Shown piece by piece: positions 1-64,000 of a stretch of DNA of 64,000 nt (position 1 is its first letter; each line of letters opens with the position of its first letter). The notes under the pieces were generated by a model. The model was not told the origin of the DNA and made no database searches. It was given only the letters and a program-made list of their open reading frames with translations. The DNA comes from Amphiscolops sp. MND2022 (Eukaryota). Position numbers and translations under genes: made by a program. The stretch lies in assembly GCA_964187785.1 (NCBI GenBank), contig CAXLNC010000888.1, positions 1 to 64,000 on the forward strand, given 5' to 3'.

Positions 1-1
1 A

Positions 2-2607
2 CATCCTATCCACGCTTTCACTGATCATAAACCTCTTTTACACTGTTTTACGAAAAAAAGAAACCTTAGTCCACGCTTTTATAGAGCACAAATGCAACTC
101 ACAAAAGTTTCAAAACTTAAAATAATACATACTCCAGGAAAAAATCTGTTGCTGATTTACTCAGTCGATCTTTTACTAAAGAAGAATTACAAATCAATCA
201 ACTCAAACATAAACATCTTCCACCTCATATTGATTTTACAATACTACAAAACAACAAACTTAAACCAGTTCTTTACTTAATTAAACATGAAGAAGTTCTA
301 CCGCATCAAAAACACGATTCTCATCCAATTCTTGCAGATTATGGTACAGACCAATTTTCATTACGCATTATTGACAAAGGTAATGACATTATAGTTAAAC
401 CTTTGAATTCATTTTCATTCAAAGCTATCACTCCTTTTCAAACCAAATTTAAAGCTCCAGTCAAAAAACATAACAAATCCCTTCATCAACAATCTCTTCT
501 CCTCAATGACACTGATGTTACAAGTGATGATGAAGATCATATCTATACTCGAATTCCAAAACATAACTCTTCCTTTTCACCTGATGAAACCCTACATGAA
601 CAAGAAACCCTTTCTACAATAACCAAATCCAAATCCACCATAAAACCAAAATCTTCATCTGAAATTACTTCTGCTATAGACGTACAAACCAATTCTACTT
701 CTATGACACACTCTTCCCAATTAGTACCTTTTTACGACCCTTCTTTTTTCAAATTTAAAATGTATTTTCAAGGTTTCTTTCTCCCTGACGATTACTCGTT
801 GGACCTTAAAACACTTCAAAGACAACAATCTCAAGACCCAGTTCTCCGAACTGTACATTCTTGGATTTCACGTAATGAAAAGCCTGAATTTCTCACTCCC
901 CTTATTACTGGCAATCTCCTTTTACACGCATATTACAAACGATTTAAACAACTTTTCATTGATACCACTACTAACCTCATAAGCCTTTATATAACCAATC
1001 CACTTCCTCCTGAAACACATCATATCTCCATACCAAACCTACTACACAGTACCATTAGAAGTTGCCTACTTTTCGAATGTTTCAAACTGTATTTAACAAA
1101 TTACATGACCATTCTCATGCAGGTATTAAAACTAGCTACAACACCTTCTCTCAATATTATTACATTCCTTATCTTGAAAAATGGCTCTCTATTTTCATAC
1201 ATGACTGTCTTGAATGCCAAAAAAAACAAACACTTTAATATGAAAATTCAAACTGCTCCTACACAATCGTTTTCAGAACACGCTCCTTTCTTCAATTACA
1301 GAATCTCAATGGACACCAAAGGACCTATTAACCCTCCTTCACAACATAAATCATACATCCACGTCATTGTTGACGCTCTTAGCCACTTTGTTGTCACCGT
1401 TCCAATCAAATCGAACAATGCAAAAACTGCAGTTAAAACCTTATTACATCATTGGATTACAAAATATGGCCCTCCCATTTACCTTGTTACTGATAGAGGC
1501 TCAGAATATCTTAATAAAGATATGGCCCACCTTTGTACACTTATCGGTATTAGACATTCTCCACGAACCGCTTATTCTCCTTGGACAAATGGCCTGGTTG
1601 AAGTACAAAACCGAAATCTCGGCACACACCTTCGTATGTTTCTTCATAACACCCCTGAAGATTGGGCTTTTCAAGTACATATGTATGCTTACGCACACAA
1701 TTCCCATCCAATTTCAGAACTCAATGTTTCTCCTTACGAAATAGTGTTTCACACACGACCCAGAATTCCATTGACATTTGATCTCAATCTTAACCGTGAT
1801 AGCTCCAAAACTTGTATTTCACAATATTGTTCACAACTTCCAGAACACTCACACTATGACAAAACAGATTTAAACCCTTTCGTTTACAAAATTCTTTCAA
1901 AACCCGTTCCACAATGGTTTCTTGCTGTAGAAACTGCAATGTTACAAATTTACTCAACTGTAAATTACCATACTCTCAAAAAAGTCAATTCCCACGCATA
2001 CATCACTAAAACCTACCATGAAGGTAAACCACTTCCCATTCGCACCTTCGACCTTAAACGCTATTTTGCACACGTTCATTTCTCAGACAAACTTAAACCG
2101 CTTCGGATCGGCCCATACAAAATTCTCGATCGATTATCCGATGTTACATATGAACTTCTCGCACAAGACTCTCGCACTTCTCGCACAAGACCGTCGGACG
2201 GTTCTACATTACATGTTCACAGAAATCACTTAATCCCCTATTACCCAAAGAACCACTCTTGTATCATTACCTTCGCAGTTTCATGCGTTTCTCTGATTAA
2301 ATTAATTTTGACGTTCCAAAACCCATTGACAATGCCAACAGCGACTCATCACCTTTTAATTCCGATGAATCCTTTTCTGATGATACATCCTTTTCAGATA
2401 ATGACCAAACCTCGTCACCAAATAACTTTTCTTCACAAACTTCATCAAATACTAATCCTCCTTCAACAAGTGACTCACCTTTCCTATCAACTTTTCAACC
2501 TCCTGGTACCAATCAATCCCGTGACAGAACTCGTCACCCATCTCAAAACCAATCTCCATCACCTTCTCCTACAAATAATAGAGATACCAAAATTCATTAT
2601 AATTTAA
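2..2607 (+). pseudogene. pol: pol 3' half: RNase H C-terminus plus integrase (HHCC, DDE, GPY/F), frameshifted
   Basis: Frame 2 reads HAFTDHKPLL...HTPGKNL, then shifts to VADLLSRSF (RNase H). LHDHSHAG...WLSIFIHDCLEC (HHCC) lies at ~1100-1220 in a frame shifted from ORF 403. Catalytic residues: ISMDTKGP (D ~1312), VTDRGSEY (D ~1492), NGLVEVQN (E ~1600), giving D-35-E spacing. GPY/F region: IGPYKILDRLSDVTYEL...VHRNHLIPYY. Confidence 0.93.
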
Positions 2608-3479
2608 GACAACAACCAAAAATGGATTATCGTATTTTTATACCAACATCCAAACTGTAAAACATTCATCCACTTTATAGTCACTGTTCCAACTAGTCAC
2701 ATAAAATTGGACTACCAACCTGGATTCTTCATCTGAAACACCTCCCTCTGTTCCTCATATACCTTCTACATCTGACTCCTCAGTTTCAAACACCACTACA
2801 AATAGTAATGTAACTCCTGTAACTCCTTCAAAACGACCAAGATCTCATATTATAACTACTTCACCAACACCATCTTCTCATACAACATGTACTCATATTA
2901 GTAGACCACCCATTGCTGAAATACCGTATATTCCTCGTTCTCGATCTCAACCATCATTTGTTCATATACCACACCCTCCTACAGTAGCACATCTTGTAAA
3001 TTACAATCAACCCAACTGCTATTAAAACTGCTCGTGTTTCACCAAACCTTCCCTCTAAATTAGATATTGTACCACTACCTGATATTGAATATACACCTCT
3101 ACCTACATTACACCTGCCATCTGAATCTTCTAATCGATCTCACATTTACCCTCCTTTAAAACCACTAAGACATCCTTCTACCTCTCTTTCTAACTTGATA
3201 GACTCTGCTTCAGAATATCAACCACAAACAGATACTTCCGGTTCTGAAATTATACCTCAACACAGATACAACCTTAGACCTCTTCCAAATAGACGTCTAA
3301 GTGCAACTGATTCATCAACTCTCAATTTTTCGCACTTTCTAGCAACTCTGCATCACGTCTTCTTAGACAACACGCTCAACATCTATCTTCTGATACAGCA
3401 CACTCTTCAGACTTTGTTCCACAATCCTATCTTACTTCTGGACTAGACACAGCTTCCCTACTCTCTTCTGACCTCCAAA

Positions 3480-4035
3480 CTGCATATTTATCCGGCAATC
3501 TCTTCTCTGAAGTCTTAGTACCTACACTTGTTGCTCCTCACGTACGTATCCCCGAATATTATACTTTTGATCAATCAAGACCACCCACTCCTAATTTTGC
3601 AGATTACTCTATACGCGTAGACGGAATCAATATATACGATCCTCAAAACGATCCTCGTTTCCCTATTCTTGCAGAACGATTCATTACTACAAAAAACTTT
3701 CAAATAAACGAAAAGAAACCGAACTCAAACGACTTCAAACTCCTAACTTAGAATTGAAATTCGAAGTCAAAGTAAAGTTTCAAGGTCTTAATCCTCATCC
3801 TATATTTCACGTAGCAAAGATTGAACACAAAACACCTCCTGCTCCATTTGAAGTAATATTAGTCGATTTCAACCGTGATCCTGAATTACACAATTTAGCT
3901 TATGGCAAAATTATTTTCTATAATCCATTCTCTGGACTCAAATATACAACTTCCTTTAAATACACACATACTCTTCATAACTCACTTATTTCTCTTTTCC
4001 ATAAACTCTTTTTTTACATCCTCCATTCCTATTAA
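3480..4035 (+). pseudogene. Possible small accessory ORF between integrase and env (frameshifted)
   Basis: Complex, protein-like peptide SEVLVPTLVAPHVRIPEYYTFDQSRPP...DPRFPILAERF, continuing after a shift into KFEVKVKFQGLNPHPIFHVAKIEHKTPPAPFEVILVDFNRD (ORF 3754..4035). It follows low-complexity P/S/T sequence. Family not recognised. Confidence 0.4.
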
Positions 4036-6555
4036 CCCAACTGATGATAACAAATACCTTCCATCTGATGACCCAAACATAACAAACCTTATGGTCTCTC
4101 ATTATGATTGTGAAAAACAACATAACCTTCGCCAATTTAACCTTCTCAATGTTAAACAATGTACCGAAGCCCCCTCTAACATACAACATGCAAATATTCA
4201 AGCCCGAGTTTATGTTCGAGCAAAAGCTAAACGTATTCGCGCTTTCAAATGCGAGACATATGCTAAAAAAGAAAGAAAAGTTTGTTTTCAAGGTAATGTT
4301 AAATATAGACGTGTTGATAGAACTGTTTGGAACCATAATACCATGCCACTACCGATTACACTTGATCCTCTTGAATGTAAAAATCTTATTAGACACCTTA
4401 ATGGAACTGATAACAAAATATTAAACAACTTTAACTTTAACAAAACTTTTACACTTCTAGAAGACCACTACTTTCAAGAACAATTAGAAAGATTTCAAAC
4501 CCCTTTCACTGTTTATCAATTCAACAAAATGTATACAGGTACATTTACCTATATGCCTACTGACAAAACATGGATATATGACCCACTTCGAAACCCTCAT
4601 CATAACTGTCCAGCTCACCACCAATTTGAAGTCAACTTAGTTAGTTGGCGTCTTGCTATATCTGGAATTGAACTTACATATGATGATACACAAAACGCTA
4701 TGATCATTGGTCATACTCTCCCATGTTACTTTGCTGATGGTTTTTGTAAACCTACTACGAAAACTCCTTTCACACTTGTATGGTTTAGTGACGACTTTTG
4801 TCTTATTTTTACACTACAAGACTTTATTGGACGCATGACTAAAATAGACGACCGTTATTGGATAGAAACAGACTCTTTTGTACATTCTGCAACTGCAAAA
4901 AAATCTTCTTCTTTCGATGGTATTAAGGGTACCTCTTATCCTTATATTCGTGCTCCTCATACTGAAACTCCACATAACCCAAGTCTTTCTCGTTTTGAAG
5001 TTTTCCCCAATGCACATACCTTTTGCGGAAAACCTGAACCTCTATATTCCACACAATATTCCGACCTTTTTGTTACTTATACTGAAGGATTTAACATGCA
5101 TACAGGACAACCAATTCCCACTTCTATAATCAATGAATATAATTCTGGCAAAATTATATTGAACAATTCTAATAACAAATACATCTTTCCTGCATTGAAC
5201 GTTTCTAACAACTTTGCTACAATAGACTATGATGCCCATATAAATACTAAAATTGATTACACCATTAACCATGTATTTTGCTCTATGACTGTCCAAGAAC
5301 TTAATACTCTTCATACAGTATGTGAATTAGAACGCAACCAACTTCTTACAATACTTGCAATGTCAGTACAGAATCCTCAACTTGCTGGCTTCCTTTTAAC
5401 AGGAAATCGCAGTAACTTTCTCTATGTTGAAGGATCTACTGCTTTGCTATATGACCGCACACACTTTCTGTCTCCATTATACATTATGCTACTCCTATTA
5501 CATGTGATAATAACCCAAATAACAATATTGAACTTGACCCTGATTCTGATGATCAAGACTTCTATATTCTTAGCCCTGAACCTATTAAACGAAAACCTCC
5601 ACTTATGTTTACTCCTTCCCAAATTAAAACTACAATACGACCTAATACCTTTACAGCTCAAGATGCTGGTATATACTCTAATGCAGAACTAAATCAATTT
5701 TGGAACAGAATTTTATTTTGAAAACACTCTGATACTACCCTTCAACTTTTAGGATAAGCTCTTAGCTATTCCTTTATTTCTTCTAATACACCTGATTATG
5801 ATGCAAATTCCCCACATGGTAACCCATATAATACACTTCGAATTGGACTTCATGATCGATTAATAAACCTTACTCCCCTTTTTACTCCTACATGGTTCTC
5901 TGATGCCTTTATTGCTTTATTTGGATACCCATGTTACATTTTGACACAATGTGGAAATTACTTTTCCACATATCTTTTTCTACAAACAATGTTAACTCTC
6001 ATTGTTAAATTATACAAAACCATTTCCATAAAGTACAACCTGAAACAAAATATTACACTTCTCAACTCTATTGCAGGTTTTCTCAATATTCTTACAGCTG
6101 ACATGATACATGACCTGAAAAATACTCGTTCTAAATCATCCTCTAAAAGTTCACACCAACTGCCAAACATTACTGACAACCCAATAGATGAATCTTCATA
6201 TAATCCTAATGAGACAACTGGTATTTCTTCAAATCCAACTGGTATTACTTCACCACCACCTTTTTATACAAAACGCCCAAATCGGATTTCCAAAATGACT
6301 CGTTTTAAATTCCTTCCAAAACGAAAGCCATATTCCAATCAAACATCTCATAATGTTCACTCCAAATCTAATACTCCATCATCCTTACCACATTATTTTC
6401 CTGTCACCACAAATCCCAATGATTACTCTTTAAATACATCATCTGTCGATTGTGAGATGGACACTCCTGTCCGCATATATTCAAAAACTAATTACTCTTT
6501 TCCTCCGCCATCTTTTAACACTGATCACTTTGACTTTTTTACTCCTCCAACATAG
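3902..6555 (+). pseudogene. env: Envelope glycoprotein, chuvirus/herpesvirus-gB-like (class III fusogen), disrupted
   Basis: Hydrophobic leader ILFITHLFLFSINSFF. Cys motifs SHYDCEKQHNLRQFNLLNVKQC, FKC...KVCFQG, PCYFADGFC, WFSDDFC, FCGKPEPLYSTQYSDLFV and TVCELERNQLLTILAMSVQNPQLAGFLL. Deletion/frameshift at ~5480, TGA at 5719 and TAA at 5755, then hydrophobic WFSDAFIALFGYPCYILTQCG..FSTYLFLQTMLTLIV in frame with ORF 5941..6555. Confidence 0.8.
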
Positions 6556-6807
6556 CTGGCCACTCTTCTAACTTCATCAATCTCAACTCTCTTCTCACAA
6601 AAACTTCTTCTTTGCAAAAATTTCAATTAATTCTCTAAACACTTCTTTCTCTGACAAACTCTACATACTTCTCTCTTTCAACAATTGAATCGAAAATCGT
6701 CATTAACCTAAACATTCGTGTCAACATTCCTACCCCAAAAACTTCGGATAAAGCCACACGTTAGTGTTTTGTTTCCATATTGTACTCTCCAAAAATTTCT
6801 TCATACT

Positions 6808-8016
6808 ATGACCCAAGCACAACTAGATTTTCAAAATATGACTTCTCAAGTAACTCAAGAACAAATTGATCTTCAAAATCAACTTGAAATGCACACTGCT
6901 GACCTTATTACTAAGACTCTTTCAAATGACTCTCCTGTTCTGTTTCTTGATACTAAAGAAACGCCTGATGATCCCATTCCTGATCGAATGGAACACCAAA
7001 ATATTCCTTCAAAAAATAAAACACCTTCGGATCATGATCAATCTCCTGACACTCCTCCACCTACATAAAAGAAATATGAAATCATGAAAGATCCTGCATT
7101 TCTTTTATCACCAATCTATCCACCAATACTACCTACAAAACCACAACTCTCTACAAACCGTGATGACTACCTTGTACCAATACTTTCTACAAACCGCTTT
7201 TCCTTCAAATCACAACTGACTTCTCAGTATATGCTTCCTACTGATTATACCTTCAAACTGTATGATAAAAACCAAGATTTTTTCACGTCCATTGCTTCTA
7301 AATTTATGGCACCCTATCAATTTTGGCTTGAAAATGCAATCAAAATATTTTCCCTCCAATTCAATTTCCTCCGCCCATCGATCTATGATCTAAAAACGGA
7401 TGAAAACGATCCATCGTTTCTATCAGCAGCACAAAAAGCTACTCATCATTTAACATATACTCGCTTTCTTCAACACTCAAAACCTCAAAACTGTATATTT
7501 GCAAACTATAAATATACTTCTCCTTTAACCATGACAAATTTGTACACTATTGATTACTCCAAAATAACCGGATACCTTCGAAACTATGATCCAATCAAAC
7601 AATATTTTTGTTTGCTTCCTCATAATGATACATCTCGTCCTCTCATCGTACCTCAAGAGTACCTTATTCATTTTGATGACTTCTTGTTGCCCTGCAACAT
7701 TCCCACTCAGATTGTCAAACCTTTGATAGTTATTAAACATCTTGTTTCTACACCACTAGACGACAAAGATACCTCACATTATACCGCTCTCTATAAACAA
7801 TCCTATTCTTACAATGAACTTTTGTTCATAGCCGCGAAAGTCATCTCATACATGGTTCAAGCTGAACAACAACTCACAGTTCAAAATGAACAACGTTCTT
7901 ATAACGATCATAAATCTCCTTCGAAATCTCCCATCAAACAAACTACCAGTGAAAAACTTACGACTATACTAAATAATCGTACTCTGAAGGATCTCACCCA
8001 AATGTTAGATCCATAA
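6808..8016 (+). pseudogene. Accessory ORF3 downstream of env (~402 codons, one internal TAA at 7066-7068); function unknown
   Basis: ORFs 6718..7068 and 7084..8016 share a frame and are separated by one stop; ATG at 6808. A clear homolog lies at ~32640-33460: FWLENAIKIFSLQFNFLRPSIYDLKTD vs FWQNKCIRFFQFQFKLLKPTQHDLNTN, and NYDPIKQYFCLLPHNDTSRPLIVPQEYLIHFDDFLL vs NYDPDKQYFVLTSYHGLTRPLFVPQEALYLKDDFLL. Confidence 0.8.
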
Positions 8017-8682
8017 AAACGCAATTCGTCCGATTCTCCAATCACTACCCTTAATCATCTCATACATTGTCATAACAGAACTTCGCAACTCCTTCAAACT
8101 CTAGATCTCGATTCTCAACGCATAACACAATCCTCTCAAGCAATCCAATCTGCGCTTGAATCTATGAATACTCTTTTTAATACTCTTAATATCTACTAAA
8201 TCTTCTCTCAGGTAATACAAGTTTCTTTAATTTTCCTCCGATATTGGACATTTTTGGACACTTTCCTGTGTTGAACATATTCTTTCCAAAATACAGGTAA
8301 CATTCCTTATTTATTTTTCATACATTTTGCCTATATCTTTAGCACACAAACTCAATAATCTATTTTACTCTTGCTCTCTCTTCTAGCACTTTTTAGGACT
8401 CTCTTTTAGATTTATAAGACACAAACAAAATCCATATTAAAGCACCAAATTATGTGACAAAAACTTCTGGCATTCTGTTCTCAAATCTCAGACTACTTTC
8501 GTTTTAGAAACTTCTATTCTTCCTCCTCCTTCTGGTCTTCTTTCAGTCTCCGCCAATTCCAGAAAATTCTATCAAGACTTCACCTTTCATTCTTCATCCA
8601 ATGGCCAAAAGTCTGAAATAAAACAACTTGTTACTTCAACTGAATCAAAAGTCCATAGCCTAAAGCTGCCATTTTTCATACT

Positions 8683-9072
8683 ATGGCTTACAAAATGTCT
8701 CTGGAAATAAACAAAGGAAATGTCACTCTTCCTACTCGTCGTTCCTTTCTTAAAGTTCTATACAATGTATGCCAGATCAAGAAAAAGCAGATCACATTTG
8801 AACAGTATTATCGAGTTCATGTTCATGGACCGAAAATCGCCATTTTCGAAACTACTTCTGACACTGCGTTCGTCCTTAACTCCGCATTTACTACAAAGGA
8901 CAACTATTTTCAAGTAGCACAGGATGACCCTATTGACGCCTTCAATGCCGTACTCTTAGACTTTGGGTACACACAACAATTGCAGCGCTACAACCCTGAG
9001 ACCCATCAAGTTCACCCTCCGTCAAAACATCCATTCTGGCCGAAGAATTACACTTCTGATAATTCCAACTAA
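8683..9072 (+). CDS. Hypothetical 129 aa protein in the 3' region of copy A
   Basis: Intact ATG-to-TAA ORF with globular-looking composition, on the same strand as pol and env. No homolog seen in the window. Confidence 0.4.
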   Translation: MAYKMSLEINKGNVTLPTRRSFLKVLYNVCQIKKKQITFEQYYRVHVHGPKIAIFETTSDTAFVLNSAFTTKDNYFQVAQDDPIDAFNAVLLDFGYTQQLQRYNPETHQVHPPSKHPFWPKNYTSDNSN

Positions 9073-10207
9073 CCTATTTTCTTCACTTCTCATCACTCTT
9101 ATGCTGTTGCTTTCTTCCAGGGCTTCATAGATGTCATCATTGTCAACATGCATCTTTCACTTCCTGCTTCTCAACCTCTCCACATCGCCACTCCTTCTCT
9201 TGCGTCGCTGCTACTCTTCTTCGCTGTCTCTCTAGACATCGTCACTTTGTGGTCCTCTCTGCTTCTTCGTCAGATGACTACATCACTTCATCTTACTTCA
9301 AACTTTAAACTTTTACGAAACTTCGTCGCTGTATAATCTTAATCTATAATCTTATCCCAGTATAATCTCAATCTATAATCTTAAAAATACTATATCCAAA
9401 TACTCTAATAACCAATTGTAAACAATGTATACTCTATAATCTTTATTATGTTAGTCAAAATTAATATACTATATGCAATTTAGTGCTTAACGTCTCAAAA
9501 CCCTATATTCGTTGTTGCTCTATAATCATCTAATATTAACATTTTTGTACCAAATACGCAAATTCGCCATATATTACATATTATCTTACTAAATATATTC
9601 TTGTCCTCCTTCCTTTTTCACAGTACAAGACCTATTTTTATAGAACAAATGTTTTACCTTAGGAATTTGAACTGAAAATTTGAAGTTTGAATCCTTTTCC
9701 AGTCATTCAATCTTTCTTTTCTTTCGAATGAAAAATTAACTCAACCGTTGTTACTTCTAGACTTCTTCACACTTTGTTCACAACCAGCCAATGTTTGTTC
9801 ATACCTCATTGACAACTTCCAAAATCGGTCTTCAACGCCAAAAGTTTTCAATTGAATGCTCACTTGAAGAACACTCACATATTTTTTTCAAAAACAAGCC
9901 GATGGAGCTTATCAAATAAACCATAACAGAGGCTGTCAATCAATAACTCGAACTCCAAATGTCAAAATCCAATATTGACAGAACGTTGCACCAATATGAA
10001 CCGTCAAATGACTAAGAAGTTCTAACCGTCCTAGGTTGTTCTCACTCCTTAAGTATGGTACTCGAATATAGCATGAAACATTGAACACCTATAGTACAAA
10101 ACCCAAACCTTCAGAACATATAGATATATTTTTCAAAACCCGGTCGATTTTGACGTCATGACGCATGACATCAAGAATCCTAAATTTGTGAAAGTATAAA
10201 TAAACCT

Positions 10208-10569
10208 TGTGACCTGATAGCATGACAGATGTCACTCTACTCAGAAGTTAATACTCCATTATTGCGATGCTGATATTTCATTATAATTTAATCTCTTGAA
10301 CTTCATCTTATAATTATTTGAAGTCTATTTAATCTCATTATTGATTGATGTACTAACTAAATCTATATAATCAGAGTAACTCGAATGTTGTAATCAACCA
10401 GTACTCTCATCCTCGAAGAGAAAGAATTCTGAAATCTCAGTCTGAATAGTCCTACTCAGTTCATTGAAATAAGTATAGCTAGCTAGACGGTATTCTGTTA
10501 AGACTTAGTAAGAACTTCTTATGTATTCACTAAAAGAACTAAAGTCAAACAACCAACAAGTCTTTAACA
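10208..10569 (+). repeat. LTR-like segment TGTGA...TTAACA (second copy 13866-14228)
   Basis: TGT/ACA termini, AT-rich, TATA-like ctatataat inside, abuts a truncated gag. No TSD or PBS found. Confidence 0.4.
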
Positions 10570-12590
10570 GCTCAACTTCCTCGGAAAACTGAATCAAGGG
10601 GCAAAAAAAAGCGTTTGGTGACGATGCTCAAAATATGATTGACAGTCTCCTCTGCGCAAAATTGCCACCGAAATTGAAAAGATCAGTCAATATGGCCAGA
10701 TTGGAAAACGGCTCCTACGATGAAATAGTTGCTCAGTTGGAAAAAGAGCTTGAGTTTAAGGCCCATGAGGAGTCAGATGACCTAACAATGGCAACGATGA
10801 CTTCCTCTACATCTAAGCCCAAAAGCTTTCTCTCTAATGGACTATCACACGGCATTGTGTGCAATTACTGCAAAGAAAAAAGCCATTTAATCGAAGACTG
10901 TGGGAAATTTGAAAATAAAAAAGAGAAGGATGCCCAAAAAGGTAAACCGACTCAGAAGAAAGTTCACCCTGAGTGTAGAACTTGTGGCAAGAAAAATCAC
11001 CCTGAAGAACGTTGTTGGCAAGGAGCAGGTGCCCATCTCAAGCCTAAACGTACTAGGCCTGAAGTTCCATCGGATCGCAATCCAGACTCGAAAATGCAAA
11101 AACCACAATACAATTCAACATCGTCTGGCTCCCAGTCCACATCCAAGAAGGACGACCAAAAAACCTAGCTTCGCCACGACTCCAACACAACGATCTAGTA
11201 TCAGTCCGACAATTTGTCAGATCTGACAATCCAAAAGAAGTCTTCCACGAACATCAACAACAATTGATGGGGTATCCCTCTGTTGTCTGGCAGCAACAGA
11301 TGGAAAAAGCTATACCCATCACAAATAATAAGACACATTCGTACCAAAAACCAATTCCTGTTTGGGACCCTGATTACACGACAAACTTCACTAGCCGATT
11401 CAGGCCCATTCCCTACAATCCGACGTACATTGATCCACACTACAGCAGAGATACCTACTGGGACACTGAAATCTATAACCAGGACTTGCTGAAATTCTAG
11501 CATGTCCTAGACGATATCGAATTCCACAACAAATCAGTCCATAAAAATCCACTGATAACTCACAACAAGAACTCTCGGGTGCTCGACAAAAACTAGGGCG
11601 CTCAAAGAATACCGAAAACAACGCAGAACCGACGCCTCAATCGCTATTGGACGAAACACAATTCCAAAACGTTCTTATCACCAAAGACGGTCAGATTGAC
11701 TGTATACTCACTTTCTACAAAAATCAACCTCTAATGCAAGAAACGCATGTTGTATTTGTCAATGGACTATGGGGAATTAACCATAGAGGTCTAATCGGCC
11801 TGGGGCATTGTCCAGTGCAATTCCTGAAATGGACCTCCGGAAAATCCGTTTACTTTCTCCACAATCAGTTATCCGGGAGGGTCCACCCCCGAAATTTCAA
11901 ATATTGGTCGCTAATGGACAATTAAAAACCTTAAAAGTACAATTGATCTGAAAGTTGAGGTTGGTGATATCGAGTTCCATGAAATCTTCATAGTAATTGA
12001 GGACCTGCCGAGACCAATAATTGGACTACTGTTCCTCCAGAGAAATCATACAGTCCTGGACATGAAGCATGGCATTCTGAATTTCCCATTCTTTTAGATG
12101 CAACTCAAAACAGCGGATCATCGATACTCTAATGTTCTTGATTCAATCCCGAATCCTACAGAAATAGCCATTCCACCGAACGATAGAGTCCTAATTAGGA
12201 CAAATTCACTACTCTATCGCGAGAACGCAGTCACTGGCTTACTTCAACCAAGTGACCTTTTACACGAAGAGGGGGATATTACATGTTGCCCAGCACTGGT
12301 CACCTTGACTGATACCAGTTCAAAAACAGCAAAGTTCAAAAAAGGACTGCATTTTGCTAATTTTTCTGTGATGACGCCAGAACAGATAAAATACGTCAAA
12401 CCGATGGACCCAGTGTCAACCTGGAATCTACTACAAAATGACCAGGAACAAGCAGCCCACAATGTTAGCAGTCTCACGAAGACAAAAAAAATCCGCAAAT
12501 TTCTGTGAAAATATTGGTTTCCGACTCCAGAGAATCCTGGAGTCCCTGATGAACACACGCCTATCCAGAAAGAATCCTACGTGAATTACA
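10570..12590 (+). pseudogene. gag: Gypsy family B fragment: gag C-terminus with two CCHC knuckles, degenerate protease and start of pol (duplicate at 14229-16248)
   Basis: CNYCKEKSHLIEDC and CRTCGKKNHPEERC (CX2CX4HX4C). Decayed protease region ...GLIGLGALSSAIPE...PIIGLLFLQRN. Homologous to the minus-strand element at 26.7-28.4 kb (LPPKLKRSVNMAR shared). Confidence 0.88.
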
Positions 12591-12760
12591 GGCCTTACAA
12601 GACCTGGAGACCCTTGATCCCACTTGGTTGCTCTGGCAAGTCCATTTGTTGATGTCTAAATGCGATTCCAGGAATGTGAATTGGGAAGGGTACATGACAT
12701 TTTTCCTTAATTTTGTTGACTGACATATTGATGCTAAGGAATGTGATTTTCACACCTATG

Positions 12761-12764
<4 letters not shown>

Positions 12765-12824
<60 letters not shown>
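12765..12824. repeat. (TA)30 microsatellite
   Basis: Direct read. Confidence 0.98.
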
Positions 12825-12825
<1 letters not shown>

Positions 12826-15800
12826 TAGCAACTCTCATAGGGAGAACACAATTTTGAAAAGTGTTTTGCTGTTCAAACCAATCAAATGCTACTTTTCCGA
12901 TTTAAAAAATTCATTTTACTGTGATATGAGCACAGTAAGTTCTCAAATCAGAGAGCCACAAATGAGGCTATTAGTTTCCAAATACTGCCTCAAATACAGG
13001 CCACTCTGAAATCCGGACAAGGACACATGTCTCAGAGGAGATGGGAGAACCCGGCTAGAAGTCCGGTATACAGGTCCGGAGAAGCCTTAGACCGTGGGTT
13101 TAGGAGCGACTCCAGAGGTGAGTGCTACAGATTTCCAAACAGAAATCAGGACCTAGAGAGTACTCATTACAGCAACGTTTATTTCAAATATGCTCAGGAC
13201 GTATTTATGGAAAGCTTTGAAAACAGTTTCGAGACACCGAAAGGGGTGCCTTTCATGCTCTATAAGACTGGGGAATCAATCACTTTTTCCACAACTGGTA
13301 ACAAAGAAACTCTTTTTTGAAAACAAAACTCTTTTGTTTTGTCGTTCCTTTCGATGTGTTTAGGTCGTTAGGACTCTAATATTGCTTGTGATGTCATCAA
13401 AATCTTTGTCAAAAAGACTAGAAGGTACTTCTCCAAAAGATTAATTTCGTAATTATTGTTGTAAAAGTTTCAAGGACCAAAATCGGTCTTCAACGCCAAA
13501 AGTTTTCAATTGAATGCTCACTTGAAGAACACTCACATATTTTTTTCAAAAACAAGCCGATGGAGCTTATCAAATAAACCATAACAGAGGCTGTCAATCA
13601 ATAACTCGAACTCCAAATGTCAAATTCCAATATTGACAGAACGTTGCACCAATGTGAACCGTCAAATGACTAAGAAGTTTTAACCGTCCTAGGTTGTTCT
13701 CACTCCTTAAGTATGGTACTCGAATATAGCATGAAACATTGAACACCTATAGTACAAAACCCAAACCTTCAGAACATATAGATATATTTTTCAAAACCCG
13801 GTCGATTGTGACGTCATGACGCATGACATCAAGAATCTTAAATTTGTGAAAGTATAATTAAACCTTGTGACCTAATAGCATGACAGATGTCACTCTACTC
13901 AGAAGTTAATACTTCATTATTGCGATGCTGATATTTCATTATAAATGTAATCTCTTGAACTTCATCTTATAATTATTTGAAGTCTATTTAATCTCATTAT
14001 TGATTGATGTACTAACTAAATCTATATAATCAGAGTAACTCGAATGTTGTAATCAACCAGTACTCTCATCCTCGAAGAGAAAGAATTCTGAAATCTCAGT
14101 CTGAATAGTCCTACTCAGTTCATTGAAAAAAGTATAGCTAGCTAGACGGTATTCTGTTAAGACTTAGTAAGAACTTCTTATGTATTCACTAAAAGAACTA
14201 AAGTCAAACAACCAACAAGTCTTTAACAGCTCAACTTCCTCGGAAAACTGAATCAAGGGGCAAAAAAAGCGTTTGGTGACGATGCTCAAAATATGATTGA
14301 CAGTCTCCTCTGCGCAAAATTGCCACCGAAATTGAAAAGATCAGTCAATATGGCCAGATTGGAAAACGGCTCCTACGATGAAATAGTTGCTCAGTTGGAA
14401 AAAGAGCTTGAGTTTAAGGCCCATGAGGAGTCAGATGACCTAACAATGGCAACGATGACTTCCTCTACATCTAAGCCCAAAAGCCTTCTCTCTAATGGAC
14501 TATCACACGGCATTGTGTGCAATTACTGCAAAGAAAAAAGCCATTTACTCGAAGACTGTGGGAAATTTGAAAATAAAAAAGAGAAGGATGCCCAAAAAGG
14601 TAAACCGACTCAGAAGAAAGTTCACCCTGAGTGTAGAACTTGTGGCAAGAAAAATCACCCTGAAGAACGTTGTTGGCAAGGAGCAGGTGCCCATCTCAAG
14701 CCTAAACGTACTAGGCCTGAAGTTCCATCGGATCGCAATCCAGACTCGAAAATGCAAAAACCACAATACAATTCAACATCGTCTGGCTCCCAGTCCACAT
14801 CCAAGAAGGACGACCAAAAAACCTAGCTTCGCCACGACTCCAACAAAACGATCTAGTATCAGTCCGACAATTTGTCAGATCTGACAATCCAAAAGAAGTC
14901 CTCCACGAACATCAACAACAATTGATGGGGTATCCCTCTGTTGTCTGGCAGCAACAGATGGAAAAAGCTATACCCATCACAAATAATAAGACACATTCGT
15001 ACCAAAAACCAATTCCTGTTTGGGACCCTGATTACACGACAAACTTCACTAGCCGATTCAGGCCCATTCCCTACAATCCGACGTACATTGATCCACACTA
15101 CAGCAGAGATACCTACTGGGACACTGAAATCTATAACCAGGACTTGCTGAAATTCTAGCATGTCCTAGACGATATCGAATTCCACAACAAATCAGTCCAT
15201 AAAAATCCACTGATAACTCAAAACAAGAACTCTAGGGTGCTCGACAAAAACTAGGGCGCTCAAAGAATACCGAAAATAACGCAGAACCGACGCCTCAATC
15301 GCTATTGGACGAAACACAATTCCAAAACGTTCTTATCACCAAAGACGGTCAGATTGACTGTATACTCACTTTCTACAAAAATCAACCTCTAATGCAAGAA
15401 ACGCATGTTGTATTTGTCAATGGACTATGGGTAATTAACCATAGAGGTCTAATCGGCCTTGGGCATTGTCCAGTGCAATTCCTGAAATGGACCTCCGGAA
15501 AATCCGTTTACTTTCTCCACAATCAGTTATCCGGGAGGGTCCACCCCCGAAATTTCAAATATTGGTCGCTAATGGACAATTAAAAACCTTAAAAGTACAA
15601 TTGATCTGAAAGTTGAGGTTGGTGATATCGAGTTCCATGAAATCTTCATAGTAATTGAGGACCTGCCGAGACCAATAATTGGACTACTGTTCCTCCAGAG
15701 AAATCATTCAGTCCTGGACATGAAGCATGGCATTCTGAATTTCCCATTCTTTTAGATGCAACTCAAAACAGCGGATCATCGATACTCTAATGTTCTTGAT

Positions 15801-16418
15801 TCAATCCCGAATCCTACAGAAATAGCCATTCCACCGAACGATAGAGTCCTAATTAGGACAAATTCACTACTCTATCGCGAGAACGCAGTCACTGGCTTAC
15901 TTCAACCAAGTGACCTTTTACACGAAGAGGGGGATATTACATGTTGCCCAGCACTGGTCACCTTGACTGATACCAGTTCAAAAACAGCAAAGTTCAAAAA
16001 AGGACTGCATTTTGCTAATTTTTCTGTGATGACGCCAGAACAGATGAAATACGTCAAACCGATGGACCCAGTGTCAACCTGGAATCTACTACAAAATGAC
16101 CAGGAACAAGCAGCCCACTATGTTAGCAGTCTCACGAAGACAAAAAAAATCCGCAAATTTCTGTGAGAATATTGGTTTCCGACTCCAGAGAATCCTGGAG
16201 TCCCTGATGAACACACGCCTATCCAGAAAGAATCCTACGTGAATTACAGGCCTTACAAGACCTGGAGACCCTTGATCCCACTTGGTTGCTCTGGCAAGTC
16301 CATTTGTTGATGTCTAAATGCGATTCCAGGAATGTGAATTGGGAAGGGTACATGACATTTTTCCTTAATTTTGTTGACTGACATATTGATGCTAAGGAAT
16401 GTGATTTTCACACCTATG

Positions 16419-16422
<4 letters not shown>

Positions 16423-16472
<50 letters not shown>
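16423..16472. repeat. (TA)25 microsatellite (paralog of 12765-12824)
   Basis: Direct read. Confidence 0.98.
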
Positions 16473-16473
<1 letters not shown>

Positions 16474-17855
16474 TAGCAACTCTCATAGGGAGAACACAAT
16501 TTTGAAAAGTGTTTTGCTGTTCAAACCAATCAAATGCTACTTTTCCGATTTAAAAAATTCATTTTACTGTGATATGAGCACAGTAAGTTCTCAAATCAGA
16601 GAGCCACAAATGAGGCTATTAGTTTCCAAATACTGCCTCAAATACAGGCCACTCTTGAAATCCGGACAAGGACACATGTCTCAGAGGAGATGGGAGAACC
16701 CGGCTAGAAGTCCGGTATACAGGTCCGGAGAAGCCTTAGACCGTGGGTTTAGGAGCGACTCCAGAGGTGAGTGCTACAGATTTCCAAACAGAAATCAGGA
16801 CCTAGAGAGTACTCATTACAGCAACGTTTATTTCAAATATGCTCAGGACGTATTTATGGAAAGCTTTGAAAACAGTTTCGAGACACCGAAAGGGGTGCCT
16901 TTCATGCTCTATAAGACTGGGGAATCAATCACTTTTTCCACAACTGGTAACAAAGAAACTCTTTTTTGAAAACAAAACTCTTTTGTTTTGTCGTTCCTTT
17001 CGATGTGTTTAGGTCGTTAGGACTCTAATATTGCTTGTGATGTCATCAAAATCTTTGTCAAAAAGACTAGAAGGTACTTCTCCAAAAGATTAATTTCGTT
17101 ATTATTGTTGTAAAAGTTTCAAGGAAATCAGAAGGGCGATATTCAAAAATTAATTGGAGGAGTAAAGATGAATTATCAAATTGAAAACCAAATAAAAATT
17201 GATTTTTACAGATTCAAACAATTATAATTGAATTAATGCGATTAATTGGCAGTTAATTATAAGAGTCTTTTATCTGAATAATGTCAATAGTATGCTCGTC
17301 CCATTGTGTATGATTAACCTTCAAAAATAGTTACATCTCGAGCTTCATTGGTAAGAGGCCCATGCAGTAATCCGAATAGGCCTAACTGGGACTACTAAAA
17401 AACGTTCCACCATATCAGACATTGGGAGAATAAACACAGACTGCGAATATGCACTGCAACGGTCTGGTTTCTCTTTTTCACTTTTTTCAACAATAAGTGA
17501 CATGATTGCATAATCAAAATATAGCCCCGTAACCGTAACCTTATCGGTCATTCGTTTACAAGGACACTGGGGCTTCCAAGCAACATTTACACATATTACA
17601 AATATTTACATGCAGTTATAAAGATATGTCGTACTTCACAAACGTTTTAACTTTGAGACCACCATGTCCACGTGTACATGGTTGATCGCGGATTATTTAG
17701 AGAGAGAGAGAGACATAAAAAAAGTGGGAATATAAATCACTACCTATTTTCATAAGCAACAACATTTGAAAGGGAACCCCAATTCGAACCTTCTGTACAT
17801 TGGTACAAGATGGTATTTAGGTTAGGTAGTTTGTTTGACCAAATAATATATGCAT

Positions 17856-18043
17856 NNNNNNNNNNNNNNNNNNNNNNNNNNNNNNNNNNNNNNNNNNNNN
17901 NNNNNNNNNNNNNNNNNNNNNNNNNNNNNNNNNNNNNNNNNNNNNNNNNNNNNNNNNNNNNNNNNNNNNNNNNNNNNNNNNNNNNNNNNNNNNNNNNNNN
18001 NNNNNNNNNNNNNNNNNNNNNNNNNNNNNNNNNNNNNNNNNNN
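17856..18043. other. Assembly gap (188 N)
   Basis: Run of n. Confidence 1.
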
Positions 18044-18240
18044 AAGGACCTGATGGCCCGCTGTCCTCACATGATGTTTTTAAGAGACGTGTGGCCGCGT
18101 ATGGCCATTCATTTTTATATCATGTACAAGCAATGAGTACATAGCACAACAAAATGGTGGGCACCTGAAGAAAAGTACGGACTCAACGTCCGCGTCGCCA
18201 GGCTAGGTAGCATTTGAATACGTTTCCTAGCCTGTGCGTC

Positions 18241-18493
18241 TGATGTCTAAAATCGCATCCAGGTTAGATTATGTGAGCTAATAACTTTAGCATTTGAATT
18301 AAATACAACTTTCCAGGGAAATTAAATCATATGATCAGCGGTATTATCGACATCAGGTCTAAATTAGTACCAATCAGTAAAAAAACCAGAACAATAGTTC
18401 ATACTAAAGTAAGTTTTACTTTCTCAATCCAAAGGAATTGCTCCAGTTAGGGCGTTGTAGTAATTTTACGATATTGAATATATCACTCCCCCT
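18241..18493 (-). repeat. Putative polypurine tract (AGGGGGAG, 18486-18493) and 3' LTR (TGAT...ATCA, 18241-18485) of a minus-strand element
   Basis: Minus strand reads gacAGGGGGAG|TGATATATTC...agacATCA. No partner LTR in the window. Confidence 0.4.
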
Positions 18494-20411
18494 GTCAATA
18501 AAAGGTAAGTGCCTGCCGCCATGTCATCTAGAAAAGCTCGTTTCCTCACTTTTGTCCTCATGGTATTTCGCCGATGGTGACAGTTTTGCTGAGGTATTCT
18601 TCCACCGCCTCGTTTCGTATCTGCGCTACTGACTTCCCACAAATCACACAGTCCGAACAGCCATCTAGCGAGGTTGCAATTGTTAACTTCATCCCATTGA
18701 AGTGCGTTGACACACTTGCGACGTTGTAGGCTGTAACTGGAGTATCCACTAGATGAACCACATTTCTGCACATATTAATAGGGTGACTAGTACTAATATC
18801 CTGGTCCCTTCTTATTGGACCATTTCGACGTCCATGTTCGAAGTACAGCTGGCTTGTTTAAGACCCTGCTGAAACGTTGGGTCTCGGTGTCACTGGCCTC
18901 GAAGAATCCCCTTCTCCGTTTGCATTAGTTATGGGAATTGGCTCGGCCAGTTGTCGTTCCGCGCAACGTGCGATCACTTCTAGTCTCCAGATTCGGCTTT
19001 TGAGGATGAGAGCACATCCATGATGGAGCTCGTACTCATGCGTTCCATGACATCGTCCTCATCGCTTGACAAGTATATCACAGTGCCATCTAATGGGGCA
19101 GCACCCACAAAGGCCATAGGGAATAATTCAGACATTGCTCTGGCTTTAAACAAATTTCTTGCTTTTTTGAGATTTTTGGAGAGAGGATTTTGCTAGATAA
19201 GACTAGGTTTTCAAGATCGACTCATTGTTAGCGAATCACAATGAGTTTTCTCCCAGTTTCCTTCTCTCCCGTATTGAATTCAGGTTTTAGAGTTTTTGCA
19301 CTCCATCATCCACAAAACTCCACCAAGTTACCGCCAAGACCCCTTTGAAATTGCCGGCGAAAACTTTGCTGTTGTTTGATAATGTTGTAAACACTTCAAG
19401 CCTTGGAGGGTCATGATAGTTTTTTATAAAAACTCGTAAGCCACTTGAGAATCTTAAGAAGGTGAAGATATGGCTGAAGGCCACGCTGTCTTGTTCATCT
19501 CAGCTAGCGAATAGCATTGCAGTAAATTTTCTTCTTTCCACAATTGCCTTCCGAGGCCGTGAATCCGAATCCAAATAAAAAAATTGAATAATAATATGCA
19601 AAAAATGAAAAAAATAATGGAAACAATAATATATAGTGGAAAGAACCGAATTTTTAAAGTCTGTAAATTGTAGATAAACCTGGTAGTCTTTATCCACAAA
19701 TCATACATGTCGTTATGAATTCGTAAAATATTAGACATCACGCCAAAAGTGCCACGAACTCTAATTTTAATTTCGATATCTGGTCACTTCATTGTTACAT
19801 AGCCAATTCATCAGTTTGATTCTTTATTTTTATTTCTTCTTCATTCGTAATTTTCTCCAGTTTTCTCCGCTTGTTTTTAATCACTAACAGTATTCATTTT
19901 CATTTGCATTCACCATTGCAGCCGTATTTTTTGTCTTTTAGTGTTCTTTTAATATTCCAATTTTACTGCCCCTTCTTCATCTATCATTGGATATCCTTGG
20001 ATCCTCCAGTACACTGTCCCTATTCTTCATCCAGTTCTGGTTTTTCCTTTCCTTTGTCATTGAATTGACAGACGACTTCTGGTCCGTTTATCTTCTGTGG
20101 AAATATTCCTCCAGACTAACAGATTACAGGTGCTTCTACCCTTCTGAGAGAACAACGACAAACCACCAGGCGCAATCCTTAATCCGTTCTAGCTGATTCC
20201 CTTTCTGCGTGACTACTACTCTGGAAATTAGTCATTTTCGGTGAATGATTTTCGAACATTTTAGGGGAATGAAAAAAGGCTGGATCAGGGCTCACTTCCC
20301 ATTCATGTACTTCTGGTAACCAACAATCACATCTTTCACGTGGTTTAAACTTTATGTTATTCCATATCCGAAAACTTTAACAGTGGCACGTGGGAACTCA
20401 AACGTAGGAAG

Positions 20412-22463
20412 TTGTCCACTAATTCTTGTCTTCTTTTCTTTAGACATGTCGTCCGAAGAATAATCGGGAAAAATCATCAGCCAACGGATAGAGACCCTGA
20501 AGTAATTCTTGAGACTCGAACAAACTCCTGTGATCCAATCACAGCGCACCGGCGTCCCTCCAATCTGCCCTATAGCAGTCGAAACACTGAGCAAAGCCTT
20601 ACAGCTTATGGTGATCGTGCTTTGCGTACTCTCGTAGCCATGGACCTCAGTCTAGACATCACCTTCTTGCATGTTCCCAGTCAGACATTCCAACAATATA
20701 AGGCTGGCACAATTCCAGTCAGGCCTCTGCGTCAGTCGCTCTAGAAAGTGAAGGCGTCGAGCCAAGCCAGTCTGGCACAGAACCACAAGAGTCTGCCAGT
20801 CAATTCGATACCAATGAAAGGTCACACGACAGAGGGAGTGACTACTTTGGGACTGATACCAGCGAAGTCGAAGACCTGTATGATAGCATGGAAGTAGACA
20901 CGGCTCTCAACAGGCCAACTTCCATCATTATCAATTGGCAATGGTCTTGATCAGATATGGATCGTCAAAACTCCAGAGCTGGCCAAAGTAGGTGTCATTC
21001 CCTGGGCTTAAATGCAAGTTCCCTTTTGTACACAAACTTCATTTAATCGTTTCTTTCAAGCTATTTTGTGTCTTGCCAGTACAAGCCATCCCGGCGATTT
21101 GTTCCGTGATCATCTCCAGCTCGTGACCTTTCGTGGACCATGTCACTAAGATTGTACCCGGGCAGGAAATGCGAGTCATGGTCAAGGTAATTATAGGTTT
21201 CAATAAGTCTGGCTATCATAGAATTAGTAAGTATAAAACTTTAGTCCAGATGTTAACTAGCAAGCCTTGTTTCCGTTCAGCTTCTAAGTCTTGAGTGGCT
21301 CATCATTAGCGACGATTTGTGTTCGACTGTAAGTATGTCCTCCTTGCCTTTCGCAATTGTGGTTAGGTGGGTTTTCTTTTAAGGGCTTCAGTCTACAATG
21401 TACCTCCAATAAGTACGCTTTCTTTGCATAGGTTTTTCCTATTTAGAAAATAAGAGTTTTGAGAGGAGCCAGGTGGGGTTTTTTGCGTTTGGGCATCTAA
21501 ACCGCTTCGTCCGCAATCTCTGTTACCGCATTAGGAAATTGATTGGACTCAATTGCCCGTATTACGCACGACGGAACTTCAACAATTGTCTTCAAGAGAA
21601 TTCCTCCACATGTTGAAACTAAAACTAGATCTCAACAACGCTGCTACTGCCAAAGTCAGAATAGATCATAGCAACAAAGCGGCGCCGATACCCAACCTCG
21701 CTGAGCTGGTGGAAGACACTAAAGAGGAGTTTGTCGCAAAGGCGAAGATCTACCTTGTATTCCTGCTTGAAAGTTTCCTTGGTCATCTTAGTCTGAACAC
21801 CGATATTGTCAAAGGAATGGCCAGTTTTGACCCTCATGTCCTCCTGAGCTTACATCAAGAGCTAGCTACATTCTGCTTCACAGCGTTGTATCGCAGTTTC
21901 AAAATTTGCCCGTGGTTGGAGGGCTCTCCCGAAACAGATTGCCGTGGCCCAATTTTTGAATTTGTGGACCACTTCCGTCATACCTATGCTTATTTGAAGT
22001 ATTCCCCTGGTGGATTTAATGGCATGGTGGATTTATTGTCGACAATGCCTGAAGCCATTTACACCTTTACCATTCGTTTCGTTTGAGTTTTATGAGTCTC
22101 AATGAGGATACTCCTTTGATTCATCCTGTGCGATTTCGGGACGTCGTTGCCTACATACCCAGATTAGGAGATGTGTTGTTGCACGCACAGTCTTATTTAG
22201 CCTGTTTTCCCGATTCCATTCCTGTTTGTACAAACGAACATTCGCTGGCTGAGTTCCACGAGCTAGAGGAGCATTTCATTTCTGGGTACGTTGCTGGTGA
22301 CCCTCCAGTCGCTCTGCCTCTTGTTCGAGATTCACGACCATTAGCAGTCAGCGTAAGATGTCTCCTAGAAAGGGTAAACGGAAAGTCGCTTTTGGTTCCA
22401 CAATGGCTGCAAAAGGGGATAATGCCCCCAAAGGACATTGAACAGTCCACTTCTAAAAACTAA
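20412..22463 (+). pseudogene. Degenerate ORFs of unrecognised, probably TE-associated family (20412..20744, 21553..22086, 22083..22463)
   Basis: Long, complex, protein-like frames broken by shifts. The last ends 1 bp before the putative LTR at 22465. No family motif recognised. Confidence 0.4.
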
Positions 22464-22464
22464 A

Positions 22465-25400
22465 TGTACATTGTGTGTATTTGTCTCTAGTTTGTTTCCT
22501 TTTGTCTATCCTAAACTGTTCTGTATATTCTTTATCTGTTGTAGTCTTCAATGAGTAAGTTCCTTATATAGTGAAAATAGTGCCAGAAACGATAGCCCAG
22601 TCAGTCGAAGACTACCATGCGGGACTTCAATTCATATATCTGAATTATATCTAGATTCATCAGTAATGTTGCAAATAGGGTTAGGTGGAATATTATATTT
22701 CCCTCCCGGGGCTAGAATATCCTTTAGTTTTTCATTTTCCGATATTCCGGGCACGGTATTATCTGCACCCCCATTTGAAACAAGTTCCGCGTCATTGAAT
22801 ACCTCCGTGACGTGTTTTCATTTTGAGCCGTTTTCGGCATTCCGCCCGGTGACGTAGTTGCATCTCGGCTAGTGGCCGGCCTCCGCCTTATTTCAGTCTC
22901 GCTGCTGCCACTTTCATTTCTTTCTTCGCTGCTGCTTTCATTCTCTTCGGTGACGTAATAGTCTACTTCCCTGCTCGCGGCGTCGTTCGGTAGACGCGTG
23001 GCCGCGAGGGCTAATTATCTTTTCTCGGCTCAAACAGCTTGTACCCGAAGTCTGCTTCCCATGAGATAAAATTTGAGTCGTCCTGCGATATTACGATCTC
23101 TTCGTCTCGCTGTAGTTTCTCTTCGCGATAATTGTACTCTAAGGGCGTGTCTGGGGCAAACTTTTGGAGCCTAACTTGGTGTAAAATTTTTGTTTTGTTT
23201 TGTTTAGGCGACGCACTATGTAGTTTTCTTTGGTAATACCTCTTAAATGATAAAAATGCCAATCCACCTGTAGTCTCTGAATGGTATTTTTGATCCTTGA
23301 ATGTCAGCTTTAGTTAGAAGAGAGAAGTAGTAATCTTTTTTTGAGCGAGCTGCTTTGGCTTTTCGGTCATAGTATGCTTTTTACTAGAAGACGACTTATA
23401 TATATTCTTCTTTGTTTGGTCAATAAACATTTCCGTCCTTTGTTGTAGTTCTTCCGCAAATTCAGTTGTTTCCAGAAAGTTTTGAATAGAGTTAATCCCT
23501 ATTTTATGATCCAGAAAATTGCAGGGAATGCGTCCATGGAATGCTCCCATATCCATTACCAGAGTGAAATGTAGTAATGTAATTGAGTAGAGCTAATAGC
23601 AAATGTTTATGCCATTGATGACGGTATTCCCCTGATGCCATTTTCAAGTTTGTCTTGAGAGGGGCATACATTCTTTCAAGTTTGCCAATTGTTTGCGGCT
23701 GTTTGGTAGTGGCGCATCTGAGACTTATCCCCAAAGTTTGTGCAATCTCCGCGGCAATTGTTGGTGTAAATGTGGAGCCCTCGTCCGTGATAAGGGTTGT
23801 CGGCCAATATTAATGCTTTGTCATGATGTCAATTGTCACCTTAGCTACGTTTGCGGCTGTCGCCTCAATCATCGGGTAGGCAAACAGATATCTTGAAAAG
23901 ACATCAGTTGCTGTCATTACATTCTGGTATTCGCCACTGGTGGGTAAGTTCGGTAATAAATCACTCTGCATGGCATCTTCCGAGCCTAGGTCCCCTTCCG
24001 GCAAATTAAGCAGTTCCCGGCGTTCATGCGTTTTTGGGACGCGTTTGTCATGAGGACACTTTTCGCAACATTCTACCAATTTTTTCACAAGTTTCGCTAA
24101 AGCTGGCTTTTAGTATTTTTGTCGAATTCCAGTAACATTTTATATATGCCAGGGTTATTGTGTGCCGTGCCATGTTGGGCCTGCAATAATTCTCTCAGAA
24201 AAAGTTTAGGCAGTAGGGTTTGATGGCACTTGATTTGTCCTGTTTCGTCATAGTACTGACGTGCCACTATTTTGTTCTTCAGGACTCATCTGTTCAAGTA
24301 GTGTATGTACCGATTATTTTTCTGGAGAATTCCTTCTTCGAATATTTTTTTGATTTTTGCTTTTTATTGGAGTAAATTTGGATCTTTTGATTGGAACACT
24401 AATTGGTTCGTCCTGCATATTTTCCAGTTTAAGTTGGTGATTTCATCCTCGTTGTTTTCTGATTTTGCGTCACTCTGAATTTTTCGTTGTTTTCTGATTT
24501 TGCGTCAGTCTTGTTGTCATCTTCAATAAAGAACACCTGTTTTTTTAGACACGCTGATTGATTGGATATTGACTTGGATAGGTCTTGTTTCAACGTCTTC
24601 TCGTATTTTTAAAACCAGTTTTCTTTAGGGTCCATTTCTATGCGGGACTCGTAGTCCGCCGCAGTGTTGTTTTTGCCTGGAATGTGGGCTAAGAAAAAAT
24701 TGAATTGAATCACTTAATCATAGGCATTCCAGAGGGGCGGGGTATAATCTTGATCTGAAGAGCCCTTGTGGCCGATTTATTATCCGTAAGAATATTCACC
24801 GGTTTACGTGACCAAATTCCTAAAAGGCATAATATTTGGCTAAGAATTCCTTTGCATTTGTTGATATTTTTGAGCTTAGGGGGAGTTAAATGTTTTTGAG
24901 CCATAAGCAATGGGCGCATATGAACTTTTCTACTAAACTGTATTTCGAGTTGGATCGCCTTCGGTCAGAATAGTATATCCGGCTGCTGTGAAACGTGGAC
25001 CAGTTGTTTGTTTGGGAGTGGCTGTTTCAGAGCTAGCTGGCAGCACCTGTCAAGGTCTTGGTTGATCTCATTAAATTGTTGTGGTTCCGTGTGGTTACAG
25101 GGACCTTCTCAGATAATCATTGTATATAGTTTCTGCAGTAATTGAGGAAACCAAGATAACCTTGCAAGGGAAAATTTGTTCTCCTCCAAGAAGTAGTTTG
25201 TGATTCTCCCTTTTTGTGGCTTTACCCTTTCGTACTTGTGCATCATTAATTTCAGTCCAGCTTCCCTGATACATTCGAAAAATGCTCTCAGGTTTTTAAT
25301 GAGGTTTTCGGGGTCGTTTACTGCAATGCCGATGTCGTCGATTTTTTGGGCGCATTGGTTTGCTTTTATGACCCGGTCGAAATATTCCCTCAGAAAACTG

Positions 25401-28380
25401 CAAAAGGCCGACAGGGCTATACTGAGTCAGACTTTCTCTATAGGCAAACGTCCTGTTGGCGAAATTGTAGGCTATCATTTCCAAGGAACGTTGGCCCACC
25501 ATTTGGAGACAATGATAGGCCTGCGAGCAATCAAGCTTGCAGAGGATTTTTTTACGGCCATATGTTGCGGGGCGTCCATCAGCGTACTAACTGGGTGAAT
25601 ATTGTTAATATAATCATCTAAGATGTGTATGTTAATCCTTTTCAGGTAGACTAGGAGTCTTAGCTTCCCATTGGGCTGTTTCTGCGCAAAGATAGGTCTT
25701 GCAATCTTTGAGAACGGTAATGTTCTGATAATATCATTTTTTCGAAGTAATGCATGTTCACTAGTATGTCCACCTTCAAGTTGACTGGCGTTGGTAAGCT
25801 TTGACTATATGCAGGTGAATCGTCCTTCGGTGTCAATTTGACTGTGAATTTGTCATTCAATGCAATGTCAAACCTAATAAGGGCGAAAATGTCATGAAAT
25901 TCGACCAGAAGTGATTCGATTTTCTTCATTTCGTGTTGTTGTAGCATCGAGTCCTTCCAACCAAAATTCCCAAAGAAATTTTGTCGAGATTCTGCATTGC
26001 CCTGCATCTTCAATTTTTTCGCTTCTTGTAGTGATCATGACTCCTGTAAAATCCGTTTTTGTATTGGCGTGTGAGGCTCTTCGTCTCGTGATTTTTCAGG
26101 TGTCGGGAACCAATATGTTCAAACTGGTCGTTGTTTCTAATCGCTTTAAGGAGACTGCTGACGTAATAGATCGCAATTTCCTCATTGTCGTTCAGTAGAT
26201 GCCAGTGGGGCACTGGGTCTCCTGGTTTGACGTTTTTCATTTGTTTCGGTGTCTTTACGGAAAAGTTCGCACTGTGAGGACCTTTTCTGAGTTTGTAGGG
26301 GTTGTCAGTGAAGTTGTTGATTGGTATCCCCTTTGTCCCTTCTAAAAAGGTGACTATTGTATGTTACACCACCTTCGTCATTCAGGATGTCGCTGGGTTG
26401 CAAAAAATTCCTGAAACTGCATTTTTAGAATGTAAATGTCATTTTATGAGGTTGACCGTTCGGTCATTTGGAGGTATGGTGACATCCTCAGGGCACATGA
26501 TGAGTTCCAAAATTTTCGAGTATTTGTGGTCAGGCGTTTTTGTTTGCATCGAGAAGTATGGGAAGTTCATGATGCCTTGTCTCACGTACAAGACGGCGTT
26601 GTTCCTCTGCACTAACATCAGTTCTATGATTGCGCCAGTGAATTTTTCCATCACTTTTGTGAAACTCAATGTCACCAACCACGAATTCAATTCAACGGTG
26701 CTTATCGGAGTTTGTAGTTGACCTTTTGCGACCACGATTTGGAAGGTTGCATCTAGACCCTCCTTCACAATGGATTGTGAGTCTAGAAGGCGTTTTTTTG
26801 AGGTCAGCCTCTGGTATCGCACTTGAAAGGGCCGTGTCTTTGACTCCATCAACGGTCAATTCTCCGAAATCCTTCGGGAAATATAACACTCGTCGTTTGT
26901 ATTTACGTCCAAGGTTTGTTGATGGGGGTACATATTGTGGCTCGCCTTCTTTTGCGACTAGAAGATGGAGGAAGACCTTTTCGTCGAAAAGGTCATCTTC
27001 GGCCTGCGGTTCGTCCTCATATTGGCATCTCTGTGTTTCTTCTGGGGCACTAGTTTCAGGGTTTGGCTGCCAAAGCTCAAGGAGGGAGGGCCCGGGATAT
27101 CTTATTGTCCTCTATCACGGGTTCGTCCTCGTCATCTCTTGGGGGGTAGTCATCACGGCCGAATTGTAAGTTTGTTTTGTCATATAAAGAATCGTCCCTG
27201 TACGGATCTTTTTCGTATTCGTGGTCAACATAATGAGGGTTTAAGTCTTGAATCATTTGTAAAGGGTAAAATTGGGCCACAAAGTTGTCAGTATAGTCCA
27301 TGAAGCATTACGGTTCTGAGCAGTCACTATGTACTATTTTATAAATTTTGATACGACCGTTTTCCATCTGTTGATGCCAGACGATTGATGGTGTTCCTGT
27401 GTTGAGCTTGTTCAAGAATTATTACAACCGAATCAGATATGACATTCTGTCGTATCGACATTCGGTCACATATTTGGAGTTGTGGCAAATTTCGTTTTTT
27501 CAGTAAGGCTACCTGAGAGTTTATAGGCCTGAGTTAGGTGTTTCTGCAGTATTGACCTTCTTGGACGTTCCTTCATCACTGGAAGCGTCGTTGGCTTTGT
27601 CATCTGGTCGGATCCTCTTAGGACGTGGAGGGCCCCAACACCTTCCAGCATGTCTCTGCAGGGTAATTCCTTGTCCCGCAGGTTGGTTATGTTGGGCGCT
27701 GTTGCTTTTTGTCATTCTTGTCCACCATTTCTATTTTCTTTTTCAATTTCGGACAACTTTTCCAAAAGTGGTCATTGCAGTATTTGCATTGGACATTTTT
27801 GTTTTTGTCAATTCCATTGGACAGCAAGTTGCGGCTCCTTGTGGACGGCGATGTCATTGTCGCTATTGTTTGCATTGGTACAGTATTTGCATTGGACATT
27901 TTTCTTTTTGTCAATTCCATTGGACAGCAAAATGCGGCTGCTTGTGGACGGCGATGTCATTGTCGCTATTGTTAGATCGTCCGACTTTTCCAATGAATTG
28001 AGTTCTAATTCTCTTTCGAGATGAGCTACAATCTTTTTATGTGTTCCGTTCTCCTGACGGGCCATGTTGACTGATCGTTTCAACTTTGGTGGGAGTTTAT
28101 TGTGCAACAAACTGACAATCATGCTTTTCGCATTTTCTTCAAAAGTTTTTTCGACTCCTTGATTGAGATCTTCGAGAAAGTCTGGCAATTGCGTGGTATT
28201 AGGGTCAAAAATGAGGCTATGCCAGTTTTGTTTTGCAGTGGCTTGTGATTCCGGTTTTACACATCTCCTCCGGAATATGATCAGCACGTCCACCAGAGTC
28301 TGGTGGTTTAATGAGTTTATGTTCCTAAATGTCTGCAATGCTCCCTTTCTCAGCAATGAGTGGGAGTGATTAATTTTCAC
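22465..28380 (-). mobile_element. Degenerate Ty3/gypsy element, family B (gag-PR-RT-RH-IN), with putative PPT 22698-22707 and 3' LTR 22465-22697
   Basis: gag at 27808..28380 (QATAKQNWHSLIFDP, LPPKLKRSVNMAR). Protease remnant VKDT-ALSSAIPE at ~26850. RT AYNFANRTFAY and KIDDIGIA (YxDD site 25334-25345). RH ILTDNKS at ~24780. IN CCEKC, TDVFSRYLFAYP, ITDEGSTF, IGKLERM. Many stops and shifts. PPT GGGAGGGAAA; LTR end ...TGTACA. Confidence 0.9.
27778..27973. repeat. 93 bp imperfect direct duplication (period 103) inside gag
   Basis: cagtatttgcattggacattttt...gtcattgtcgctattgtt at 27778-27870 and 27881-27973. Confidence 0.9.
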
Positions 28381-28854
28381 TTGTTATTTTTCAATAAAAT
28401 TTTCACTTTATCCACCAATGACGATAATGTTTTTCGCTTACAGAAAATTCAAAAAAAGCTATAATCATATATGGGTTTCTCAAAACTGAATGTTTTGCCC
28501 GATCTTAACCCTAATTGACCCGGTTTTATGCAAATTTTCAAAACAATTGATTGAAAATTTTGAATCATCAATACCTCCACAACTACCCGTAACCGAGAAA
28601 TGAACTACAGCGCGTTTGAAAGGTCTGGTAATAGACTTTCATTTTGGTCAGGTGAGCCCCTGTCACCGTGCGCCCCCTCCTTCAGAAATCTAGTTTCTTT
28701 TTCCGGTACCGCGGTCTACTGCGCGGGGTCTTGTACTAACAACAGAAGAATATTAAAGTACTCGTTTCTTGGTTTAAGAATTGTTACAGGACTTCAGATT
28801 TTATGATTGGATGGCGAAATTACTTTAAGAAGACGCTAACTGAACCTGCAGTAT

Positions 28855-30690
28855 CGTTGTGTTAGGTTATATATTAGATAATTAGTTTACAGTGTAAGGT
28901 ATGGTATTGAATTTAAATTAGAAACATCAGCATTCAAGATATATATTCTAAGTCTAGACATTCAACAAATAAGTGGGGAGGGGATGATCGAATGTAAGAT
29001 TATAGGTATATCATCTAGTCGGGTTTTCAAAAAAAAGAAAGATATTTTACATTTAGGAGTAACATAAAGAGGGGTCGATGAGATGCACATATGAATGTCT
29101 GAGGTTGTTTCAATAGATTTGAGGCGTTTCAATATGATGAGAGAGTCGATTTTTAAGCTTTTGAAGAATTGGTGAGATTGTAAAAAGTAGTTTTTTTCAG
29201 AGGTCAAAATTAAGTTGCAAGTTAAAGTTTTATCAAGTTGTGTATAATCATTCTTTCCTTTTGTGAGGTTCGTGCAAATATGCGATTTTTAGCTTAAGAC
29301 AGATAAAGAGAACGGAGTTGGAGTGGAGTTAAAAAGTTGTAGGAATTTGAATTTTAGATTTGAATGCCATAAATTTGAATTCTTAGAATTCGAAATTTTG
29401 AAATGTTATGCAATTTTAGCTTTGTATGTTCCGTGGGGCTGCTGAAAAAAGGAACAATTGAAAGTGATTTACAAATGAAAGAGTAGCGGAAAAAACGAAA
29501 AGTGGTGTGAAAAGAGCAAGTGAAGAAGGGCGACAGCCTTGTTGACAAACATGAAGCGTGATGTAGACGAAGATTCCTCGTTTTCATTCAAATTAAGCAT
29601 TATCTTAGGCGTCTTTTTCTGAACAACAAAAATAAATTTTATTTTGGAGGTTCAGCGGCCAGACGGCGGCGTGATCAAAGTCAAAAAAAATTAAAAACTA
29701 ATCAGATATTAGTCACCATTTTGTTCAGAATTTAATCACATGTGGCGGGTAAAAAGTGTTGAAATTTTTTTTTGTGATACTAAAATCAAAAACGTCATTC
29801 CAGAATAAGTCAATACTTGAGGTGAATAACCGTTCGATTGTGAACTAGGAGGAGTAGATTTGAAAAGTGTGTTAGAACTGAAGGTATTTAGGAGTAAAGT
29901 TGTTTGAAGATTGGATAAAAAAAGAGTTGTAGTTGAAACCTTAATTAAAATTGAGAAAAGTTTAAAATGTTGTGGAAAATTTTACATGAGCATGCGAGCA
30001 GATGTGACGAACAATTTTCGGCAAATTGACTCGCAAATTGACTCGAGACTTGCAACAACAGAAGCCTCTTCAGTCAGAAGGAGAACAGCATCTTCATGCA
30101 GAAGGGGAAGAGGCGCAGAAGCAGACTGCTGAGCACTGAAGGTGGCATTGGAGAGCATGGAAGATATTGGTGATAGTGCTGACAAAGAGGAGGAAGAAGT
30201 TGTAGCTACTGTTGCTGTGGACAGCAGAGTGGATGTGGGTAAAGAGAAAGTGGATGATGTTGAAGAGACCGGCGCTGACAGAAGAGAGTCCAGCATGCGG
30301 TTGAAATTGGGTATTCCATTGTGGAAGGAGGATAAGGAGTTGAAGAAGAGAGAGATATCATGATTTGAAGAAGAAAATGGGTGATAACTAAAACGAACTT
30401 TTAGACTAATATTGTTGAATATGTATTTTTTTGTCGAGTGGGTGTTTAAAATGTGTTTGTGTTGTGTTGTGATTAATTTTATTGATAGGAGACAGGATGA
30501 AGAGGCAACGGTACGAATGGAGTACTAGGAGATCCAAGATTAATTCTTAGTCTTGTGATATCCGTAACGTTTTTATGGACTGGCTATGAGTATGTGACAA
30601 CAGAGCAAGGTTGGGAAGAGTCAGTACTCAAAATTTATTTGTATGAATATTTTGTGAGAATTCAAAGTCTTTTTTGGCAGAACAATGTGA
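28855..30690 (-). mobile_element. Inverted 3' fragment (S/T-rich ORF, 3' UTR, PPT 29251-29262, LTR 28855-29250) of the env-bearing family
   Basis: Reverse complement aligns to ~34240-36868 at roughly 80-85% by eye, with internal deletions. AAAAGGAAAGAA|TGATTATACACAAC. Confidence 0.88.
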
Positions 30691-31750
30691 CAAAGTCTCC
30701 AGTCAACTCATTTCTGGTAATCTCGTTCATAATCAAAGTAAATTCATTTTTCATGCTTTAAACTCCTCCAACTATTTTGCTACTATATTTTATGAAGCGC
30801 ATTTAAACACTAAAAATGATTACTCTATCAACCATGTTTTTAAAACAATGTCAGTGGTTGAACTCAACACCCTTCACACTCTTTGTGAAGTAGAAAGAAC
30901 TCAACATTTAACCATATTCGCAATGTCTTCAAAATCCACAACTTGCTGCTTTTCTCCAATCTCAAAACCGTAGCAACTTTTTATATGTCGAAGGCTCAAC
31001 TGCCTGGCTCTATGATTGTCCTCGCCACCTCTCTCCTCTATATACAGCTGAACAATGCTTTGACAAAGTCCTTTTCAATTATCTTGACACTGTCATGTAT
31101 GTCGACCCTTATACTCGTCAAACTTTTGAATACGCTAACCAAATACCATGTGAAAACAACCCACAAAATGTTATTGCTCTCGACCATGACACAGAACAAT
31201 ATTATGTTCTAACTTCACAACCTGTTAAAAAAGGTCCTCCTCATTTCTTTGAACCTACTCAACTTCAAACGCTATTAGCCCCAACACCTTTACTGTCCAA
31301 GATATTTCTTTATTTTCCACATCTATTTTTTCCGCGAAAGAACTCAAACATTTTTGGATTTGTGATCTTTTCACTAAACATTCAGATGATGCCTCCCAAC
31401 TCCTTGGTAAGGCTATGAGCTATGAATTCATTAGTAGGCAAACCCCTGAATTTTTTCCAAAAACTCCTTATAAATCTATTAGAATTGGCCTCCATGATTT
31501 TATGTTAAACTTAACTCCCTTTTTACACCTGAATGGTTCACTGATGCTTTCCTTAAACTTTTTGGTTATATATTTTATATTTTAACCCAAAATGGAATTT
31601 ATTATTTTTCCACTACACTTTTTCGTCAATTCGCATCCAACACAACCTTTAGTTTATACTGCTCCATCACAGTTACTAAAAACTTTGAAAACGAATATCT
31701 CTCCTTTCTGCTTTTGGTTATGAATTTTTGGAACTGTAACCAAAACAAGG
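30690..31750 (+). pseudogene. env: C-terminal half of the class III-like env, copy B (frameshifted)
   Basis: NYFATIFYEAHLNTKNDYSINHVFKTMSVVELNTLHTLCEVERTQHL, NRSNFLYVEGSTAWLYDCPRHLSPLY, YVDPYTRQTFEYANQIPCENNPQN and GLHDFMLNLTPFFTPEWFTDAFLKLFGY align with copy A. Confidence 0.88.
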
Positions 31751-32639
31751 ATGACCGCTATGAAAAAACCCTCCGAATCTATCTCTGACTCTGAATATTT
31801 TGATACACCTCCTCATGGTAAATCCAATACTAATCACCTATTAAAACATTCTAATAACACTAAATACAAATCTGATATCAAATTCAAAATTGTCCAAAGA
31901 CATCATGCAAAGATCTTCACCAAAAAAGTATCCTTCTATCAATAAAATCTCTCCACCTTACCCTTTTTACCATTCCACAATTAATCGAACATATTTCACC
32001 CCCTCCTCCTAACTATAATTTACATAATAACTTTCCTAATAATCGTTAACCTCGTCACTCACAATTACCTTCATTGTCTTTTCTCATTGTACCTCCTTAT
32101 ACCAATAATTCTATTTGCCCTGAAGATACTAATTTTGACAACACCTCTACTTATTCTCCCATACACAAGGTATGACAATCAACCAAAAATTGCCCTCCTA
32201 CTCCACTTCCTGACATCTCACTAACTTCTGTCAATAGTATATTCAATCAACCTGCAATCCCATTAAAATTCATTCATTGTGCCGCTTGCCACCTGAATAA
32301 AGATAAGCCCTTTTTTCCTTCAAATATTTCATCACTTCTCTCGCTTTTTGCCCATTGTTCAGTCGTTTCTTCGGAATCACTAAATCTCATTTTCATTTCT
32401 CCAAACTTTCGTACCAATTTTTCATCAACTTTTTTATCACTTCGTCTTTTATACTTGTCTTGTTATGAAATGCCTATAATCTTTTAAACACATAACATTC
32501 TCATCACTCTCTCTACTCATACTATCACCTCGTTTCATTACAATATTGAACTGTTATAATTCCTAAAAGTTTTTACACTTTAAAACATAAAACCCAAAAT
32601 ACATTTTCTGTCATCCAAAATTATTTCTGACCCAAAATT

Positions 32640-33463
32640 AATGACCTCCCCTACCCATGATGAGGAGCTCCTTTCCACCGTTTTAAAACCAATCTCCAGC
32701 CTCTATTTATAAATCCTAGTACATATGAATTTAGATTTCCAGAACACAGCACTTTCGATCACTTTCTGGCAAAATAAATGCATTCGCTTCTTTCAATTTC
32801 AATTCAAACTTTTGAAGCCCACTCAACATGATCTTAACACTAATCCCATTGATAAAACTACTGCTCTTTCTGTTAAAAAAACTCCACCACCAAGCATACC
32901 AACTCTTTGTTGAACAAAAACATCCAAAGAAGTTCCTATTTCATCAACTTTACTTTACCTTTCTCGTACCTCTCTCACTATTCTTTAAAACATCGGTACA
33001 CAAATGGCACTATTTGTAACTATGACCCAGATAAACAATATTTTGTTCTCACCTCATATCATGGTCTAACTCGACCTCTTTTTGTTCCACAAGAGGCTCT
33101 TTACTTGAAAGACGATTTCTTACTACAAACTCATGTTCCAACCAGTCAACCAGTGTTGCAAACTCCTTCTCAAAAATGAATAAATCATCGAAAGCTCCTC
33201 GCGATGATCACTCTCGCTCTCTCTACACTTCATTAGTTCAAAAACAATACTCAATTGCACAAAAAAACTTCATCATTGCTAAACGTTCCTCCTTTATTCT
33301 GAAAAAAAAACAATACAAGTACTTTCCGGACACCACCAATATTCCTGGAGAAACAACAAAAACTTTTGATAAACATGTTCTTCCTATAAATCTTGAACTC
33401 TCTACCGTTACTCCTCCAACTTTTAAAAACAACCTCCTCTGTCGTATGTTCTTACAACTGTAA
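32640..33463 (+). pseudogene. ORF3 homolog, copy B (fragmented)
   Basis: See motifs listed for 6808-8016. Also LYTSLVQKQYS vs HYTALYKQSYS. Confidence 0.8.
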
Positions 33464-34579
33464 ACCCAAATGTGTACATAAACTCAATCTCTTGCCCGAC
33501 AGACAAATTCATTACTGAGATTTTAAATCTTCTCCGCCCACATGTTGAACACTCTCCTAATACTGACCCCTTCGTCATCTTTTATCATATTTTTGGTACC
33601 TATCAAAATCTTCAAAACCTTCTCCAATATCATAGTACTGATATTCAAACCTTAACTCTATCTACCATTCATGTCAATGACTTTCGCAAAAAAAGTGTGG
33701 TTCTTGAAATTTCTACTCGTATTCAACTTCTCGAACTTTCCTCCTCTTCATCTTCACTTGTCCTTTTTAAACTTTCACTCCTCCTCAAATTTCACTCCCA
33801 ATGTAGACACAAAAGACACAAAAAAAGTTTTTCTCAAAAGTCTTTTACAAACATTTTCCAAAACATCTTTTCAAAATTCCATCTTTGAAGAATTTTTTTT
33901 CATCAAATTTGACAGCTTTTCTCCTATCGTAAATTGCTATTTCATACACTATTCACTTCTTTAAAAATGCAAACTTTATAATTTCTCGTATTGTCTAAAT
34001 TGTATGTCTAAATTGACATCTTTCGAAATTTTGATGGTCATTCTAACAATTTGACATTTTGATCTCATTTCTTTTGTTTCAATCTTTTCCTGTTTTATTT
34101 TCATCACCTTTTCACCTTTCTCATATCAAAGTAACATAGTCTCCTTTCATTGCAAAATTATTTTCCATTTTCTAGTTCTCTTTTGCTTCACTCTCACTCA
34201 AGCACCTGGGTTGAATAGCAGCGTAAAAAGAATCGTAATTGGCTCCAAGAAAAATCTGTTTAAAAAAATCTTTGAATTCTCACAAAGTTTTTTCACAAAT
34301 AAATTTAAAGTATTGAATCTTTCCAACATTACTCTGTTGTCATATACTCATAGTCAGTCCATAAAAACATTGCGGATTTCACAAGACTAAGAGTTAATCT
34401 TGGATCTCCTAACACTCCATTCGTACCTTTGCTCCTCATAATTCTACCTCCTATCAATACTTTCAATCACAACACGACACAAACACATTTTAAACTCCAC
34501 TGGACAAAAAAATAAATATACTACAACAGTAATCAAAAAGTTTGTTTTAGTTATCACCCGTTTTCTTCTTCAGATCAAG

Positions 34580-35405
34580 ACATCTCTTTCTTCTTCAACT
34601 CTTTATCCTACTTCCACACTGGCATACCGCAATCTAAACCGCATGCTGGACTCTCTTCTGTCAGTGCCAGTCTCTTCAACATCATCCACGTTCTCTTTAC
34701 CCATATCCACTGTGCTGTCCACAACATCAGTAACTACAACTTCTTCCTCCTCTTTGTCAGCACTACCACCAACATCTTCCATGTTGTTCAATGCCACCTT
34801 CAGTGCTCAGGAGTCTGCTTCTGCGCCGTGTCCACTACTGCCTGAAAATGCTGTCGCCACTTCGTCACAACTGCAACAATTTTCGGCAGTTCGCGAATTG
34901 ACTCGAGACTTGCAACAACAGAAGCCTCGTCACCCCAAACGACAACAGATCCCTCCTGGTGAAGCTGGCACACCCACAAAGCGCATAGTCCACGCAGCTG
35001 CGTACAAAATGAACCAACATAACGAAGCTCTCAATCATTATTAACAATATTTTGATCAACTGCTCTAAAAAACAAACCGCTGAACTAACACTTAATAATG
35101 TCGATACTATTGTAAATAGTTTTCAAACACCCTCCAAATTAGCCAAATTTAAAACTCTTTTTTACAATCCCCCCTCATATCACCACTCCCTGTTCACATT
35201 CCACTCAATAATTGTCATAATTGCTTTCAGTGCTATCCCCATCGTTGTTCACATCTTCTCCATAATTACTGTAATTATTCATCTTTTCCCCTACCTCCTG
35301 CATCCCAGCCGCGCAACCCCATTAAAACAGAACCGCTTACGCTCCCACTCCAGTGAATTCTTTAAATACCCTAACTCCCTAAATCACATCCCCTCAAGAT
35401 GTTGA
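34580..35405 (+). pseudogene. Ser/Thr-rich accessory ORF4 (homolog on minus strand at 29982..30360)
   Basis: MLDSLLSVPVSSTSSTFSLPIST vs MLDSLLSAPVSSTSSTFSLPTST. The opposite strand is also partly open, so coding strand is inferred from element polarity. Confidence 0.5.
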
Positions 35406-36465
35406 CCAATATTAATTTCATGCCATGTAAAATAAACTCCAATTCTCATGTGCTTCAACTTTTTCTCTATTAGTACGATTTCACTTTTCAACCCCATGTT
35501 TTCTTCGTCTTGTAACGTTCTTTCAAATTTATAACCATATGACCTTCTCCCTTCCTTTTATAGCCGACATTTTTCAAAGAAAATGAAAAAATATCGCTTT
35601 TTTCCAATGTAAATTTTGAAATATTCTGCCCTATAACTTCAATTCTACGCGCTACCTTTTCGCTTTCATCTTTTTAGCAGCTCTCCTCTACTCTTTACTT
35701 GCCCCTCATGTGGAGCTATCCACAACACTTTTACTTTTCTCCTTTATAATTAACTTTTTTTAACCACAACTCCATTTTTTCACCCAAACTCCAAAAAATT
35801 TTCAAATTTACTCCTAAATAACTTCAGTTCTAACACACTTTTTATTTTCAAATCTACTCCTCCTAGTTCATAAATGAAAGTTCACTCACCTCAAGTTTTG
35901 ACGTCTACTCAAATTACGGTTTTGATCTTCGTATTACAATGAAATATATATTTTCAAAACTTTTTACCCTCCACTTATGATTAAATTCTGAACAAAATGG
36001 TGACTAATACCTGATTAGTTTTTGAACTTTCTTGACTTTGATCACGACGCCTACTGGCCGCTGAAGCTCCAAAATCAAATTTTATTTTCGTTGTAGAGAA
36101 AAAGACGCCTAAGATTAATGCTTGATTTGATATGAAAACGAGGAACCTTCGTCTACATCACGCTTCATGTTTGTCAACAAGGCTGTCGCCCTTCTTCACT
36201 TGCTCTTTTCACACCACTCTTTCGTTTGTCAATCACTTTCAATTGTTCCTTTTTTCAACAGTCCCACGGAACATACCAAGCTAAAATTGCATAACAACTC
36301 GATGTTTTAAATTTTAAAATTTCAAAATTATGACATGTAAATCTGAAAATATTCAAAACCTTACGTTTTTTTACTCCACTCCAACTCAATTTACAATTTA
36401 ACACCCAACTCCGATCTCTTAATCTGTCTCAGGCTAAAAATTGCATATTTGCCCGACACTCACGT

Positions 36466-36868
36466 AAGGGAAGAATGATTATACACAACTTGATAAAACT
36501 TTAACATGCCATTTAATGTTGACCTCTGGTAAAAAAACTAATTTTTACATTCTCTCCAATTCTTCAAAACCCTAGAAACCAACTCTCTCATCATATTAAA
36601 ATGCCTCAAATCTTTCAAAACAACCTCAGACTTTCATATGTACATCTCATCGACCCCTCTTCATGTTACTCACTAGTTGTAAAATAACTTTTTTTTCAAA
36701 ACCCGGTCGGATGATATACCTATAATCTTAAAATTGATCATCCCCTCTCCACTCATTTGTTGAATGTCTAGACTTTGATTGTGTATTTTGAATGCCGATT
36801 CATTTACCTTATTTTCAATACCATACCTTTTCACTGTAAGCTAAACTAATATATAACCCAACACAACG
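36466..36868 (+). repeat. PPT plus putative 3' LTR (starts TG at 36476) of copy B
   Basis: Purine tract then TG in both paralogs. Homology with 28855-29262 stops at ...aacacaacg (36868). A canonical CA end could not be fixed. Confidence 0.6.
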
Positions 36869-37733
36869 TTATTAAAGTCTTCGTCATCAAGTTGTCTTCC
36901 CTTTTTAGAGACCTTTTTTTCAACTCTCAATGCTATCGAAATTGGAACTAAAACCATTTAGAAACGAACTTAGTTGTAAAATGCATAGTTTCTAAGTTTG
37001 TTTATTTTGATCTCAGATTTTTCAAACGAAAATGTTTGTAACCAACATTAAATGATATTAAAGTTTTACAGTTTTACAGTTTTCGAAAAGACTCTTTTCT
37101 TCAGAAGATTTTGTTGTCTTTGATTGAATCCATATCAATTTTAACATTCAAAGGTCTAATTTTTTTATTACAGTATTACATCAACCAAGTGACTAAGTTG
37201 AATGTTTGTCTCACCTATCAAATATTTGTCATGCCATTAAACACAACCTTCGTGAATAGTGAAACAATTTTCACGATAAGTCACTAAGAATTTTGATCCA
37301 AATTTTCTGCGTTGAATTTTTTGTTGAAATTTCACTCGTTTGTTTTTTTTGTCTTGTTTCTTCTTGTGTTGGATGTTTCCTGTATTTGGAACAAGAAAAA
37401 ATCTATAGTTTTGTTCTGAAAGCAGTGGAAACTTAAAAGTGGTCATGTTCGCCTGATTTGCATTCCCTGGTCGAAGTTGCCGCGAAGTTATACAGGCACC
37501 TTCAAAATGCCGGCTAAGTTTTTTTATAAAACATGGAAAATTCAGGGACCATGCATAGAAACTTTTTGTATGATTTCTATGCAGCTTATTAAATTTGAGT
37601 TAAAACTGGAAACATTTCTACTTCTTCACCACCGCGATTACATTGTTTTCACGCGTAAGTTTCTCAAGTAAGTACTTTATGTAAACACCTTTAGCCAAAT
37701 AGCACGATGAATATGAAGCTACTTTGAAACTTA

Positions 37734-38399
37734 CAGTGGTGTGAAGAAAGAATGCGACTTAGCTGCTCAAAAAGGCTAATTTTGCCATCTCATATCTCCA
37801 AAACTATTCGAAATGGTTCGATTTGGTAAAAACAATGGTTTCTTGAGTTTTTGCTATGAATACAATGGTTTTTGTTTGAAATTTTGTTTCTGAAGTTAGA
37901 AACATGTGATTTTGAACGCAAAATATTCAAAAATGTTAGTTTTTGAGGAAAAATCAGTGATCCAATAAATACTTTTTGATAAATTTTGCCTTGCAGATAG
38001 ACTCAAATCTCTCGAAAAACGAAAATGAAATTTGATTTTGGATCTATTTGGAAAATGTATATTGGTGGGAGTTTTACCAAGTGTGAGTCTGGAATTCCTA
38101 TGTTAATACATGTATTTCCAATTTTACTCAACGAAAAAGTATTCCCATTTTTGTTTTCTTGGTGATTTCCACAAACAAAAACTATCATGGGATTGAAAAA
38201 ATCACAGAATTTTTTTGGTATAATTTTCATGTAAAAATTATCCCCGAAAGACGGTAAAATATTGAAAATACTGATTTTTGCGAGCGATCGAGGCTTGTTA
38301 AACCAATAAGATTAGAGCTGCGAGGCTTTGTGAACCAATCACATTAGAGAATTCTTTGCTTTCTGAGCAACTAAGTCGCATTCTTTCTTCACACCACTG
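37734..38399. mobile_element. Non-autonomous Tc1/mariner-type MITE (666 bp)
   Basis: TIR CAGTGGTGTGAAGAAAGAATGCGACTTAG: 29 bp perfect, ~40 bp with 2 mismatches. TA on both flanks (37732-33, 38400-01). Confidence 0.92.
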
Positions 38400-38706
38400 T
38401 ATAATGTGACTGAAAATTATTTGCATTGGAAATTGATGAAAGTCTCACCTGCTTTCAAAACTAGAACAGCGTCTTCATGAAACCTGCAAAACTTTGCGGC
38501 GGAGTATTGCCGCCAAATTTAGGATGCATCTTATAGGCAGCTTGATAAATTTAAATTGCATCAGTGATGTTTTAATGCGTGGACGTTTCCTTGAGAATTA
38601 TATACAATAATTAAAAATTACCTTGGTAACCTACAACAACTTGTAAAAAGTTCGAGCAGTTCCAAACAGAGTTATATTGAATAACCACAAACTAAATTGA
38701 TCATAC

Positions 38707-39100
38707 CTTGCGATGTTCATTTTCTGACCCTTTAACCATAACTTCTTCTCCAGGTGATATATTTCCACGTCACTCCTGAGTGCTTTCTCTCTGTGTCCCC
38801 CAATGAATGCCATTACTTCCCGAACAACCGCAACTCCATATCCTCCCCCCAAGTCTTCGGTCATCCATTTATTCCACAGTTTCCTCTCTCGATCATAACA
38901 TCCGTGCACTGTACCGCCTGTTTCTCTGTTACCACTTGTTAGAACCACGAGTGCTTCAGGTGTACACACGGGGTCTTCACTGGGAGACGGATGTAACAGC
39001 GGTAAACCGAAATGATTATCCCTCACAGCTTTCATAACGATTTGCAGACTTTGATTGTTGTTTTTTATCACTTCCCTATCAGCCAAGTCCCACAGCAAAA
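38707..39100 (-). CDS. KLHL-like exon with end of BACK/IVR and Kelch repeats
   Basis: Acceptor ctttag at 39101, donor ag|gtatga at 38706. Kelch GG..VE.Y....W...M...R pattern. Confidence 0.85.
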
Positions 39101-42100
39101 ACTAAAGCAAGCAGGAAGTTTTTGCAAGGATTCAATACAGATAGCTATTGTAAGCGTTTGTACTCATGTGTATAATGTTTATCTAATTTTCTACAATATC
39201 CTGAAATTTCCTGTCCGGCGCTGCCCGAGACAAACAAAATTATGTATCAAAGACAATAACTTACCGGGTAATAAATGTAACAAATGTTAACGATTTGAAA
39301 CATCAGTAAAAATGTATCTTTTCCAGCAAAATTTGTCACTAATGGATAATTCACTAACCTCCAGACCGAGATTCTAAACTTTCAAAATGAATTCTAACCG
39401 ACAATCTTTGATCATCGAGTTGACACTGAAACATACTTTTGAAACGAAACAATAACAATTTTGAAAATTCGAACAGTTGTCTCAGCTTTAGAACTCTTTG
39501 GAACTGGAATTTACATGCCAAGAGATGTATTTACTACCGATTCCAGGATTGTATATTTGCAACCAACAAAAGGAACGATCTGGGTTATGATTGTTCACGA
39601 TTGATGTTCCGATTCGATGTGGAGATACATTGTGTGCGTCCTAATGTGTGTATATATATATAATGAACATTTCACAAAAGTGGTCGTTCAAAATGCACTT
39701 TTTGGGGCACGAGCACTTTTTTTCGCAGATTTCGTGACTTGTGCCAATTTTTCAAACTTGTGAGGCAAATTTCTCAAAACCCAGAACAGATACGGACACC
39801 ATGTTTTCGCTAAAAGTTGCGCAAGATCCAAAGCTACATTTTTGCCGAGAAACGTTTTCAAAAAAATTCGGCTTCATAGTTTTTTTTTCAAAAGAATTTT
39901 TGAAAAAAACGCTATTTTTGACTCTTTTTCATCTTTGATCCCCTATATCTCACAACTGAGACCTAATACAGGGTCCATAGTTTCGTAATTTGTACAAGCG
40001 TTTCATAGGCTACATTTTGGCTTAAAATGACGTCAATTTTTTTCATACTCGGTGTTTTTGGGCAAAAAAGAGGACAAAAAATTTTTCGAAAATTTTTTCT
40101 CATTCGTAGTTCATATTTCTCAAAACTGATGAAAGATACAGAAATCGTTCCCTTTCGAGAAGAACAGCATAGATATTGGCTACTGTTTGGACCAACAAAG
40201 TTACCGTCATCAAGTATGACGCCTTCGTTTTTCTGCCAAAAAAACTTCAATTTTTTTCAAAACAATTTCTTGGTTCTTTTTTACTTGAGCTCGTATATCT
40301 CATGATCGAGACCAAATATGGGGTTCATGGTTTCGTTAATTTTACGAGGCTTATGTAGGCTACGTTTTAGGCTAAAACTGATGTCGAAACTATTGACAAA
40401 AAGCACTACTTTCAGGCCTAACTGTGAAATTATTATATATTGTTTCTTTGACTTTGGTTCATTATGGCCAGTACTGTATTTCAAGTAAATTTTTTCACCA
40501 AAGTAACAATTTCACTTCAAAATATCTTTCGCGCAAGTTCTACATACATTTGACAATCTTTCTGTTTTGTGTTTTAAATATGTTCAATAGAATTCAGATG
40601 AGAACGTTCCAGCAATAAAGACATAAAGCAGACATCAAGACATACATTTCAACAATTGCTTGACACTGTTTAGATTATTTAAAAATCTTCTTATATTCCG
40701 AACTACCGTTAATATTCGGGAAAACTTTCAATTATGGGGAAAAGTTTCGACAATTAAAGTGAGTAAATGAGAAAAGTGAAGCGAAAAATTAACAAAAGTA
40801 TACGAGAAAACATTATGAAGACTGGGTGAAAGAGATTAAAATCAGGCGAAAAAGTTTGTAGTAGTAAAATTAGGGATCATTTGTGTCTTTTTCATGTTCA
40901 AAACTTTTCATACCTGTTTTTCCACCAGCTTGAAAAAACTCACCCAGTGTTGAGAAAAACGTACTAAATTAATTTTTCAAACCTTTTGTCGCACCTTGTT
41001 ATCAGTGGCCTAAAAATTTGAAAAACTGTCCGACCTTATTAAGATCTTGGCCGTTTAAATTGAGGTGATTAAATTATATGTTAGTGATGAATTTTAATAA
41101 AGCTGACATTTTTGTTGCTGATTTTTTCAACTGTTCACAAATTTCATATTGACAATTTATCATTTTTAATAAATATTTTTTCGTCCAGGGCTTGGCTCGA
41201 GCTGGATACAGATATAGGCTGAGCTTTGATCTTCGTGATATACCATGAAACTAAAATAGTGACATTGATTTAGGCCACTAACATTATTTGTCAGTAGTTC
41301 AATTTTGGGCTGCATTAGACCGCGCAAAGGTTCTGATCGGCCATTTTTGTCGGCCTCAACCCAGTCAAGTAGTATCTGAAACGATTCAGTCGAGACTCGA
41401 GGAAAAAGAATGAAGTGGGATTCTATTGAACGCATGCTCACCTTAAACGCATCATCGGCGCGAGACGAGTCAATTTTGTCTGACGTCATCAGTTGTTGCA
41501 TTGTTTTCAGAGGCATAGCTTTCAACTTATCGTTCGAGTTTCGAGCGACATCCCAAATGTTCTTCTGAAACACCAGAAAGACATTTCAGAATCCGAACTT
41601 TTAAAATTCGAACATTTTAAGTCTTCGAGTCCAGCCGTCTAGACTCTCATGGCTTCGTGGAATTGGAAAAATGTGGTAGTTGCCAGCAGAAACTTTTGTA
41701 ACGAAGAACCTTTTTTCCTCCGGTTGGCTCCCTCTCCAAGAAACTGCGATAACCCAGTGTGAAATATCTTGAAACTATTGACAAGATCTTGAATTTTCCT
41801 GCAAATTCCCGTTACCTCTTGGAACCCTTAATAGGATCATGAATTATCTTGGACCGTTAAAAGTTTTGAAATTCTTGACAAGATTCTTGTCAAGATTCCT
41901 GTCAAGAAATCAGGGAGGTGGAAACTGCATTTGGCAACTCTGATTATTTATGCATTTCATCAAGCCCCAATTCAGGAGCGCTCGTATGGAACTAAATTTG
42001 TTTATTAGAAACTTTACAGCGAGAATAAGGAAAATTATCAAATATGAAATCAGGCAAACTTTCCAAAAGTATTTGGAAGCCAACATGGTGAATCAGACTC

Positions 42101-44283
42101 ATTGCGTTATGATTATATGAAACAAAATTTGATACCAATTGACATACATATCGTTTTTCTAGAGGTGGAACTATAGTACACCAATTCAGCATAGTATACC
42201 GTATATTAATATCAAATCCTCAATTCTCTTTTTTGTGGTGCTCAAGAGCATTACTTTTACCAAATTAAGTGAGAGTCAATGCTTTTTTTGCGTTATTCAT
42301 CCATGATCATTCATTTATTTTCTCAAAACTCTTGCTTTTTTTTGCGTAGTCATGGGTTTTCCCGGATTTCTTGGCAAGATTCCTGGCAATTGTGGAATTT
42401 TCGTTGATTTCCTGACAGATTTTCTGGTTTTTCCCGAGTGTCTTTTTAACTGAAAACCTTTTTTTCCGTTTTTTGGTGGACAAAGTTAGGCCTTTTTGTT
42501 AAGTTTTTGGTAAGATCTTGTCGTACATATTCTTGTTGCTCTTGGTGAGAATCTTGCCAGGAATCTTACCAAGGGTTCAAGAAATTTGCAAGAATCTTGA
42601 CAAGAGTTTCAAGATACTTAACACTGAGAATGCAGTGACTGTCCGGGTTGGAAGCCAATCGCAGATTACTGGTGGTCACCGATGACCCACCGAAGTCGCA
42701 CCGATGGACCACTGAGCTGGCATCCGCAGCTGTTGCCGGGGCCACTGGTGGTCCACCCGTAGCCCACCCGTGGAAACATTTTGTGTTGCATACAAAATAT
42801 TGATAAAATCGTGACGTGAACTTGTCTTTATTGCAGCAGATGTACGTTTGTGGAAGTGTTAACAACCTCCGGATTCCATAACGAATTAATGAGAATCAAA
42901 AAAGTACGTTTTCAACAATTTCCCATAATTCACATTTCATTTTTTGAAAAAAAATCACAGGTGTCAACCGGTGGAGCACCAGTGACCACTGATGGAAATC
43001 CAAAAGTGACTGATCATATTAAATTGCCTCACCGGTGGTCACTTGTGTTCCACCGGTGGTCACCTGTGGTTTGCGATGAAGTGCCAGTACGGGTGTACGA
43101 TACACAGTGGTAAATCTGGATTCAAATCTGACTGTGATATAATGAAGCTCCTGATGGACAATATTACTCGTGTTCAAAATGTCGTTCAGTTCGTTGGCAT
43201 AATTGTCTTGATCGAGCAAACTGATCATTGAGTAGGGAATTATCTGCTCCAGAGTTTCATATTGATTGATTCAAGTCGAAGTGGAAGAAAATTAGAAAAT
43301 TGGAAAAAAAAATAAAATGTCAATGCAAGATTTGTAAAGCCACTTTTAGCATACCAAAGAAATGGAACTGCAGTGACACGCTAGCTCATTATCGTAACAC
43401 TCAGTACGTATTGCTCAATTGATGTTAGTGTTCAGGATTTCGTGCTATGTGGATACGGAATACATCGTGCTGATTCAGGACTCAATGAATACAGGTAAAC
43501 AAAATGTGAAGAATTCCTTCATCTGATACATTCATGCGTTGGGATGGTTTCGACCTGGCATCCCTGTGAATTCACAGCTAATTGTTAATTCCTCCCGTCC
43601 GTGGTTTGAACTCTCAAAACTTTCTCGTTTTTGTGTTTGACAAGTTTATATCATTTGGAATAATGTAATTGAATGATCCGAGCTCAATTCACAAAAAAAT
43701 TGAGTTGCAAATAGTTTTACCTCGAGTGTTCAAGTAGCTCACCAGCATAGGTGATAGTCGAAGCATTTTCTGGGAGGAAAACAATACGGAAGATTTTTGC
43801 GAGTTATTAGGATATTGACTAGTAAAGTATGAGATGCGCAAGTGGTCGAGACACTTATCACAGGGCACCCTGTTGAAAAGTAGGATTCGAGATTCTTAAA
43901 AGTTCAAGGTACTTACCGAAAAATACTCCTCACTTCTGGCCTCGATATCTTTCCGCCCCACGGTTCCCGCACACAGCATCAAATTAACACAGTTGGAAGC
44001 TGTAATATCTTGGTCTAAGAACTCTTTGCATAGAGTAACGAGTTCTTCCACTCTGAGCTTTTCGGCATCCTTCTGGATGAATTGGAAATTGTCAAACGTA
44101 AGGTCAATATGGTCTAAAAAATTTACATTCTCTAAGGAAAAACATCGAAGAAGTTGTTCAATTGTATATAAGCTTAATAACAACCTGTATATATGAAATC
44201 AACTATCGGCTTCAACGACTCCTTATTTACATCTTTGAAAACTATCTTCAGCCATAGTTGCACGTCTCTTCCTTTTACATAGG
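38707..44283 (-). CDS. Host BTB-BACK-Kelch (KLHL-like) gene, partial model. Exons (minus): ~44283-44185, 44113-43917, 41564-41442, 41375-41283, 39100-38707
   Basis: Spliced reading: KIVFKDVNKESLKPIVDFIYT|DHIDLTFDNFQFIQKDAEKLRVEELVTLCKEFL..NCVNL (BTB); EYFS|KNIWDV..LMTSDKID..DDAFK|ILLDWVEADKNGR (BACK); VAVVREVMAFIGGHREKALRSDVEIYHLEKKLWLKGQKMNIAR (Kelch). GT..AG junctions are phase-compatible for the first three introns. 5' end and later Kelch blades not found. Confidence 0.85.
41283..41564 (-). CDS. KLHL-like BACK exons 41564-41442 and 41375-41283, split by a 66 nt intron
   Basis: tttcag|AAGAAC; AAG|gtgagc...tttcag|ATA; probable donor |gttagt at 41282. Confidence 0.8.
41780..43085. repeat. 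Intronic arrays of short palindromic motifs: CAAGA(T/A)TC(T/C)TG type at ~41780-41910 and 42365-42610; CACCGGTG/GGTGGTCAC type at ~42670-43085
   Basis: Examples: cttgacaagattcttgtcaag, caccggtggagcacc, caccggtggtcac repeated. Confidence 0.6.
43917..44113 (-). CDS. KLHL-like exon: BTB C-terminal helices / start of BACK
   Basis: Acceptor tttttag|ac, donor tcg|gtaagt. 197 nt = 2 + 65 codons. Confidence 0.88.
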
Positions 44284-44512
44284 CTAAAACATCAAAATGG
44301 TTGTTTGTACTGTGAACATTCAACATTTTACATTATTGGATAATAAAAATTATATTCTAAAAAAGTTGCAAAATGAGTATTACTAGTATTTGCGCCCTTG
44401 AGAACTAAAACTGAACTCATTTTAAAATAATTTTGGAAAATCAAAGATAATCATTAGAGTGCACAGGCAAGCATAATTTGCTCAAAGCGCAACTTTGTGC
44501 TTTCAATACCTC

Positions 44513-44719
44513 GGATTCCACGACCATACCTTTAACCGTGCAAAATTGGCAAATTACGTCATAAGTCCCGGATTCCACGGATTTCGTCGTGGATTCCGGT
44601 AACAAATGCTTAGCTGTACGCACTGTCGGCATGCCGCTGTGTCCCGGATTCCACAAAAACGTAAGTTTTGCAAAACGAACCAATCAGATTGCAGAAATCA
44701 TAAATTTCCTGGATTCCAC
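44513..44719. repeat. Five GGATTCC(AC) motifs in ~200 bp
   Basis: At 44513, 44570, 44591, 44646 and 44711. Confidence 0.75.
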
Positions 44720-44849
44720 GACTTTATGCTTGACGCGATACGCGCCATCTCTTCTTGAATTAATTTCAAGTGGAAGACTGAACAAACATAATATTATGCA
44801 CTACTTTTCGTATATAAATTCAAAATGATTCAGACTAACACACCATTAT

Positions 44850-45193
44850 TACACAAATGTTCGTATTTTTCAGTTTAGTACCAGTTTTCAACAAACGGTC
44901 AGATCATCACAATCTGCCAATTTTTGATGACATGCTGCAGTTTTGGTACCAGTAATGAGTATCTCTGTTCGTACTTTGGGATTTTTCGTGTCAATCAAAA
45001 CAATTTCCATTGATATAAAATTAATTTATTCAAAAGTTCTTTTGCCTTTCCAAAAAGGATCATGCAAAATGAATATTATTTTACACAGATATTGGTATTT
45101 TTTTAAAAAAAGGCGTTAGCCAACAGAGAAGCTTTGGAAGCGGACAAGAAGTAAAGCTAGAGCCAGTATGTCAAATCAACGAACGCGCCAGAA
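44850..45193 (+). repeat. ~340 bp dispersed direct repeat, partner at ~57590-57933
   Basis: Shared cagatcatcacaatctgcca..gacatgctgca..ggtaccag..cgtactttgggatttttcgtgtc..ggcgttagccaacagagaagcttt..gtcaaatcaacgaacgcgccag. Confidence 0.9.
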
Positions 45194-45194
45194 A

Positions 45195-47200
45195 GCTGAA
45201 GAACTATGGTAAAATTGGTTCACTGTAAACGAAGTAACAAAATGTAAATTTATTTCAGGAGATCACAAGCAGCAGAAAACCGCGGATTGACCAATCAGCG
45301 CGGAGCTGGCACATGAGAGCGAACGGTGCAGAAGCATAGAAGTGTCAAGTGAAGTGGAAATGGCTAGAACAATCAAACAGGCAATTGAAGAGATAGTGGC
45401 ACCAATTAATACAAAAGTAGCAAGCGAAGAAACCCAAGATTCAGACAGCTCATCGAACATGAGCAACGAACTAACTGAAGCGGCAAACCAACCATCGATG
45501 AAAGTTCCCGTGTGTTACTCTATAATCCAAATTGAAGTTCTTCTGGCACTGGGAATTTCTACGTTTGCATCCCAGTAAGAAGCGGACGAATTTCTCCAAA
45601 AAATTATCACTTTAGTTAAAAAGCCAGATACGACAAAAATCAGTCGTCTGCCAACTCCATGGCGCGCAAAATAAAAGTGCCTAAGCCTTGATACAAACGA
45701 TTTCCTCTACATGGATGAAAGAGATATCATTCCAAAAACTCTTCGGCCTGTACTTATCTGCTCGTTACATTATGGCCATCCAGGCCGTGACAGCATGTTA
45801 GCGACCGTCGGCAACATTTGGTGGCCAAAACTACATCGGGAAGTGGTGTCCCTTGCAAAAGCATGCGCCCAATGCCAACAAGCCGGTAAGACTATCAAAC
45901 CTATACTTAGACAGAACAAATAGATAAGTTACCTGAATGTACAGAAATCAATCAAGGGATAGTGATAGACTTGGCGGGGCCGTTCCAAAACGCCATAAAA
46001 GTTAGGACATACCTACTAGTATGAAAAGACCATTTGTCGGGTTGGCCAGACGCAAATTTCTTAACAAATCCAACAACAGAGAATGTCTTAGAATTTAAAA
46101 AAAACTACATAGCTAACCACGGAATACCCAAAACGATACAAACAGCCCCGGCCACAAAACTGAAAAGTAAACGTTTTGAAGACTTTTTAAAACGCGATTG
46201 ATTAGACATACTGAATGCCCAAAAGGAAATCACAAAGGCAATAGAAAGATCGAGAGATTAATTAGAACAATTAACGAAAGGCTCCGAACAAACAAACAAA
46301 TAGTAGTAAGCCGTGATAATTCCGGATGATCAGAAATCCTGTTCGCACTGCGAATGTACCCTTCAGGACAAGGGCGATCGCCGTATGAAAAAAATACGGT
46401 CATAAAACTAAAAAAAGTAGTAATATATCCGTTTCGACTTTTTTTTTAGAAAACTCCACAGTGACGCTCAACGATACAGCCTTCGAGTCTGGACAAGACT
46501 CGGCCATACAAATACGAAAGAGGACCAGGGGCACGAAGCTAGAAGGGGCATACAAGAAATGACGGGGTACGCTTCTAGAACACAGCAATCACACAATTGC
46601 GTTCCTGCCAGCAGGAAAAATCAACCGACGGTGATATCTAAACGAAACATTGAAAATACAAGCAACAAACCATGCTGTTCACGTGAAGCTGAAAAACTGA
46701 CAAGAATGGAGGAACTGCGAAAATACAGCGAGCTGCCACTTATTAACGAGTTCACCAAAAATAGCGAGTCGCCACCAGAGACACACTGCCGAAACGACGG
46801 AGAGGAGACAGATGACGAAACCCCGCCAATTGACAAAACGCCGCCAAATCAGTCAGAAGGCAACAATCCCAAATCGCCACCAAAACGAAATGAACCAGCA
46901 GTAGTGCAAACCCTGAAGAAGAAGACCAAAAAGGTGAAGAAAACGCGAAAATCTGCAGCCACAACGAAAAAACCCGATTTCCAATGGGAAACCAAAAGGA
47001 AGAAAAACCAGAAAGCCCCCCACCGACAATTACTAAAAAAGAACCCAAAAATTGGAAAGCAGTGAACCAGAAGACGATACAACATCAACGCAGTCAGAAC
47101 CGGCCTATCAAATTAAAGGGCCACTCTCATTGGCTGAACCACTCAGAAGAGGAGAAAGAAATCGGCAGAAAACTGACTTTTATGGTCACAATTTGACGTA
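45195..47200 (+). pseudogene. pol: Gypsy family C fragment: RH-IN linker, integrase (HHCC, decayed core), charged tail
   Basis: LHYGHPGRDSMLATVGNIWWPKLHREVVSLAKACAQC; IDLAGP; TVISKRNI; many stops. Confidence 0.88.
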
Positions 47201-47630
47201 AGCAAATTCACCAAACCTGCGGAAAGCGATGAATACTAAACAGCCAAACAAAACTCCGCAAAATTTCACTGTTGCCAGTTACCAGTTAACCAAACATGTA
47301 AAGTATTTACCCTAAACCTTGAGTTAAAATAGTTGAGTATTACGTACAACTCCATTGTAAACATTTATATTCGATTGACTCTGACCCTAGTCAGGCGGTG
47401 TGAGAGAGCTAAGTTAACCTCTCGAACTCATGTGTAAACAATAGAAAACCTTGTTGTTGACAATTTTTTTTATACATATGTACCCACAAGAACTGAACTG
47501 AAAGATATTTGAAACAGTTCATTCACCATATGGTCTTTCTCATAATCAGTAATACATTCTTGTCAACACTGTCTTCCGTTTACTGCCCAAAGAGCATAGC
47601 ATCGTAGCTTGGCAGATTCATCAACAGATA

Positions 47631-48025
47631 TTATGGACATATTTTGTTTCTCCGACTTGTAATAGCTACGAATTTTGGTTTCAAATGTAATTCAGGATAA
47701 AATTAATCATGAATAGTTTTGGTCCCAATCATCAGTAATTTTTTTAACTCACGATTGGGACCGAAATATCACAATTTTTTTCATTTTAGTATACTAAAAA
47801 GGCTCGTTTTTGTCCTCACAAAAGATATTATGGACTTATTTTGTCTCTCTGACTTCTAATAGCACCGAAATTTGGCTGAAAAATATTTTAAAGGTGAACA
47901 TGATCACGAATACCTTTGGTCCCAATCGTGAGTAATTTTTTACCCACGATTGGGACCAAAATATCACAAAAACTTATCCAATTTTAGTATACTAAAAGGC
48001 CTCTTTTTTGTTCTCACGAAAGACT
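47631..48025. repeat. 197 bp tandem repeat (2 units, a third partial after 48786; related piece at ~60590-60640)
   Basis: ttatggac.. at 47631 and 47828. Each unit has inverted GGTCCCAATC...GATTGGGACC. Confidence 0.85.
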
Positions 48026-48785
48026 GGACCATGTGTTCAATTCTCCCCCCCCCAGGTACACCTTGTACAGCCCCAATTACAAGCCCCAATTACAGCCCCA
48101 CCCCCCCAACACGAAAACAGCTTTTTCACAAGAAAATTAATTATTGAATGAATAAAACAAGTTGATATGCTTACAAATATTAACAAAAGCGTTTTGATCA
48201 AACCGATCTCTCCACATAAATTCTTGTAAATACCATGGAGCATACTTCGATGACATCCGAGCATTCTTTTGATGATTGTCTTTTTTCGATACCAGTACAA
48301 CTCGATGTGCTGGGTGTGAACTCCACTATCTGGTTCCACAAAATTAATGGAATGGTTAACTGTTCTGTGTTCCAACCCCATCCGCACAATCTCTCGGTAG
48401 GCTCGCCATTCATTTCGGACAATTTCCATTTTGACACTTCCAGTCAAAATCGTCTTTGACTTTTTATATTTTGTCCAAATTAGACAATTTTTGCAGATGG
48501 GACATTTTAAACTTCGAGCCAAAAGGCCCAAATTTTTGAAATGTTGAACACAAAGTTCGTGGTTTCGTAAATATGGAAGTATGTCCGTTTGGAAGCACAT
48601 TTAAAAGTATAATGATTGATTTTCTTTGTCAATCAATGTAAAAGATATACTTATGTCGACAATCTACATCAACTATTTAAAATGATATGTCGACATATTT
48701 AATTCGTTTTAAAAAACTGGTATTTGAACCTTCTGTCTTATTTCCCCCCGTCGCAGTTTGGAGGGGGGGATTGAACACATGGTCC
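48026..48785 (-). mobile_element. Internally deleted Merlin (IS1016/ISXO2-like) DNA transposon, 760 bp
   Basis: TIR GGACCATGTGTTCAAT (16 bp perfect). 8 bp TSD gaaagact/gaaagatt. ORF 48037..48600 has CPIC and WRAY...HRTVNHSINFVEPDSGVHTQHIELYW...K, the ISXO2 transposase C-terminal signature. Confidence 0.92.
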
Positions 48786-48989
48786 GAAAGATTTTTTGGA
48801 CATATTTTAACTGTCTGATTTCCAATAGCAACGAATTTTGGCTTTAAAAAGTCTTAGTCTCACAAAAACATTGAAAACAATTTGGATGGCGTTTTATAAA
48901 AACATGGCATTTATTTATAACTGTCTTTTTATCAAAAAATGGCAGTTTGGCAGAGCAGTCAACCAATCGCAGCACAGCTGAGAGAAAAG

Positions 48990-51530
48990 AACGATCGAAC
49001 AGACCGCGGCGGAATGGCAAGTGAGACAGCGTTGAGTAAACAAGAATAACAAACAATTAAGACCATAATTGCGAACAATCAAACAGCTCTCTAATGGATA
49101 GCTAATCAATCAACGAGATGTGCGATAATAGCACTATCAAATTCCATGAACCACCTTTGAAAACACCAATGTGATACTCTATAAATCAAGTGAAAGTTCT
49201 CCAAAATTTAGTGAATTATACTTTCGCCTCACAATTCGAAGCTGATGACTTTATCCAAAAGGTCATATCCCTTATAAAGAAACCAGAGCCAACAAAACTC
49301 AACCGCCTCCCCGTGCCGTGGCGCGATAAATTTACATGCTTCAGCTTGGACGACAACGATTTCCTGTACATGGATGAAAGGCTGGTAATCCCGAAAACAC
49401 TACGCCCCATCATATTAAGCAGTCTGCACTATGGACACCCGGGCCGCGACAGTATGCTCGCAACACTAGCCAACGTCTGGTGGCCAAGACTCCATCTCGA
49501 GGTCGTGGGAATCGCGCAAACATGCCAGCAATGCAAAACCTCCGGTAAGAATATCAAAACGGTATTAAGGCAAAAACAAGTATGCCAATTACCAAATTGT
49601 AATGAAACAAATGAAGAAAAAGCGATTGACTTCACAGGCCCCTTTCAGAACGCAATAGGAGCAAAAAGATAAATGTTAGTTTCAATAGACCACTATACAG
49701 GATGGCCGGAAGCCAAATTCTTGCGAAAACCAAATACGGATGAGATAATCGAATTTTTAAAGAATTATATCACACGATACGGAATCCCAAAGACAATAAG
49801 AACAGATCCAGGCACAATATTCTGTAGTATCAAGTTCAAAGAATTTTGTAGAAACCGGTTCATTAATCACGTAGAATGCCCAATCAAAGATCACAGAGGT
49901 AATGGAAAATAAAACGTTTAATCAGAACGATAAACGAACAGCTACGCACAAATAAGAAAATAATAATAACCAAGGACAAATTAGGGCTGTCAGAAATCCT
50001 CTTTGCTCTTAGAGTGAATCCATCAGCTAAAAGAAGGTCGCCATATGAATGTTATACAGGACAAGAACCGAACATGATAAAACGATCAGTTACTAACAAA
50101 AGTCAGTTCATTTCAGAAAACCCGGAAGTCAAGCTAACTGGAGAAGATTTCGAATCAGGACGAGATTCGACAATTATGGTCCGTGAAAGAACGCGCGGAT
50201 CAAAATTGGAAGGATCTTTCAAAAAGCAAAAGGGAACTCTCATCGAGCACGGAAATCCTACCATTACGTTCCTTCCAGCTGGGAGAACTCAAGCCACAGT
50301 CATCTCCAAACGAGACGTGGGATACGACGACCAACAACCATGTTGCTCCAAATGGCCAATGGGTAGAATTAAAACAAACACTACTACAGTAGCACAAAAG
50401 AATAAAAACAAAACTGAGAGTGATGTGCCAACAGAGAATGAAATGCCACAAATGAACGAAATGACAAACCAGCCAAAAGTAACAAACGACAACGAACAAG
50501 CCAATGAGAATCCACATACCACAGCAGAACAAACCAAAACAGCAAAAGCCGCAATGAAAGAATTAAAGAAACGAATACAAAGACGAAAATGGAGAAAAGA
50601 ACAAAAGAAGCAAAAACAACAATCAAAAAAACAAGTCCCAGAACAAAAAGTACTAGAAACGGAATCAGAATCCGAAGAAGAAAAGACAGAAGAAAAGCAG
50701 CAGGAGAAAACCGAAATAAACAAACCCCCAACGAAAGAAAAACAAGCCGGGACCGGCCCAAGTCGGCGCCATATCCAAAGCTCAAAAATAGCAATAAGAC
50801 TTCCAAGTGTCAAGTACTCTTTTACAGTACTCGAAAATCGAAATTTTTTGGAAAAAATTTTTTCGAAAAATTACATACTCAAAAAAATGGACCGAGTGGC
50901 GCGCCGGGGCTCGCGAGCGCGAGCCCCTGGCGCGCTAAAGTCTCACAATGCCGAAAAACTGAAAGGGTGGACCCTTTGAGGTTTTTCAACATCCATTCTG
51001 TCGCAAAACATGAAAAAATTGAAGAAAACAAAAATTTTCATTTTCGGGAAAAAATCTCACAATGCCGAAAAAAAACTGAAAGGGGGGACCCTTTGGGATT
51101 TTTCAACATCCATTCTGTCGCGAAACATCAAAAAAAATGCAGCGGGGACCCTTTGGGGAAAAATTTTTTTTTCGAAAAAAAAGTCTCGCAGGGCCGAAAA
51201 AAATGAAAGGGGGGAGTCTTTGGTCTCGCCCGGTATGGTATGTTACGCGGAAAAACAGGAAAAACCTTTTTGGTTCAGTTCGCTAGACGAAATAGTGAAT
51301 TTTGATGCAATAATATTTTGTAGAACTTTTGTAGAACTATTTTGGTCAGTTCGTGTGGATAGAAAAAAAAGAATCACTATAATAGTCGCGTTTCACTTCA
51401 TGAAGCGCCGACTAAAAAACAATACCACGGCGAAACAAAACCGAAACACAAGAACAAACCCAACGACGTGGAGAACGTAATAGAGCCAAACCAAACTTCT
51501 ACGGCCATAACATAATGGTCACCCAGCTGT
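48990..51530 (+). pseudogene. pol: Gypsy family C integrase plus tail, interrupted by an insertion at 50761-51413
   Basis: LHYGHPGRDSML..WWPRLH..CQQC; IDFTGP; IRTDPGT; RERTRGSKLEG..TVISKRDV. Tail resumes after 51413 with GHNIMV. Confidence 0.9.
50761..51413. mobile_element. 653 bp non-autonomous insertion with 9 bp terminal inverted repeat AGTCGGCGC and internal ~115-130 bp tandem units
   Basis: agtcggcgc at 50761 and gcgccgact ending at 51413. Units a(g/a)tctc(a/g)ca..gccgaaaaa at ~50938, 51052 and 51181. It splits the gypsy tail ORF. Confidence 0.75.
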
Positions 51531-51763
51531 CCCCAAAAGAAAACAAAACGAAGGGGAAATGCCAGAAAAGAAGGAAAAAGCAAGTAACAAAAAATTGCCA
51601 CAAGAAGGGGAGAGGACAGAAGGAGAGAGCTAAAAACTCAAAACCAAAGAACATTGTGAAATCAGTTCACACCATTTGAAGTCATGTAAACAAAATACAT
51701 ACTTATATACATTAACCAAAACGTAAACAGGTTGTAAATTTAACTACAAAGTTTACTGAGAGA

Positions 51764-52119
51764 CAGAGTTTTGACACCGCTAATCAGCGATTCAGCGAAT
51801 TAGCGGCCGCGCAAGAATTTTTCAGCGATTTCTTTAGCGACTCAAATTAGCGGTAACTAAGAGACCCTCCAAATTCAAATATTCGGGTATAGACGATGTT
51901 TAAGATGAATTTCGGAAAAATTCCAACTGTTATCCTGGTAAAACAAGCACAGTAAACAAATTTCTAGTCTTTTTTCTTCCAAAAACCGAAAAAGTTATTT
52001 TGAAACATACTTGAAGCTAAACATTTAATAGTTTGCAGAAAAAGCTTTTCAGCGAAGTAGCGATTTTTAAATTGGCGGTTTAGCGATTAGCAGAAAAAAT
52101 TAGCGATATCAAAACCCTG
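51764..52119. mobile_element. hAT-type MITE (356 bp)
   Basis: TIR CAG(A/G)GTTTTGA; 8 bp TSD ctgagaga/ctgagagt; subterminal TTAGCG/AGCGAT repeats. Confidence 0.85.
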
Positions 52120-52133
52120 CTGAGAGTTATAAC

Positions 52134-52516
52134 CAGGGAGGCGATTTGTATGTTTAAACATAAAACATATGGTAAAACATATTTTACATGTTTAGGCATA
52201 TTTGTAAAATTGTGACATATTCAGCATATTGTGACCTAGTTTTCACATATTTCTAAGAAAAACTGAGCAGTGAGCTTGCTTTATCTCAGAAATAGAGCCT
52301 GATGCTTCACTTTTTCTCATTGGCTACGATAATTTTCAGAGACCATGGGTCGATCGAAAGTCAGCGCAGAGCTTACGATTAGCAAATTGCCAGGAATTGT
52401 TTTTCAACATAGATTTTTCAGACATATTCGACCATGTTTTTTGCATATTTTGCTCTTTTTTGGACAAATTTATGGACATGTTTCGGGTGAAATATGGACA
52501 AACAATTGCATCCCTG
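52134..52516. mobile_element. hAT-type MITE (383 bp)
   Basis: TIR CAGGGA(G/T)GC(G/A)ATT; perfect 8 bp TSD GTTATAAC; subterminal ACATAT repeats. Confidence 0.88.
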
Positions 52517-53379
52517 GTTATAACCCGATAAACTTTTAGTTATTGTGGGGGATATGGCAGAGCGCCAAGCGATGCTATGAACTCACTCAAAGAAATCAGA
52601 TTGTTGATCAACAAAACTGTATTCAAGTTTTAAAAGATAAAAATCATTTGCCACATGGTCTATACGTTACGTACAGTTGATTCACTTAAAGTATTAACAA
52701 CTGCAGTTTTATCGAGCCCTTTAACAGGCTGATTTTCACCAACTGCCATTTTTTAATTGCATTTAACGAATGAGCTAGTTCTTGAATGCTACTAAAACGA
52801 CTGTGGAAAGTAAGGCCATATCTTTATACATGTGTCGTGGAAACCACATACATATCTTAAACTGTAAAAAAAGAACTACCAAAGGGGGTAGTACGCCAAT
52901 ATGTAAATTTTAAAATACCGTAATAGTGTCATGGAACAATGGCTCATTTTTGAATGGTGTTTTATAGTATTCTGGCATTTATTGTTATTTTGCTCGTAAT
53001 TAAAATCTGGTAGATTTTGTTACACTTCAACTTTTCGATTAGTTCTCCCTGGTTTATCATGTCCTCTACTTCTCGCGACGTAACGGGGTACGATGTGTTG
53101 GTTTCTCTTTCGCTGTAGCTGATCTTAGGACTTCACGTTTCAGCAGAGTATGAAAAATGTGGTCTCTTACAACTAACTTGAAAAGTACAAAAGCCTCAGC
53201 TTACTGCTCAAACAATTTTTTTGTTTTACTACACCACTCGGTAAATGGGGTTTTAGCACGGGTTCCTAATATGGTTACTACAACCACATATGATGTGTAA
53301 AATTGTTTAAGATTACAACTCATGTATAGGCAACAAGAACATAAAATTACAGTAACATATGATGTTTTGTTTTGTTTCA

Positions 53380-54810
53380 GGGCTTCTCTACCTCATAAAC
53401 GCTTGGCGACCATCAAATTTTGCTCCAACCAATCAGGCTTTCTTTTGTTTCTTTTTGAGACTCTCTGTTGGCTTACTTCCCACTTGATCTCTCCTAGGAT
53501 TGCATGCCCGTTGTTTTGTCTGAGGTTTTCTTCTTCTTCTTGTCCGTTGTTTTCATTCGCCACTGCAGTAGCTTCTCCCTCTGCCTGCGTTTCATAATCT
53601 TTCGATCCTGACTCAGTCTCATTTTCCTCAATTTTGTTCTTTCTTGTTCTCGTACATCTGCTTTTGCTAAGCTTCCACTTTGAGTCGCTTGCCCCATTTC
53701 TTCATTCAATGGGTATTTTGAGGCTCTTATGTTCAATGGCAATTTCTTCGTAACTGTCACTTTTTCACCTTTTGGTATTCTTTGACGTTTCTTCTTTTCT
53801 GCCGAATTTGACTTTGTGTTGCTTTGTTGAGCAGTGCCTTGTTGAGCCGTTGTGTTTGCTACATCCATCTTTGAAATGATTAGGCTTTTTCCACATCTTG
53901 GCAGAATAGCTAGAGTGTTTCCGGTCTCTTGCACGATGTTGCTTCGCAGTTTTTTGAAGGCTCCTTTTAACTTTGTGCCTCGCCCACGTTCGCGGACCAA
54001 AATTGTGGAATCTGGTTGGTCACTGAAGTCTTCTGGCTCTATTTCAATCAGCGGGTCTCTATCTAAAAGAAACCTTTCCTATCATAGCAGATTTTAATCC
54101 AGTCTTACCCAGTGCAGGATTTGTTATTTATTCGTTTCTTGCACCTGCAGAATTGTGTTCAGAAACAAAAAATTATCGAAGCCATAATCTCAGCCACCAA
54201 GCTAAATGTAAGTTGCTGTTTGTTACCTAACATTTTCGATCAGTAAAAATCGTTCTTCAAAATTGAGTTTTCAATTTCCCATAGATTTTGTTTCTTTTTC
54301 TTTTTTAAAGAAAAATCCACTAGTCACTTTTGAAACTAAAATAAATCCATTTTTCCTAACAATCGTCCCGCGCATTGAAAGTTGAAACAAATTGAAAACT
54401 AGCAAAAAAGCTATTGTTAAGGTATTCGGTTTTCCTACTATTAAAACATTTCAAATTCTTACCTGCTTTTGAGCACTCAGAACACTTCTGGGCCTTCTCG
54501 ACAATTTGGCGATGAATGTGCGGCCACTACACATCCGCCGCTTCTCGTAACATTGAATCGCAGCCTGCATGGCCAAAAAGTATAGCTCTAAAAAATTTTC
54601 TTGCAGATTCTTCGGGTTAACTAATCTCTGGTCCATGTATAAAAGGCCCTGATTGTCGATGCCGAATGCATTAAATTTTTCCCTCCAGGGAGGGGGAAGA
54701 CGAAAAATTACAGCCACGTTTCGCTCTTTAACGAGCTTTATTACCTTTTGGATAGTTTTATTGGCTTCGTAATTGGCCTGGACATACAAGCGGCTAATTC
54801 TAGAATTTGC
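53380..54810 (-). pseudogene. pol: Gypsy family C fragments (integrase N-terminus 54420-54810; tail 53380-54100)
   Basis: RLPPPWREKFNAF..LYMDQRLV..; MVRERGRGTKLKGAFKK..LIISKMDV. Confidence 0.85.
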
Positions 54811-56139
54811 CAAATCGTTTCGATACGATTTTTAGCCCACACCCGGCGAATGCATCGTCAATGATCTTTTCGAATTTTCTGTATTTGATCGTGAATTGCT
54901 TCTCAGCCATGACTTCGAACATTTTGCAGTCGATAAACAGCAAAGTTTCATCGACTTGTACCGAATGGGCATTCCAATGTGCTAAGGGGTCCATTGAAAG
55001 AGCGTTGATATGAGATGTTAACAACGTTGTATTCAACTCAACTAGTGATGAAGATGTATGAAGGAAGGTCACAGTGACTATCTGAAAGATTTGCAACGCT
55101 TTGACTCTTTGATTTAAAAGATGAACCGACACGATAACAAAAGGAGGGACATTCAACACCTTAATAAAAATGAGCTCTTGAATGAATAAGTAACAGCCTT
55201 CTTTTTACGTGACGTGGGAACCATTTTTTCGTAACTAATATATTTTGAAACCAAACTAATACAAACGGATAAGATTATGCACGTAACACTAAGCTCATTC
55301 GTTAAAGTAAACTAGTCAAAAAACTGAAGTTTAAAGGAATCTGCCAGATTTTGATGACAAACCAGACTTTTTTGAACGCCACTATTTTCTAAAACGTCTT
55401 TCAAAATTGAGCAATATTTCCATGACACTAATACAGTATATTAAAACTTACATATTGACGTACTACCCCCTTCGGTAGTTGTTCGAATACAGCTTAAGAT
55501 ATGTATGCGGTTTCCACGACACATGTATAACATTTATAAAGATATGGTCCATGTATAACATTTATAAAGATATGGTCTTACTTTCCATAGTTGTTTTCAT
55601 GGCCATTGAACAATAAATGCTATTTTGGTGGAAATCAGGACAAAGGGTGGTATGGATAATTGACTGAACTTAATCCGATCATCTGGCTGAAAGTCTGGTT
55701 CTTATGTATCTGAGGAGTATTCGGAAAGTGAACAAAACGAGAAGTTTTAAAAAACAAAAAAAGTGTTCAGAATAAATAGACTCTTGAAAAAGCACAGGAA
55801 GATCTTTGTCAGCAAGTCGCCATTCACGAAAAAAGGGACAGAGCTGTCGGGTCCTCGTAATCGAATTTAAATTCTTCGAAAGGGCTGATATCTCTTATAG
55901 CCCTGAAACAGCAAACTCGGGACTGGTCATAAAGCACAATGTTAGTTTGATTTTATGTTTGCATCTTTGGAACAGTGGTTAATGATTCGTCCCAAACCTC
56001 GATTTTTTGGGTTACTTTCACATATCTCGGAGGAAGCGTTGATCAGTCTCCGCCCGGGATCTTTCACTTGGAACAAAGATGTTTCAAGAACACCTTACAA
56101 AATCAAACATTTTTCAACAGAATTTGAAATGAAATAATC

Positions 56140-56900
56140 CAAAAATGAATTAGAGTTACTAGCTGTCGTGTGAGCATTTTAAACATGCTGTATACGGTAC
56201 ACTATTTGGAGTCAAATCTGATCACAAGGCTTTACAAAGCGTTCTGAGTGCAAATAAAACGTCTTCAAGCTGTTTAACACGTTGGGTAGATCGTCTATTA
56301 CCATATGAGTTTAGTGTGGTACATATTTCGGGGAGAACGCTGGGAATGGCGGACTATTTATCAAGGCATCCACCCCACTGTAATGGAACATCTATAAAAT
56401 CAAAAAGGACTTTAGAGATAGGTTTACTATAAACGTAGTAGACGAATTCACAGGCGGATTAGAACAAACGTTTTTGGCGAACTTCAAAACGTTTGAAACG
56501 AAGCGGGTTAATCAAATTGCGAGAAAGCCAGAGCCGTAAGCGAAATACAACTAGCCGCGTATTTACAGCGTTGAACGAGTGTATGAATAGTGAATATTGT
56601 GATAAAATAACTCAACGTGTTGATTTATCTCAAAACGCCAAATTGAATTCAAACGCCAATTTGACTGAAATTGATTTTTGTAATGAAAAGGATAGAGATT
56701 TGAAATCTTCAAGAATCAGTGGAGTTTACGTCAGAGCGAAGTTTGAAAAAGATCAAAATATACAAAAAACATCAGCTTAGTAAATGATCGTATTGCTGGA
56801 CAAATTTCAAGGCTTCCCCCACCATGGGATATTAACCAGGAAAGTCAGGACGCAAAACAAAGAAGCCGGATTGGTTGGGCCACAACGCCATGGTCAAGAA
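56140..56900 (+). pseudogene. pol: Gypsy family C RNase H and linker, joined by deletion to the extreme tail
   Basis: ELELLAVV, VKSDHKALQSVL, LTRWVDRLLPYEFSVVHISGRTLGMADYLSRHP, then RLPPPW directly followed by KPDWLGHNAMV-like sequence. Confidence 0.85.
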
Positions 56901-58569
56901 ATTGAGAGAGGAAAAAATGCCGAAGGAAACTACAAATAGAATTTGAAAAAACAAACCTGAAAATCATCGTTGCTAACATACAGTCTATGTACATCTTAAC
57001 CTACATTCAATTGTTACTTTTAGTCGGATTTATCCTGATGTTACTTGTATTATTTTATTGGCTCACTAGTAATCAATCAGATTCAAGTGCAATGAATGGA
57101 TTTGGCGCAACACTTAGTACTGAAGTTGGCGTTATTATTTTTTAACTGGACATCATTATCTAAATAGGGGCGTGTGATAGGGTAAAAAAATAACATAAGA
57201 TGCCGTTCGAGGTGTTATTATTGAACAACCCGCTACTAGCCTTTAGTAATGCCACCTTTATCTGATTTGCTAATCTACGGATTAGTGACCGAACAATATT
57301 CTTCTTGTTAAGCCTTTTAGGGCTCAGCTCTAAACACAACCGGTACCACTCAAATCTAATCCAGTACAACAGAAATCCAAAGAAGAAATTATAAGCCTCT
57401 CGAGCCACTCTTTCACTACTGCTTTAACAGAAGGAACTTAATGATTTGTTGATTTGTTCTTTTCATATATATTTTTTTATTTAGATGATCAATTAATTTT
57501 ATTCATATACAGTCATTTTCTGTACAAAGCTCTAAATGGTTTGAGTTAACGTAGAGAGAGAAACGCGTAGAGAGAGGAAATAAATATTATAATACACAAA
57601 TATTCGTACTTTTCAAAATTTATTCCAGTTTTGAACAAACTGCCAGATCATCACAATCTGCCAGTTTTTGATGACATGCTGCAATTTTGGTACCAGTCAT
57701 AAGTATCTCTATTCGTACTTTGGGATTTTTCGTGTCACTCAAAACAATTTTAATTGATATAAAATTGATTTGATTTAAGCTCTTCTACCTTTCCAATAAG
57801 GATCATGCAAAATGATTATTATAATACACAAATATTCGAGTTTTTCGAAAAGAGGGCGTTAGCCAACAGAGAAGCTTTAGAAGCGGACAAGGAGTAAAAC
57901 TATAGCCAGTATGTCAAATCAACGAACGCGCCAGAGAGTCTCTCTGACTTCTCATAGCAACACAACTGGACTAAAAAAGTGCTAGTCTCACAAAAACACA
58001 GAAACAATTTTGCACGGCATTTAATGAAAACATGGCATTTATTTATAACTGTCTTGTCATTGAAATATAGCAGATTTTCATCAGCTGCCATTTTTTAGAT
58101 ACATTCAACGAATGAGCTCGTTCTTGGGTGGTCCTAAAACGACTGTGGAAAGTAAGACCATATCTTTATACAAGTGTGTGTCTTGGAAACCGCAGACATA
58201 TCTTAAACTGTAAAAAAAACAACTACCAGAGGGGGTAGTACGTCAATTATCAAATCTGACTGCATTGTCGTGGTTTCCACCATTTTGAGCATATTGTCCT
58301 GGTTTCCACCTAAATAGCATTCATTGCTCAATGACCACGAGAGCGACTGTGGAAAGTAGGACCATATCATTATACATGTGTCGTGGAAACAACATACATA
58401 TCCTAAACTGTTAGAAAAGAACTACCAAAGGGGGTAGTACTTCAATATGTAAAGTTTAAAATACCGTAATAGTGTCATGGAAGTATTGCTCAAATTTGAA
58501 AGACGTTTTAGAAAATTCTGGCATTTATTCATATCTGGCTTGTCATTAAAATATGTCAGAATTTGATAA

Positions 58570-59400
58570 AGTAATCCGTTTTCGCGTGGTTCCAAATTGG
58601 ACCGATAATTCAAGAAGAAAACGGCTCAGCTAATTGGAGAATCGAGCCATACTGTGACAATTCTGCCAAGCCGAGGAAGCCCTCGGGTAATATCCAAAAG
58701 AGATATAGCAATCGAGAGAAAAGAGGCGGAAAACCCGGGACCGTCAAAAAGGCAGGAAGTATCGGAAGATGAGTTTAGCAGCAGTGAAGAAGAAAGGCCA
58801 AAACAAGTCAACTTGCCAAATAGTCAAGAAATGCCAAATGAGGCCAAATTGCCAATTGAAGGAGAAGTACCAGAAAGGTCAGAGACTTCAAATGAGGTGC
58901 ATATGCCGAAGCAAAAAACAACAAGACTGGAAACAGTATCAATAGAAGAAGAAAAGATGAAAGAAGACACGAAAAAACCGGAAGAAATGGAAAAAGAGGA
59001 GTCTCCGAGAAAGGGAGGAAAAACAAGATCGGGCAGAACGGGGAAGAAACCCAATTGGTTGGGTCACAATGTTATGGTTTTGGCCATAAAGAAAGCTGAA
59101 GCAAAATAAAAGACTTACAATTTAAAACTTTTACCAAAGTGAAGTTCTTGATTGTGCTATGCTATTCACAATGCCTTTTGTTTCACGATTGTATTATCAT
59201 TAACCAAGTACTATATTATCCTAATTTGTAGTCTAATAATCCCTGAAGTATTATTATAAAAAGGGGGAATGCGGTAGACATGTAAATGCGCAAGTACCTG
59301 CCATAATACCATTCGTTATTGCCATTCGTTATTGCCATTCGTTACAGATTCGTCAATACAGTTGTTATTGCCAATTCTTCCTTTTGCCAAGTCTTACAAA
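58570..59400 (+). mobile_element. Gypsy family C tail, PPT (AAAAAGGGGGAA 59258-59269) and start of LTR (TG at 59270)
   Basis: TILPSRGSPRVISKRDI...KKPNWLGHNVMV*. Purine tract then TGCGG. Triple ccattcgtta(ttg) repeat inside. Confidence 0.75.
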
Positions 59401-59900
59401 AACGTTAACAGCTGTAGTTAATTGAACATTTTAAAAATTACGTATATGGTACCCGATTGGGAGTTGCTTCGGAGCATAAGGCGCTAAAAATTGTTATGAG
59501 TGCAAACAATGTAAACAAAAAAAATTTCAAGCTGTTTAACGCGATGAGTAGATCGGCTTTTGCCGTACGATTTTCATATTGCACAAACACCGTGGAGAAC
59601 TCTGGGAGTAGCTGACTATTTGTCAAGGCATACTTCTTAATGTAAAGGATCAATCATTCAATCTGAGGAATTGTTCAAATATTGGTTCACCGTAAATGTA
59701 TTAGACGAGTTCACAAACGGATTAAATTGGACGGCATTGGCGAGAAGAAACCGACCTTTGAATTCCTTTTTTAGCCGAAATTTGTTGCCATTAGAAGTCA
59801 GACAGACAAAATATGTCCATAATATCTTTCGTGCGACAAAAAGCCGGCCTCTGAAAACGCTAACCAATCGAAAGCGCACTATTTTCAAAATCTGCCATAT
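59395..59900 (+). pseudogene. pol: Gypsy family C RNase H and linker fragment
   Basis: IEHFKNYVYGT..SEHKAL..VDRLLPYDF..GVADYLSR; WFTVNVLDEF. Confidence 0.85.
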
Positions 59901-61267
59901 TTAAATGAAAAGCCAGATATAAATAAATGTCAGAATATTCGAAAATGTCATTCGAAATTGAGCAATACGTCCGTGTCACTATTACGGTATATGAAAAATT
60001 ACATATTGACGTACTACCCCCTTTGGTAGTTGTTTTCTTACAGTTTAAGATATGTATGTGGTTTCCACGACACATGTATAAAGATATGGTCTTACTTTCC
60101 ATAGTTGTTTTCGTGGCCATTGAACAATGAACGCTATTTTGGTGGAAACCAGGACATCATGCTCAAAATGGTGGATACCAGGACAATACAGTCAGAATTA
60201 AAAATTGCTGTACTACACCCTTTGGTAGTTGTCTTCTCACAGTTTAAAATGTGTATGTGGTTTCCAAGACACATGTATAAAGATATTGTCTTATTTTCCT
60301 TTGTCGTTTTAGTACCATTCAAGAACTAGCTCATTCGTTGAATGCTAATAAAAAACTGGCAATTGATAAAAATCTGCCATCTTTCGATGACAAGACAGTA
60401 ATAAATAAATGCCACGTTTTCAAAAAATGCCATGCTAAATTGTTTTCAGTGTTTTCGTGTGACTAGAACTTTTGAGACAAATTTTGTGTTTATTACAAGT
60501 CAGAGAGACAAAATCTGCCCATAAAATCTTTCGTTAGGACAAAATACCTGCATCTTAGTTTTTCAATATGAAGGAAGATTTTGTGAAAATTTGGTCCCAA
60601 TGGTGAGTATTTTTTACTAACGATTGGGATCAAAATATTTCTGGTTCAATTTCACGTTTGAATTACTTTTGAGACGATGTTCGTGGCTATTACATGTCAT
60701 GATTGGGGACATACGGGATAAATTATGGACGGACTAGTCACATTTGCAAAATTCACAATCAGCTTCAAATCAAAACCCTGTAATTTATATGTATCTGAAT
60801 GTTTTGATTTTGTCTCAGACTTTCTTTTCAAGAATTACTTAGATTTAGAAATTGACTCAATTGAAATATAAAGACGTGGCTGAGAAGCAGCGAGGTTCTG
60901 ATTCACGATTCAATTGCATTATCTGACCAAAGAGAAATTGTTGATCTCACTTGTCCGTAATCAAGGTTCTAATTATTTGTTAGCTCGAAAAAGTTTCTTA
61001 ATGTGTCTTTGTGTTCAGTAAAGAAGGCGAGTATTGCATCAAAGCCAACTTAAGTTTGAAAAACCGCGAAGGGATAGTGAGCAAAGGAAACGTTCCCTTA
61101 ATTTGAAATTTTCAATATTTGCTAAAATTTTGGTTACTGGTTTAACCAGTCTGGTTATCATTCATTTGCAATACTGCCTAGCAAAAACTTGCATAACTTC
61201 GAAACCGAACTCCACTTCTGCTATTTTTCTTACCTTAGTGTTTGATACCTTCATCTTATATCACAGA

Positions 61268-61514
61268 ATGCCTCAGTGCATGGTCTGCCACGAAGAAACC
61301 CGAACGAGTGCCCTCCACGACTAACACTTCCTCTGTGAGGGATGCCGCGATCATTGGATTGACGTGATGGATCGCGACAAAGAGCGCAGAGGGTTGGCCC
61401 TGGCAGGCGAGACTGGAAGTTGCGTGCCCCCTTTGCCGGAAGCACTGTGTCCTAAAGAACGGGCCCAGTGAAAGCGCAAGAATCGACCCGTTCTTCGAAT
61501 TTACAATGCGATGA
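61268..61514 (+). pseudogene. RING-finger (C3HC4-like) fragment with a stop and a frameshift
   Basis: MPQCMVCHEE...LHD*HFLCEGC..W, then in another frame EVACPLCRK. Confidence 0.6.
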
Positions 61515-61565
61515 AAAGAGACTTCTTCAAACACGACTTTCTGATTTGATCCATTTTTAACATAA

Positions 61566-61824
61566 GAGCAAATAACATAAAACCAAAATTAGTTTCAAAT
61601 AACATAAAAATGAAATGAGTTTCACTAAACTAAAAAAATTGTTTACGAGAAGCTTTTAGTGGCCCAAGCATTCGCAATTCAAAAGATTCATTGAAAAAAG
61701 TGTGAAAACTACAGATAAAAGTTTCTGAGTTCGATTGTTTATTCGGTTTTGTTTTTTATGTGATATGAAACGAATTTCAATTTTATGTTATTTGAAGCTA
61801 ATTTTGTCTTTATGTCGATTGCTC
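61566..61824. repeat. Fold-back with 59 bp arms (61566-61624 / 61766-61824), 50/59 matches; old MITE-like
   Basis: Direct alignment of the left arm with the reverse complement of the right arm. Confidence 0.8.
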
Positions 61825-61844
61825 ACATGTTATTTGGTACGTAA

Positions 61845-62339
61845 CAGGGGTGGGAGTTTTACTCGGCGAGTAATTTGGCGTCTTAAGATTAAATCGTTAA
61901 ATGTATGAAACAAATCGCTCGTATTTTTCAGAAATGTGTAGGGTTCGCTTTTTTTACAACTACGGTTTAAGGGTTACGGTTTGGCACTACGGGTTTCGGT
62001 CCACGGTCTGAAAATTCCACACCCCAGCACATAAGTGAACACATTTCACAGCGGAACAATAAAGTTTCGTAAAATAACTGTTTGTGAAGTGATCTGAGGT
62101 TTTGAATGGAGGAATAAGATGAAAAGTCTTCTCGTACTACGATAAACTCTTCACTGATGAGCAACAGACTTGAAACAATGACTCAATTTGTGAACTGTTG
62201 TTCCTTCATTTAAATTCAACAACGCTTTGATCCAACTTTTTCTATTCAACGAGTAATTGAGCGAGTAAAACAACATTAAATTCCCGAGTATTACCCCGAG
62301 TAATTCGTCGTTTTGCTCCGTCTAAAACTGCCAGCTCTG
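61845..62339. mobile_element. Older hAT-like MITE (495 bp)
   Basis: TIR CAGGGGTGGGAGTTTTA vs CAGAGCTGGCAGTTTTA (14/17); degenerate TSD gtacgtaa/gtacagta; CGAGTAA subterminal repeats. Confidence 0.6.
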
Positions 62340-62348
62340 GTACAGTAC

Positions 62349-62405
62349 CTTTCAATTTCAGTATGATTAAGTACCGGTGGTTCTTATTCATACTGAAATT
62401 GAAAG
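62349..62405. other. 57 nt hairpin with 23 bp arms (1 mismatch)
   Basis: ctttcaatttcagtatgattaag - taccggtggtt - cttattcatactgaaattgaaag. Confidence 0.9.
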
Positions 62406-62419
62406 TTCAGACAGCGAAG

Positions 62420-63730
62420 CATACGACGCCGCCAGCACTGTTGAATTTACACCTTCACCTCCCATTTCGAAAGTGATGAATTCTTACAAAAAATTTTTAT
62501 CCTAATTCAAAAACCAGATTCAACTAAAAATAAATCGTCTCCCAGCACACTGGAGGGAAAAAATCAGATGCCTCAGCTTGGACAAACACAATTCACACGA
62601 TCAACTTCCTCCCGGCTGGGAGATCGCAGAAAACAATCACATCCAAAAGATATTTGGGAAATTGGGATTAACAGCCATGTTGTTCAAAATGGCACACCAA
62701 CAGAGAAGCGAAAAAAAACAACAAACACCAAAAAGACAAGAAATGCCAAAAAGAGAAGTGGCAAATACGGACGAACCGCCAATTCAACAAAGCACGCCAG
62801 CACTAGACATGCCAGCGACATACGAACTGACCAATCAACAACGGTAAATTAAATCTTACATATTGACGTACTACACCCTTTGGTAGTTGTTTTCTAACAG
62901 TTTAGGATATGTATGTGGTTTCCACGACACTTGTATAAAGATATGGTCTTATTTTCCATCGTCGTTTTAGGACCATTCAAGAACGAGATCCTTCGTTGAA
63001 TGTCAATCTAAGAAAATGGCAGTTTACCAAACGCTAGCAAAAATGGACTAGGCGCGGTCCTCCCACAATGTGAAACAAACATCTGGAAACCAATTTCGTA
63101 CGCATCTTGATTTTTAACAAATTTCGAAATGAACTATTCCATAAACGAATTATAATTTTAGTTGTTGTGGTAGACATGTAAATTATGTAACGATCGTCGC
63201 AATCAAACGGCCAATAGAATGCAAGAAAGTAGAGAGCAGCCAATCAAAAGCCGAGAATAGCGTGCTTACGGCAGCGAGCGAGAGCAACAGTGGTGAACGA
63301 AACGAATACAAGAACGGTGTTAACAAGTTAATTGAAAACAGATCTAATTCGCAAATTGCCAAAACCATGCAAAACGCCAGTGAGTCAAAAGTAGGTAAAA
63401 GTTACATTTGCGCCATTTATGAAGAAGATAGACATTTGCAGAAAATGATAAAACTTGTAAAATCTAAAGATGTGGCGCAAATCGCCAGACTTCCAGTTCC
63501 GCGGAGAGAAAAGTTTACCGCGTTTAATTTGGATTCGAATAACTTGCTTTACATGAACGAACGCCTCGGTATTCCTAAAAACATGCAAGAAAACATGATG
63601 AACGCAATACATTTTGGGCACGCAGGCAGGGACGCGATGTTAAGCGATGCGGCAGATGTCTGGTGGCCTAAAATACACCGTGAAATTATAGAGAAAGCCA
63701 GTAATTGCCCGCAGAAGGTAAGAGTTTAAA
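62420..63730 (+). pseudogene. pol: Gypsy family C fragments (62420-62850; 63100-63730 linker and integrase zinc finger)
   Basis: RLPAHWREKIRCL; RLPVPRREKFTAF..LYMNERL..IHFGHAGRDAML..WWPKIHREI..C. Confidence 0.85.
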
Positions 63731-63755
63731 ATGTGTTAAATCACAAAAGGAATTT

Positions 63756-63840
63756 GGATACCATGTAATCTAATTCCCAACCCCCAGTTACACCTTGTTG
63801 AAAATTCCACCGCCCCCCCAACACGAAAAGCACTTTTTGT
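63756..63840. mobile_element. Diverged Merlin-like terminus
   Basis: ggataccatgt..aattc..ccccca-gttacaccttgt..ccccccaacacgaaaa resembles 48026-48125. Confidence 0.55.
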
Positions 63841-64000
63841 TCTCGACTAAAACCATTTCTTTAATAAGAGAATATTATATGAAAGTAAATACTTAGAGGA
63901 GTGTCTCTACAACTGTTTTGACACTTCACGCAAAAACATATCCTAATTTTTTGATAATATTGTCCAAAATAGCAGAAATCCACGTTTAGAACGAGCTAAA

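What the first reader, a model, noticed from the sequence alone, without database searches (positions are those of the whole stretch)
6808..8016. Conserved unknown ORF3 downstream of env in both subfamilies
Seen: a ~402-codon frame with a single stop follows env in copy A. Copy B has a homolog at the same position. The nucleotides are strongly diverged, but blocks such as NYDPxKQYFxL...RPLxVPQExL..DDFLL and FW....I..F..QF..L.P...DL.T are kept. That pattern implies purifying selection on an accessory gene. Standard gypsy elements end after env. Inference: a complex-retrovirus-like accessory protein (matrix, regulatory or anti-silencing) of no family I recognise.
Basis: partly seen in the sequence, partly recalled or inferred. 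Interest (0 to 1): 0.72.

Follow-up and report, generated by a model that had tools for sequence, protein, structure and literature searches.

The report
Complex-retrovirus-style accessory gene in Gypsy element
A large family of virus-like jumping genes in this genome carries, right after its envelope gene, an extra gene of no known family that is conserved as strictly as its core enzymes and likely encodes a nuclear regulator of the element, a layout that recalls complex retroviruses more than ordinary Gypsy elements.

Summary
The frame is a real gene, 61 codons longer than reported (6808-8199); this copy carries two stops. It belongs to a ~17.9 kb Ty3/gypsy element: LTR, gag-pol, an ATG-less ORF-X, class III-type env, ORF3, ORF4, LTR. 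Four high-copy subfamilies and one decayed subfamily keep ORF3 at about 40-80% core identity. Within subfamilies dN/dS is 0.055-0.127, like pol and env. Env lay upstream in 75 of 92 loci (15 misses had too short a flank) and 19 of 20 more; ORF3 followed env in 18 of 20. No Pfam or PDB family matched. The protein has an acidic disordered start, a basic NLS-like motif, a conserved core, a C-terminal heptad helix and no membrane segment. Three sub-threshold signals point to a Tudor/KOW-like barrel in the core. Best guess (0.45): a nuclear trans-regulator working like foamy-virus Tas or Rev/CERV; this is inferred, with no RNA data. The layout matches fish foamy-like ERVs, but in a Gypsy lineage. 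The scan's index held no look-alike.

The parts
2..2657 (+). 3' part of pol of copy A (end of RNase H region, integrase, GPY/F SH3-like tail); the contig starts inside it
   Evidence: Pfam rve E 3.5e-16, SH3_Tf2-1 E 1.7e-5; tblastn to pol of a related copy 73-84%
2705..3957 (+). ORF-X between pol and env, Ser/Thr/Pro-rich, no ATG near its start, conserved CUG in strong context at 2720-2722; frameshifted in this copy
   Evidence: dN/dS 0.097 in a C-subfamily pair
3902..6555 (+). env, class III-type fusion glycoprotein, broken in this copy
   Evidence: Pfam PF24664 Monjiviricetes_fusion E 1.9e-6 here, E 8.8e-23 in an unbroken copy
6808..8199 (+). ORF3, 463 codons, internal stops at 7066-7068 and 8014-8016
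   Evidence: 430-495 aa open frames in other copies
6808..7053 (+). ORF3 N-terminal acidic, Ser/Thr/Pro-rich, likely disordered segment; poorly conserved between subfamilies
   Evidence: net charge -4 to -12 in 4 of 4 subfamily representatives; alignment
7054..7077 (+). basic cluster at the start of the core, NLS-like (by resemblance, recalled)
   Evidence: present in 11 of 11 aligned copies from four subfamilies
7078..7890 (+). ORF3 conserved core (~270 aa)
   Evidence: core dN/dS 0.01-0.09 in diverged within-subfamily pairs
7525..7689 (+). predicted small beta-barrel of Tudor/KOW (SH3-like) type inside the core; holds the NYDP..KQ and RP..VPQE blocks
   Evidence: same strand pattern in both models at pLDDT about 50-64; VIA Z 3.1-4.2; Foldseek E 0.9; Atlas 0.77; all below threshold
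7957..8196 (+). ORF3 C-terminal helix-turn-long helix with heptad repeat
   Evidence: pLDDT 74-87; heptad a/d hydrophobic fraction 0.56-0.75 in 4 of 4 representatives
8601..9072 (+). ORF4 (~160 aa), frameshifted in this copy
   Evidence: dN/dS 0.032 within subfamily A
10151..10575 (+). 3' LTR of copy A (repeated at 13807-14234 by a local 3.65 kb duplication)
   Evidence: 84-86% to the LTR of a young A copy; repeats D1-D6
30680..32298 (+). copy B: 3' half of env, broken (subfamily C)
   Evidence: PF24664 E 2.8e-5
32682..33723 (+). copy B: ORF3 remnant in several frames (subfamily C)
34604..35353 (+). copy B: ORF4 remnant of the C type
   Evidence: tblastn 33%, E 5e-24

Best explanation
ORF3 is a conserved accessory gene of an envelope-carrying Ty3/gypsy element, and its protein is likely a nuclear trans-regulator of the element's own expression, working like foamy-virus Tas or like Rev/CERV. 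Shown: it is a separate gene after env, inherited with pol and env, under selection as strong as theirs, with no signal or membrane segment. Inferred: the basic cluster would take it to the nucleus; the core, with a predicted Tudor/KOW-like barrel, would bind the element's DNA or RNA or the transcription machinery; the C-terminal heptad helix would oligomerise it; the acidic disordered start would recruit host factors. Between activating transcription and exporting unspliced RNA the evidence does not choose; the acidic start and the KOW/CarD/UvrD-type neighbours in the fold list lean slightly to transcription.
For: Selection: whole-gene dN/dS 0.055 [0.035-0.078], 0.057 [0.039-0.081], 0.127 [0.089-0.172] in A, C and D pairs; in one C pair pol 0.074, env 0.081, ORF3 0.060; a neighbouring frame run the same way gave 0.73 [0.39-1.39]. 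Co-inheritance: identity from A to B, D, C falls in the same order for RT (90-94, 79, 73%), env (87, 51-77, 56%) and ORF3 core (81, 51, 43%). Anatomy: acidic start, basic cluster, net-basic core (+3 to +9) in 4 of 4 subfamilies; highest 19-residue hydropathy 1.08; heptad helix. Barrel: both models give the same strands; model residues 149-204 are spanned by most of the 50 VIA rows, which are largely Tudor, KOW, chromo-barrel and CarD-type domains; top Foldseek row is a PHF1 Tudor domain; the best named Atlas clusters are Tudor_3/Agenet. Precedent: foamy viruses keep tas and bet downstream of env (PMC5210030, passages); CERV is a 517-aa nuclear protein of a Gypsy-class element with a candidate basic NLS and leucine zipper (PMC10309623, section 9).
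Against: No function was measured. Both models are poor (mean pLDDT 56 and 44; most of the first half of the core under 50), VIA Z is only 3.1-4.2, Foldseek E 0.9, Atlas 0.77; each is within what chance gives, and small SH3-like barrels are common and show no function. Profile searches with the barrel alone matched no Tudor family. The basic cluster is short and such clusters are common. No splice acceptor is conserved just upstream of the ORF3 start across subfamilies, which weakens a Rev-like need. No sequence similarity to Tas, Rev or CERV appeared in any Pfam or PDB search. In 2 of 20 env-bearing loci ORF3 is absent.
Confidence: 0.45

Rival explanations
1. ORF3 is a structural or assembly protein of the particle (matrix-like, Env partner or RNA chaperone), possibly captured together with the fusion gene from a negative-strand RNA virus, where nucleoprotein, phosphoprotein and matrix genes neighbour the glycoprotein gene (gene order recalled).
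For: Fixed position next to an env of Monjiviricetes type; near-complete linkage to env; selection as strong as on structural genes; a disordered acidic part plus a coiled coil also describes viral phosphoproteins (recalled).
Against: No membrane segment or signal peptide; the element has its own gag with Retrotrans_gag and a CCHC knuckle; a conserved basic cluster and a Tudor/KOW-like lead fit a nuclear role better.
Confidence: 0.22
2. ORF3 counters host silencing, for example as a Tudor-like decoy for piRNA-pathway or chromatin-reader interactions.
For: Tudor-type neighbours in three weak searches; the family has expanded to many young copies with 98-100% identical LTRs.
Against: Core dN/dS of 0.01-0.09 shows no sign of an arms race (no site test run). 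The invariant barrel residues are mostly polar or charged, and by eye the positions that form the methyl-binding aromatic cage in Tudor domains (recalled) hold His, Ile/Thr, Pro/Ser and Asn/His/Asp.
Confidence: 0.2
3. ORF3 is a captured host gene or enzyme remnant kept as cargo, with a role outside nuclear regulation.
For: Gene capture is documented in rotifer LTR elements (PMC5408684, passages), and unchecked scan notes report enzyme-derived cargo in other Gypsy families of this genome. Half of the core has no usable model.
Against: Every inspected genome match sits in this element family; none of 2911 longer candidates scored; all 120 listed homologues in each of two searches are unnamed and without Pfam domains.
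Confidence: 0.11
4. The frame is non-coding 3' sequence kept open by base composition or recent amplification.
For: The element's plus strand is very G-poor (GC skew -0.26 to -0.52); no expression data.
Against: dN/dS 0.055-0.127 at dS 0.8-1.2; open 430-495 aa frames starting with ATG in four subfamilies with saturated synonymous sites.
Confidence: 0.02

Closest known systems
Fish foamy-like endogenous retroviruses DrFV-2, PpERV-1, AcERV (PMC5210030, passages)
   Same: One or two ORFs between pol and env, two or three downstream of env, sizes up to >17 kb, accessory ORFs under purifying selection and of unknown function.
   Different: Those are Retroviridae; this RT is closest to Ty3 (124 bits against 73 for foamy), gag and pol form one frame, and env is class III-type. 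No sequence link was found or directly tested.
Foamy virus Tas/Bel1 and Bet
   Same: Position downstream of env; acidic activation region plus NLS anatomy for Tas (recalled).
   Different: No sequence match in Pfam or PDB; an internal promoter and response elements were not tested.
CERV of C. elegans Cer1 (PMC10309623, abstract and section 9)
   Same: Extra ~500-aa protein of a Gypsy-class element with candidate basic NLS, a helix-hairpin with leucine zipper and globular domains; no obvious homologues outside its lineage.
   Different: CERV is spliced from gag-overlapping exons, has a Cys loop and a G-protein-like domain; ORF3 is one unspliced frame after env, has no invariant Cys and no G-protein-like lead.
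Ancient errantiviruses with HSV/gB-type (class III) env (PMC13524379, abstract, sections 5 part 1 and 14, passages)
   Same: Ty3/gypsy pol, gag-pol-env order, class III-type env, multicopy young insertions.
   Different: The passages read describe three ORFs only; this element adds ORF-X, ORF3 and ORF4 and is ~17.9 kb. Whether its gag-pol-env is in that catalogue could not be determined.
Extra ORF3s of bdelloid Vesta/Juno elements and Burro giants (PMC5408684, PMC6431247, passages)
   Same: Extra genes 3' of pol in invertebrate Gypsy-like elements.
   Different: Those are recognisable GDSL, DEDDy, TM or apoptosis domains, in place of env or inside a polyprotein; this one follows a full env and matches no family.

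Membership tests
Ty3/gypsy (Metaviridae) LTR retrotransposon | pol domain order PR-RT-RNase H-IN | tested here: met
   (protease only E 0.24; RT, RNase H and IN above cut-off, in that order)
Ty3/gypsy (Metaviridae) LTR retrotransposon | RT closer to Ty3 than to retroviruses | tested here: met
   Ty3 E 5e-35, foamy E 3e-19, HIV E 3e-4; similarity ranking, no tree
Ty3/gypsy (Metaviridae) LTR retrotransposon | LTRs (TG...CA), primer-binding site, short target duplication | tested here: met
   416-420 bp LTRs; TGGTGCGAC after the 5' LTR and 4-bp duplications in the four A copies examined, one offset by a base
Errantivirus-like element with class III env | separate env ORF after pol encoding a class III fusion protein | tested here: met
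   909-aa ORF, PF24664 E 8.8e-23, N-terminal hydrophobic segment; the C-terminal anchor did not pass the hydropathy cut of 1.6; env was not folded
Tudor/KOW (SH3-like) barrel fold | small antiparallel beta-barrel with a 3-10 helix after the fourth strand | tested here: inconclusive
   pattern in both models at pLDDT about 50-64; VIA best Z 4.2, rmsd 2.1-3.3, 44-55 aligned; Foldseek E 0.9, TM 0.51 to PHF1 Tudor; Atlas 0.77
Methyl-reading Tudor domain | conserved aromatic cage | tested here: inconclusive
   by eye with recalled cage positions most are not aromatic; no residue-level structural alignment was available
Methyl-reading Tudor domain | match to a Tudor Pfam family | tested here: not met
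   0 of 9 barrel sequences and 0 of the listed families for 108 sequences
CERV / Rev-type export proteins | made from a spliced mRNA | tested here: inconclusive
   acceptor-like AG in 4 of 7 A copies shown, not conserved at that place in B, C or D; no RNA reads
CERV / Rev-type export proteins | needed for export of unspliced genomic RNA | not testable with these tools
   needs cells
Foamy Tas/Bel1 transactivators | sequence match to the family | tested here: not met
Foamy Tas/Bel1 transactivators | activates LTR and internal promoters | not testable with these tools
   needs a reporter assay
Negative-strand virus N, P or M protein | fold match to a viral N, P or M | tested here: inconclusive
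   low-confidence model; no row under E 0.001
Integrase C-terminal SH3 (GPY/F) duplicate | profile match to the element's own integrase tail | tested here: inconclusive
   hhalign probability 1.1% with thin profiles, Neff under 2

The most novel reading that the evidence does not exclude
A Ty3/gypsy lineage has independently evolved the full plan of a complex retrovirus: a CUG-started gene before a class III env and two genes after it, one of them a Tudor/KOW-barrel transactivator that engages the host transcription machinery as Tas or Tat does.
Probability: 0.3. Interest if true: 0.8.

Novelty: new variant of a known kind. Interest (0 to 1): 0.58.

Why it matters
Regulatory accessory genes are the mark of complex retroviruses; in Gypsy-class elements the papers seen here give one worked-out case (CERV). 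A young, high-copy Gypsy family with env and three extra selected genes, laid out like fish foamy-like viruses, would show that this complexity arose again outside Retroviridae and gives a new protein family to test for how such elements control their expression. The function is unproven and the family is so far seen with context in one genome only.

Tried and rejected
Pfam on window ORFs, homologues and 108 aligned members: no family at curated cut-off for ORF3. PDB by sequence: only designed coiled coils at E 0.025-1.8 and unrelated rows. Fold search of the 382-aa model: best Z 6.9 to generic helical bundles; viral library, no row under E 0.001; absence there shows nothing. Atlas on the 359-aa protein: no usable hit. 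Viral and metagenome contigs: 70 and 429 pattern matches, 0 confirmed. Longer fused forms: 0 of 2911 candidates, weak evidence. RNA: no RNA holder listed, so no reads were laid. Three copies of the C-terminal helix: no verdict. Origin from the integrase tail: no match. A fifth ORF after ORF4: rejected, dN/dS 0.67-0.73 with intervals spanning 1. A conserved splice acceptor before ORF3: not found. Cluster members carried no names or accessions. A genome-wide survey of other class III env genes could not be run, so whether more distant env-bearing families lack ORF3 stays open. Literature searches gave no description of this gene; they cover open-licence PMC and bioRxiv text only, and the host was not identified, so a repeat-library entry or a supplement table could hold the element.

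Full report
Observation. Window 6808-8016 is a 402-codon frame with one internal stop, and its only other strong match in the window is copy B at 32764-33143. A close copy elsewhere in the genome aligns over 463 codons to 6808-8196, so the gene ends at 8199 and this copy has two internal stops, at 7066 and 8014. Its dN/dS against its two nearest fetched relatives is 0.23 and 0.29, against 0.13 between those two, as expected for a dead copy that has begun to drift. Copy B is a frameshifted remnant of another subfamily.

The element. The window is the start of a contig in a 1.07 Gb genome; the host was not identified, and an unchecked scan note calls it an animal. Stretches around six A-type copies show a ~17.9 kb element with 416-420 bp LTRs that are 100, 100 and 99.8% identical in three copies, 4-bp target duplications and a primer-binding site. 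The order is gag-pol in one frame, a ~420-codon ORF-X, a 909-aa env, ORF3 and a ~160-aa ORF4. Pfam gives Retrotrans_gag, RT, RNase H, integrase and, for env, PF24664 Monjiviricetes_fusion at E 8.8e-23; ORF-X and ORF4 match nothing. The RT is closest to Ty3. Subfamilies B, C and D have the same layout, with LTR pairs at 98.2, 99.7 and 99.3% in one copy each (six copies examined, the others interrupted or incomplete).

The family. Genome searches scored 147, 92, 94 and 133 matches for A, B, C and D queries; these are lower bounds out of several thousand candidates each. A fifth, decayed subfamily E gave 11 top matches. Open ORF3 frames are 430-495 aa. Protein databases hold 571, 436 and 1730 relatives; the rows listed are all unnamed ENA proteins without Pfam domains. 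Viral and metagenome contig scans confirmed none.

Selection and linkage. Whole-gene dN/dS is 0.055, 0.057 and 0.127 in A, C and D pairs with dS 0.86-1.2, intervals all under 0.18 (Nei-Gojobori with bootstrap). Core values are 0.01-0.09 in diverged within-subfamily pairs and in A-B pairs; between A, C and D synonymous sites are saturated and ratios (0.14-0.36 where defined) are not reliable. In one C pair pol, env and ORF3 give 0.074, 0.081 and 0.060. A candidate fifth frame gave 0.73 and served as a negative control. Env was found upstream in 75 of 92 loci; 15 of the 17 misses came from a query starting mid-gene, so their flank did not reach the conserved part of env. With longer flanks env was present in 19 of 20 further loci, including 8 of 8 from subfamily E. 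In reverse, of 144 env matches I took 20 that I had not seen in the ORF3 lists; 18 carry ORF3. RT, env and ORF3 diverge in the same order across subfamilies, which suggests joint descent; no tree was built.

Anatomy. In 4 of 4 subfamily representatives ORF3 has an acidic Ser/Thr/Pro-rich start, a basic cluster, a net-basic core of ~270 aa and a C-terminal heptad helix, and the A protein has no membrane segment. AlphaFold2 was confident only for the C-terminal helices; the core model had mean pLDDT 44. Both models gave the most conserved block the same short-strand pattern ending in a 3-10 helix. Searched with the core model, most of the 50 VIA rows align to residues 149-204 and are Tudor, KOW, chromo-barrel or CarD-type barrels, but with Z only 3.1-4.2; the top Foldseek row is a PHF1 Tudor domain at E 0.9; the Atlas, given that segment, lists unnamed clusters first (0.79-0.81) and Tudor_3/Agenet clusters at 0.77. 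I had noted this resemblance by eye before the folds. These are three weak leads that agree, none above its threshold, and profile searches with the barrel found no Tudor family. The invariant barrel residues are mainly polar or charged; judged by eye with recalled cage positions, a methyl-binding cage looks absent.

Mechanism. Shown: a separate, strongly selected gene that travels with env. Inferred: nuclear import through the basic cluster, binding of the element's nucleic acid or of the transcription machinery through the core, oligomerisation through the heptad helix, recruitment through the acidic start. I put 0.45 on this regulator reading, 0.22 on a particle protein (perhaps captured with env), 0.20 on an anti-silencing factor, 0.11 on other cargo and 0.02 on no gene. 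How ORF3 is expressed is open: an acceptor-like AG precedes the start in some A copies only; Tor elements of Oikopleura express env from an internal promoter (PMC4402516, passages), so that route is possible.

Comparison. [quoted passage not shown] The broad survey of env-carrying Gypsy elements describes gag, pol and env, with prefilters of 10 kb and a 1 kb pol-env gap for most non-insect genomes (PMC13524379, abstract, sections 5 part 1 and 14, passages); here the gap is about 1.27 kb. Its supplements were searched for six genus names only, so the element may be listed there. The closest layout is that of fish foamy-like ERVs (PMC5210030, passages), which are retroviruses. The closest functional precedent in a Gypsy-class element is CERV (PMC10309623, abstract and section 9), which differs in origin and domains. 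Chuvirus glycoprotein capture by BEL/Pao elements was seen only as search listings (PMC7642597, PMC10084718). Nine paper searches found no account of this gene. The scan's own index held no look-alike and its notes on this genome concern other Gypsy families.

Verdict. A real accessory gene of a new protein family in a young, env-bearing Gypsy lineage with three extra genes; function inferred, not shown. New variant of a known kind; interest 0.58.

Noticed in passing
window 2705-3957; L032:5550-6809, L114:5480-6913, L123:5311-6582, L129:5966-7132: ORF-X between pol and env has no ATG near its start, but all four subfamilies keep a CTG followed by GAT with A at -3, a strong start context; dN/dS 0.097 (C pair) and 0.17 (A-B). 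Likely a CUG-started protein with a conserved C-terminal ~90 aa.
   Followed up: partly
window 8601-9072 and 34604-35353; L033:1433-2008, L115:2078-3016, L124:1485-2069: ORF4 is under selection in each subfamily (0.03-0.29) but differs between them: A/B 64% alike, D about 22% to A, C a 300-aa Ser/Pro-rich protein with no tblastn match to A. No Pfam match.
   Followed up: partly
L031:6150-6700, L113:6210-6700: The long 5' leader holds short tandem repeats of roughly 45-50 nt, different in A and C; possible packaging or regulator-binding sites (seen, not measured).
   Followed up: no
spacer env stop to ORF3 start, window 6556-6807: About 200-250 nt and free of ATG in three A copies and in the B copy examined; not so in the C and D stretches, whose printed spans ran past the spacer.
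   Followed up: partly
window 1-10000, 31000-37000 and 29000-30700: The element's sense strand is strongly G-poor (GC skew down to -0.57), which marks copies and their orientation; 28896-30675 is the inverted 3' end of another related copy.
   Followed up: no
window 9819-16955: A 3.65 kb tandem duplication at 99-100% identity that includes copy A's 3' LTR.
   Followed up: no
L039-L040 (G000:C12): An env-ORF3-ORF4 block repeated 8.9 kb apart at 99.9-100% identity.
   Followed up: no
L113-L115 and L044: Related elements lie head-to-head or tail-to-tail beside one another at several loci, as in the window near 30700.
   Followed up: no
P0128, P0210, P0262: Homologues from short unnamed contigs have no close match in this genome (best 50%, 49%, 61%), so the family may extend to other genomes.
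   Followed up: partly
L124:3566-4033: A frame resembling the end of a seven-helix receptor flanks one D copy, by eye only.
   Followed up: no
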